From positions 192,001 through 256,000 of the forward strand of contig CAWBHS010000049.1 in NCBI GenBank assembly GCA_963788655.1: 64,000 nucleotides of DNA, in the 5' to 3' direction. The DNA is from an uncultured Verrucomicrobiae bacterium. GTDB taxonomy: Bacteria; Verrucomicrobiota; Verrucomicrobiia; Limisphaerales; JAFGQR01. Of the stretch, positions 1 to 64,000 are shown piece by piece; position 1 is the first letter of the stretch; each line of letters starts with the position of its first letter. A program made the translations under genes and the position numbers. A model generated the notes under the pieces. That model saw nothing but the letters and a program-made list of their open reading frames with translations, was not told where the DNA came from and searched no databases.

Positions 1-3000
1 GGCGCGCGGCATTTGATCGTCCCCGGCGTTTATTTGGGCTCCACGGTCGATTACGAAACCACCGGCCAACCCGACGCGACGGCGACGGGAGACGACCTGA
101 ACGGCGATGACGAAGACGGCATCACGTTTACCTCCCCACTGACGGTTGGTGAGATGGCCACCGTCGATGTCGTGGCCTCGGTGAATGGTTTCCTGGACGC
201 CTGGATTGATTTCAATGGCAACGGGAGTTGGGCCGATCCCGGCGAACAAATCTTTGCCAGCCAAAGCCTGACCCCAGGCGTCAACTCCTTGAGCTTTCTT
301 GTGCCTTTGAACGCGGCGACGCCCAATAGTTTTGCGCGCTTCCGCTTCAGCACGGCGGGCGGATTATCCTTCGATGGCCCGGCCGCCGATGGCGAAGTGG
401 AAGATTACGCGGTGCCACTGGCGCTGATCGCCGACGTGAGTGTGGCCGTGAGTGCCAATCCGGATCCGGTCGCCGTAGGCGGCAATCTGACCTACACCGT
501 GACGATCAACAATACTGGGCCATCGCCCGCTGGTGTCACCACGCTTACCGGAGTTCTCCCGGCCAACGCCAGCTTCGTCTCGGCCGTTGCCGACCAAGGC
601 AGTTGCCAGAATGACAGCGGCACCTTGACCTGTGCGTTGGGCACCGTCCCCGCCGGCGCAGCCCCAACGGTAACCATTACCGTCAGTCCAACCAGCATCG
701 GCCCCCTCGAGTTTCAAGCGAACGTCACTAGCTCGCCGCTGGATCAATTCCCGCTCAACAATCAGGCCAGGGCGACGGCCACTGCCCTGGCAGCACCCGC
801 CATCGTTACGGCACCGGAAAACCGTAACGTGAACCAGGGCGACACGGCCACGCTCACGGTGGTGGCCAGCGGTTCGTCCTTGGCCTACCAATGGACATTT
901 GACGGCGCCGAACTGCCCGGCGAAACCCAAGCAACCCTGACGATCCCCAATGCGCAATTTGCCAATCAAGGTACCTATACGGTCCGCATCAGCAATGCCG
1001 TGGGCAGCCTCGAAAGCGATCCGGTTACGTTGTCCGTCCTTTCGATACCGATCATTGTCGTGCCACCGGCCAACACGACCGCGTATGCCGGCAGCGACGT
1101 CACTTTGACGGTTCAAGCCAGCGGCACCATGCCGTTGGAATATCAATGGTATGTTAATGGCGGCACCCCGTTGCCGGGGGCAAACAGCGCTACCCTGGCG
1201 CTGGCTAATGTGCAGGCGGCGGACAGCGGCAATTACACCGTGCAGGTCAACAATATCGCGGGCACCGTAACCAGTGACGCGGCGCAACTCACCGTCCACG
1301 AAGCCGATTTTGGTGACGCGCCGGATCCGACGTTCCCGACGTTGCTGGCCAACGATGGGGCCCGGCATCTGCTGGTTCCCGGGATCTATCTCGGAACCAC
1401 CGTGGACTTCGAATCCGACGGGCAACCGGACGCCAATGCGCAAGGGGACGATGCCCAGACCAGCAACGACGATGATGGCGTCAGCTTCACCAGTCCGCTG
1501 CTTTTGGGTCAGACGGCTACGTTGCAAGTGGTCGCCTCAACGAGCGGTTTTCTCAATGCCTGGGTGGACTTCAACCGCAACGGGTCGTGGGCCGACGCGG
1601 GTGAACAAGTGTTTCAAGGCCACGCCCTCGCCGCGGGCGTCAACGAAGTGAGCTTCACGGTTCCGGTCGCTGCAGTTCCGGGAGCAACGATTGCGCGGTT
1701 CCGCTTCAGCACTGCCGAAACCCTCTCGTTTGTGGGCGAAGCCCCGGACGGCGAAGTCGAAGACTATTCCATCTCGATCGGCGGCGCCAGCGATCTGGCC
1801 GTGGTGCAAGTGGCGGTTCCCAATCCCGTCGTCGTTTCCGGCTTGCTGACGTATGCCATCACCGTGAACAACAACGGTCCCTCCACCGCGACTGGAGTGG
1901 TGCTCACGGATTTTCTGCCGGCACAAGCCACGTTTAGCGATGTCGTGACGGGCCAGGGAAGCTGCACCGTCAATGCCGGCATTATCACGTGCAACCTCGG
2001 CAGTCTGGCCGCCAACAGCAGCGCGGCGGTCACGGTCCGTGTCATCCCGACCACCGCCGGCGCGCTCACCAACATCACCAGTGCGGCCGCCACGCAGACC
2101 GACGTCAACCTGGCCAACAACACCACACCCCTGGTCGCCCAGGTGCAGGAACTGCCGATGATTACCGCGCAACCTCAGAGCCAGGTCGTTGGCAATGGCG
2201 CCACGGCCACGTTCACGGTTGCGGCTACCGGCACCTCGTTGCGGTACCAGTGGCGGCTCGGCGGGACGTCGCTGTCGGGGCGGACCAACGCCTCCCTGGT
2301 CATCACCAACGCGCAACTGGCCCAGGCCGGCGATTACACCGTGCGCGTTTACAACGGCGTCGGCGAAGCCCTCAGCACGCCGGCCACTCTGACCGTGCTG
2401 GCACTGCCCGTTATCCTGACGCAACCGCAGACTCAAATCGTCGCCGAAGGCGCCACGGTGACCTTTAGCGTCACCGCGCAAGGCACGCCGCCGTTGAGTT
2501 ACCAATGGTTCTTGAATGGCTCAGAGTTCATTGGCGCATTCCAATCCAGCCTGATCCTCAACGACGTGAGTGACATCAACGAAGGAGATTACACGGTACG
2601 CATCACCAACGAGGTCGGTTCCGTGGTCAGTGATCCGGCCACGTTGACCATCATTGTGCCGCCGCAGGTGACGTCTCAACCGTTGAGCCGGACCAATTTC
2701 GCCGGCACCACCGCTGAACTGAGCGTTACCGCCACCGGCGACGAACCGTTGCAGTATCAATGGTACTTCAATGGCAATAACCCGATTGCGGGTGCGACCA
2801 GTGCCACCCTCGCCCTTGAGAACATTCAGTCCAGCCAGTCCGGCAATTATCACGTCAAGGTGTCCAACGCGACCGGCAGCGATACCAGCGCCGATGCCAT
2901 AGTGACTGTCTGGGAAGTTGATCTGGGTGACGCCCCGGATCCAGGCTTCCCCACGCTGGTGGCCAACAACGGTGCCGCGCACATCATTCGCCCGGGAATC

Positions 3001-6000
3001 TATCTGGGCACGGGAGTGGATTTTGAAACTGACGGCCAGCCCGAGGCTGCCGCCCAGGGCGATGACACCAATGGTTCGGACGACGAAGATGGTGTCAATT
3101 TTGTCACGCCCTGGCGCGTGGGGCAAACCGCCACGATCGAAGTGGTGGCCTCCACCGCCGGCTTCCTCGATGCCTGGATGGACTTCAATCACAACGGCAC
3201 CTGGGCTGATTTCGGCGAGAAGATTTTTGATGCTCGGGCATTGGCCGCGGGCGTAAACCAATTGCCGGTAACTGTGCCCGCCGACGCCTTGACCGGCGAT
3301 GGTTTTGCCCGGTTCCGCTTCAGCACGAGCGGCGACCTGAGCTACGACGGGCTCGCGGAGGACGGCGAAGTCGAGGACTATGCGGTGACGGTCAGCCCGG
3401 CGATTGACCTGGCCATTACCCAAACTGGCAAGGTGACCGCCGTGCCGTTGGGCCAGAATCTGACCTACACGTTACCAATCACTAACCTCGGTCCGTCCAC
3501 GGCCACGGGCGTGATGCTGAGCAATCGGTTGCCAGTCGATGTCACGTTTGTCTCCGCCAACATTGGGCAGGGCAGTTGCGCCCAGGACAACGGTGTGGTG
3601 ATTTGCGACCTTGGCACGTTGGCCGGCGGCGAGGGCACCGTGGCCACGCTGGTGGTGACTCCGCTCAACCCCGGAGGGATTACGGATGTCGTCTCCGTGC
3701 GCGCGGACCAATTCGATGTCAATTCGGCCAACAATACCTTGAGTGATTCTACTGCCGTAGTCGTGGCCGCCGGCTCATTTGCCAACCCCAATTTGCTGGA
3801 TGTTTTAGACAACGGCCCAGCTTCGCCCTATCCGTCCACCATCCTGGTGTCGGGCCTGACCTCGTCGGTCTATAAAGTCACCGTCACGCTGAGCAATGTC
3901 ACGCACACCTACCCTGACGACATGGACATCCTGTTGGTCGGTCCGGGCGGCCAAAACGTGGTGCTCATGTCGGATTCCGGCAGCGGTAACACGCTCGCCG
4001 ATGTCACGCTCACATTTGACGACGATGCCCCTGAGCCGATCAGCGATTCCGGCATCATTCTGCCCGGCTCGTATCGTCCGGCGAACAATGCCGGCACTAA
4101 CGATGTGTTCCCGCCGCCGGCCCCGGTGGGACCTTTTGGAGTCGATCTATCCGTATATTACAAGACCGATCCGAACGGCATCTGGTCCCTGTACGTGGTC
4201 GATGACGCCGAAGAGGATTTTGGCCAGATCACTGACGGTTGGAGATTGAACTTTGATACCCTCGATCCCATCGCGGACCTCGGCTTGACGCTGGAAGGGC
4301 CCACCGGCCCCGTGCCGCCGGGCACCAGTTTGACTTACACGCTCACCGTCCACAACAGCCGGTCCCGCCGGCGTGCCGGATGTGACGTTGACCGACACCT
4401 TGACCGGCACCGTAAGCATCGATTCCATCGTCGCCAGTCAGGGCAGTTGCCAGAACAACAATGGCGCCATCGATTGTGTGGTGGGTAATTTGGCCAGCGG
4501 TGAAGCGGCCACGATCACGATCCAACTGACACCCACGACCGGAGGACTCGTCACGCATGCGGCCAGTTTGACCGTCGAGGTGTTGGATCCCGTTTCAGCA
4601 AACAACTCCGCCAGCCTCTCCACCGAAGTCATGCCGGAGGCCGATTTGGAACTGATCCATTCGGTATTGCCGGAATCGTTGAGCTTTGGCAGCAGCCAGT
4701 TGCTCACGTTGCGGGTCACCAACCACGGACCACACGCCGCGACGTCCTTGCAAGTGGTGGATGAATTGCCGGCAGGCTTCACGTTTGTGTCCGCGGTGGC
4801 CAGTCAGGGCGCCTGCTCACAGGAGAACGGCGTGGTGACGTGCGATTTGGGAACGTTGGCCGCCAATACCGCCGCCACGGTGGGGATCACCGTGAACCTG
4901 GATCAACTGGGCCTCTGGTCCAACAGTGCCAGCATTTCCTTCGCAGAGATGGATCCCGATCCGGACAACAATGCTGCGTCCGCCTCCACCAGCGTCGAAA
5001 GCGCGCCGGTCATTACCGCCACGCCCCAGAGCTTGACCGTTACCAATGGCAATCCTGCCAGTTTCGGTGTCACGGCCTTTGGCACGCTGCCCCTGGACTA
5101 TCAATGGCAGCGCAATGGCACTGACTTGCCCGGCGCCACCGACAGCCAGTTCGTCATTCCGCAAACGACCTTTACCGATGCCGGTGAATATCGGGTGCGG
5201 GTTAGCAATCGCGTCGGCTTCGTGTTCAGCGATCCGGCCACGTTGATTGTGCGCCAACCGCCGACCATCTCCGACGTGCCCGACCAGACGGTTGATGAAG
5301 ACACGCCGGCGGTCGTCAATTTCACCGTGAGCGACCTGGAAACGCCGGCCACCGAATTGCAGGTCACCGGCACTTCGTCCAATCCTGATCTGGTGCCGAA
5401 CGCCAACCTTGCCTTCTCCGGCAGCGGCAGCGATCGCACCGTGACCGTCACGCCGGTGCCCGACCAATCCGGCTCGACCACCATCACGCTGACCGTGCGC
5501 GACCAGGATGATTTCGAAGCCGTGGACAGTTTCGTGCTGACCGTTGCACCGGTAAACGATTTTCCGGCGATCAGCGGTCTGAGCGACCAGACGGTTGCGG
5601 AAGACGGCCAGACTGCAATTGCCTTTACTGTGGCGGACGCCGAAACCGACGCGAACAACCTTACCGTCGCTGCGAGTTCGGCGAATACCGAGTTGGTTGC
5701 GCCCACGGGATTGACAATCACCGGCTCCGGCAGTGACCGGACGTTGACCATCGTCCCCGTGGCGGATGCGTTTGGCGCGGCGACAATCACTATCGCCGTG
5801 ACGGATGGCGACGGCGCCACGGCCAATTCCGCCTTCCTCCTAACGGTCAAGCCGGTCAATGACCCGCCGACATTGGCGGCGATCAGCGACGTGGAGCTCG
5901 ATGAAAATGCGCCCGAACAAACCGTCAACCTGACCGGCATCGGTTCGGGGGCGGGGAACGAAGCGCAGACGCTGACCGTCACCGCCACCTCGAGCAACCC

Positions 6001-9000
6001 GGCACTAATTCCAGACCCGGCCGTCAGCTATACCAGTGCCAACAGCACCGGCAGCCTCCAATTTGCGCCGCAACTCAATCAAAACGGTGCAGCCGTCATC
6101 ACGGTTACCGTGGATGATGGCGGCAGTTCGAATAACGTGGCGGTGCGCAACTTCACCGTCACCGTAAACAACGTGAACGATCTGCCGGTCGTCGCGGGGT
6201 TGACCAACGTCACAATTGACGAAGACACAGCCACGAGCGCGCTGCCGTTTACCGTGGGAGATTTGGAAACGGCGGCGGAAGACCTGGTGCTCTCGGGCCG
6301 GTCTTCCAATCCAGTGCTCGTCCCCGACAATGCCATCGTTTTTGGCGGCAGCGGCAGCAATCGCACGGTCACGGTCACTCCGTTGCCGGACGCTTTCGGT
6401 TTAGTCACCATTACCGCGGTCGCCACCGACACCGGCGGCGGAGAAGGCACCGCCAGTTTTCAACTTACGATTAATCCGATCAACGACTTGCCGGCGATGT
6501 CTTCGATTGCGGACCAGACCACCCTGGAAGATGCACCGATTGACATACCGTTCCTGCTATATGATCCGGAGACACCGCCGGAAAGCATCGTGATCATCGC
6601 CACGCCGGCCAATCAAACCCTGGTGCCGGTGGCGAATCTCAGTTTCGAGGCTACCAGTCGCAGCAATTGGGTGATGCATGTGCAGCCGGCGGCCGACCAA
6701 AATGGAGACAGCCGTATCACCGTAAGCGCAATCGATTCGGACAACGTGGTGGTGCGCTCCACGTTCACCCTGACGGTTCTTCCAGTGAATGATCCGCCGA
6801 GCTTTGACCCGATCAGCGACGTGCTGATCGAAGAAGACGCGCCGGAGCAAGTGGTCACCATTAGCGGTATCAACGCCGGACCTGCCGACGAGGATCAACA
6901 CCTGACATTCAACGTCCTCTCCGGCAAACCGGACATCGTCCCCAATCCGGTGTTAAATTACACCGCCTTGTCCACCACGGCTGAATTACGGTTCACCCCC
7001 ATGCCGAACACCAACGGCCTGGTTAGCATCACGGTGACCGCTATTGACCGTGAGGCGACGAATAATGTCTTCAGCCGCGTCTTCCGCGTGGTGATTGGCA
7101 ACGTGGACGATCCTCCCGTCATTGTCGGCCCGGACGACCAATCAATGGATGAAGACTCCAGTCGTACGGTTGCCTTCCAAGTCAATGACTTTGACACGCC
7201 GTTGGACCAACTGGTGGTGACCGCCGAGTCGTCCAATCTCGGCCTGATTTCCGACGCGAGCCTGGTGCTGGGCGGGACGGGCACTGATCGCACCGTCATG
7301 TTGGCACCCACCGCCAATCAGTTCGGCGCCAGCACGATCACCCTGACAGTCGCCGAGGCCACCAACACGATCTCCACAAGCTTCGTCGTCACCGTGCAAC
7401 CGGTCAACGATTCGCCCACGTTGCAACCGCTCGCGGACGTGAACATTCCCGAAGACGCCGGCCCGCAAATGGTGACCTTGACGGGCGTCACCGCCGGCCC
7501 GGACAACGAAGCGGACCCGCTCACCGTGACGGTCACCTCCAGCAATCCAGCGCTGATTCCCGATCCGTTGGTGACGTACAACAGCCCGGCTTCGACCGGC
7601 ACGTTGGTCTTTGAAACCGCCGAGAATGCCAGCGGTACCGCCCAACTCACAGTGACCGTTGATGACGGCCAGAACGCGAACCACACAGTCAGCCGAAGCT
7701 TCACGGTGACGGTCCAATCGGTAAACGATTTGCCGGTGATCTCGGGAATCGGCGACCAGTTGATTGAGGAAGACACCACCACCGGTGTCCTGCCGTTCGT
7801 GATTGGCGACGTGGAAACCACCGCGGAGAATTTGACGGTCGTCAGCCATTCTTCGAATCCCGATTTGGTGCCGGAAGCCAACGTTATGCTCGGCGGCACC
7901 GCCGGCAATCGCACGGTAACCGTCACTCCGGTCGCCAACCAATCTGGCGCCACGACCATCACCTTGACTGTCACCGATGCCGACCACGGCAGCAGCAGCC
8001 TGAGTTTCCAATTGACCGTGACCAGCGTCGAGTCATTGCCATTGATCTCGGATGTGGACAACCAAACGACGGCGGAAGACACGCCGCTCTTGGTGAACTT
8101 CACGGTCAGCGATGAAGAAACGCCCGCCGAAGAACTGACTGTCAGCGGCTTCTCTTCGAATCCCGTCCTGGTGCCGGTAGCGAATCTGAGCTTTGGCGGC
8201 AGCGGCGAAAACCGCACCGTGACCATTTCTCCAGCCGCCAATCAAACAGGGCGCGGCAACTATTACCCTTGTGGTCACCGACGCCAGCGGCAACGTGGCC
8301 AGCGACCGGTTTGAGTTGACGGTGACGCCGGTCAACGATCCGCCGACGCTGGATCCGATCAGCGATTTGACACTCAATCAAAACAGCAAGCCGCAAACGC
8401 TGTTGCTCACGGGAATTAGTGCGGGTGCCGCCAATGAGCACCAGACCTTGACCGTAACCGCCCTGTCCAGCGATCCGGCGGTGATTCCGAATCCCACGCT
8501 CGATTATTCCAGCCCCGCCAGCTTTGCGCTGTTGACGCTGGCGCCGGCGCCCAATGCCACCGGCACTGCCACTATTACGGTGACCGTGGACGATGGGGAA
8601 GCCACCGACCACCAGGTCGTGCAAACATTTACGGTCACGGTCAATGCGGTGAACGAACTGCCCACGATTTCAACCATCGACGACCAAATCACTCTGCAGG
8701 ACACGGCCCGAATGGTTTCGTTCGTGATTGGCGATCTTGAAACCGCGGCGGACGATTTGATTCTCAGCGCCGCTTCCTCCGATGTCGCCGTGATTCCGAA
8801 CGAGAACATTGTCTTCGACGGCACCGGCAGCGAGCGCACCGTCACCCTGACTCCGGCCGCCGGACAAGTCGGCATGACCACGATCAGCGTTACCGTGGCC
8901 GACACTGATGGCGGCAGCACGACCGGCGAATTTTTGTTGGTTGTGGAACGGGTGAATGGCGCGCCGACCATTTCCTCCATTGCCGACACGAGCACCGTGG

Positions 9001-12000
9001 AAAACTTTCAGGCCACGCTGAATTTCACCATCAACGACGACGACACGCCGGCGGACAGCCTGCTCCTGAGCGGTGAATCCTCCAACCCGGCGCTGGTCCC
9101 GAACGCGAATCTGAGCTTCGGCGGCAGCGGCAGCGATCGCACCATCACCCTCGTTTCCACTGCCCACCAATCCGGCAGCGCTACGATCACGCTCTCCGTC
9201 TTGGACGACCGCGGTTTGATGGCCAGCACTTCCTTTGAGCTGACCGTGACGCCCACCAATGATCCGCCCAGCCTCACGCATCTGCCCGATGTCACGATGC
9301 GCGCCAATACGTCGCTCTCTCTGCCTATTGCCGTGGCGGACCTGGAAACTCCGGCGGCGGACTTGAGTCTGTCGGGTGAATCGTCGGCACCGGCCTTGAT
9401 TGCGGATGCCAACTTGGTCTTCGGCGGCAGCGGCGCCAATCGCAACCTCACGCTGACGCCCATCGCCAATCAAACCGGCTCTGCCGACATCACCGTGACC
9501 GTGACCGACGGCAACGGTGGCAGCGCGACGGATAAATTCAAACTGACCGTGATCGCCAGTGGCACACCGCCACGCATCACGTTGAATCCGCAAAGCCAGA
9601 CGAACTGGGCTGGCGGGCAGGTCTTGTTCAACGTGCTGGCCACCGGCACTCCGCCGGTGCGTTACCAATGGCGTTTTAACGGCATTGCCCTTCCCGGCCA
9701 GACTAACGCCACGCTCGTGTTGACCCACCTCCAGGGTGGACAGTCCGGACAGTACGACGCAGTAGCCAGCGATGAGTTTGGTTCGGCCACCAGCGAATCG
9801 GCTACGCTGACGGTCCATGTGCCACCCTATATCGTTTCGCAACCGGTGAGCCAGAACCGCGCCATTGGCAGCAACGCCGAATTTGACGTCATTGCCGGGG
9901 GCGATGAACCGTTGACCTATCAATGGTGGTTCAACGGCACCGCGCTCTCGGGTGCTACCGGCGCCAGTCTCACGGTAGCCAATGCGCAGGCCGTCAACGA
10001 AGGATCCTACTTTGTCGTTATCACCAACCGCTATGGCACCGTCACGAGCCACACGGCCACCCTGACCCTGGGCGTACCGCCGTCCATCGTCACGGCGCCC
10101 GCGAGTTTGATCGTCACCCAGGATCACGATGCGACCTTCAGCATGACGGCGACCGGCGATGAACCTTTGACCTATCGTTGGTTCTTCGACCAGACATTGC
10201 TCGTCGAGACCTCGGTGCCCAATTACACCGTTCCCAACGCGCAACCTGTCCAGGCTGGCGATTACCATGTCGTGGTGGCCAACCATATTGCTGCCGTCAC
10301 CAGTTCCGTCGCGACCTTGACCGTCCTGGTGCCACCGTCCATCAGCCTCCAACCGGCCAGCCAATCCGTGGCGGAGGGGACCGACTTCATTTTGAACGTG
10401 ACTGCCCGAGGCACGCCCCCGCTCACTTACCAGTGGCAATTGGCGGGAGCAAATCTCGCCGACGATGGTCGCGTCACCGGAACCACTACCGGCAGTTTGT
10501 CCGTGTCGGGTGCCGTCGCCGAGGATGCGGGTTCTTACATCGTCGTGGTGAGCAATGGCGCGGGCGCGGTCACGAGTGTGGTGGCCATTGTCTCCGTCAT
10601 TACCACGCCCAGTGTTACCTGTCCACCGGCCAAGACCGTTGAGTGTGGTGAACCGTGGGACTTCGACGTGCCGCTCTTCAGTGATGAAGTGGTCTTTGAC
10701 TCGCTGGTGTTTGATAATTCCGTCAATGACTCGATGGTGCGTTTCAATCCCGGCACCAACGAGGTGGGCGATGAAATCATCCTCGATGGCGCTGCGCGTT
10801 ACTTGACCAGTTTCATCTTCGAATACTGGGGCACCAACAGCTCGCAGGCCGATTTCGAAGGGACCATCCAAGCACGGGTCCGGTTCTACGGCCATGACGG
10901 GCCGCTGACCGATTCGGGATTTCCCAGTCCGGGAACGGTGTTGTACGACAGCGGCTCCTTTGCCGTTCATGCCACCACCCGCTCGACGTTGATCATTCAG
11001 GATTTCCAACTGGATGCCGTGGTGCCGTTGACCGATCCGGTGCCCGACAATTTTACCTGGTCAGTGCAGTTCACCGGCATGTCCGCCAATGACGCGGTGG
11101 GTTTGGATCTTTATTCGCCGCCAGTCGTGGGGCTGGACTTCACCGATTACTGGGAACGCGACGAAAGCGGCTGGCAGTTGAAGACGAACGAGGTTGCGGC
11201 GATGGACTTCTCGGCCCGCATCGATGCGGCGCATAGTCCCGTCACCGTGACGGTCGTTGACACCGTCACCAATGCCACTTGTGGCACCACCTTCCTGGCC
11301 ACCCGTACCTGGCAAATGACCGATCCCAGCGGCCTCGACAATCTGTGTGCGCAGACCGTGACCGTGCTGGATCAGACGCCGCCGGCCATCCTTTGCGTCC
11401 CGGACAAAACCGTGGCTTGCGGCGAATCCTGGGACTTTGACGCGCCCACCGCGATGGACACCTGTGGCACCGCGACCATTGCCGAAATGGGCACGGCGAC
11501 CAATGCGGTCTCCAACGAAGGAAGGTCGATAACCCGCACCTGGAGCGCGTCCGACGATTGTGGCAATACGGCCACCTGCGCCCAAACCGTCACGTTGCGG
11601 ATCCCGCCAGTCATCACGGCGCAACCCGCCGACGTTACGGCGGCCGCGGGAGCTGACGTTGCCTTGAGCATGACGGCCTCTGGTACCGCACCGTTGAGTT
11701 ATCAATGGTATTTCAACGACACGACGGAAATCGCCGGCGCCACCGGGCCAGTGTTGACGTTGACATCCGTGCCATCGGCGAAAGTCGGCAATTACACCGT
11801 CGCCGTGGCCAACGAATGCGGCTCGGTTACCAGTGCGGTAGCGACACTGACCGTCACGGTGCCCCCGACCATTGGGCAACAGCCGAACAGTCAGATTGTC
11901 ACTCAAGGCCAAACCGCCACGTTGGAAGTCATTGCCGCCGGTAACGAACCGCTCGACTATCAGTGGTGGTTCAACGGCAACCTCCTGCCCGGCGCCACCA

Positions 12001-15000
12001 GCGCGACGTTGAACATCGCGAACGTCCAAGCCGCCAACGCCGGTGCTTATGTCGTCACGGTCGCCAATGCCGAGGGCTTCGTCGTCAGCGACACGGTGTC
12101 ACTTGAAGTGGGCGTGCCGCCGACCATTACCGTCCAACCGCGCAGCCAGGCGGCTATAGCAGGCGATATTGTGCGCTTCTCCGTGACCGCCTCTGGAACC
12201 GCACCGTTAACTTATCAATGGCAATTCAACGCAGTGGACATCCCCAATGCAACCAGCGCCAGCCTCACGCTCTACAACGTGCAACTTGCGGACGCCGGCA
12301 ATTACTCGGTGCAAGTCCAGAATGCCTTTGGCACTGTGGCAAGCAGCTCCGCCTTGCTCACCGTGACGGGCGATACCACCGGAGGCGATGCCACGCTGGT
12401 CGAAGCTGGCGCCGTGTGGAAATACCGTGATACCGGCGTGGACTTGGGGACCGCCTGGCGCGGCACCGGCTACGACGACACCACTTGGTCCGCCGGACCC
12501 GCGCAATTGGGTTACGGCGACGGCGATGAAGCGACCGTCGTGGACTACGGCCCGGACGCCAACAACAAATACATCACCACCTATTTCCGCCGCACATTCG
12601 TGGTCGATAATCCCGCCCAGTTCACTGGTCTTGAGTTTGCACTGCTCCGCGACGACGGAGCGGTGGTTTACCTCAACGGCACCGAAGTCTTCCGCAGCAA
12701 CATGCCGGGCGGAACCATCAACGCCGACACCCTGGCCTCCAGCCTGATTGCCCCGGCGAATGAGAATGATTGGGTAACCAATTTGGTCGATCCGGGTTCG
12801 TTGGTTGCCGGCCTCAATTTGCTCGCGGTCGAATTGCACCAGGGCAGTGCTAACAATCCGGACCTCAGCTTTGATCTGCGGTTGCGGGGCTTGGGCACCG
12901 GGCCGGCGACGCCGCTGTCGCTGTCGGCCATTCCAAATCAAACCATGCTGGAAGACACGCCGCTCCAGGTCCGGTTCACCCTCGCCGGTTCCAGAATCGA
13001 TCCAGCCCTGTTGACGCTTAGCGCCACCTCCGGCAACGCCGCACTGGTGGCCAACAGCAATCTGTTGTTTGACGGCAACGGCACCAACCGCACGCTGACG
13101 ATCGTGCCTGCCGCTGACCAATGGGGAACGGCGCAAATCGACTTGAGCGTCATGATGGCGTGGACACGGCGAACGTCAGCTTCACCGTGACGGTGAATTC
13201 GGTCAACGATGTCCCCACGCTGGATTGGTTGCCCGACCAGGCAATGCACTTCAAAGAAGGCGGTCGGGAGGTCGATCTTGCTGGCATTGGCACCGGCGCC
13301 GCCAACGAAAACCAGCAATTGGAATTGACGGCCTTCTCGACCGACCAAGCGCGGCTCAAGGTCGCCAACTTCAGTTACAGCAGTCCTCAGCCTACGGGCC
13401 TCTTCAAGATTGATCCCAACGATCAAGCGTTCGGAATTTACACGGTAACGGTCCTCATTACCGAAAATCAGCCCACCACCAACAATGTGGTCAGCCGACA
13501 ATTCGATGTCTATGTCCGCGATCAAGCCAACTCGGTCCCGACCATTTCGGCGCTGGCCAATCAAACCATTGCCGAAGACACCTCGACCGTTCCGGTAGTG
13601 TTCACCGTCGGCGACCAACAGACGGCGGCCAGCCAATTGATGCTGGTGGGCAAGTCGTCAAATCACGGCTTGGTGGCCGATGACCACATCGTGTTTGGCG
13701 GCACTGGCGCCAATCGCACCGTGACGGTCACGCCGCTGGCGAACCAATCCGGCACGGCCATCATCAGTGTGTTGGTGGTGGATGAAGGATTCGGCATGGC
13801 TTTACGCACCTTCCAACTTACGGTGAATCCCGTGAACGACGCGCCGACAATCTCGCCCATTCCCGGCGCAAACCGCCCCCATCGGCTTCCCCACGCGCGT
13901 CATTCCCTTCACGGTTGGCGACCTCGAAACCGACGAGACCCGCCTGGTCGTGACCGCCAGTTCCTCGAATCCGACGCTGGTGCCCAACGCCAACGTGCAA
14001 TTGGGCGGCAGCGGCCCCGACCGGGCCTTGCGGGTGGTACCGGCGTTGCGAGAGGCAGGCTCCGCGCTCATCACGTTGACGGTGAACGATGGCAGCCTGA
14101 ACAGTCAGGAGTCCTTTGAAGTGGCCTTCCTGCCGCTGGATGAAGTGCCGGTTACGGCAATTCCGGTGATCGCGCCAATTGCCAATCAAGCCGTCCTCGA
14201 AGACACCCCAATCACGATCGCGGTCACAGTCAGCGACGCGGACACCGATCCGGCGCTACTCACGGTCGCCGGGCATTCGGACAATCCCGCGCTGGTGCCC
14301 GCCGGTAACATTTCCTTCAGTGGCTCGGGCGCCAGCCGCACGCTGACGATTGTGCCGGCCACCAATGAATTTGGCACCGCGCGAATTTTCCTGACCGTCA
14401 GCGACGGTGTGAACCAGGGCCGCGGCAACTTCTTGCTGACGGTCAACCCGGTCAATGACTTCCCGACTGTGGATCCGCTGCCGGATATCGCCATGGATTC
14501 CCGGGAGGCCGATCGGTTGGTCAGCGTAACCGGCATCACCGCGGGAGCGCCGAATGAATATTCAACGCTCAATTTTACGGCGACTTCAAGCGTCCCGGCG
14601 ATGGTCCAAACCAAGAATTTCCACTACACGAGTCCGCAAAGTTACGCTGACTTCAAAATCAATCCGGCCGACAAAGCCCTGGGCATCTATCCCATTACCC
14701 TGGTTGTCTGGGAAAACTCACCGGCCAGCAATAATCTCGTGCTACAATCGTTTGACCTCTACGTGCGAGACCGCAACAACTCGGCGCCAACCATCGCGTT
14801 GCTGCCGAATCAGATCATTGCGGAGGACACCTCCACCGGCCCAATCCCCTTCACCGTGGGCGACACGGAGTCCGCGGCCAACACGTTGATTTGCACGGGC
14901 AAGTCTTCCAATCCAGCGCTGGTCCCCAATGGCAACATCGTCTTTGGCGGCAGTGGCGCCAGCCGGACGGTGACCGTCACTCCCTTGCCGCATCAGTTCG

Positions 15001-18000
15001 GCCGGGCCACCATCACCGTCCTGGTCGTCGATCCGGGCTTCGGCATGACGTCCACCACCTTCCTGCTCACCGTGACGCCCGTGAACAGCGCGCCGTTCAT
15101 TTCGAATCTCGTCGATCGGACGGTGATGGAAAACGAAGCGACGGCGACGTTGCCCTTCACCGTTGGCGATACCGAAACCTCGGCGGACCGACTTGTGGTG
15201 AGCGCGACTTCGTCCAATCCGACCCTGGTGCCGGCGGCGAACATTCAACTGGGCGGTACCGGTGCCAGCAGGGCTCTGCGCGTGCAACCCGTGTCCCAAC
15301 AAAGCGGCAGCGCGACGATCACGGTGACCGTCAGTGACGGCGTGGCCACCGCGCAGGACAGCTTCGTCCTGACCGTTACCCCGGTGGAAGACGCGCCGGC
15401 CATTTCCAGCATCGCGGACCAAACGACCGACGAAGACACGCCCACGGCTCCCATCGCGTTTGTGGTCAGCGATTTTGAAACGCCCGCGGCTAATCTGGCC
15501 TTGAGTGCGTTTTCCTCTGACGCGGGCTTGGTGCCGGCGGCCAACATTGTCTTCGGCGGCAGCGGTTCGAGCCGGACCGTGACCGTAACGCCGGCGCCCG
15601 ACCAGTCCGGCAACGTGCAGCTCACCATCACTGTGACCGACGAAGATGGCATGTCCGCCAGCAGCAGTTTCGTGCTGACGGTCAACCCGATAAACGATCC
15701 ACCCACCCTTGATCCGCTGGCAGACCTGGAACTAAACGTCGGTGCCGGCGAACAGACCATTGCCTTGACCGGCATCAGTTCAGGCGGCGCCAGCGAAGCT
15801 CAAATCCTGACGGTTGCGGTGGTTTCCAGTAATCCGTCACTCACTTCGCCGCCCACGGTGGAATATGCTCCGGGTGACACGTCCGGTACCTTGCGCTTTA
15901 CCCCGGCGCCCGACGCGGAAGGGACAGCCGTGCTGACGGTGACGGTCAACGACGGACAGGCTGCCAACCACTCCATCAGCCAGATCTTCAGCGTGACGAT
16001 CAGCCAATTGGTCGCCATTTCGGACGTTGGCAATCAGGTGATGGACGAGGACGCCATCGGCACGATTCCGTTTACCGTGAACAACGGGATGGGCAATCCA
16101 GACGACCTGACGGTCACGGCGGTAGCTTCAAATCCGAACCTGCTGGCGGCAACGCAGATTGTCCTGGGAGGTTCCGGCGCCGATCGCACCCTCACCCTGG
16201 CTCCGGCTCACAACCAATACGGTTACACCACCCTCACTTTGACCGCGACCGATTTGAACGGTTACTCCGCCAGCCGCAGTTTCCTGCTCCTGGTCAATCC
16301 GCTCAACGACGCGCCAACGCTCGATCCCATACCGGATTTGGGGCTCGCCGAAGACGCCGGGCAGCAGATCGTCCAGTTGACCGGCATTGGCTCCGGTGCA
16401 TCCAATGAAAACCAGCCGCTGGTCGTCCGCGCCGTTTCCAGCAATCCCGCGTTGGTGCCGCATCCCACGGTGAACTACACGAGTCCGAATGCGTTCGGCT
16501 TCCTGACGTTTGTCCCGGCAGCAGACGTCACCGGCACAGCCACCATCACAGTGACGGTCAACGATCTTCAATCGCAGAACAATCTGACGGCGGTGCAGTT
16601 CGAAGTCACCGTCACCGGCGAAAACGATCCGCCCGTCATTTCGGAAATTGTGGACCAGGTGACGTCCGAAGACACCGTCAAGGTCGTCGCTTTCAATGTC
16701 CACGATTCGGATAATGCCGCCACTGACTTGACGGTAGCCGCGGTCTCGGTCAACACCGAACTGGTGCCGAACGCCAACCTGACCATCACCGGCACCGACG
16801 CCAACCGCTTCCTGCAAATTACACCAGCCCCAAATCAGACCGGCACGGCGGCCATTGCCGTCACTGTTACTGACCCGGCCGGAGCCACAGCGAGTGCTCA
16901 GTTCAACTTAACTGTGGAAGCCAATGGTGACCTACCCGTCATTTCTGCCATTCCTGACCAAACCATTGCGGAAGACGCGGTCGCCGGACCGCTGGATTTC
17001 ACCGTCAGTGACGTGGAGACCGCGACTGAAAACCTGGTCCTCACTGGCCATTCGTTGAATCCTCGCCTGGTGCCCGATGAAAATATCGTCTTCGGCGGCG
17101 TTGGCGGCAGTCGGACCGTGACCGTCACCCCCGCTGCCGACGAGTCGGGCTCGACCTTGATCACTGTGACCGTGACCGACGAATCGGGCAGCGCGGCTAG
17201 TTCAAGTTTTCTGCTCACTGTTTCGCCGGTAAATGATCCGCCGACGATCGAGGGTCCGACCGATCAAACCATGGACGAAGATACGACTGCCGTCGTCGAA
17301 TTTACCGTGAACGATTCCGAAACTCCGGCGGAGGTGTTGCTGGTCACGGTTACCTCCTCGAATCCATCCCTCGTTCCTGAACCGCAGTTGGTTCTCGGCG
17401 GCACCGGCGCCCTTCGCACGGTCAGCATCTCGCCCTTGCCCGACCAATTCGGCTCGGCCACGATTACGCTCACCGTCAAGGATGCCGCGGGCACGACAGC
17501 TCAGGCTTCCTTCGCGCTTACGGTCAACAACCGTTCCGATCTGCCCCTGATCGTGACCCAGCCACAAGCTCAGACCACGACCCTGGGCGGCACGGCCACG
17601 TTTACGGTGACCGCCACTGGTGCCGCGAACCTGCAATACCAATGGCGCCACCAGGGCGTGGAATTGCCGGGCCAAACGGCCGCTACATTGGTGTTGAACA
17701 ACGTTCAAGCGGGTGATGCGGGCGAGTATTCGGTAATCGTCACCAGCGTGGAAGGTTCGGTGACCAGCGACTCGGCGCAATTGCTGATTCTGGTACGACC
17801 CGAATTGGTGCAGATCACGCACGCGGCCAATACGACCCAGGTTTCCTTCACAACCGAGACGGGACACGCTTATACCGTCGAATACACCACTTCCTTGACG
17901 AATCCGGTGTGGACTCCGCTGAGCAGCGGCGTCGCCAGCAGCCAGCTCATGAGTGTTACCGATCCGGAAGCCGTGGAGACGACGCGGTTCTATCGGGTTC

Positions 18001-18011
18001 GGGCTGACTAG
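1..18011 (+). CDS. Giant secreted adhesin-like protein 1 (5' end outside window; >6000 aa when joined): GEVED, DUF11, Ig I-set, proprotein-convertase P-domain, cadherin-like/tandem-95-type repeats, HYR-like repeats, galactose-binding-like domain, C-terminal FYRV domain
   Basis: ORFs 13-4488, 4373-8314, 8271-13190, 13121-14119 and 13950-18011 continue one another mid-repeat across single-base shifts near 4358, 8250, 13152 and 13865. Three 'ARFRFST...DGEVEDY' GEVED motifs, DUF11 'DLAV...LTYT.TV.N.GPS.ATGV' units, Ig 'L.YQW...G.Y.V.V.N..G' units and 'NDPPT...ED' repeats are present. Ends ...TTRFYRVRAD*. Confidence 0.9.
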
Positions 18012-18088
18012 AAATTGTCACCCAGGCCGGCCCGGCGAATTTGAACTTTCCGCCCTGACGGCCGTCCATTGGTTGTTCCCACGACTGT

Positions 18089-18116
18089 TGGACATTTAAG
18101 CAGTTTACGATATTAT
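18089..18116 (+). promoter_or_regulatory. Putative sigma70 promoter for adhesin 2
   Basis: TGGACA-16nt-TATTAT in the only AT-rich patch of the intergenic gap, about 170 nt upstream of the ATG at 18286. Confidence 0.45.
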
Positions 18117-18285
18117 ATAACAATCATTGGCCATCACCGCCCGGGAAGAGGGTTTTTTGCGCCCCTTTCGGAGGCGGTGGGCTGTTGCTTCGCCTGGCGA
18201 ACCGCGGCCTTACGATCAGGTTTGAGCGGTAAGCCACGCGGCGAGCAATCGAATTTAGAGCGCATGTTAATCAGTTGTTCCAACC

Positions 18286-21200
18286 ATGAAAAAACGTACG
18301 ATGAATCCTCTCGCGAGGCGGCGTGATTCAGCAGGCTTTAAGGTGTTGTCCTTGGTTCTCCTCCTGGCGTGGGCGGCCCATCCCGACCAGGCCAACGCCG
18401 GCACCATCAAACCGACCCCGGTCGCGGTCACCCGAAGCCGGACGGTCCGGTTGAGCACCCTGGAGAAATCGGCGGCCAGCAACTCTCTCAGAACCGTCAC
18501 CCGCGAAACTAAAATGTCTCGCGCCGGCACGCCGCCCAAAGCCCCCCGTCAGCTCTTGAACGCGACTCACCCGGCTGGATCGGTCAGTGGTTTTGCCCCC
18601 AGCAGCGGGGGCCCGGATTTGCCCACGGCAATGAGCTCATTGGAATTGCCGCTGACTCCGTTTCCGTCCGCTTCCTTTGAGGCGTTGCCGGATGACGGCA
18701 CGGCCTACGTGCCGGACATCGCGGCCGCGGTGGGCCCCGCGCATTTAATGGTTGCGTTAAACTCCCAAGTACGGATCCAGAACCGGCAAGGCCAGCCGCT
18801 CGGTCCGGTTTCGCTCGACGATTTCTGGGCCGGCTTGGGCAATCCTTCCTGCTCCCAGCCGCGGCTGCTATACGATCCTTATGGGCAACGTTGGGTCTTC
18901 ATTGCCAATGCCAATCCCGGCGAAACCAACGCCGGTCTGGTGGTGGCGGTCAGTCAGACCACCGATCCCACCGGCAACTGGTATCAACACTTCATTTCCA
19001 CGACCACCCCGGTGGATGTCTATGCCGACTGGCCCACCCTGGGATTTAACAAGGACTGGATTGCCGTGCAGGCCAACATGTTTTACCGGGCGACTGACGA
19101 GTTCTATTCCTCTTACGTTTATGCGTTGAACAAGACCAACCTATACGCGGGCCACGACGGTCAACCGCTACGTTTCGCCCTGCTGGAGACTCCGGACGAC
19201 TATCCAGGCGGTTCCCAAATGCCGGCTTACACCTATGACGAAGACTCGGACAAACTCTATTTTGTGCAGTCCGCGTTTGGGGATGATGGCACGGGTTTTG
19301 GTGCGCTGCGCATTTTCAGCCTCGAAGGCTCCCCTCCCAACGCTCCCGTTTTTAACACCACTGACAGCCGGGGCGATCTGGGCCCCGTGGCGTACAGTTC
19401 AGATACTTGGAGCGAAACGCCGCCAACGGGAGTGGATAATTTCGCTCCCCAGCTGGATCTTCCACAAAACTCTCCACTGGCGACGATGATCGCATTCAAA
19501 AGGTCATCTTACCGGGCCAATACACTCTGGGCGGTTCACACCGTTTATGTGCCGGCCGGTGGCGCCCCCGATCGGGCGATCGTCCAGTGGTGGACGCTGA
19601 CCCCGACCCTCGGGGATGTCTTGGAACAAGGCCGCGTGGACGCCGGTCCAAACGATCGCTTCTTTACCTTTCCGAGCATAGCCGTAAATCGAGATTTCGA
19701 TTTGATGATCGGTTATTCGCGGTTCGACCGATCCCATTATCCCAGCGCGGGCTACGTGTTCAGCGGAGGAGGGGATCCGCCCGGTTCAACCCGGGGTGAC
19801 CACACCATCCGCTATGGCGAGGCCCCGTACGCGGTTACCAATTCTTCCGGCGTGAACCTGTGGGGCACCTACAGTGCGACCGTTCTCGATCCCCTGAACG
19901 ACACCGAATTCTGGACGGTGCAGGAATTCGCTGCCCTTCCCGATGCCGACGGTGATCATTGGAAAACGTGGTGGGCGCGCATCTCCCCGGACGTGGATCT
20001 GGCCGTCACCATTCAGGATTCGCCCGATCCTGTGTATGCCGGCGCCGAACTGACCTATACCATCATCGTAACCAATACCCTCCCACGACAATCCCCCGGC
20101 GTGGTGGTCACGCACACCTGTCCCCCAATTCCACATTCGTTTCGGCTGCGGTGCCAGGCGGCAGTTACACCGTTGCCAATGGCGTGGTCACCTGCAACGT
20201 GGGCCTGCTGGGCGATCTCGACGAGCGCGAAATCACCGTGGTGATCCGTCCCGCAACGCAGGGTCAAATTACCAGTACCGTCACCGTGTCAGCAAACGGA
20301 GCGGACCTGAATTCCGACGACAACTCCGCCTCGGCCATAACCACCGTGCAACCATCCGCCGACCTCGCTGTGTCCGTGGTTGATTCGCCGGACCCGGTGG
20401 CCGTCGGCCAGGACCTCACTTACACGGTGACGGTTACCAATCGCGGCCCTGCCATCGCCACCGGAGTGACGCTCACGGACACGCTCCCCGCCAACGCCAC
20501 CTATGTGTCCAGCGTCGCGAGTCAAGGGGCGTGCAGCCGAAACGGCAATCTCGTGACTTGCAATCTCGGCAATATCAACAATGGCGCACTGGCCACGGTG
20601 ACCATCGTGGTGCGTCCCACCGCCTTGGGAACGCTTAACAATCAGGCGCAAGTCACCGCCACCTCGATGGATCTGGTTGCGAGCAACAACACCGCCACCA
20701 GCACCACGCAGGTCAATTCCCCGCCCACCATTTCGTCCATCGGACCGCGGACCATCAACGAGGACACGGCCCTCAGTGCCGTGCCGTTTACCGTGGGCGA
20801 CTCGGAAACCCCCGCCAGCGCGCTCGTCGTTACCGCGTTCTCCTCGAATCCACTTTTGGTTCCCAACGGCAATTTGGGGGTGGGTGGTAGTAGTGCCAAT
20901 CGCACCTTGACGGCGACGCCATTGCCAAACCAATTCGGCACCACCACGATTTCGGTCGTGGTCACCGATACCGGCGGAGCTACCGCCACCAACAGTTTTC
21001 TATTGACCGTCATGTCGGTGAACGACCTGCCAACCATTACCGACATCGTCAACCAAACCATTGATGAAGACACCACCTTGGCTCCGGTGGCGTTTGTGGT
21101 GGGCGACGTCGAAACCGCTCCGGGCAGCTTGTTTGTCTCGGCCACGTCGTCGGATACTACGCTGGTCCCCAACGCGAACATCACCCTGACCGTCAACGGC

Positions 21201-24200
21201 GCCAACCGCACGATCAGCATTTTGCCCGCGTCGAATCGCAACGGCACCACCGTGATCACGGTGACTGTGTTCGACGGCACTGCGGCCAACAATGATACCT
21301 TTGTCCTCACCGTCCGGCCGGTAAATGATCCCCCCACCATCTCATCTCTCTCCAATCGCACCGTCAATGAAGACACGCCCACGGGTAATATCTCGTTTAC
21401 CATTTCCGATCCCGAGACCGCTGCGGGCAACCTGATTTTGACCGGCACTTCGAGCAACAAGACCTTGGTGCCGGATAACCAGATTGTCTTCGGTGGGAGC
21501 GGCGGCAACCGCACCGTCAATGTTATCCCCGCCAGCAATGAATCGGGCACCACCGTGATCACGTTGAGTGTCCGCGACCCGGAGGGCTTATCGACCAATG
21601 CCACGTTCACGCTCAACGTCACCGCTGTGAACGATCCGCCGACGATCGACAACCTCGTCAATCGCATCATCAACGAAGACGGCGGCCAGCAAACCATCAA
21701 CTTGTCCGGTATTTCCAGCGGTGCGGCCAATGAACACCAAACCCTCACCGTCACCGCGAGCTCGAGCAATCCTGGCCTGATTCCCAATCCCGCCGTCAGT
21801 TATGCCAGCCCCAACGCGACCGGCACGTTGACTTTCACCCCGACTGCGAATCTCTACGGCAGCGCCATCATCACTGTTACCGTCCAGGACGGCGGGGCGC
21901 TGAACGGTTCAACGGTCAAGACCTTCACGGTGACCGTGGTGCCGGTCAACGATCCGCCAACATTGAACACGATTGCCGATGTGAACCTCCTGGAGGACGC
22001 GGGCGCTCAAGCGGTTCCTTTCAACGGCGTCAGTTCCGGCGCGTCCAACGAATCGCAAACGTTGAATGTGACCGCGACTTCCAGCGATCCCACCATCATC
22101 CCGCATCCCAATGTCGTCTTCCAATCACCCAACAGCTCCGGCGTATCGAGTTTCACCCCGGTGGCCAATGCTTTTGGCACCGTAACCATTACGGTGACGG
22201 TGAATGATCAGGGAGCTTCCAACAATGTGGCCACCCAGACATTTCACGTCACCGTGGCGCCGGTCAACGATTTCCCCACGTTGACCGCCCTGGGCAATGT
22301 CACAGTGGACGAAGATAGCGGCGAAGACACGGTCAATCTGTCCGGGATCACCAGTGGTGCCTTGAACGAGAATCAAACCCTGACCGTCACCGCCACGTCG
22401 GGTAACTTCGGTCTGATTCCGTCGCCGACCGTGGTTTATGTCAGCCCCGGGGCCGCCGGCAGCCTGAAGTTCACCCCGGCACTCAACCAATCCGGCACCG
22501 CGACCATCACCGTTACGGTCAACGACAACGGCGCCTCCAACAACCTGGTCACTCGCAACTTCACCGTCACGGTGAATCCGGTCAACGATCCGCCGACGCT
22601 CAATCCGATTGCCGACGTCATTATCGCCGAAGACTCGGGCACGCGCCTGGTGCAATTCAATGGTGTCTCCAGCGGTGCCCCTAACGAAAGCCAGACCTTG
22701 AACGTTACGGCCACCTCGAGCAATCCCGCCATCATCCCCGATCCCGCAGTGTCCTACACCAGCCCGAATGCCAATGGCACCCTCTCGTTCGCTCCCCGCC
22801 CCAATACCAGCGGGATGGTGACCATCACGGTAACCGTCAATGATGGCGGCACGGCCCATAATCTTTTTAGTCGCTCGTTCACGGTGACGGTCAGCAACGT
22901 CAACGATCCGCCCACCATTACCAGCGTTCCCGATCAAACGATCGACGAGGACACTTCCACAGCGGCTTTGCCGGTGACGATCGGCGACCAGGAAACCCCA
23001 GCCAGCGCGCTGACATTTATTGCCAGTTCCTCCAACGAAGAATTGATCAGCAGCCAGGACATTCTGCTCCAGGGTTCCGGCAGCAACCGGACCGTCACCG
23101 TCCGCCCCCTGACCAACCAGTTCGGGTTCGCCACTGTTTCCCTGTTGGTCTTTGATGCTGGCGGCGCCTACAATTTCACCGCCTTCAACGTGACCGTTCT
23201 GCCGGTCAACGACCTGCCCACCATCAGTTCATTGGCCGACCAAACTGTTGCCGAAGGTGAGTCCGCCGGCCCCCTGGCCCTGACTGTGAGTGACGTGGAA
23301 ACCCCGGTGGGTAACTTGACGCTCAGCGGCACTGCGGCCAATCCGACATTAGTGCCTTCCGCCAACATCACCTTCACCGGCAGCGGCGCCAACCGGTTGG
23401 TGACCATCCGGCCCGCGGCCAACCAGTTCGGGGTCACCACGGTCACCCTCCGGGTCAACGACGGCTTCGACACGGTCGGCACGATGTTTACGCTGACCGT
23501 CAAAGGCGTTAATGTGCCCCCCACGATCACCAGCCTCGCCAATCAAACGACGGACGAAGATGTGCCGACCAACCCGTTAGGCTTCACCATCGGTGATCGA
23601 GAAACGCCGGCGACCGACTTGACCCTCAAGGCCAACTCTTCGAATCCCACGCTTATCCCCTCGAGCGGCATCGTGTTTGGCGGCTCGGGCAGCAACCGCA
23701 CCATTACGATCAAACCCGCCACCAACCAATTCGGTTCCGCCACGATTATCCTGAGCGTCGAAGACAACGAACCGGTCTGGACTTCCGTCACCAACATTCC
23801 CAACATCAACGGGAATCAGCAGTACGTTACCGTGACGGCCTCCAAGCGTATGCAAGTATTTCGGCTGGCCTCCACGGTCGGCGCTGCCTCGCCCCCGCGG
23901 CTGAGCATCCAACCAAATGGATCCGACCTCAGAATTTCGTGGCCGTATCCGGCAAGTGGCTGGGTGCTCGAAACGGCTCGCACCGTCGGCGCTCACAACA
24001 CGACCAAGTTCCAGGTGACGGTTAATCCGATCAACGACCTGCCGGTCATCACCGTCCCAGCCGCTTTGGCCATCGCTGAAGATGGCGCCACCTCGCTGTT
24101 GCCCTTCACGATTGGTGACGTGGAAACCCCGGCCGCCAATCTGACTGTTGCCGCCGTTTCTTCCAATCCCACTCTGGTTCCGGCCGGCGGCATTGCGGTG

Positions 24201-27200
24201 TCCGGTTCCGGCAGCAACCGCACCGTGCGCGTCACTCCCGCCGCCAATCAATTTGGCACGGTCAACATCACCCTAAGCGTCACCGACGGCGAAGGGGCCA
24301 AGACCGACGCGCCGTTCGCGGTTACCGTTTTCCCGGTCAACGATGCGCCAACGCTGAACGCTCTGGTGAATCTGACCATCGACGAAGACGCACCCCAACA
24401 GACCGTCAACTTGGCGGGCATCACCAGTGGCGCCGCCAACGAGGCCCAAACCCTGGTCGTCATCGCCAATTCTAGCAATCCCGCTTTGATCCCCACGCCC
24501 GCGGTGGTTTACACCAGTCCCAATAGCACTGGTTCCCTGCGCTTTACCCCGGCAGCCAATGCCAACGGAACCGCCACGATTACCGTCACCGTCAACGACG
24601 GCGGCACGAGTAACAACCTTGTGACGCGAACGTTCGACGTGACCGTCAATTCCGTCAACGACCTGCCCACCGTCACCAGCATCGCCAATCAGCAAACGTT
24701 GGAAGACACCCCCACCGCTGATCTTCCCTTCACGATTGGCGATGTGGAAACGGCGGCGGCCAACTTGACGGTGACGGCCACTTCGTCGAACACCAGCTTG
24801 ATCCCGCCAAGCGGCATTGTCTTGGGCGGCTCCGGCAGCGCGCACACCGTGAAGTTGATCCCGGCCGCCAATCAATTCGGCACCGCCCAGATCACTATCG
24901 AGGTGACCGATGCGCAAAACGGCAAGAGCAGTACGACGATCCAATTGACCGTCGTGCCCGTAAATGACCCGCCGACGCTGACGGCACCGAGCAACTTCAC
25001 GATTCAGGAGGACGCCGGAGAACAAAGTGTCACCCTGACCGGATTGACCCCCGGGCCGGCCAATGAAACCGGCCCGCTAATCGTAACGGCAACGAACAGC
25101 AACAGCGCGTTACTGACCGGCCTGACGGTGGATTACGCCAATCCCGCCACCAGCGGCACCTTGCATTTCCAAACGGTGACCAACGCGAACGGCACCGCCA
25201 CAATTACCGTTACGGTCAACGACAGTGGCGCCAGCAACAACCTTGTGACGCGCACGTTCACGGTAACCGTAACGCCGGTCAATGACCTGCCCACGATCTC
25301 CAGCCTGGCCGACCAGAGCACGGATGAAGACGTGCCGACACCGGCGATGGCCTTTACCATCGGCGACATCGAAACGGCTGCGAGCGCGCTGACCGTGACC
25401 GGCAGTTCTTCCAACCCCGTCTTGGTTCCCAACAGCGCTATTGTGCTCGGTGGCACCGGTGCCAACCGGACCGTCACCATCCGGCCAGCCACCAACCAAT
25501 TCGGCACGGCAACTATTACTCTGCGCGTGGAAGACGATGAAGGCGACATCGCCACCATGGACTTCGAATTGACTGTTAATTCGGTGAACGACGCACCCGT
25601 AATCACTGCCCCGGCCGATTTGATCATCGCCGAAGACGGCGCGACCTCCCTGCTGCCCGTTACCGTTGGCGACGTGGAAACGTCCGCCGCCAACCTGAAC
25701 GTCAGTGCAGTCTCTTCCAATCCCACCCTGGTGTCCGCTGGCGGCATCGCGTTGTCCGGCTCTGGCGGCAACCGCACCGTCCGGGTCACGCCGGCGGCCA
25801 ACCAATTCGGTACCGCCAATATCACCTTGACCGTCACCGACGGCGATGGCGCCAAGACTGACGCCGCGTTTGCTCTCACGGTTTTCCCGGTCAATGATGT
25901 GCCGACGCTGAACGCTCTGGGGAATCTAATCATCGACGAAGACGCTCCTCAACAGACCGTCAACTTGGCGGTCATCACCAGCGGCGCCGCCAACGAAACT
26001 CAAACCCTGGTCGTGTCCGCCAATTCCAGCAATCCCGCTTTGATCCCCACGCCCGCGGTGGTTTACACCAGTCCCAATAGCACTGGTTCCCTGCGCTTTA
26101 CCCCGCAAGCCAATGCCAACGGAACCGCCACGATTACCGTCACCGTCAATGACGGCGGCACGAGCAACAATATTGTGACGCGAACCTTCGACGTGACTGT
26201 CAACGCGATTAACGATCTGCCCACCATCACTGGCATCGGCAATCAGCAGACGCTGGAAGACACCCCCACCGCCGATCTTCCCTTCACGATTGGCGATGTG
26301 GAAACGGCGGCGGCCAACTTGACGGTGACGGCCACTTCGTCGAACACCAGCTTGATTCCCCAAAGTGGCATTGTCCTGAGCGGCTCCGGTAGCGCGCGCA
26401 CCGTGAAGTTGATCCCGGCCGCCAATCAATTCGGCACCGCCCAGATCACTCTCGAGGTGACCGATGCGCAAAACGGCAAGAGCAGTACGACGGTCCAATT
26501 GACCGTTGTGCCGGTAAACGACCCGCCGACGCTGACAGCTCCCAGCGACCTGACCATCCTGGAAGACGCCGGTCCGCAATCAGTCGCGTTGACTGGTCTG
26601 ACCGTTGGGCCTTCCAATGAAGCCGGCCCGCTAATCGTGACGGCAACCAACAGTAACAGTGCAGTACTGACCGGCCTGACGGTGGATTACTCCAATCCCG
26701 CCACCAGCGGCACCTTGCATTTCCAAACGGTGACCAATGCGAACGGCACCGCCACCATCACCGTCCTCGTCAATGACAGCGGTGCCAGCAACAACATGGT
26801 AACCCGCAGCTTCACGGTAACCGTAACGCCGGTCAACGATCTGCCGACAATCACGGCCATCGCCGACCAGACCACTGACGAAGATGTGTCAACCCCGGCG
26901 TTGGCCTTCACGATCGGTGACGTGGAAACCGCGGCCGGCGCCCTGACGGTTACCGGCAGTTCCTCCAATCCCGACTTGGTGCCGCCCGCCGGCATCGTGC
27001 TCGGCGGCACCAGTGCCAGCCGGACTGTTGTCATTCGCCCGGCGACCAACCAATTCGGCACCACCACAATCACTCTGCGTGTGGAAGACGGCGACAGCGG
27101 CAGCGTTACCACAGACTTCGAACTGACCGTCAATGCCGTCAACGACGCCCCAACGATCACCCAACTGCCCGACCAGGCGACCGACGAAGACAGCCCGAAA

Positions 27201-30200
27201 GCTGTGCCCTTTGCGGTGACCGATGCGGAAACGCCCCTGAACTCGCTGGTGCTTCAAGCGACGTTGTCCGACCAGACTTTGGTGCCCAACGCGAACCTGA
27301 CGTTCAACGGTACCGGTGCCAACCGCATCTTGACCATCACCCCAACCGCCAATCGTCACGGCACCACGACGATCCACTGGCCGTGACAGACGGGGATCAA
27401 GCCACGGCGGACACCACCTTCGTTTTGACCGTCCGGCCGGTTAATGATCCGCCCACTTTGAATGCCATTGCCGACGTGACCATTGACGAAGATTCCGCCA
27501 CGCAGACCGTCAGCTTTTCCGGCGTCGGTTCGGGCGCGCCGGATGAAGTCCAATCCCTGGTGGTCACCGCCACCACGTCCACCCCGGCGTTGGTAAGCGA
27601 TCTGACGGTCACCTATGCCAGTCCGGCGGCCACCGGCATGTTGAGTTTTGTGCCCGTAGCGAATGCCAATGGTCCGGCTTCCATCACGGTTACGGTCAAT
27701 GATGGTGGCGCGACGAACAACACCTTCAGCCGCACGTTTACCGTCCACATCAACTCAATCAATGACCTGCCTTCCATCGCGGACATCGCGGATGTCCAGA
27801 CCACCGAAGACGTGCCGGCCGGGCCGATTCCGCTCACCGTCGCCGATCTGGAAACGCCGCTCGCCAGCCTGGTCGTGACCGGCAGTTCGTCGAATCCCAG
27901 CCTGGTCAACAGCGGCAGTTTCTCGTTTGACCTCAGCGGCGCGAATCCGACCGTCACCATCACCCCGCTGGCCAACCAAAGCGGCCAAACTACTCTGACG
28001 ATCATGGTCACCGACGGCGACAACGCCTCCGCCAGCACCAGTTTTGAACTGACTGTTTTGCCCGCCAACGATGCGCCGACTATCTCGAACATCGCCGACC
28101 AGACCATCCCGGAGGATACCTCGTCGCCGGCCATCGCCTTCACCCTATCCGATCCGGAATCGCCGGCGACGGACTTGGTGGTGTTTGCCAGTTCCGCTGA
28201 TCCGTCGATCCTCCCACCGTCGGGCCTGACCCTGGGCGGCAGCGGTGCCAACCGCACCATCATCCTCACTCCGCTCTCCAATCGCACCGGTGCCGTAACG
28301 GTCACCATTACCGCTGTCGATCCGCAAGGCGCCTGGAGCAGCCGCAGCTTTGGTGTCAATGTGACCGACGTCAATGATGCGCCGGTGATCTCCAGTCTGC
28401 CGGCCCAGACGATTCTCGAAGATACCGCCACCGGGCCATTGAGTGTGGTGGTGGGCGATCTGGAAACCAGCGCCAATGCGCTAGTGGTTACCGGCGCCTC
28501 CTCCAATCCGTCGTTGGTGCCGAACGGCAACATCGTGATCGGCGGCACGGGCCCGAACCGCACCGTGGTGGTCACTCCCGCCGCCAACCAATTCGGCAAT
28601 GCGACCATCACGCTGACCGTCGCCGATGGTCAAAACGGCACCGCCACCAGCCAATTCGTGCTGACCGTGGCCCCGGTCAATGACCTGCCCACGCTTAATC
28701 CGCTCGTGGACATGGCGCTGAATGCCAATGTGGGTCCGCAAACGGTGCTGCTTTCGGGCATCAGCTCCGGCGCGCCGAATGAATCCCAAACCCTGTCCGT
28801 CACCGCGACGTCCAGCAATCCCGGCGTTATCCCGCAACCGACGGTGAATTACACCTCGCCGAACACCGGCGGCAATCTGCAATTCACCCCCGTCCACAAT
28901 GCGGCCGGTTCGGCAACCGTCACTGTGACCGTGAGCGATGGAACCGGCGCCGGCAGCACTGCGTCGCGCACCTTTACCGTCACGGTGTCAGCGCTCAGTG
29001 GCCCACCGACGATTGCGGACATTCCCGATCAAACGACTGACGAAGACACTCCGCTTGCCGTTCCCTTGCTGGTCAATGATTCCGAAACCGATCCCATGAA
29101 CCTCGAAGTGGTCGCGTTTTCTGGAAACACCACCCTGATTCCCAACGACCACATCAGCGTTCACGGCGCGAGCACCAATCGAGTTCTCGTGCTGGAACCG
29201 GCGGCCAATTTGTCCGGCAGCAGCATCATTACGGTGATCGTCAGCGACGGTTCGGAATCCGCCATTCAGACGTTCAATCTCACCGTGCGGCCGGTGAACG
29301 ATCCGCCCACGATCAACCCGATGAATGACGTCGTGCGCACTTCCGGTTTCGGGCTGTTTAGCGTCGGTTTCATCGGGGTCGGTTCCGGTGCCGCCAATGA
29401 ATCGCAGACCACTTCCGTGACGGTTGTCTCCAGCGATCCGAGTCTGGTGCAGGTAAACACGGTCAACTATACCCCCGGCGGCAGCAGCGGTAGTGTCCGG
29501 TTGACCGGCGGGACGAAGTCAACGGGCACCGCGGATATTTCCATCACCGTGGACGATGGCGCTACCGCCAACAACACGACCGTGCGCACCTTTACCATTT
29601 ACGTCATGCCCGCCGCGAATTCGCTTCCGTCCCTCAGCGGGCTGTCCAGCCAAACCATCAACGAGGATACCTCCACCGGCCCAATTCCCTTCACCATCAG
29701 CGACGCGCAGACGCCGGCCGATCAATTAATCCTTTCCGCCGAGTCGCTGGATCCGACGCTCGTGCCGGACGCCAACATCTTCTTCGGCGGCAGCGGGGCC
29801 AACCGCACCGTCACCATTACCCCGGCCCCCAACGAATCGGGCACCGTCACGATCAAGATCAAACTGCGCGATCCGGATAACGGCTACCGGTACTACAGCC
29901 CGGTCGTGCAGGTGAATGCGGTGAATGACCCGCCGTTCATTGCCGCCATCGCCGATCAATTCACGACGCGCGACACCCCCACCGGCCCGATCACCATTGC
30001 CATCGGGGATCTGGAAACGCCGGCAACGGATCTGTCCGTACAAGCCACCTCCTCCAACCCCACGCTGGTGCCCAACGCCAACATTACCTGGGGCGGCAGC
30101 GGCACCAACCGGGCGTTGAAGATCACCCCCGCGTCCGGCCAGATCGGGACGACGACCATCACCGTCACGGTGGGCGATACCGAGTTGAACGCCACCCGGA

Positions 30201-31690
30201 ATTTCAAGCTCACCGTGCAGCCGTCCAGCGCGCTGCCCACCATCTCCGACCTTGGCGACCAAACCACTTACGAAGCCACAGCCACGCCTCCGATTGGGTT
30301 CAGTGTCAGCGATGCGGAAACGCCGGCCGCCGATTTGACGGTGTCCGCCACCTCCTCCGATTCCAATCTGGTGCCACCCGGCGGCTTTGTCTTCGGCGGT
30401 AGCGGGACTTCCCGCACGCTCACCATTACTCCGGCCGCGGGTCAGACCGGCGCCGCCACGATCACGGTAACGGTGCATGACGGCAATGGCGGCACCGCCA
30501 GTGACAGCTTCTTGCTGACGGTCCAACGGGTGAATGTGCCGCCGACCTTGAACCCCGTAGCCGAGCTCGCACTGCGTGAAAATGCCGGGAGCCAAACAAT
30601 TACCCTGAGTGGCGTCGGTCCCGGCGCGGGCGACCAGAATCAAACGGTGTTCATCGTGGCCAGTTCGAGCAATTTCGCCCTCGTGCCCAATCCAGTCGTG
30701 GAATACACGAGCCCGAACGCCACCGCCACCCTCCGGCTCACGCCGGCACCGTATGCGACTGGCACCGCGCAGATCACGGTCACGGTCAATGATGGCCAAC
30801 CGCAGAACAATATCACCACGCGCGTCTTCACGGTGACGGTGATTGCCGCGCCGACCATTACGGTCAATCCGGTGCAAGTAACCGAGGAAGATACAGTGGC
30901 TTCAGCGATTCCATTCGTGGTCAGCGATCCGGTGACGCCCGCGGCCAATCTGACCGTGGCGGCTTCCTCCTCCAATCCCGCTCTGGTGCCCAGTGGGAAC
31001 ATCGTTCTCGGCGGCTCCGGCGCCAATCGCACGATCACCTTGACTCCGCTGGCCAACCAGTATGGCAACACCCGCATCAGCCTCGTGGTTACTGCGGCGG
31101 GCAACGTCCGGGCCACGAACAGTTTCTGGTTGTTGGTCGCGCCGGTGGACGACCTGCCCACGCTCGATCCGTTGGTGGATATTACTGATTACTTGAATGC
31201 GGCCGACATCGTGGTGAACCTCACCGGCGTCGGACCAGGCCCCGGCGACCCCATCCAAACGTTGCGGGTCACCGCCACGTCGGACAATCCGGTGTTCATT
31301 TCGAACCCAGTGGTGAATTACGTCAGCCCGAACAGCACCGGCAGTCTGACCCTGGTGGTGCCAGCCGATACGGCCGGTACCGCGAACATCACCGTGACCG
31401 TCGATGACGGTGAGTTGGTTAGCCACGCGTTTTCGCGGACTTTCACGGTAACCATTGAAAACTTCGTGGCCCCGCCGGAGTTGCGCATCGAACCCCTCGG
31501 GCAGACGGTGAAGCTTTCCTGGCCGTATCCCTCCAGCGGCTACGAATTGGAGCACGTTGTCGGCACGGACAATCCCTGGAACTGGATGCCGATGCCAGGC
31601 ACGCCTGAGGACGATGGCGACCGGAAGTTTCTAATCGTGCCGGCCACCGAACCAATGGAATTGTATCGGCTGTCCCGGCCCGCCCGCTGA
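18286..31690 (+). CDS. Giant secreted adhesin-like protein 2 (about 4470 aa joined): signal peptide, N-terminal beta-propeller-like domain, two DUF11, more than 30 cadherin-like repeats, C-terminal FYRV-type domain
   Basis: ORFs 18286-20244, 19959-27386 and 27383-31690 join across shifts near 20118 and 27374. Signal peptide MKKRT...LVLLLAWAAHPDQANA. N-terminal domain motifs 'PDIAAAVGPAHLMV' and 'WGTYSATVLDP'. Ends ...MELYRLSRPAR*. Confidence 0.9.
24033..27140 (+). repeat. 1554-bp tandem duplication (five repeat domains, 518 aa) inside adhesin 2
   Basis: 24033-25586 matches 25587-27140 at a constant offset of 1554. Example: aatcccgctttgatccccacgcccgcggtggtttacaccagtcccaatagcactgg occurs at both 24477 and 26031. 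Confidence 0.9.
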
Positions 31691-31933
31691 GCTAATATCA
31701 GTTCAAGTGCGTCAGGATGGGATTACGGCGCCGCCCAGGCTTGCTGCTGAGTCCTTTGGGATAAGCAATCCGATGGGAACATCGATCCAGTTCCATTTCG
31801 CATCACCCGAATCCAGGCATCTCATCGGTTCCGAAGGGCCACAGTGCGTTCAATGGTTCGCGCAACACTCGATTGCAAGTGGAACGTTGGGAATTGGTTG
31901 GTTCGGGGCCGGCAGGATGTGCGGTCGGATCGC

Positions 31934-34092
31934 TCACGCAAAGTGCAGTTGCGTGATGGTTTCGTCGGGGTTCCAGCCGCGGGGGGGCTTGCTGTTGACC
32001 GACGACACATCCTTGATCGAAATTTGTCGGCCGCGCGTCTTCGGGCCTTTGACTTCGACTTCGGACGGATTGCAGGTTTGCTGGTTGATCTTCTGGTACG
32101 GCGCGGGCTTGTATTTGATGAAGAGTTCCTTCGGGGTGTCGGCCGCGAAAAACAGGATCTTGGATTTGGGCGGGAATGCAATGGTAGATCTTGTTCATGA
32201 TCGTGCCGCCAAAGGTGAACCGCTTCAGGTATGACGCTTCCCGGTTCGTGTACACCAGAGTGAACACCTGCTCGCGATCCGGCAGACCGCAATAGTGACA
32301 GGCCCGGGCCCACGAACAGTTTCTCCGGCAGTTCAATGACCTTGTAATGTCCGTCCTTGAACACGAGCAGGAGCTTGTCGAACTTCGTGCAATCCATTTT
32401 GAATTCGTCCCCGGAAACCTTGTAGCCAACGTAACCGGACGCGCGGTCGTAGGACACTTTGAAGGACTTGAACGCGACTTCGCGGGCATCCACTTCATCG
32501 TAGCGGCTGGATTTGGTCAGGCGCGGATACAGGGGGCCGTATTTCTCCAGCAGCGCTTCTAGGTGGGCGATGGCGTATCGGGTCAGGTTCTTGAGGTGTT
32601 TCTTGGTTTCTTCGAGTTCGGCTTTCACCCGCTCCATTTCTTCGCGGTGCTTGTTGATGTCGAAGAGCGAAATGCGCCGGATGCGCACGCCCAGCAGCCG
32701 CTCCACGTCCGGATCGGCCAGCTCGCGAACCAGTTGTTTGGCGAATGGTTTGAAGCCGTCGTACACGGCCTGGAAGACGGCCTCGTTGGTTTTGCACTGC
32801 TCGATCTGCTTGTAGATGCGCTCCTCGATGAAGATGCGTTCAAGCGTGCGGAAGTGCAGTTCGTCCTCGAGTTGGTTCTGTTTCAGCTCCAGTTCGCGCC
32901 GGAGCAGTTCGACCAGTTGATCGGTGTTCTCCCGCAGGACTTCCGACACCGTCAATTCGACGGGCCGGTTGTTCTTGATGACGATGATCCGGCTGGTGAT
33001 GGAAACCTCGCAATCGGTGAACGCGTAAAGAGCATCAACGAGTTGGTTCGCACTGACGCCGGCGGGCGCCTTGACCTCGATCTCGACTTCTTCGGAAGTG
33101 AAATCGTTGATGGTTTTGACCTTGAGCTTGCCTTTGCGGGCGGCGTCCTCGATGGAGGCAATCAGCGATTCGGTCGTGGTGGTTGGCGGGATTTCTTTGA
33201 TCAGGACCGTCGAGTCGTCTTTGACCTTCAGCTTGGCGCGCACCTTGACGCTGCCCTTGCCGTCGGCATAGCCGCGCGCGTCCATCAAGCCGCCGGTCTG
33301 AAAATCCGGCAGCACTTTGAACGGCTGCTTTTTGAGGATGGCGATCTGCGCTTCGAGCAGCTCCGGGAAATTGTGCGGCAGAATGCGCGAGGACAATCCG
33401 ACCGCAATGCCTTCGTTGCCCAACATGAGGTTGAGCGGCAGCTTGCACGGCAGCGTGACCGGTTCCTTGTTGCGGCCGTCGTAACTGGGAACGAACTCCG
33501 TGATCTCGTCGTTGAACAGCTCGTTGCGCGCCAGGTCGGTCAGACGGCACTCGATGTAACGCGGCGCGGCCGCGGGGTCGCCCGTGAAGATGTTGCCGAA
33601 ATTTCCCTGGCCCTCGATGAGATAGCGTTTGTTGGCCAGCACCACCAGCGCATCGCCAATCGAGGCATCGCCGTGCGGATGGAACTGCATGCAGTGCCCC
33701 ACCACGTTGGCCACTTTGATGAAGCGCCCGTCGTCCTTTTGGTGCAACGACCAGAGGATGCGGCGCTGCACCGGCTTGAGGCCGTCGGCCAGGTTCGGGA
33801 TCGCGCGGTCGCGAATGACGTAGGAAGCGTATTCCAGAAAACTGCGATTCACCCGGCCGTGGAGCGGCAGTTCAATGTGGCCCGGGGTGAACGGCCGATG
33901 GGCCACCGCGCCGGGCACGGTTTCGGCGATGATTTCGGTGTGACCATTGCCATTGCCATTCCCGTTGCCCGGGGGCTGGTCGTTGCCTTCGCCGAGATCG
34001 GCGGCGTTGACTTCATTCTGCCGGTCGCCGCTGCTCGAACCGGTGATCTTCAGATTCAATTGGTCGGAGGTGTTCTGGCGCTTCTTTGGCAT
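31934..34092 (-). CDS. parC: DNA topoisomerase IV subunit A (GyrA/ParC family, short type); frameshifted near the 3' end
   Basis: Motifs 'DRAIPNLADGLKPVQRRIL', 'FHPHGDASI' and catalytic 'AAAPRYIECRL'. After two frame switches the C-terminus continues to ...GWNPDETITQLHFA* (stop 31934-31936). Confidence 0.9.
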
Positions 34093-34145
34093 GGAAATTC
34101 GTTAATGGACGGGTGAACTTAAACCGGGAGCTAGGTGGTGTTTGG

Positions 34146-35987
34146 TCATTCTTCGACGGGCACAATGAGATGCTCCATGATGTAATCCTTGCGATCCGGC
34201 GTGTTCCGGCCCATGTAAAACGACAGGATGTTGGCCGCATCCGGCTTCGGGGCATGTTCCACGTGGCTCAAACGCATTTCCTTGCCGATGAATTGTTTGA
34301 ACTCGTTGGGGGAGATTTCCCCCAGTCCTTTGAACCGGGTGATCTCGGGTTTGCCGCCCAGTTTCTTGATGGCCTCGTCGCGCTCTGCTTCGCGAGTAGC
34401 AGTAGATGGTCTTTTGCTTGTTGCGCACGCGAAACAGCGGCGTCTCCAGCACGAACAGATGCCCGTCGTGTACCAGTTGATCGAAGAACCGGAAGAAATA
34501 CGTGATCAGCAGGTTGCGGATGTGCAGGCCGTCCACGTCGGCGTCGGTGGCGAGGATCACCTTGTCGTAGCGCAGCCCTTCGAGGTTGTCCTCGATGTTG
34601 AGGCTTTGCATCAGGTTGTACATCTCGTCGTTCTTATAGACGACGTCGCGCTTGAGATCCCAGACGTTGAGCGGCTTGCCTTTGAGCACGAAGATGGCCT
34701 GCTTGTTCACGTCGCGGCAACTCACGATCGAGCCGGCGGCCGACTGGCCCTCGGTGATGAACACCATCGTGCCTTTGCCTTTGCCCTTCTTTTTGTCGAG
34801 GTGATGCTTGCAGTCCTTGAGCTGCGGGATGCGGATCGTGATGGCCTTGGCCCGTTCGCGCGCCAGCTTCTTGACCTCCTGCAATTCCTTCCGCAGCTGC
34901 TGGGTGTCCTTGACCTTTGCCAGCGATCTTCTCGGCAATTTGCTTGTTGCGATTGAAGAACTGCAGCAGTTCCTCGCGAACCTTGTTCACCAGGTCGGAG
35001 CGAATTTCCGTGTTGCCCAGCTTGTTTTTGGTCTGCGATTCGAACATCGGATCCTTCAGCCGGATCGCCACCGCGCCCACCATGCTCTCGCGCACGTCGT
35101 CGCCGTCGAACTTCGCCGTTGGCAGTATTCGTTCACCGCCTTGAGCAGACCCTCGCGGAAGGCGCTCAGATGCGTGCCGCCATCGGACGGTGTACTGGCC
35201 GTTGACGAACGAATAAAACGTCTCGCCATACCGGCTGTTGCTGTGCGTGAAACAGAACTCCAGCGTCTTGCTCGTGTAATGCAGCGGCGGGTAAATCGGT
35301 TCGCTGCCGTCCGTCTGCAAATCCTCCATGACCAGGTCCATCAGCCCGAGCCGCGACTGAAACTTTTTGCCGTTGTACACCAGCCTCAGGCCGGTGTTCA
35401 GATAGCTGTAATGCCGCAGCCGCCGTTCGATGTGTTCCGGCCGGAACTCAAATGTCCTTGAAAATCTCCGGGTCAGGTTCGAACTCGATCAACGTGCCGT
35501 CCGGTTCCTTGGCGGCCTTGCCTTTCTTCTCCTTCTTCAGTTTGCCCTGTTTGAAGTTCGCTTCGACGAATTCGCCCGTCGCGATGACTGCGCACGAGGA
35601 ACGTCTTGGACAGCGCGTTGACCGCCTTGGTGCCGACGCCGTTGAGGCCGACGCTGAACTGGAACACGTCGTCGTTGTATTTGGCGCCGGTGTTGATCTT
35701 GGAGACGCAATCCACGACTTTGCCCAGCGGAATGCCGCGCCCGAAATCGCGCACCGACACCGCGCGTGCCGTCGATTTTGATCTGCACCTCCCTGCCGTG
35801 GCCCATGATGAATTCGTCGATGGCGTTATCGATGACCTCCTTCAGCAGGATGTAACAGCCGTCGTCGTAATGCGATGCCGTTGCCGATGCGGCCGATGTA
35901 CATGCCGGTGCGCAGCCGGATGTGCTCCAGCGAGGAAAGCGTCTTGATCTTGCTCTCGTCGTAATGGTGTTTGGTCTTCTCTGCCAT
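34146..35987 (-). CDS. parE: DNA topoisomerase IV subunit B (GyrB/ParE family); multiple frameshifts
   Basis: Fragments give '[13 protein letters not shown]', '[10 protein letters not shown]', '[15 protein letters not shown]', TOPRIM '[11 protein letters not shown]', '[15 protein letters not shown]' and '[10 protein letters not shown]'. Starts [15 protein letters not shown] and ends ...HLIVPVEE*. Confidence 0.88.
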
Positions 35988-36169
35988 ACTTCAGAACCAC
36001 AATATATTGGGGCTGCGCCGCCAATTGCCAATAAGGAAATGAAGGGAAATGAAGATTCCAGCAACGCTCGTAAAATGCCAGGCAGCCGGTTTTTTTGATG
36101 TTTGGGATCTGGAAGAGTTATCGTGGACAGATCCCGTTACGGCGGAATCTTATTGCGCCTCCCTGCCAG

Positions 36170-36278
36170 CGAAAGCGGGAGCAAGCTCCGCACACTCCAA
36201 ACGCTACGCGAAGTACGGCAGTGCCTGCCGCCACGTCGCGCCAGCGTTTGGAGTGCGTCCGGCTTGCCGGCGCTTTCG
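36170..36278. repeat. REP-type inverted doublet (GGAGTG-ended palindromic repeats)
   Basis: Left arm cgaaagcgggagcaagctccgcacactccaaacgct (36170-36205). The right arm's reverse complement is cgaaagcgccggcaagccggacgcactccaaacgct (36243-36278). Confidence 0.8.
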
Positions 36279-36348
36279 TCCAGGCAACTACACTTCTCGT
36301 TGTGCCCAGGCCAGAGTTCGTTCGTCTCGAGAATCCCGGTCGTTCGCG

Positions 36349-37306
36349 TCAACGCTTCAATCCTTCCAGCGCCTCTTTGACGCGGGTCTGTTGAGGCTGT
36401 TCGCGCTGACCAGTTTCCTTCAGGGCAATCAAATCGCGCCGTGGCTTTTCCCAGGCCCGGCGCACGGCGGCGGCCACCAATTCACGAACGGCCCGGTAGT
36501 CTGCATCTTGTTGATCCCGATAAATCGTCTGCCCGCATTTGCCCTGACCGCCAGCATCCCGCACCAATGGCGCCGCCAGGAAGAGGCTTTGCGCCGGTTC
36601 ATGAAGATCAATCCAATCCAGCCGGGTGATGGTTTTGAGTTCGTGGCACGACGCGCACCGGCGCTGATGGATTTCGATGAGGCGAGCTTCAAGTTGCCGG
36701 TCCTGGGGCAACGAATAAACCGGCTGGGCCGGCCGTTTGTTGGCGAACCGATCATGATACGGAGCATTGAGATCAATCCACGTCACCAACGTCCGCCATT
36801 CATCTTCCGTCACTCGATTAAGCTGAACGGTGTCACCGCGACGCAACACCCCGACAAGTTTGCTGCGATGGGAGCCTTGTTCGAATGGTTGGGTGATGTG
36901 CGCGTCACCTTGTACGTCCGACCACGAGACCAGGCGATGGTTGATGATGGTTTCGAACGCCCGGTTGTAGCCGTAATCGGCAATGCCAAAATCCTGGCCG
37001 TTCCAGCCGGCGGTCAGCCCCCCAAAAAAAGTCCAATCCGCCCGCTGGTTTCAAACCGCTGTGGCACCGAACGCAGCGACGGTCCAGAATGGGCTGCCAC
37101 CAGGCTTCAGCTTGCCGGAGCCAGTCGGTCTCGATGGCCTCGCGCATTGATGCAGCGTTAGCAGCACCAAACCCCATGCTCGCCAGCAATCCCAAAACCG
37201 TTGTCCGAAGGATGGCAGCGTAGATGGACCGTAGGCCAGGCCACCCGCGACGTTGAAGCCGAAAGCGACCATCCATTTCAGATGTAAACGCGGCCAGGCT
37301 TTTCAT
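36349..37306 (-). pseudogene. Internally deleted or compact HzsA-related secreted protein with two c-type heme motifs; frameshifted
   Basis: Signal peptide plus 'AIETDWLRQAEAW' runs directly into 'QPILDRRCVRCH'. An alternate frame gives 'GSHRSKLV', then 'LVTWIDLNAPY' and 'RRCASCH'. Shifts occur near 37025 and 36850. Confidence 0.6.
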
Positions 37307-37576
37307 AGGAACATCGTTGTAACCAGTTTCAATCCAGAAGAAAAGCTTTAGCGGTAACCGGACGTAGGCCAACTGTCCCGGCGGTCTCGAATTCCCAAGC
37401 ACCCAACAATTTCGTCCGCAGCGTTCTACGTGAAGCTATACGCTCGATGGAAATCCGGGCCCGGCGGGAAACCGGCCCTGCTTGTTGGATCGTTCGAGTC
37501 CTAAGCAATCTGCCTACCAAGTTTCCGCTTGGCGCCCGATGGCAAACGCCACCCGCAAGCCTAAGCTGTTATCGTT

Positions 37577-38152
37577 ATGAGCACTCAAATGATTGGCCCC
37601 GATGCCACGTCGGGATTCATGGATGATACGCGCCGGCTTGACGTGATAATTCTCTACGAGGATTTAGTCACCGGTCTGCGCGCCAAAGAGACGATTGACC
37701 GCATTGCGCGACAGCTCGAAATGGACGCGGAATTCACCATCAACCTTTGGAGGTTCGAGCTTCTGCGTTCACCAGGGGTGCGGCGGCGGGTCGTCCGGGA
37801 AGCACGCCAAGCCAGCTTGATTCTATTCTCCGCCCATGGACGCGAGGATTTGCCGGCGGAAGTCAAACAGTGGATCGAGGAATGGCGGGAGCAGCAGCAA
37901 AGCGATTACTGTGCGTTTGTCGTGTTGCTCGATGCATGTGAGAAACAGGTTGATAATCCGGTGCTCACTTACTTGGAGCGCACCGCTACGGAGGCCAAAC
38001 TCGGCTTGTTTCACCAGTTCTGCGGTACGCCCGTTACGGCATCCGAAACAGCCCGCGCGCGAATCAAACCGCTCGCCTTCGAATCGTCATTCGCTTTGGA
38101 AGAGGGTCTGCCCCCTCGCATCTCCAACGCGGGATGGGGAATCAATGAATGA
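37577..38152 (+). CDS. Hypothetical protein, alpha/beta fold (possibly receiver-like)
   Basis: 191-aa ORF with ATG start and globular composition ('VIILYED', 'LILFSAHG...LPAEVKQWIEEW'). Confidence 0.7.
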   Translation: MSTQMIGPDATSGFMDDTRRLDVIILYEDLVTGLRAKETIDRIARQLEMDAEFTINLWRFELLRSPGVRRRVVREARQASLILFSAHGREDLPAEVKQWIEEWREQQQSDYCAFVVLLDACEKQVDNPVLTYLERTATEAKLGLFHQFCGTPVTASETARARIKPLAFESSFALEEGLPPRISNAGWGINE

Positions 38153-38541
38153 CGGTCAGCGAGTGTTTCGGTCGCCTCGGATGAGGGGCCACGAGATCAT
38201 GACGGAAGTTGAAAAGTCGAAAAGCGGCCGCGTTGGGCACGCCACTTTGGTATGGCCGGCCTTCGGCGGTTGCGCGGGAGTAAAGGAAGATCCCCGGCAT
38301 GATTCAACGCGCCACCGCGAATTCATTTGCTGATGGCACCTAAGAATTATGCTCAATCACAAAGAGGACGCACCCCGATAGCGTGGTCGCGCGGACCGAA
38401 TTAGAAATTAACCTGTGCATGGTGCTCGGGAGCCCGGTCGTCAACCACGCGGAATGCAGGATTGGGAAGTGCAAGCGTTGCCGCGAAATCCGGGGCTCCT
38501 TGTGGTTCCTTTCGGGGACGAAGACGCGGTGCAAACTAGTT

Positions 38542-38767
38542 TAATGGGGCCCGTTCGGAAAGGACGTATCCGAAAAAGGGTCACAAGGGTTGGCTGGCTA
38601 TTAGCCGTTCCTCAAACTGCCCGGATACCAGCAATGGTTGGAAGGGGAGGGTTGGCCGACACGGTGCGGCGGTACGACCGGGCGAAGCGCCCGCGACGCG
38701 AGGGACCGGAAGCGATTCTGCTGATGCGGTTCGTAGTGCCGAGTGACCTGAAGAACGGGCCCCATTA
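38542..38767. ncRNA. Candidate structured ncRNA or MITE, 226 nt, closed by a perfect 15-bp inverted repeat
   Basis: taatggggcccgttc (38542-38556) pairs with gaacgggccccatta (38753-38767). Nested helices gggtcac/gtgacct and cggcggtacga/tcgtagtgccg, plus a GNRA hairpin acca-gcaa-tggt. Confidence 0.5.
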
Positions 38768-38987
38768 TCATTCCTCACCGGCAGGTAGGCTTTGGTCACC
38801 AATAGAAAGATGATGCGCCCGCCCTCCTCCAAGGCGGACAAAAATATCCACGTTCCGGGCGACGAAGAGGCGGCATTTCTTTGTTGCCGCATCTGGGTCC
38901 CGGCTTCCGCGTTGCGTTGGATCGGGGAAACCCTCATTCCCCCCGGCCGTTATTGCAGAAGCCGCCGAGCAATGGTATCACTCCTGA

Positions 38988-41027
38988 GTGTTGCCGCGAA
39001 AGCCATCACTCAAACCTGTCGCCGCGTCCCCAAGGGATCGGCCCGTTGATTCTTCCTCGCTTTGCGAAACGCCAAAGTCCGCGACAAATTCTCCGGCGCC
39101 CTTCCTCACGTTGGCAGAGCTGGAATCGTTTAACCAGGGCACCCATTTTCGCGCGTACGAGAAATTTGGGGCCCACCTGACGACGGTGAACGGGGTGAGG
39201 GGCGTCCGCTTCACCGTCTGGGCGCCCAACGCCGAGAGCCTCCACGTGATGGGCGATTTCAATGGGTGGGACAAGACCGCTCACGCGCTGAAGCCGTTGG
39301 GGCAGTCCGGTGTGTGGACCGGTTTTGTGCCCCACTTGGAGCCGGGCGCCCCCTACAAGTATCACCTGGCGTCCCGCTATAACGGTTACACGATCGACAA
39401 AGCCGATCCGTTCGCGTTCTGGAACGAGACGCCGCCGCGCACCGCCTCGATCGTCTGGCATCTCGACTACGATTGGCGCGATACGGATTGGATGAAGGAA
39501 CGCCACCGGCACAACGCGGCGGATGCTGCGGTCGCCATTTATGAAGTTCACCTGGGCTCTTGGCGGCGGGTTCCCGAAGAGGGCAATCGCTGGATGTCCT
39601 ACCGCGAACTGGCCCCCCTGCTGGCCGAATACGTGCGTGAGATGGGCTTCACCCATGTCGAATTGATGCCCATCACGGAGCATCCGTTCTACGGTTCCTG
39701 GGGATACCAGACCACGGGGTATTTTGCCCCCACCAGTCGGTACGGGACGCCGCAGGATTTCATGTATTTCGTCGATTACCTGCACCGCCAGGGGATCGGC
39801 GTCATCCTTGACTGGGTGCCGTCGCACTTTCCGACGGACGGCCATGGGCTGGTCTATTTTGACGGCACCCATTTGTTCGAACACGCCGATCCGCGCCAAG
39901 GATTTCATCCGGACTGGACCAGCGCCATTTTCAATTACGGACGCAAAGAGGTGTGCAGTTTTCTGATCAGCAGCGCGCTGTTTTGGTTGGAGAAATACCA
40001 CCTCGACGGGCTCCGGCTGGATGCAGTGGCATCACTGTTGTATCTGGATTATTCGCGTCCCTCCGGTGGCTGGATTCCCAACCAAGAGGGTGGCCGGGAG
40101 AATCTCGAGGCCATCGAGTTTTTGCACCGGCTCAACGTCGAGATTTACCGAAGCTACCCCGATGTCGTCACCGTCGCGGAAGAATCCACCGCCTGGCCCC
40201 GGGTGTCGCGGCCGGTACACGGCGGGGGCCTGGGCTTCGGCATGAAATGGGACATGGGCTGGATGCACGACACCTTGCGCTACTTTCAGCATGATCCGAT
40301 TCATCGCCAGCACCACCAGGGCGAGCTCACGTTCCGCCTGATCTACGCGTTCACGGAGAACTACATTCTGCCTTTGTCTCATGATGAAGTGGTGCATGGC
40401 AAAGGCTCGCTGTTCGGCCGCATGACCGGGGATGAATGGCAGAAGTATGCCAACCTGCGGCTGCTCTTTGGTTACATGTATGCCCAACCGGGCAAGAAAC
40501 TGTTGTTCATGGGCGGGGAGCTGGCTCAATGGCCGGAATGGAACCATGAAGCCAGCATTGAATGGCACGCCCTCTCCGATCCGTTTCATGCCGGGGTGCA
40601 GCAATGGGTGCGGCAACTGAACCACATGTACCAAACGGAGCCGGCTTTGCGGGAACGGGATTTCTATCCCGACGGCTTTGAATGGGTGGATTTCAGCGAC
40701 GCCCGCCACAGCACACTGAGTTTCCTCCGGCTGAGCCGGACGACCGGGGACATCGTGCTGGCGGTCTTTAACTTTACGCCGGTGATCCGTCACAACTACC
40801 GCGTCGGCGTTCCGCGGGAAGGCTTTTGGCAGGAAATCCTCAACAGCGATGCCTGCGACTGCGGCGGCAGCGGCCAGGGCAATCTCGGCGGCAAGCCGGC
40901 GGAGCCCGTCCCCATTCACCATCGGCCCTATTCACTTCGTCTTACGCTGTCGCCGTTGGCTGCGCTGTTTTTTGTCAATCGCCCCCGGCATGAAGTCGCG
41001 TCCGCATCGCCCGCAAACAAGGCATAG
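38988..41027 (+). CDS. glgB: 1,4-alpha-glucan (glycogen) branching enzyme, GH13 (start uncertain)
   Basis: Motifs 'FTVWAPNA', 'IYEVHLGSW', '[17 protein letters not shown]', catalytic 'RLDAVAS' and 'AEESTAW', and '[13 protein letters not shown]'. Confidence 0.96.
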
Positions 41028-41235
41028 CCATAGCAAGGCAACCGCATGCCGCCAGAGGAGCGTGGCTACCCAGCAGCATGGCCGTCGCAAAGACCACGAT
41101 GATTTCCACTTTTGGAATTGATAGCGACTGAAAACTTGGGGGATGAACCGTCAAGCTCTGATCCGAAAAATTAGTTTGAGCTAAGGATCTGTTCCGGGCA
41201 AACATCCAACCAACTGAAACTGCTCAAGACTTAAA

Positions 41236-41598
41236 ATGAAAACTCCACTCATTGTTTCTCTGGCAATCCTCCTGGTCGCCAGCCCCGGCTGCACCGTGAT
41301 TTCCAGCAATTCGACCACCACCCAATCCGGCACGAAAGTCTCGGATGAAACCCTGGTGCAATTGGAACTGGGCAAGACCACCAAGGACTGGCTGATCGCC
41401 ACGCTCGGAGCGCCCACCAGCGCGACCCAAGTGGACGAACATACCGAGATCCTGAAATACACCTCCTCCCGAACGACGAAACAAAGCGGCGGTCTCATTG
41501 TGGTCCTTCATGCCAACAGTGAAACCAAGGAGAAGGAAACGGTTTACTTCGAAATTCATGATGGAGTCTTGAAACGCTATTGGAAAGCCGACGCCTGA
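41236..41598 (+). CDS. Small lipoprotein, SmpA/OmlA/BamE-like
   Basis: Signal MKTPLIVSLAILLVASPG-C. The segment 'LELGKTTKDWLIATLGAPTS' follows the BamE-like pattern. Confidence 0.75.
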   Translation: MKTPLIVSLAILLVASPGCTVISSNSTTTQSGTKVSDETLVQLELGKTTKDWLIATLGAPTSATQVDEHTEILKYTSSRTTKQSGGLIVVLHANSETKEKETVYFEIHDGVLKRYWKADA

Positions 41599-41631
41599 AC
41601 GCCCGTGCGAAACCTCGTAGCAGCCGACATA

Positions 41632-41869
41632 CTGATGAGAGCTTGGGATGGACTACGCATGGTGACATTCAATCGGCTCCTTCTCCCTCACCCTAACCCT
41701 CTCCCCAAGGAGAGGGAACAGATGGAGGTGCCGCTACGGAAACCAAGGGACATCGTGTTTTCAGAAGACCGGTCATCGATTCTCCCTCTCCCTGGGGGAG
41801 AGGGCCGGGGTGAGGGGAAACAAAACCATCGGTTAATCCAAAGTGTCTTCCATCCAGTCAACTGCACAG
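41632..41869. mobile_element. Putative 238-bp MITE with TA target duplication, inserted in a GTAG-type REP and carrying a CCCTCACCC/GGGAGAGGG palindromic doublet
   Basis: TA at 41630-41631 and 41870-41871. Ends CTG...CAG with imperfect inverted repeats (16/27 identical in register). Removing it restores GTAGCAGCCGACATAAGGAGGCTC. Confidence 0.65.
41684..41817. repeat. Palindromic repeat doublet CCCTCACCCTAACCCTCTCC...GGAGAGGG / CCCTCTCCC...GGGAGAGGGCCGGGGTGAGGG
   Basis: Two hairpin units in inverted orientation are directly visible at 41684-41716 and 41784-41817. Confidence 0.85.
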
Positions 41870-41983
41870 TAAGGAGGCTCCAACCTCCGCGTTGCGTCTG
41901 GCTCTCAAAAGAAGGTTGAGCTTCAATATGTCGGCGGCTGCCCCAATGAAATCTACAAACTTCCAACACACTTTGAGCTGGGT

Positions 41984-44900
41984 ATGAACAGAACCGTCTA
42001 TCCAATCTTGCCGCCTGTTTCCCGCATCGGCAAACGGGCAACCATCACTTGGCGCCTCCTGAGTGGTTGGATGCTGTTAGCCGCATGCGCTGTCGCTTTG
42101 CTGAGTCTTGCCCTCACTCCCCTCGCAGCCGCGCAGCCTGATTCTTCCAGCGCGCGTCTCCAGTGGGTCATTCTTGACTCAGACAATCAAACTGTCCCCT
42201 GCCGCATTCACTTGCGGGACGCGCAAGGCAAACCGGTGCAACCCCCGGAACTGCCCTTCTGGAAAGACCATTTCGTGTGTGCGGGCTCAATTGCTATCGA
42301 TCTCGCGCCGGACAACTACACTTATCAAATCGAACGTGGATCGGAATACTACGCGGCTACTGGTGCGGTTCGACTGGTGTCCGGCGAAACTCGATTCCTC
42401 ACCAACACGCTGCGCCGCCTCGCCAACCTGGCGTCCGAAGGCTGGTGGTCGGGCGAAACGCATGTTCATCGTCCGCCATCCGACATCGAGTTGCTTATGC
42501 GGGCCGAGGACTTGCACGTTGCCCCGGTCATCACCTGGTGGAACGACTCCAATCGGTGGTCCCGGCAGCCACGCCCGAGTGATCCCCTGGTTCGCTTCGA
42601 TGGCGACCGTTTCTATCATCTGATGGCGGGCGAGGACGAACGCGGCGGCGGGGCGTTGCTGTATTTCAACTTGCGCGAGCCGTTGAACATCACCGGCGCC
42701 CAACGCGAGTATCCGTCCTCGACCAAATTCCTCGCCGAAGCCCGTCGGCACAAAGGCGTGTGGGTGGAAATCGAAAAGCCATTCTGGTGGGACACGCCGA
42801 TCTGGCTGGCCAGCGGACAAGTGGACTCCGTGGGCATCGCGCAAAACCATCTCCAGCGCAGCGGTGTGCTCGACAACGAAGCCTGGGGTAAACCGCGCAA
42901 CCGCGAACGCTATCCCGGCCCGCACGGCAATGGACTGTGGACGCAGGATATTTACTACCACATTTTGAATTGTGGTTTGCGCCTGCCACCCTCGGCGGGT
43001 AGCGCTTCCGGAGTGTTGCCAAATCCGTTGGGCTACAACCGCGTCTATGTGCATCTGGACGGCGAACTGACTCATCCCAAATGGTGGGAGGGACTGCGCG
43101 CCGGACGGGTCTTTGTTTCGAATGGTCCGTTGTTGCGCTGCCGTGCCAACGGGCAGTTGCCCGGCCACGTGTTCAAGAGCAACGAGCCGCTCATGGTGCG
43201 GATCGAAGGACATCTCGATTCGCGCGACCCCGTGGCATCAGTTGAACTCGTTCACAATGGTCGCGTGGAACCAATTAACCTGCCATACCGGTTCACCGTT
43301 GAGCAAAGTGGCTGGTTTCTGGTGCGCGCTATTGCCGATGTGAAACCCACCTTTCGTTTCGCCTCCACCGGGCCTTTCTATGTCGAGATTGGCGCACAGT
43401 CCCATCCGGTGCAGCGCGAGTCCGCACAGTTCTTTCTCGATTGGACCCGCGAACGAATGCGGCAGTTGCAGCTCGACGATCCGCAACAGCGTGCTGAAGT
43501 GTTGGCCCCGATGCAGGCGGCGGAGAAGTTTTGGATGGCCAAGAGCCAGGTCGAAAAGCCAAACGAGCAAGGAGGCGCTGGGCTCGGAGTCCCGCCTTCG
43601 GGTGGAACTACAAACCTGAGTGTTCATACTACTTCCAAGAACGCTGAAGGCGCGCGGAAGACAGTCCTCACCGGTGAAGTCGTGGATGAAGCGACGAAAC
43701 AAATCATTCCGTCACGGCTCTACATCCAACGCGAGGATGGGCGCTGGTTCTTCCCGGAATCGACTGCTCCGGAAGGTTCCGCCCTTCGCTACGAACACCG
43801 AAATTGGGCGAACACGAACGCCGTCGAGTATCACACCACCCTTTCGGCCCATCCCTTCCGCATCGAATTGGAACCCGGCAACTACACCTTCACCGCTGAG
43901 CGGGGGAAGGAATACCGCCCGTTCACGCAGCGCGTCGAAATTGGCGCCGAACCGCTCACCGTGCGGTTGCCATTGCACCGCTGGGTGAACATGGCGGCGC
44001 GCGGCTGGTATTCGGGCGACACGCACGTTCATCGGACACTTGCTGAGTTGCCAAACGTCATGCTGGCGGAAGACCTCAACGTGGCTTTCCCGTTGACCTT
44101 TTGGGTGACCAAAGCCTTCGCCCCGCCGACCCAAGGCGACAAAAATACCGACGCCGGCGCCTCGCCCCAGTTGATGACCGTGGATGCCACCCACGTCGTC
44201 TGGCCGCGCAACACGGAATACGAAATCTTCACGGTGAAGGGTAAGCGGCATACGCTCGGGGCGGTGTTTGCGCTCAACCACAAGATCCCGTTCCGCATGG
44301 GTGCCCCACCGGTCATTCCGGTGGCCGGCCAAGCCAAACTGGAGGGGGCATTGCTGGACCTCGACAAGCACGACTGGCCCTGGTCGATGGCGCTGGTTCC
44401 ATTGATGGGCGTGGACCTTTACGAGCTGGCGAACAACCATCATTGGCGCACTGAATTCAGCATGACCAACTGGAGCACCCCGGCTCCCGATTGGATGCAC
44501 CTGCCGAACGCGGGCCGCCACGGCACCGAGCGCGATTGGACGCTCTACACCTTTCAGAATTATTACGCACTGCTGAATTGCGGCTTCCGCCTGCGCCCGA
44601 CCGCGGGCACCGCCAACGGGGTGCATCCCGTACCGCTGGGTTTCAGTCGCGTCTATGTGCAGTTGCCCGGCGGCTTCAGCTACGACGCCTGGGTGAAACG
44701 CTTCAATGAAGGGCGCAGCTTCGTGACCACCGGCCCGATGTTGCTGGTCAAAATCGACAATCAATTACCCGGCTTCAAATTCACGGCGCGGCCCAACAAG
44801 ACCCGGCGGATTCGTGTCGAAGGTACGGTGCTCAGTGAACAACCCGTGGAGATCATTGAAGTCATTTTGAACGGGCAAGTCGCGCACCGGCTTACGCCGG

Positions 44901-45214
44901 AAGGTCACCGGAATGCCGACGGCGCCTATGAAAGCAGTTTTCGTCAGATTGGGGACCTCACTGGTTCCGGTTGGGTGGCCGTGCGCTGCTGGGAGCCGCG
45001 CCCCAACAACCGGATTCGCTTCGCCCACACGGCGCCCAGTTTCTTCGACGTGCCCGGCCAGCCACTGCCTCCGCGCTCAGAGGAAGTCGCTTTCCTGATC
45101 CAGCGGGTGCAGCAAGAAATCGAACGCAGCGCCGGCACTTTGCCTCCGGAAGCCATTGACGAATACCGCCAAGCTCTCGCTGTCTATGAAGCCCTGGCGC
45201 GAACGGCGCGTTAG
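41984..45214 (+). CDS. Secreted tandem CehA/McbA-family (PHP-like) metallohydrolase
   Basis: Signal peptide followed by two homologous modules: 'GWWSGETHVHR' / 'GWYSGDTHVHR', 'YYHILNCGLRLPPSAGSASGV' / 'YYALLNCGFRLRPTAGTANGV', and 'GRVFVSNGP' / 'GRSFVTTGP'. Confidence 0.85.
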   Translation: MNRTVYPILPPVSRIGKRATITWRLLSGWMLLAACAVALLSLALTPLAAAQPDSSSARLQWVILDSDNQTVPCRIHLRDAQGKPVQPPELPFWKDHFVCAGSIAIDLAPDNYTYQIERGSEYYAATGAVRLVSGETRFLTNTLRRLANLASEGWWSGETHVHRPPSDIELLMRAEDLHVAPVITWWNDSNRWSRQPRPSDPLVRFDGDRFYHLMAGEDERGGGALLYFNLREPLNITGAQREYPSSTKFLAEARRHKGVWVEIEKPFWWDTPIWLASGQVDSVGIAQNHLQRSGVLDNEAWGKPRNRERYPGPHGNGLWTQDIYYHILNCGLRLPPSAGSASGVLPNPLGYNRVYVHLDGELTHPKWWEGLRAGRVFVSNGPLLRCRANGQLPGHVFKSNEPLMVRIEGHLDSRDPVASVELVHNGRVEPINLPYRFTVEQSGWFLVRAIADVKPTFRFASTGPFYVEIGAQSHPVQRESAQFFLDWTRERMRQLQLDDPQQRAEVLAPMQAAEKFWMAKSQVEKPNEQGGAGLGVPPSGGTTNLSVHTTSKNAEGARKTVLTGEVVDEATKQIIPSRLYIQREDGRWFFPESTAPEGSALRYEHRNWANTNAVEYHTTLSAHPFRIELEPGNYTFTAERGKEYRPFTQRVEIGAEPLTVRLPLHRWVNMAARGWYSGDTHVHRTLAELPNVMLAEDLNVAFPLTFWVTKAFAPPTQGDKNTDAGASPQLMTVDATHVVWPRNTEYEIFTVKGKRHTLGAVFALNHKIPFRMGAPPVIPVAGQAKLEGALLDLDKHDWPWSMALVPLMGVDLYELANNHHWRTEFSMTNWSTPAPDWMHLPNAGRHGTERDWTLYTFQNYYALLNCGFRLRPTAGTANGVHPVPLGFSRVYVQLPGGFSYDAWVKRFNEGRSFVTTGPMLLVKIDNQLPGFKFTARPNKTRRIRVEGTVLSEQPVEIIEVILNGQVAHRLTPEGHRNADGAYESSFRQIGDLTGSGWVAVRCWEPRPNNRIRFAHTAPSFFDVPGQPLPPRSEEVAFLIQRVQQEIERSAGTLPPEAIDEYRQALAVYEALARTAR

Positions 45215-45475
45215 CAGTTTTTTCACGTTGAGTTCGGATTGAGCCTTTCCCCCCGGCTCAAGTCACGTTTGGCTTCCTGATCGCTGCGGCATTTTACGGG
45301 GGTGGTAAGAGAGGTGAGGTCAACGTTCCATGCCAGAGCGGCGGATGGGTAGCGTCGCCGTCGAATGCTCTTCAGTTTGCATCAGCGAGGCAATGCCAAA
45401 CCACCAGTGGGCGCCGAGTCGAGCTGTCGAAGCAGTGCTGCGACAATGCCAGCTTGGACAATTAATTCCCTCACC

Positions 45476-45499
45476 GTAGCCGCCGACGTAAGGAAGTGG
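45476..45499 (+). repeat. Solitary GTAG-type REP unit
   Basis: GTAGCCGCCGACGTAAGGAAGTGG, matching the reconstructed empty site at 41617-41880. Confidence 0.6.
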
Positions 45500-45585
45500 A
45501 CCCGCCGTATCTGATTGTGTGCTGGTTTTTTGAAGCCTGCTACGCTCCTTTGGTTCCGGTTCGTCCGATCCTGGAAATTTCCTGG

Positions 45586-46347
45586 TTAGGCGTTCAACCG
45601 TCCCAGCAACCGGAGCAATCCGTCGAGGATGGTGACCGGGTGAGGGGGGCAACCGGGGATGTAAAGGTCCACCGGCAGCAGGTTCGCCGCGCCGTTGCGG
45701 ACTTCGGGATGATCGACATACGGGCCGCCGGAAATCGCGCAGGCGCCCACCGCGATCACCAACTTGGGCGGCGGCACGGCGTCGTAGGTCTTTTGCAGAG
45801 CGAGCGCCATGTTTTGCGGGACCGGCCCGGTGATCAGCAAGCCGTCGGCGTGACGCGGCGAAGCGACGAATTGGACGCCAAACCGGCCCAGGTCAAACAC
45901 GACGGTGTTCAAAACGTTCACGTCCGCTTCGCAACCATTGCAGCCACCGGCGCTGACTTGGCGCAACTTGAGCGATCGGCCGAACAACCGGCGCGTCTTT
46001 TCTTCCAGCGCCCCCGCCAATTCCAGATCCTGGTTGCCGATGAGCAAGGCGTCGCGTCGGCTGGCAGCAAGACGGTAATCCGTGCTGAAACGGATTGCGT
46101 CTTCCGGGCAGGCCTGCGCGCACTCGGGGCAGAACAGACACCGGCCCAGGTCGAGCCGAAGGCCGTTCGCGTCAATCGTGATCGCGTCGGTCGGGCAAAC
46201 GTCGGCGCACGAACGACACTCGGTCGGGCAGCGGGTCGCATCGATTACCGGACGGCCGCGCAGACGGTCGGGTACCACGGGGGTCGTTCTTGGAAACCCA
46301 ACGGTACGATGGCCTTGTTGGATGCGGGTGAGCAGGGCTTTCAGCAT
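45586..46347 (-). CDS. Ehr/hydrogenase-4 small subunit (NuoB/HycG-like) fused to an N-terminal 2x[4Fe-4S] ferredoxin (NuoI/HycF-like)
   Basis: Ferredoxin motifs CPTECRSCADVCP and CLFCPECAQACP. Small-subunit motifs 'GGCNGCE', 'ASPRHADGLLITGP', 'VGAC' and 'PGCPPHP'. Confidence 0.92.
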   Translation of the reverse strand: MLKALLTRIQQGHRTVGFPRTTPVVPDRLRGRPVIDATRCPTECRSCADVCPTDAITIDANGLRLDLGRCLFCPECAQACPEDAIRFSTDYRLAASRRDALLIGNQDLELAGALEEKTRRLFGRSLKLRQVSAGGCNGCEADVNVLNTVVFDLGRFGVQFVASPRHADGLLITGPVPQNMALALQKTYDAVPPPKLVIAVGACAISGGPYVDHPEVRNGAANLLPVDLYIPGCPPHPVTILDGLLRLLGRLNA

Positions 46348-46356
46348 GGCATGGCC

Positions 46357-47880
46357 TCACAAATCATGGCCGCAATACGACAGGTTGAAACTTTTGTTGC
46401 ACAGAGGAAAGTCGGAGATTTGCTGATCGCGCAACGCCATCGCCAGCCCCATCCAGTTGTGGAACGACGGATCGACGATCTTATATCGGGCAAACTGTCT
46501 GCGTTCATCGGTAAGCGCCACGTGGCAAATCTCGCCGCGCCAGCCTTCGGTCAACGACACCACCGCGGCCTGGGGTGCCAGCGAACCGAGTGCCGTGCGG
46601 GTGCTACCTTTGGGCAGCGATTTGAGTTGGTCGAAAATGAATTCCATCGACCGCTGAATTTCCAGCCACCGCACGTAAGCCCGCGCAAACACATTGCCAT
46701 CCGGATAGGTGGACACCGGGATTTGCGTAAAGCGGTACTGGCCGGAAGGAAACTGGGCGCGCACGTCGCGTTCCACGCCGCAGGCGCGCGCCACCGGCCC
46801 GACCAGGCCAAGTTCCATAACCGTTGCGCGGCTGAGGGAACCGGCATTTTCGAATCGCGAGCGGACCGACGACGTGTTCCACAACAACTCCACCGCGCGG
46901 GTGACATCCTGCCGCGCTTGTTCGAGCCGTTCGCGGAGTTGGGCCAGGCGGGTGTCGTCGGCATCGAAGCCGGTTCCGCCCGGCCGAATGAAGCCCCGGC
47001 CGAAACGGTTCCCGCCAAGCAGGGCGGTCATGTTCAGGAAGTCGCCGCGAATCCGGCCGCAATAAGACATCGTGGGCAGATAGCCGATGTCACCGGCCAA
47101 TGCGCCGAGGTCGCCGGTATGGTTGGCCAACCGTTCCAATTCCAGCGCCAGTGCGCGCAGGGCCTGGGCGCGGGCTGGCACGCGACAGTTGGCCAGCCCT
47201 TCCAGCGCCTGACAGTACGCCGTGGCGTGGCCGATGGTGGTGTCACCGGCCAACGTTTCTGCGTAGGGGATGCTACGTTTGTTCGGGCCGCCGATTAGGG
47301 CGCGTTCCACGCCGCGATGTTGGTAGCCGAGCGAAATTTCCAGGTGATACACGTGCTCGCCGTGGCATTGGAACCGGAAATGACCCGGCTCGATAACGCC
47401 TGCATGCACGGGCCCCACAGCCACCTCGTGGACTTCCTCGCCGTGCAGTTGGAAGAAGTCCGTGACGCCAGGTTGAAGTGGGGTTTCGGGCGCGCGATCC
47501 CAGGCATCCAATCCCGCCCGCCAGGAACGATGAAAACGAATCGGCTTGAGCCCCGGATGGCCGGTCGGTTTGACGCCCCATTGTTCGGCAATCTCCCGTT
47601 CGAACCAATGCGCCTGCGCGCATTCCGGCGTCAGGGACGGGTAAGTGTTCTGCACCTCGGCGGAGCAGATTGAAAGGTGGCCTTCGTTTTCATGGGCCAG
47701 CACGGCCACAAGTCGCACGGCGTTGCCGGCGGCGGCGCACCCAAACAGGGTGGCGATCCGGGCGCCGTGCCGGGTGTCGTTAATCACACGGGCCACAAAG
47801 TCGTCGATGGGCAATTGCAGGATTTGCCCTTGCGGTACCGCGACGGCATTGCGCAGCAAACCAGGCTGGGTGGCGGTCAT
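46357..47880 (-). CDS. Ehr large subunit (HycE/HyfG/NuoCD-like) lacking NiFe-binding CxxC motifs
   Basis: Motifs 'WFEREIAEQWG', 'VAVGPVHAGVIEPGHFRF', 'LELERLANH' and 'EGWRGE'. The L1 position reads ETLAGDTTIGH and the C-terminus reads DFPLCNKSFNLSYCGHDL. The ATG at 47880 overlaps the upstream stop (TGATG). Confidence 0.92.
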   Translation of the reverse strand: MTATQPGLLRNAVAVPQGQILQLPIDDFVARVINDTRHGARIATLFGCAAAGNAVRLVAVLAHENEGHLSICSAEVQNTYPSLTPECAQAHWFEREIAEQWGVKPTGHPGLKPIRFHRSWRAGLDAWDRAPETPLQPGVTDFFQLHGEEVHEVAVGPVHAGVIEPGHFRFQCHGEHVYHLEISLGYQHRGVERALIGGPNKRSIPYAETLAGDTTIGHATAYCQALEGLANCRVPARAQALRALALELERLANHTGDLGALAGDIGYLPTMSYCGRIRGDFLNMTALLGGNRFGRGFIRPGGTGFDADDTRLAQLRERLEQARQDVTRAVELLWNTSSVRSRFENAGSLSRATVMELGLVGPVARACGVERDVRAQFPSGQYRFTQIPVSTYPDGNVFARAYVRWLEIQRSMEFIFDQLKSLPKGSTRTALGSLAPQAAVVSLTEGWRGEICHVALTDERRQFARYKIVDPSFHNWMGLAMALRDQQISDFPLCNKSFNLSYCGHDL

Positions 47881-49356
47881 CACAGACCTCCCAAGCTTTG
47901 GGCGATCTGGTGCAACAGATCGCTCACGGTTGGCGGCAGATAGAATCCCAGCCCCAACACCAACGCGCCCAGCACCGCGGGCGGCGACAGGGCAAGCAAT
48001 GACCGGCCAGTTGATTTCGCAATCGGCGCCGTTTCGGATTGTCCTTGCGCCATTCCCAGGAACGCAGTGGCCATCCCGATGAAAATAATTGCCAGCAGCA
48101 GCAGGTAAATGATTCCCACGACTGGACTCCCGTTGTCGAACGCTGCTTTCAATATGGTGAACTCGCTGAGAAACGGTCCAAACGGCGGCGTGCCCGTGAT
48201 GGCCAAAAAACCGGCGATCCACAGCGCCCCGGTCACTGGCGACCGCCGCAACACACCGCGCACCTGGCCGATGGTCTTGGTTTGATACATCGCGAGGATG
48301 TTGCCGGCCACGAAGAACAGCATCGCCTTCGTGAACGAATGATTAATGGCGTGAAACATGGCGCCGAACGAACCCGCGCCGCCCAGTCCCACCCCCAGCG
48401 CCAGAATGCCCATGTGTTCGACACTCGAATAGGCCAGCAGCCGTTTGTAGTCGGTTTGGCCCAGAATGAATACCGCGGCGACGCCCATGGAAATCAGGCC
48501 GAAGCCCACCAGTAGTTGCTGGCCGAAAACGATTTCTCCGGCGGCCACGCCCACCTGTTGCAACCGCAGGATGCCCAGAAACGCGCAGTTCAGCAGTGCC
48601 CCGGAGAGCAGCGCGGAGATGACGGACGGCGATTCACTGTGCGCGTCCGGCAGCCAGGTGTGCAACGGCGCCAGGCCCATCTTGGTGCCGTAGCCCACCA
48701 GCAGCAGAATGAACGCGGCCTTCAGCCAAGTGCGGTTGGAGGTTGTGGGCGTGCGCCACCAGCAAAGGCATTTCCAGGGGCAACGCCGGCTGACCAGGTT
48801 GTGCCGCGGCCACGCCCAGGAAGAAATTCCCCAACAAGGCCAGCGCAATGCCGACCGAACAAATCAGGAGGTATTTCCATGTGGCTTCCAGCGAACGATG
48901 GTGCCGGTGAAAGTAAATCAACGGGGCGCTCGCCAAAGTGGTTGCCTCGATGCCGATCCAGAGCAGGCCGAAATGCTGGCTGAGCGTGACCAATGTCATG
49001 GCCGCCAGAAAGAGCAGCAGGCAGCCGACGAAAACCGCCTCGGGCGCGTTCTCAAAAAGAAAGCCTTCCTCGAGATCGGTAATCCGCCGGCTTGATTCCT
49101 GGGCCAGATAACCCAGCGCATAAACCGACGCCGCCAGAAACAGAATGCTGGTAATGGTCAGGAACAGTCTTCCGGCGGCATCCAGGAACAGCCAGCCGCC
49201 CAGGGCCGGTGCGGGATCAAATCGCCACGCGGCCACGGTCAACGCCGTGTGCGCCAGCGCGGTGAGCACCAGGAGGCCGCGACGGGCGGCCGTGGCGCGC
49301 AGAAAGAACGCGGCGATGCCGGCCAGCGCGGGAATGAGAATCAAGGCAAGCGTCAT
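47880..49356 (-). CDS. hyfF: Hydrogenase-4 component F (antiporter-like membrane subunit); one frameshift near 48735
   Basis: Motifs 'LWIGIEATTLAS', 'LEATWKYLLICSVG', 'GYGTKMGLAPLHTWLPDAHSESP' and 'KRLLAYSSVEHMG'. Confidence 0.9.
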
Positions 49357-49359
49357 GGA

Positions 49360-49998
49360 TCAATCCTTCAAGGTGGAGAGCCGGTCGGTTTCGATATGAT
49401 CAAACTCGCGGCTGATGTGAAAAATGATGATGCCCATGACAAACACTGCCACGAACACGTCGAGGAGCACGCCCACTTCCACGATAAGCGAGGTTTCGCC
49501 CATCACACCGGCGCCGAACGTGAAGACCCCGTTTTCCAACACCAGAAAACCGAGCACCTGGTTGACGGCGCGTTTGCGGCTCACAATAAGAAAAAATCCC
49601 GCCAGGATGGAAAACAACGCAATCGGCACCAGTAGCGGTGACGCGGCCGACGGTAACGGCGGCAGTTTGGTGCTTAGTCCAAAGGAAGCCGCCAGCGCCA
49701 GCACGCCAGCAATGAGCGAGGTCACGTAGCCCACGTAGGGCTCGACTTCGCGGCTGACCTCCGCTTGGCGGAGCGCGCGAAACAGCAGCCAGGGAAACAC
49801 GATGCCTTTCAGCGTGATGCTGCCCACCGCCAGCGCCGCAATGCGCAGCGGTCCGGAAGCGGAGTGCGCCAATACCGGCAACAGCCCCAGCAAAATACCT
49901 TGCGCCGCCACGACGCGAATGGACGACCCCAGCCGGCTGGACGCCAGCAATTTCAGGTTCGTGAGCACCACCAGGATGAGAATCAAATCAACGTTCAT
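49360..49998 (-). CDS. hyfE: Hydrogenase-4 membrane component E
   Basis: Hydrophobic 212-aa protein with 'QVLGFLVLENG' and 'EVGVLLDVFVAV', in the expected operon position. Confidence 0.88.
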   Translation of the reverse strand: MNVDLILILVVLTNLKLLASSRLGSSIRVVAAQGILLGLLPVLAHSASGPLRIAALAVGSITLKGIVFPWLLFRALRQAEVSREVEPYVGYVTSLIAGVLALAASFGLSTKLPPLPSAASPLLVPIALFSILAGFFLIVSRKRAVNQVLGFLVLENGVFTFGAGVMGETSLIVEVGVLLDVFVAVFVMGIIIFHISREFDHIETDRLSTLKD

Positions 49999-50002
49999 GG
50001 CT

Positions 50003-50911
50003 TTAGCGCAGCACCAAAATCAACGCGACGGCCGCCATCGCGCCCGCCCCTACCAGGAGTTGCGGCACGAGCAGCAACCGCAACCGCGCCATGGTGGATT
50101 CAATAAGGCCTATCACCACGCCCACCGCCAACAGTCCACCGAGGGTGACGACGAGGTTGGCCCCCACGCCGGCACCACCGATGGGCAACACGGTGTCCAC
50201 CAGCAACACGCTCAGCAGCCACAGTTTCAGCGCCGCGCCGTAGAGAATGAAGGCGAAGTCCGGCCCGCTGTGATCGAGCACCATGACTTCGTGAATCATG
50301 GTCAGTTCGAGATGCGTGTTCGGATCGTCCACGGGAAGGCGGGCGTTCTCCGCCAGCAGCACGACGAGCAACGTGACGGCGGTGAGCGCCAGCACCGGGC
50401 CGGTTAGCATCCAATGCGTGGTTGCGAGCACCCCGAAGATTTGCGAGAGCGACAGAGTGCTGGTGAGCTTGGCCAAAACCGCCAGCGCCAACAGCAGTGC
50501 CGGTTCGGCCAGCGCGGCAAATTGCACTTCGCGGCTGGCGCCCATGCCTTCGAAACTGGAACCCGTGTCCAACGCCGCGAGCACGGTGACGAACCGCATC
50601 AGCCCCAGCAGGTAGGCGAACAGGATAAGGTCACCGCCAAAGGGCAGCAACGCCGGCACCTTGCCCATGGGCAGCAGCGTAATCGCGACCAGCACCGCCG
50701 CGAGGCTGATGATGGGGCCGGCGCGGAACACCCACGTGGTCGTACGGCTGTAAACCGCGCCCTTGCGGAGCAGTTTCCAGAGATCGAAATAGAGTTGCAG
50801 AATCGGTTGTCCGCGGCGACCGGCAACCACGGCTTTGGTGCGGTTAATCACCCCCGGCAACAGCGGCGACAGGACGAGGGCCAACAGTGGCGGAATCCAG
50901 GAGTAATTCAT
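50003..50911 (-). CDS. hyfC: Hydrogenase-4 component C (NuoH/HycD-like)
   Basis: Motifs 'GRRGQPILQLYFDLWKLLRK', 'ALDTGSSFEGMGASRE' and 'ENARLPVDDPNTHLELTMIHE'. Confidence 0.92.
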   Translation of the reverse strand: MNYSWIPPLLALVLSPLLPGVINRTKAVVAGRRGQPILQLYFDLWKLLRKGAVYSRTTTWVFRAGPIISLAAVLVAITLLPMGKVPALLPFGGDLILFAYLLGLMRFVTVLAALDTGSSFEGMGASREVQFAALAEPALLLALAVLAKLTSTLSLSQIFGVLATTHWMLTGPVLALTAVTLLVVLLAENARLPVDDPNTHLELTMIHEVMVLDHSGPDFAFILYGAALKLWLLSVLLVDTVLPIGGAGVGANLVVTLGGLLAVGVVIGLIESTMARLRLLLVPQLLVGAGAMAAVALILVLR

Positions 50912-50914
50912 GGC

Positions 50915-52903
50915 TCAGTGCAATTTCCAAATCAGCAGCACCAGCAAGGTGAGCGCGATATAAACGATGTACACCTGCACGTGCCCACGTTGCAGCCAGC
51001 GCAATTTGGACAGCGCCCAGTTCAACTTGAGGAAGGCGGGCCGATACAGGTTGCCGTGACACAGGTCGGGCGTTTCGGTGGCCAGCGACGCCGTTCGAGG
51101 AAAGAAGCCGTCCGGTTTGGTGAGGCGATTGTGGGTCTGCAACAGCGGACGAAAAAGGCTGGTCAACGGTTGCGCAAACGAGGAGGCCGTGTATTGCATG
51201 CGGACAGCGGGCTGAGCATAGCCGCAGTCCCAGGTGACGACGGTGGTGACATTGCGATTTTTCAAAAGGCCTCGTCGCAGCAGGATTAGGCCGGCGATCA
51301 AGGCCAGCAGTACCAGACTGGCAATGGTGACCAATTCGAGGATGTGAGACGCACCAATTAAAGCGTTCCCGAAGGATTGCACGGGCAGGCGGGTAATCAC
51401 CGCCACCACCGGAGGCAGAACTTGAATCACCAGAAAACCCAGCAGACCCAATCCCACGCACGCCGCCGCCAAGAAGACCATTGGCCAACGCATGGTTCCG
51501 CCGCATTCATGGGCGTGCGCAGCGTGCTCGCTGCGTGGTTCGCCCAGGAAAGCAATTCCGTAGGCCTTGGCAAAACAAGCCGCTGCCAGACCCCCAATGA
51601 GCGCCAGTCCGGCGATGACCGCCAACGCCGGCGCTGCCAGCGCCGCCCCCTGGCTAATGACTCCCTGATAGGCGCCCAGGAAGATCAGCAACTCGCTCAC
51701 AAAACCGTTCAACGGTGGTAAGCCGGAGATCGCCATGGCACCGATCAGAAACGTGATGCCGGTCCACGGCATTCGCTTCTGCAGACCGCCCAGATGTTCC
51801 AGGTTCCGCGTGCCGGTGCCGTGCAGGATGCTGCCGGCCCCCAGGAACAACAGTCCTTTAAACACGGCGTGGTTCAACACGTGCAACAACGCTCCGCCAA
51901 AACCCAGCAGCACCATAACCGGCGCATTGGCGGTCAATCCCACCAGTCCCACGCCCATTCCCAGCGCGATGATGCCGATGTTTTCCACGCTGTGATAGGC
52001 TAGCAACCGTTTCAGATCGTGTTGGGCCAGGGCAAACAGCACGCCCAGGACGCCCGAGGTGAGTCCGATGCCGATCAACACCCATCCGCACCAGGCGGGC
52101 AGCGGTCCCAGAAAGGTCAACGTTCGCAGCAACCCGTAAATACCTGTCTTGATCATTACGCCGGACATCAGTGCCGAGACGTGACAGGGTGCGGCTGGAT
52201 GCGCCTCCGGCAGCCACACGTGAAAGGGCATGAAGCCCGCCTTGGCGCCAAACCCGATGACCGCCAGCACAAACAGCAATCCGGCCAGGGAGGGGGCAAA
52301 ACGCGCGTGCTCCGTCCAAATATTGAAATCCATGGAACCGGTTTCGCGCCCGAGCAACAGGAAGATGACCAACAGAAAAGCGGTTCCCAAATGCGTGGCC
52401 ACCAAATAGACCCAACCGGCTTCCCGCACCGGGCCGCGTTCGTCCTCGAAGGTCACCAGAAAGAAGGAGGTCAGGGCCATCACTTCCCAAGCCATCAGGA
52501 AGAGCACCGCGTTTTGCGCCAGCACCACCAGCACCATGCTGGCCACGAGCCCGTTGAAGAAGAACCACGCCGGCCCCAGCGGTTTTTGCTTTCGCCACGG
52601 CGCGAGATATTCCACCCCGTAAATCGCCGCGAGCGCCGACAAGACCGCAATGGCCAGCACGAACCACGCGGAGAGCGCGTCCAGTTCCAGATGGAATTCG
52701 CCGTACGGAATCGCCCAGGGCCAACGCAAGCTTTCCGGGGCTGCGCCCAAGAGCACCTGCAACGCGGGGATGAAACTTAGCAACGCACCCAGGACCACGC
52801 CGGCGGCGGCCACTCCCGAAGCCCAGCGCGGGTGCCGTTGCCCCATCCAGGCGGCGACGCCGGTGACAATCCACACTCCCAGTGCGAGTAAAAGCCAATT
52901 CAT
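50915..52903 (-). CDS. hyfB: Hydrogenase-4 component B (NuoL/MrpA-like antiporter subunit)
   Basis: Motifs 'FLMAWEVMALTS', 'KAGFMPFHVWLPEAHPAAP', 'DLKRLLAYHSVENIG', 'GLPPLNGFVSE' and 'TWDCGY...RMQYTASSF'. Confidence 0.93.
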   Translation of the reverse strand: MNWLLLALGVWIVTGVAAWMGQRHPRWASGVAAAGVVLGALLSFIPALQVLLGAAPESLRWPWAIPYGEFHLELDALSAWFVLAIAVLSALAAIYGVEYLAPWRKQKPLGPAWFFFNGLVASMVLVVLAQNAVLFLMAWEVMALTSFFLVTFEDERGPVREAGWVYLVATHLGTAFLLVIFLLLGRETGSMDFNIWTEHARFAPSLAGLLFVLAVIGFGAKAGFMPFHVWLPEAHPAAPCHVSALMSGVMIKTGIYGLLRTLTFLGPLPAWCGWVLIGIGLTSGVLGVLFALAQHDLKRLLAYHSVENIGIIALGMGVGLVGLTANAPVMVLLGFGGALLHVLNHAVFKGLLFLGAGSILHGTGTRNLEHLGGLQKRMPWTGITFLIGAMAISGLPPLNGFVSELLIFLGAYQGVISQGAALAAPALAVIAGLALIGGLAAACFAKAYGIAFLGEPRSEHAAHAHECGGTMRWPMVFLAAACVGLGLLGFLVIQVLPPVVAVITRLPVQSFGNALIGASHILELVTIASLVLLALIAGLILLRRGLLKNRNVTTVVTWDCGYAQPAVRMQYTASSFAQPLTSLFRPLLQTHNRLTKPDGFFPRTASLATETPDLCHGNLYRPAFLKLNWALSKLRWLQRGHVQVYIVYIALTLLVLLIWKLH

Positions 52904-52916
52904 GTTGGGGAGGTTT

Positions 52917-53612
52917 CTACGAGGACACGGGGTTGGCAGGTTTTAACCGGTGACTGATGCGCCGCACGGCACTGAGGATGTCCTCGCGATTGGCCTGGGT
53001 GGCAATCGCCGTCTTCAATCCCTTATCCCGCAAGCTGAACGCCAGCCGCGAGAGCAAGTGCAAATGCGCCCGGACGGTCGGACTGATGAGGGTGAACAAG
53101 GCGTGAACCGGTTGGCCGTCCAGCGCGGCAAAGTCCACCGGGGTTTCCAGAAAGCACAACGTAATCATCGGTTTGGCGACGTGTAGTACGATGGGATTGC
53201 GAACATGCGGCACGGCAATACCTTCGCCAATGGCCGTGGATTCCAACGCTTCCCGGGCCAGCAATACTTGGAAGAGAAACTCACGATCCACTTCCTCGGG
53301 CAGCCGGAGAATCTCCACCACGCTGCGCAAGGCGGAATTCTTGTCCGCCCCGCTCAAGCGATAGAATATACCCCCCGCTTGGAGCGCGTCACCCAAGTCG
53401 GGCAGGGGACCGGCTTGTTGTTCCGTTTCTTGAAAGATTTTGGGTGAAACGTTGACCTTGTTGGAGGTGGCCCATTCGAGCAATTCCGCCCGGTTGAAGC
53501 GATACTGCCCGCTCAGGCGATAGCCGGGCAGGCTGCGCTCGTTGATCCACCGGTAAACGGTCTTTTCCGAAACTTCCAGCAGATCGGAAACATCTCTTAC
53601 GCTTAGCTGCAT
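52917..53612 (-). CDS. Excisionase-family HTH fused to a PTS EIIA (PtsN-like) domain; first gene of the Ehr operon
   Basis: N-terminal 'LSVRDVSDLLEVSEKTVYRW...LPG..L.GQYRF'. EIIA domain 'REALESTAIGEGIAVPH', 'PVDFAALDGQPV' and 'HLHLLSRLA'. Confidence 0.9.
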   Translation of the reverse strand: MQLSVRDVSDLLEVSEKTVYRWINERSLPGYRLSGQYRFNRAELLEWATSNKVNVSPKIFQETEQQAGPLPDLGDALQAGGIFYRLSGADKNSALRSVVEILRLPEEVDREFLFQVLLAREALESTAIGEGIAVPHVRNPIVLHVAKPMITLCFLETPVDFAALDGQPVHALFTLISPTVRAHLHLLSRLAFSLRDKGLKTAIATQANREDILSAVRRISHRLKPANPVSS

Positions 53613-53643
53613 TATCTCTATGTAAACCTATTTGAGAGTTAAA

Positions 53644-53688
53644 CAGGACAAATCTGGACATAAATCACTGAGATGACCCTAATGTCAA
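53644..53688 (-). promoter_or_regulatory. Putative Ehr operon promoter (-35 TTGACA) with a 10-bp-spaced direct repeat operator
   Basis: TTGACA on the minus strand at 53688-53683. Direct repeats caggacaaa (53644-53652) and ctggacata (53654-53662). The -10 element is not clear. Confidence 0.4.
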
Positions 53689-53923
53689 TAAACGATTACT
53701 GGCGGCAATTACCGGAGACAGATCCGATGGGGGGTAGTGCGGGTAGGGTGGCGTTGGTTTCCAAGCCGCAAAAGCAGCAAGGGCCAAGCACGTAGGGCAG
53801 AAACAAGGCAATGACTTTCATGCTGGGCGAGGACTACCACGGTTAGGACGCCCGATGACCCGCATACCCAAACCGATCCAAGTTAAACCAATGTGCCTGC
53901 CGCACATTGCGGCGCTCGATTGG

Positions 53924-54649
53924 TTAACCTTGTTCGAACGATTCCTTGATCACTCCTGCCAGGTCGGTGAGCAGCTTGTCGCTCTTGCCGATGTAGGAGG
54001 AGCCGTGCATTACGGCCAACGTTTCCGGTTTGAGATCGGCGAGCGAGCGCAGGACGCCTTCAGTCTGCGGCGTGTAAGGCATGTAGTCGGCGAGGGGACC
54101 CTGCTGCATTTGTTGGAATGCCTGCTGCGCCGGCTCAATCAAGTCCGCCGAAGTCACCGGCGCAACGTCACCGAAATGATGGAAAAGATCCGAGCAGAAC
54201 AAGGTCTTGCGCGTTTCCTCGAACATCACGCCCGCATCCCATCCGTGGGGAAGGTGCGGCGATCGATGAAACCGGTAGCGATACTTGCCCGTGCTGAGGA
54301 CATCGTCCGCCGTCATGCCGCGCGCGGGACGGATCGAGAAATCATCCACGCTCACCAGCTTGCCCACGAGGGTGCAGACCGGTTGGGCCTGGGGCGCGAG
54401 TTGCAGCCAATCGTTGAGCGCCCCGATCTCATCGGATTCAAAATGACTCCAGCCGATATGGCGAAGTCTGGTGGGATCGATCAGTTTGGCCACGGCTTCC
54501 CGCAAATCCGGGAACATCTTTTTGAATCCCGCGTGAAAGAGCAGCGGTTCCTCGTCGCGCACGAGGAAATGATTGAACTGCATGTTAAAGTCCGGAACGT
54601 AAATCGATAGCCGGAACAGGTCAGGGGCGATTTCATTGATGGTAGTCAC
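53924..54649 (-). CDS. Stand-alone MBL-fold di-iron protein (FprA N-terminal/ODP-like)
   Basis: Motifs 'SHFESDE', 'SPHLPHGWD', 'TLFCSDLF' and 'AVMHGS'. No flavodoxin domain. Confidence 0.85.
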   Translation of the reverse strand: MTTINEIAPDLFRLSIYVPDFNMQFNHFLVRDEEPLLFHAGFKKMFPDLREAVAKLIDPTRLRHIGWSHFESDEIGALNDWLQLAPQAQPVCTLVGKLVSVDDFSIRPARGMTADDVLSTGKYRYRFHRSPHLPHGWDAGVMFEETRKTLFCSDLFHHFGDVAPVTSADLIEPAQQAFQQMQQGPLADYMPYTPQTEGVLRSLADLKPETLAVMHGSSYIGKSDKLLTDLAGVIKESFEQG

Positions 54650-54655
54650 AGGTTT

Positions 54656-55741
54656 TTACTGGCTGCTCAATTGGACTTCATTGGTGGAAGAGCTCACGGG
54701 GGGCTTGATGAGCCGGAATGTTCCCGTGTTGGTCGTGTTCAAATAAGAGGCGTCCGGTACCTGAGTGATCAGGGTTGCCTCGCCTTCAATTTGGGTCGGC
54801 GTCACCGATTGGTTGGTTACGCCGTTTTGTGCCAGTAGCGAGAGGGTCAGGTTCATCGGCGCATTGAACAGGGTCGCTTCCGCTGGTAGCGGTACGTTCT
54901 GGGCCGTAGCCGCAAAGAAGTTGTCATTGAGCGTGATTGACGCCGGCGTTTCGTTGGTTGGGAAGAAGCCCAGGCGGTCGCTTCGGAGGCTGGCGTTGTG
55001 GACGCCGTTGGATTGTTGGATACGGAGGACGAATCCCAAGGCAGCTTCGTCGGCAAGGAGACTGCCCTGCCAGTCGGCGTCGTTTTCCAGGATGTTGATG
55101 GTGCTGCGGCTGGCGGCGCCCAGTTCGTAACCGGGGCCGGCGTTCAGTGTGAGCGTGAGATACTTCAATTGGCCAATCGCCTCGTTGTCGGTCAAGGAAA
55201 TGGGAATGGTGGCCGTGGTGCCGTTGACCGTCACTTCGCCGCTCAGGCTGAGGTAATCGCCGGAGTGGGCGGTACCATTGACGGTGTAATGAACGGTTCC
55301 GAAAAAGGGTTGGCTGAAAACAATCGTCGCCACGGCGGTAGTGCCTTCTTCGGCGTCAAGTGTGGTGAGACTGAAACCGGCGGTGACGGCCGGAGCCACG
55401 CCGCCCAACCCCAGTACTCGATAAAAGCCATGGGAACTGGCTGGATGATTGGCGACCGCCTGGAACGCTCCGCCGCCTTCGTCCACAATGACCGCGTCGG
55501 ATACGTTGGTCCAAGCGGTGCCAAGGGCCGGAGTGAATTGCAGGAGGTAATTCGTCGCGCCGGTGCCCTGGTCGGAGAACTGGATTTGCACCAAGTCCCC
55601 GGAACCGGCTTGAATGGTTTGCAGCGCGAGCAAAGAGCTGGTTTGCGCCGGGATCTCCGTGGCCGCCAGCAGGATACCACCCCAGGCCAGCGTAGTCGTC
55701 ACTTTGAAAATCAGGTTGGTCATCAAGTTTCTCGTCATCAT
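54656..55741 (-). CDS. Secreted protein: signal peptide, N-terminal FYRV-type domain, Calx-beta-like domain, beta-rich C-terminus
   Basis: Signal ...GGILLAATEIPA-Q, then 'NYLLQFTPALGTAWTNV...HGFYRVLG', then 'VHYTVNGTAHSGDY...IPISLTDNE...LTLTL..GPGYELG...TINILEND'. Confidence 0.8.
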   Translation of the reverse strand: MMTRNLMTNLIFKVTTTLAWGGILLAATEIPAQTSSLLALQTIQAGSGDLVQIQFSDQGTGATNYLLQFTPALGTAWTNVSDAVIVDEGGGAFQAVANHPASSHGFYRVLGLGGVAPAVTAGFSLTTLDAEEGTTAVATIVFSQPFFGTVHYTVNGTAHSGDYLSLSGEVTVNGTTATIPISLTDNEAIGQLKYLTLTLNAGPGYELGAASRSTINILENDADWQGSLLADEAALGFVLRIQQSNGVHNASLRSDRLGFFPTNETPASITLNDNFFAATAQNVPLPAEATLFNAPMNLTLSLLAQNGVTNQSVTPTQIEGEATLITQVPDASYLNTTNTGTFRLIKPPVSSSTNEVQLSSQ

Positions 55742-55781
55742 GGCAAAATTAATTTCAATAGCAGCGTGTCCGGTTTCGTGA

Positions 55782-58700
55782 TCAGGGACGAATTACGGCG
55801 TAGTGGTAGAAATAAATTTCGATGTCATCCAGTTCATCGATGCTCAGAATGGTCTTGCCCAAATCGATGGTCGGGATGATCAACCGCCAATCCGTTGCTG
55901 CCACGCTGCGCTCTTTGAACGCGTCGATCTGCTGCACCGTCGGCAATGGATCGGGGTCGCCGGGAATGCCGTTCTGACGCGGCTCGTCGGTCAGCCACAT
56001 CTGCGCCGCCGGATGGGAGAGCGCCTCCCGGAATTGCCAGCGCGGGGGCAGGTTGGTCACCCCCGGCAGGCTGTTGGTACGGGCGCTGCTCTGGAACCAG
56101 AAGCGCGTGCTGTAAGACGTCATGTCGTTGACGAGCCGATCCGGATGCTCTGGATCGAAATAGCCGGGTACCTCGTTGCGCAAATAGCTTGTGCCCGCGT
56201 ACGTCAATGATCCGGTGATGAACGTGCGATTGCGATTGGGATTATGCTGGCCGGGCAGGCGGATTTTCATCCAGCGAATCTTGTCCAAATACAATCCGCG
56301 CTGTGCCGGGTCCACCTCGCCATCGGGCAAGTAGCGGGCGCCACGGAAGAAGGTGCCGCCGGGAATCTGGCGCACCGTGCTGAAGCTCAAACGAATCTGC
56401 TGTTGCGAATCGAGCGCCTGCTGCAACCGGCTGCGAAACGCATGAGTCGCATCGACTGGTTCCCCGGTTATCGGATCGGCGTAGAGCAGGAGATTGCCCT
56501 GATCGTCGCGCAACCGGTAACCCATGAAGTCTTCGCGCACGGAAAACCAATCGTAGAAATCATCTTTGAGGCGGGTGCCTTCCAACTGGCTGTCGTAATC
56601 ATCCATCGCCCGATAGAAGGATAGCAACTCGTCGGCATTGCGGAGTTTGTAAAGGCTGCGCTCGTTCCAAAGTCGGCCTTCGAAGGAATGGGTGAAGGGC
56701 TGATTCCATTTGTAGTCCAAAGCGCGTACCATAAAAAAAAGCCATTTTTGCGCTTCGTCAAAGGCCAGGTGCGCCACCTGCGTGTCATACTGCGCGCGCA
56801 ACCGGTGAATGGGATCGGCGAAATAGCGTGACGCGAGGCTGCCGTCGCGTTCGGCGATCCGACGCTCCAACTCCGCCTTCTCCCGCAGCAAGGCAGCCAG
56901 CCGGCCGACTTCCTGTTTCATGAGGATCACCGCTTCCTGCGAATCAAGCGCCAGCGTCTTCATGCTGAGCCACAGGGTTTGAACGGCGGCGGCGGATTCG
57001 ATCCCGGTGATCTGGGCCTGCTCGGCGGCAGCCAGGCGTTCCTTTTGGGCTTCCGCCTGGCCTTTCGCCAGTTCGCCGCCCAATTGCACGCCGGCATTGA
57101 CCGAGTTGAAGAAGATGTTTACCGGATTCAATTTCTCGAGGCTAAACGTATCCGCGGCGGCCTGGGCGTATGCCTGAGCGGCTTGGATTTGGCTGATCTC
57201 TTCGGTCAATTGGGCTTGCCGGTTGCCGTAGGAAATCATCACGTCGGAAATGGAGGCGGCCTTGTTCATTTCGATTTGGATTTGTTTGACCAGATTGTCG
57301 ATCTCCGTTTGATTCCGCAGAATGCGCAAGCGCGCCAGGCCGATGCTGTTGGTCTGCTGCCAGATTTCACTGCCATCGATGGAACCCGGCGTGTCGTAAC
57401 CGGGTTCCCCCGGACGGGCGCCGACAATTTCGAACAAGCGGAACTCGTAGGAAATGGTGGACTGCTCGAACTGGTCCTGAATCTGGTCTTCGAATCCGCG
57501 ATACGTGTCGTACGACGTACGGGCCGCCGCCAATCGCTCCACCGCATAACCCAAATGACGGAAGGCGTCACTCGGGTCCAACCATTCCTTGATCGAGTTG
57601 TACGAATCGAACAGTTCGGGATTATCGCCCTGGAATTTCTGCACCAACATCAGGAAATCGTCCGAGAATCCCAGCGGATCACTGCCGCCGGAGATTTGCT
57701 GCGCCAGTGTCTCCAGATCACTCAGCGTCTGTCCCCACGCTTGAATGGCTTGTGCCAGTCCGGACGGATCGTCGTTCGGCGGCAACGTGGGGAAAATGCC
57801 TTTCAATAGTTGCCCCTGAACCAGGAGTGAACGCTGCGCGTCAGTGATCAAACTCTGGGCCGCTTCCAGGTCACCTGGATCGCCGCGTTTCCATTTGAGG
57901 GTTGCCAACTCTGTGACTGTCCGTCCGTAATCGCGCAGGACATTGAAGAGCAACACCAAATCCTTGTCACCGGTGAACAAGGTGGCATTCGTGCTGACCG
58001 GAACGGAGTCGCCATTGGCATTGGTATAGGTGGCCGACATCAAGGCGCGCGCGGGCACCTGCGTTTGGAAGACATGATAGCCAAAATTGCTTTGCACGAG
58101 CGAACTTACCGTTTCGTTCCCCGTTATGCCGACGGCGTCAATTTCGTTCCAATCCGGAACCACCGGTGAATTCAATTCAACGCGAAGCGCATTCACCGGG
58201 AAGGTGGTTTCGGGAAAAGTGACCTCAAAAATGCGCGCCGCGTCGCCCGCCGGACCGGCCGTTCCCGACCAGACGGTTTGCCAGGCGGCGGTGTCGGGAT
58301 TGCGCACCTGGACGAGATCGACCGCCCCGGGCGCAAGGGTTTCGTAAATGGAAACCGCATTGATGGGAGCGGCATTGTCGTATCCCAGTTCCAGAAACTC
58401 ACGCTGGCCATCGGACGTGGCGCTCGCCCAGGCAGTGCCATAGTCACCGTAAAGGGGGTAGGTGTCAGGTTCGCCCAACGTTTGCGCGGCGCTCCAACTG
58501 GTGGGACTGAATTCGCTGCTAAAATCCAGCACTTCGGTTGCCCATCGGGTCTGTGGTTCGATCCTCGTCCGGAAGAGATCGCGCTGGAGCAGATCGAAAT
58601 ACGGCTGCATGGCGTTACGGAGCAACGGCAGGGCTTGTTCATACACTCCAATTTCGCTGTCGATAACGAAGCCGCTAGCCCCGGGAGGATTCAAACGGGC

Positions 58701-64000: not shown

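Follow-up and report, generated by a model that had tools for sequence, protein, structure and literature searches.

A probable circular permutant of a C-terminal FN3-like domain nested in a stalk repeat of a giant verrucomicrobial adhesin

A stretch of 72 aa that interrupts one cadherin-like repeat in the stalk of a giant adhesin is probably a genuine, selectively maintained circular permutant of the FN3-like domain at the tail of the same adhesin, nested in the hairpin formed by the last two strands of the repeat. The gene lies in a 64,000-nt window (G000:C49:192001-256000), which is the whole stretch of DNA analysed here and comes from a draft genome of 8.96 Mb (115 contigs, 86% complete, 5.6% contamination). 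From N- to C-terminus the adhesin comprises a signal-peptide-like start, a region of ~600 aa without a Pfam match, DUF11-type repeats, ~40 cadherin-like repeats of ~100 aa each, which are of the bacterial cadherin-like/Big_9 kind, and the C-terminal FN3-like domain; the precomputed Pfam matches of its gene call (P0005) are Big_9, Cadherin_4, Cadherin_5 and DUF11. Two single-base frame breaks, near 20115-20127 and 27380, split the gene in the assembly (Table 1), and frame breaks are present in both giant genes of the window. A MAG of the same genus (G001) encodes an intact, collinear adhesin ortholog of 3953 aa at 49-53% identity. An earlier note on this DNA had placed the insert and its parent domain in the same protein; this holds for the G001 ortholog, in which both belong to one ORF, and must be amended for the present assembly, where the two are found on separate ORFs because of the 1-nt frame break near 27380.

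Table 1 Features of the giant adhesin gene, the insert and its host repeat.
Feature	Position	Strand	Basis or remark
C-terminal domain of the upstream giant adhesin	17790..18008	+	Same family, normal order
Giant adhesin gene	18286..31690	+	Three ORF pieces in the assembly: 18286-20244, 19959-27386, 27383-31690
First frame break, frame 1 to frame 3	20115..20127	+	Frame switch in tblastn with the G001 protein
Host cadherin-like repeat, N-terminal 89 aa, up to ...LSVEDNE	23505..23771	+	Repeat alignment; weak Pfam Cadherin_4 and Big_9 matches
Insert part 1, second half of the domain (conserved W, strand E, strand F; VFRL replaces FYRL)	23772..23870	+	Profile positions 36-67
7-aa linker STVGAAS, old C-terminus to old N-terminus	23871..23891	+	Alignment with 32 tandem-array junctions
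Insert part 2, first half of the domain (PPxLxI, ISWP, VLE; strands A, B, C)	23892..23987	+	Profile positions 1-32
Last strand of the host repeat (GAHNTTKFQVTVNP)	23988..24029	+	Resumes exactly at the siblings' continuation; AlphaFold2 strand, model residues 89-96
Second frame break	27375..27390	+	ORF end ...TTIHWP*; next ORF start VTDGD, mid-repeat; ortholog reads through
C-terminal FN3-like domain of the adhesin, normal order	31472..31687	+	Closest paralogue of the insert; AlphaFold2 pLDDT 92.8

The translation of ORF 19959..27386 runs to ...LSVEDNE, continues in frame through the 72 aa (residues 1272-1343, nucleotides 23772-23987) and then resumes the repeat with GAHNTTKFQVTV... In the three large ORFs, BLAST detected 37 matches to the repeat, and a coverage filter that dropped five of these kept 32, namely the host repeat and 31 siblings. 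All siblings (31/31) are uninterrupted at the insertion point, which bears out the claim that the insert splits a single cadherin-like repeat after LSVEDNE. The host repeat has lost zero residues, with the insert lying between its last two strands, so the insert entered a complete repeat, and the arrangement is not a fusion of two genes. When the host region alone was compared with Pfam, Cadherin_4 was matched at E 0.0016 (19.4 bits, cut-off 25.1) and Big_9 at E 0.27. The insert equals its flanks in base composition and is without a DNA paralogue in the genome. A 13-nt near-repeat at the linker and the 3' junction is absent in the other two lineages that carry the insert and is probably due to chance.

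What does the insert derive from? A phmmer search with the adhesin's C-terminal domain against the 101,079 six-frame ORFs of the genome returned the insert ORF as the best non-self target (full-sequence E 1.1e-6), and the matched segments are in reversed order, such that query positions 34-69 align to residues 1270-1305, upstream of query positions 1-37, which align to residues 1312-1350. The same result was obtained using HMMs trained without the insert ORF, which place profile positions 36-70 at residues 1272-1306 (iE 2e-3) and positions 2-60 at residues 1313-1370 (iE 3e-7); iterations 1-3 of the domain HMM were used, the fifth iteration having drifted and lost both the adhesin tail domain and the insert. 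The two halves of the insert are aligned by hmmalign to profile positions 1-32 and 36-67, thereby covering 64 of the 70 positions, and the insert misses only ~3 loop positions, located where the loop that follows strand C is cut. The insert ORF is the one ORF in the whole genome with the second half of the domain preceding the first; two other reversed-order pairs were flagged and rejected (E 65 and 4000). Taken with the intact host repeat, the leave-out HMMs and the hmmalign result uphold the proposal of a complete circular permutant of the C-terminal domain.

In the genome, ~190 full-length copies of this domain were resolved by iterating the HMM search over the six-frame ORFs. A stop codon follows within 10 aa in 168 of them, and 19 lie more than 30 aa from one; 188 ORFs carry one copy and a single ORF carries two. 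Among 20 randomly chosen carriers, all multidomain surface-type proteins, 15 had Pfam matches and five had none, and the modules matched include LTD, PKD, Ig, BACON, NHL, LVIVD, TSP3, PD40 and RCC1. A search of 46 domain copies found no Pfam-A or NCBIfam model that covers the family, the weak Pfam matches being to fn3 (1/46, E 0.045) and Tissue_fac (2/46); the adhesin tail domain itself matched zero Pfam families and did not reach the gathering score of PF00041. The 46-copy profile recognized solved FN3 domains, with titin Fn3 at E 3e-5 and FN3con at E 1.5e-3 (profile 3-71 on residues 16-84 of 100). In the ESM Atlas the tail domain is found among unnamed Verrucomicrobiota clusters.

AlphaFold2 modeling of the tail domain on the 46-copy alignment gave a mean pLDDT of 92.8 and a pTM of 0.79, with strands at residues 8-12, 15-21, 28-33, 54-60 and 66-71. 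This model superposes on FN3-type domains of cytokine receptors with Z 6.3-7.3 and rmsd 2.6-3.4 Å over 70-74 residues, the best match being 6nmy_D (Z 7.3, rmsd 2.6 Å, 72 aligned), and Foldseek gave a moderate match to FN3 chains, with TM 0.5-0.6 and E only ~0.1. We read the predicted structure as a short FN3-like sandwich with the FYRL strand as its last; since the domain is ~70 aa long and stops there, it appears to be without the last FN3 strand.

Is the insert then predicted to adopt the same fold? The insert was modeled together with flanks of 12 and 14 aa, giving a mean pLDDT of 84.1 and a pTM of 0.66 on a 35-row alignment in which 32 rows are tandem-array junctions that, in their own proteins, are parts of two different domains. 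The 10-residue blocks of the insert have pLDDT values of 87-96, those around the linker 89-92 and the flanks ~65. Strands are predicted at model residues 23-25, 28-34 and 40-46 in part 1 and at 57-61, 64-70 and 76-82 in part 2, all strands of the native domain model recur such that no core strand is missing, and their succession, namely host strand, C', E, F, A, B, C and host strand, is the order expected for a permutant. VIA-align places 63-66 residues across both halves (model 19..85) on Ig-like sandwiches at ~3.0 Å with Z 4-5, and the best Z of the insert, 5.2, is below the typical chance-level best of 7-8. Several of the matched chains (5wer_C, 3bpo_C, 6wgl_C and 4hh8_A) match the insert and the native models over the same chain ranges. 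The confidence scores, the strand order and these shared weak PDB matches are the grounds on which the insert is predicted to share the tail-domain fold, and the prediction of one compact sandwich flanked by two host strands agrees with the earlier picture of a domain seated on a hairpin loop. In the FN3 geometry, strand F ends at the pole where strand A begins, and strands C and C' form a hairpin. With the old termini at one pole, a short linker can therefore close them, and the new termini are placed side by side, which is what insertion into a hairpin calls for.

The permuted order is present in homologs. In the G001 ortholog, the corresponding repeat is interrupted by the insert at the identical position (E 8e-14, 45-46% identity), and the same junctions are found in P0007, an ENA metagenomic fragment recovered from a search of 1.84 billion representatives, at 52-54% identity. 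The carriers are thus three sequences, one of them a fragment of 118 aa. The three inserts align without gaps over the 72 aa and share 27 invariant positions, including W, VFRL, PPxLxI, ISWP and VLE. By the method of Nei and Gojobori, comparison of G000 with G001 yields dN 0.42 and dS 1.10 for the insert and dN 0.35 and dS 0.80 for the upstream host repeat, so that dN/dS of the insert is ~0.4, a rough value because dS is near saturation. This points to purifying selection similar in strength to that acting on the host repeat, and the arrangement is older than the split of at least three lineages.

How far does the permuted form extend? Searches for it in further lineages found none, and so far it belongs to one genus-level clade. 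Among 40 relatives (39 of the same order and one of the same genus), the 72-aa query found matches in 22 at E ≤0.01, and in a sample of 400 genomes from across the phylum matches at E ≤0.001 occurred in one genome and were to a half-domain only. Weaker near-full-length matches in G021, G026, G028, G031 (twice) and G036 proved to be normal-order single or tandem domains, and G020 gave no match in this search of the relatives. The insert is absent from the metagenome and genome loci L010-L013 and L015-L017, which contain cadherin-type repeats or unrelated matches. A homologous-protein search with region 1262-1355 returned only the query itself among proteins of near length and scored none of 58 candidates among shorter ones, and a search with P0007 likewise returned only itself.

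Normal-order copies of the domain commonly occur in tandem. Sorting the 79 representative hits at E ≤1e-3 with our own HMM identified 60 with 2-8 normal-order copies, nearly all tandem, 13 with one copy, two with the permuted order (the gene call of the window itself and P0007) and four that were spurious or empty. P0008 (73 bits) is spurious, its score being made up of 20 identical repeats of ~2.6 bits each in a sequence that looks Bacteroidota-type, and P0017, P0061 and P0064 hold no real domain match. Tandem pairs or arrays also occur in G023, G026, G028 and one ORF of G000; the near-full-length matches in G023, G026 and G028 are tandem junctions, and the ones in G021, G031 and G036 each correspond to one domain in normal order. 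The insert query corresponds end to end to the junctions of such arrays, that is, half 2 of one domain, a linker of 4-10 aa and half 1 of the following domain, at 28-42% identity, and the linker STVGAAS has the length of the natural inter-domain linkers.

A FastTree analysis of 237 domain units (70 columns, with weak units and units that do not span the profile left out) groups the three inserts with four tail domains of adhesin orthologs in a clade of seven with support 0.98, the four being the tail domains of this adhesin, of the G001 ortholog and of the ortholog fragments P0025 and P0060. The tree shows this adhesin's own tail domains to be the nearest relatives of the insert. Natural circular permutation by duplication and truncation has textbook cases in the swaposins, the topologies of C2 domains and some DNA methyltransferases. 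Since the insert matches a tandem junction end to end, it fits this classical duplication route. In the simplest history, the tail domain of the adhesin would have been duplicated in tandem, and a junction piece consisting of half 2 of copy n, the linker and half 1 of copy n+1 would have ended up in the last hairpin of the host repeat.

Could such a piece be a tolerated relic, a fragment of a tandem tail-domain junction that sits harmlessly in a surface loop and is neither a folded domain nor in possession of a role? The occurrence of the insert in one clade only is what a relic would predict, as is its divergence at roughly the rate of the rest of the protein (45-46% identity compared with an average of 49-53%), and an AlphaFold2 alignment made up largely of junction pieces lends the folded model less weight against it. 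Against these points, what all three lineages have retained are the residues that define the family fold, dN/dS (~0.4) does not exceed that of the host repeat, zero indels have accumulated in 72 aa over three lineages, and AlphaFold2 is confident over the linker and both halves. We consider a relic unlikely. That the whole arrangement is an artefact of assembly, a chimera or a chance resemblance is scarcely credible: the assembly is a fragmented and incomplete draft with the contamination given above, and the frame breaks in both giant genes would fit an assembly at fault here, yet the insert recurs, in frame and at an identical position, in an ENA metagenome protein and in an independent MAG from a different species, which establishes it as real and not a misassembly, and the HMM E-values of 3e-7 and 2e-3, obtained with the insert ORF out of training, speak against chance.

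An alternative hypothesis concerns how the halves pair. With a linker of only ~7 aa, a length that also separates the individual domains of tandem arrays, the halves of one insert might pair with those of a second adhesin molecule in a diabody-like domain swap that zips stalks together, which would supply a mechanism for the idea, put forward in the earlier note, of an assembly module. AlphaFold2 instead closes the domain within one chain, with linker blocks at pLDDT ~90, and by the FN3 geometry described above a short linker should suffice, given that the end of F and the start of A share a pole. Domain swapping is for these reasons highly improbable. Under the preferred reading of a nested, maintained permutant, the linker would close the old termini, the new termini at the former hairpin would adjoin, and the insert would form a single sandwich of six strands, a lateral projection of the stalk at ~40-46% along the protein.

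Neither circular permutation by duplication nor the nesting of domains is new as a kind of event. Like other permutations by the duplication route, the present case has the parent order, the tandem duplicate and the permuted product all in one family; it differs from the textbook cases in that the product is nested in a hairpin of another domain and a parent copy is still found at the end of the same protein. The parent domain in the same protein, the presumed tandem intermediate in relatives and the product can be compared directly, a rare situation that helps in studying how domain architectures evolve. The tail-domain model is a small two-sheet sandwich, as are FN3 domains such as the modules of cytokine receptors and titin, from which the tail domain differs in its length of ~70 aa and apparent lack of the last strand and the insert in its permuted strand order. 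A full-text search of the literature found nothing on the tail-domain family, nor on a natural permuted and nested FN3 or Ig-like domain; the nearest analogue that it returned is an engineered one, the megabody. In megabodies, circular permutation reportedly sets the termini side by side so that a domain can be spliced into an Ig-like β-hairpin, which is the same trick as in the insert. Megabodies are described as engineered fusions of a nanobody and a circularly permuted scaffold via a β-turn (bioRxiv 10.1101/812230); the insert mirrors this splicing of a permuted scaffold into a β-hairpin in natural form, with different proteins and a different purpose.

Type IX secretion CTDs are small C-terminal β-sandwiches found on many surface and secreted proteins of Bacteroidota. 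The tail domain resembles them as a β-sandwich at the extreme C-terminus of many multidomain surface or secreted proteins (168/190 copies), and differs from them in belonging to another phylum, in occurring often in tandem (2-8 copies) and in being sometimes internal; the NCBIfam/TIGRFAM models of type IX tails had zero matches in the 46 domain copies at E ≤0.1. Given where it sits on ~190 surface-type proteins, the tail domain may serve in sorting, anchoring or binding. The 'sorting tag' label that the earlier note had used is only an inference from position, and the tandem and occasional internal copies argue against a purely terminal signal.

The insert draws notice to this very large FN3-like C-terminal family of one Verrucomicrobiota order, which is without a Pfam or NCBIfam model, and an internal permuted copy offers a handle on whether a free C-terminus matters for it, whichever of the candidate roles of sorting, anchoring or binding applies. 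For the insert itself, the docking or assembly role that the earlier note proposed is a candidate function only. Our best guess is that the knob keeps the putative binding activity of the tail domain at mid-stalk, with the cell envelope or other copies as the partner; were this so, that activity would need no free C-terminus. A bolder proposal, which we regard as unlikely, is that the knob is a working docking site, acting by the binding specificity of the tail domain or by half-swapping with a second molecule, through which stalks of ~4000 aa would gain a second attachment to the envelope or become cross-linked in a surface mesh. If this docking were real, the ~190-member tail-domain family as a whole would act by binding and would do so independently of a free C-terminus.

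Approximately 190 open reading frames across the source genome are closed by an FN3-like domain of ~70 residues that ends in FYRL or FYRV, and in 168 of these 190 copies the stop codon lies no more than 10 residues from the domain end. Neither Pfam nor NCBIfam holds a model for this domain, and related proteins from metagenomes can contain as many as eight copies of it arrayed in tandem. It resembles a module for sorting, anchoring or binding that belongs to a single order of Verrucomicrobiota and has not been described.

Features of the two giant adhesin genes (window positions)
Feature	Position	Remark
First adhesin gene	1-18011	ORF pieces 1-4488, 4373-8314, 8271-13190, 13121-14119, 13950-18011
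Second adhesin gene	18286-31690	Three ORF pieces
Break	near 20115-20127	Confirmed with tblastn
Break	near 27380	Read from sequence
FN3-like domain	17790-18008
FN3-like domain	31472-31687
N-terminal region	18286-20100	~600 aa after signal peptide
Duplicated block	about 24027-25620
Duplicated block	about 25581-27170
Near-repeat	23873-23885	Insert linker
Near-repeat	23981-23993	Insert 3' junction

Both giant adhesin genes are split into overlapping ORFs on the same strand, and the second is unbroken in its ortholog from a same-genus genome (G001). How should these breaks be read? Their density suggests that they may be consensus indel errors of the assembly rather than marks of pseudogenes. The ortholog is ~510 residues shorter than the second adhesin, and its residues 2523-3035 align with two ORF pieces of the latter. 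Several repeats of the second adhesin are duplicated internally, as near-identical blocks visible in the translation.

The N-terminal region, a conserved head domain, shares 49% identity with its counterpart in the ortholog and has no match in Pfam. A 13-nt near-repeat (12 of 13 positions identical) accompanies the permuted insert, and each copy encodes TVGA. This near-repeat is probably a product of chance, since it is shared by neither of the two other insert-bearing sequences, the ortholog and a metagenome fragment (P0007).

On the opposite strand, an open frame of 4038 residues runs antisense to the entire ortholog gene (locus L009, 7333-19449, minus strand); this frame probably results from the composition of the repeats rather than representing a gene. 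The adhesins of the window likewise carry many antisense ORFs of 200-380 residues.
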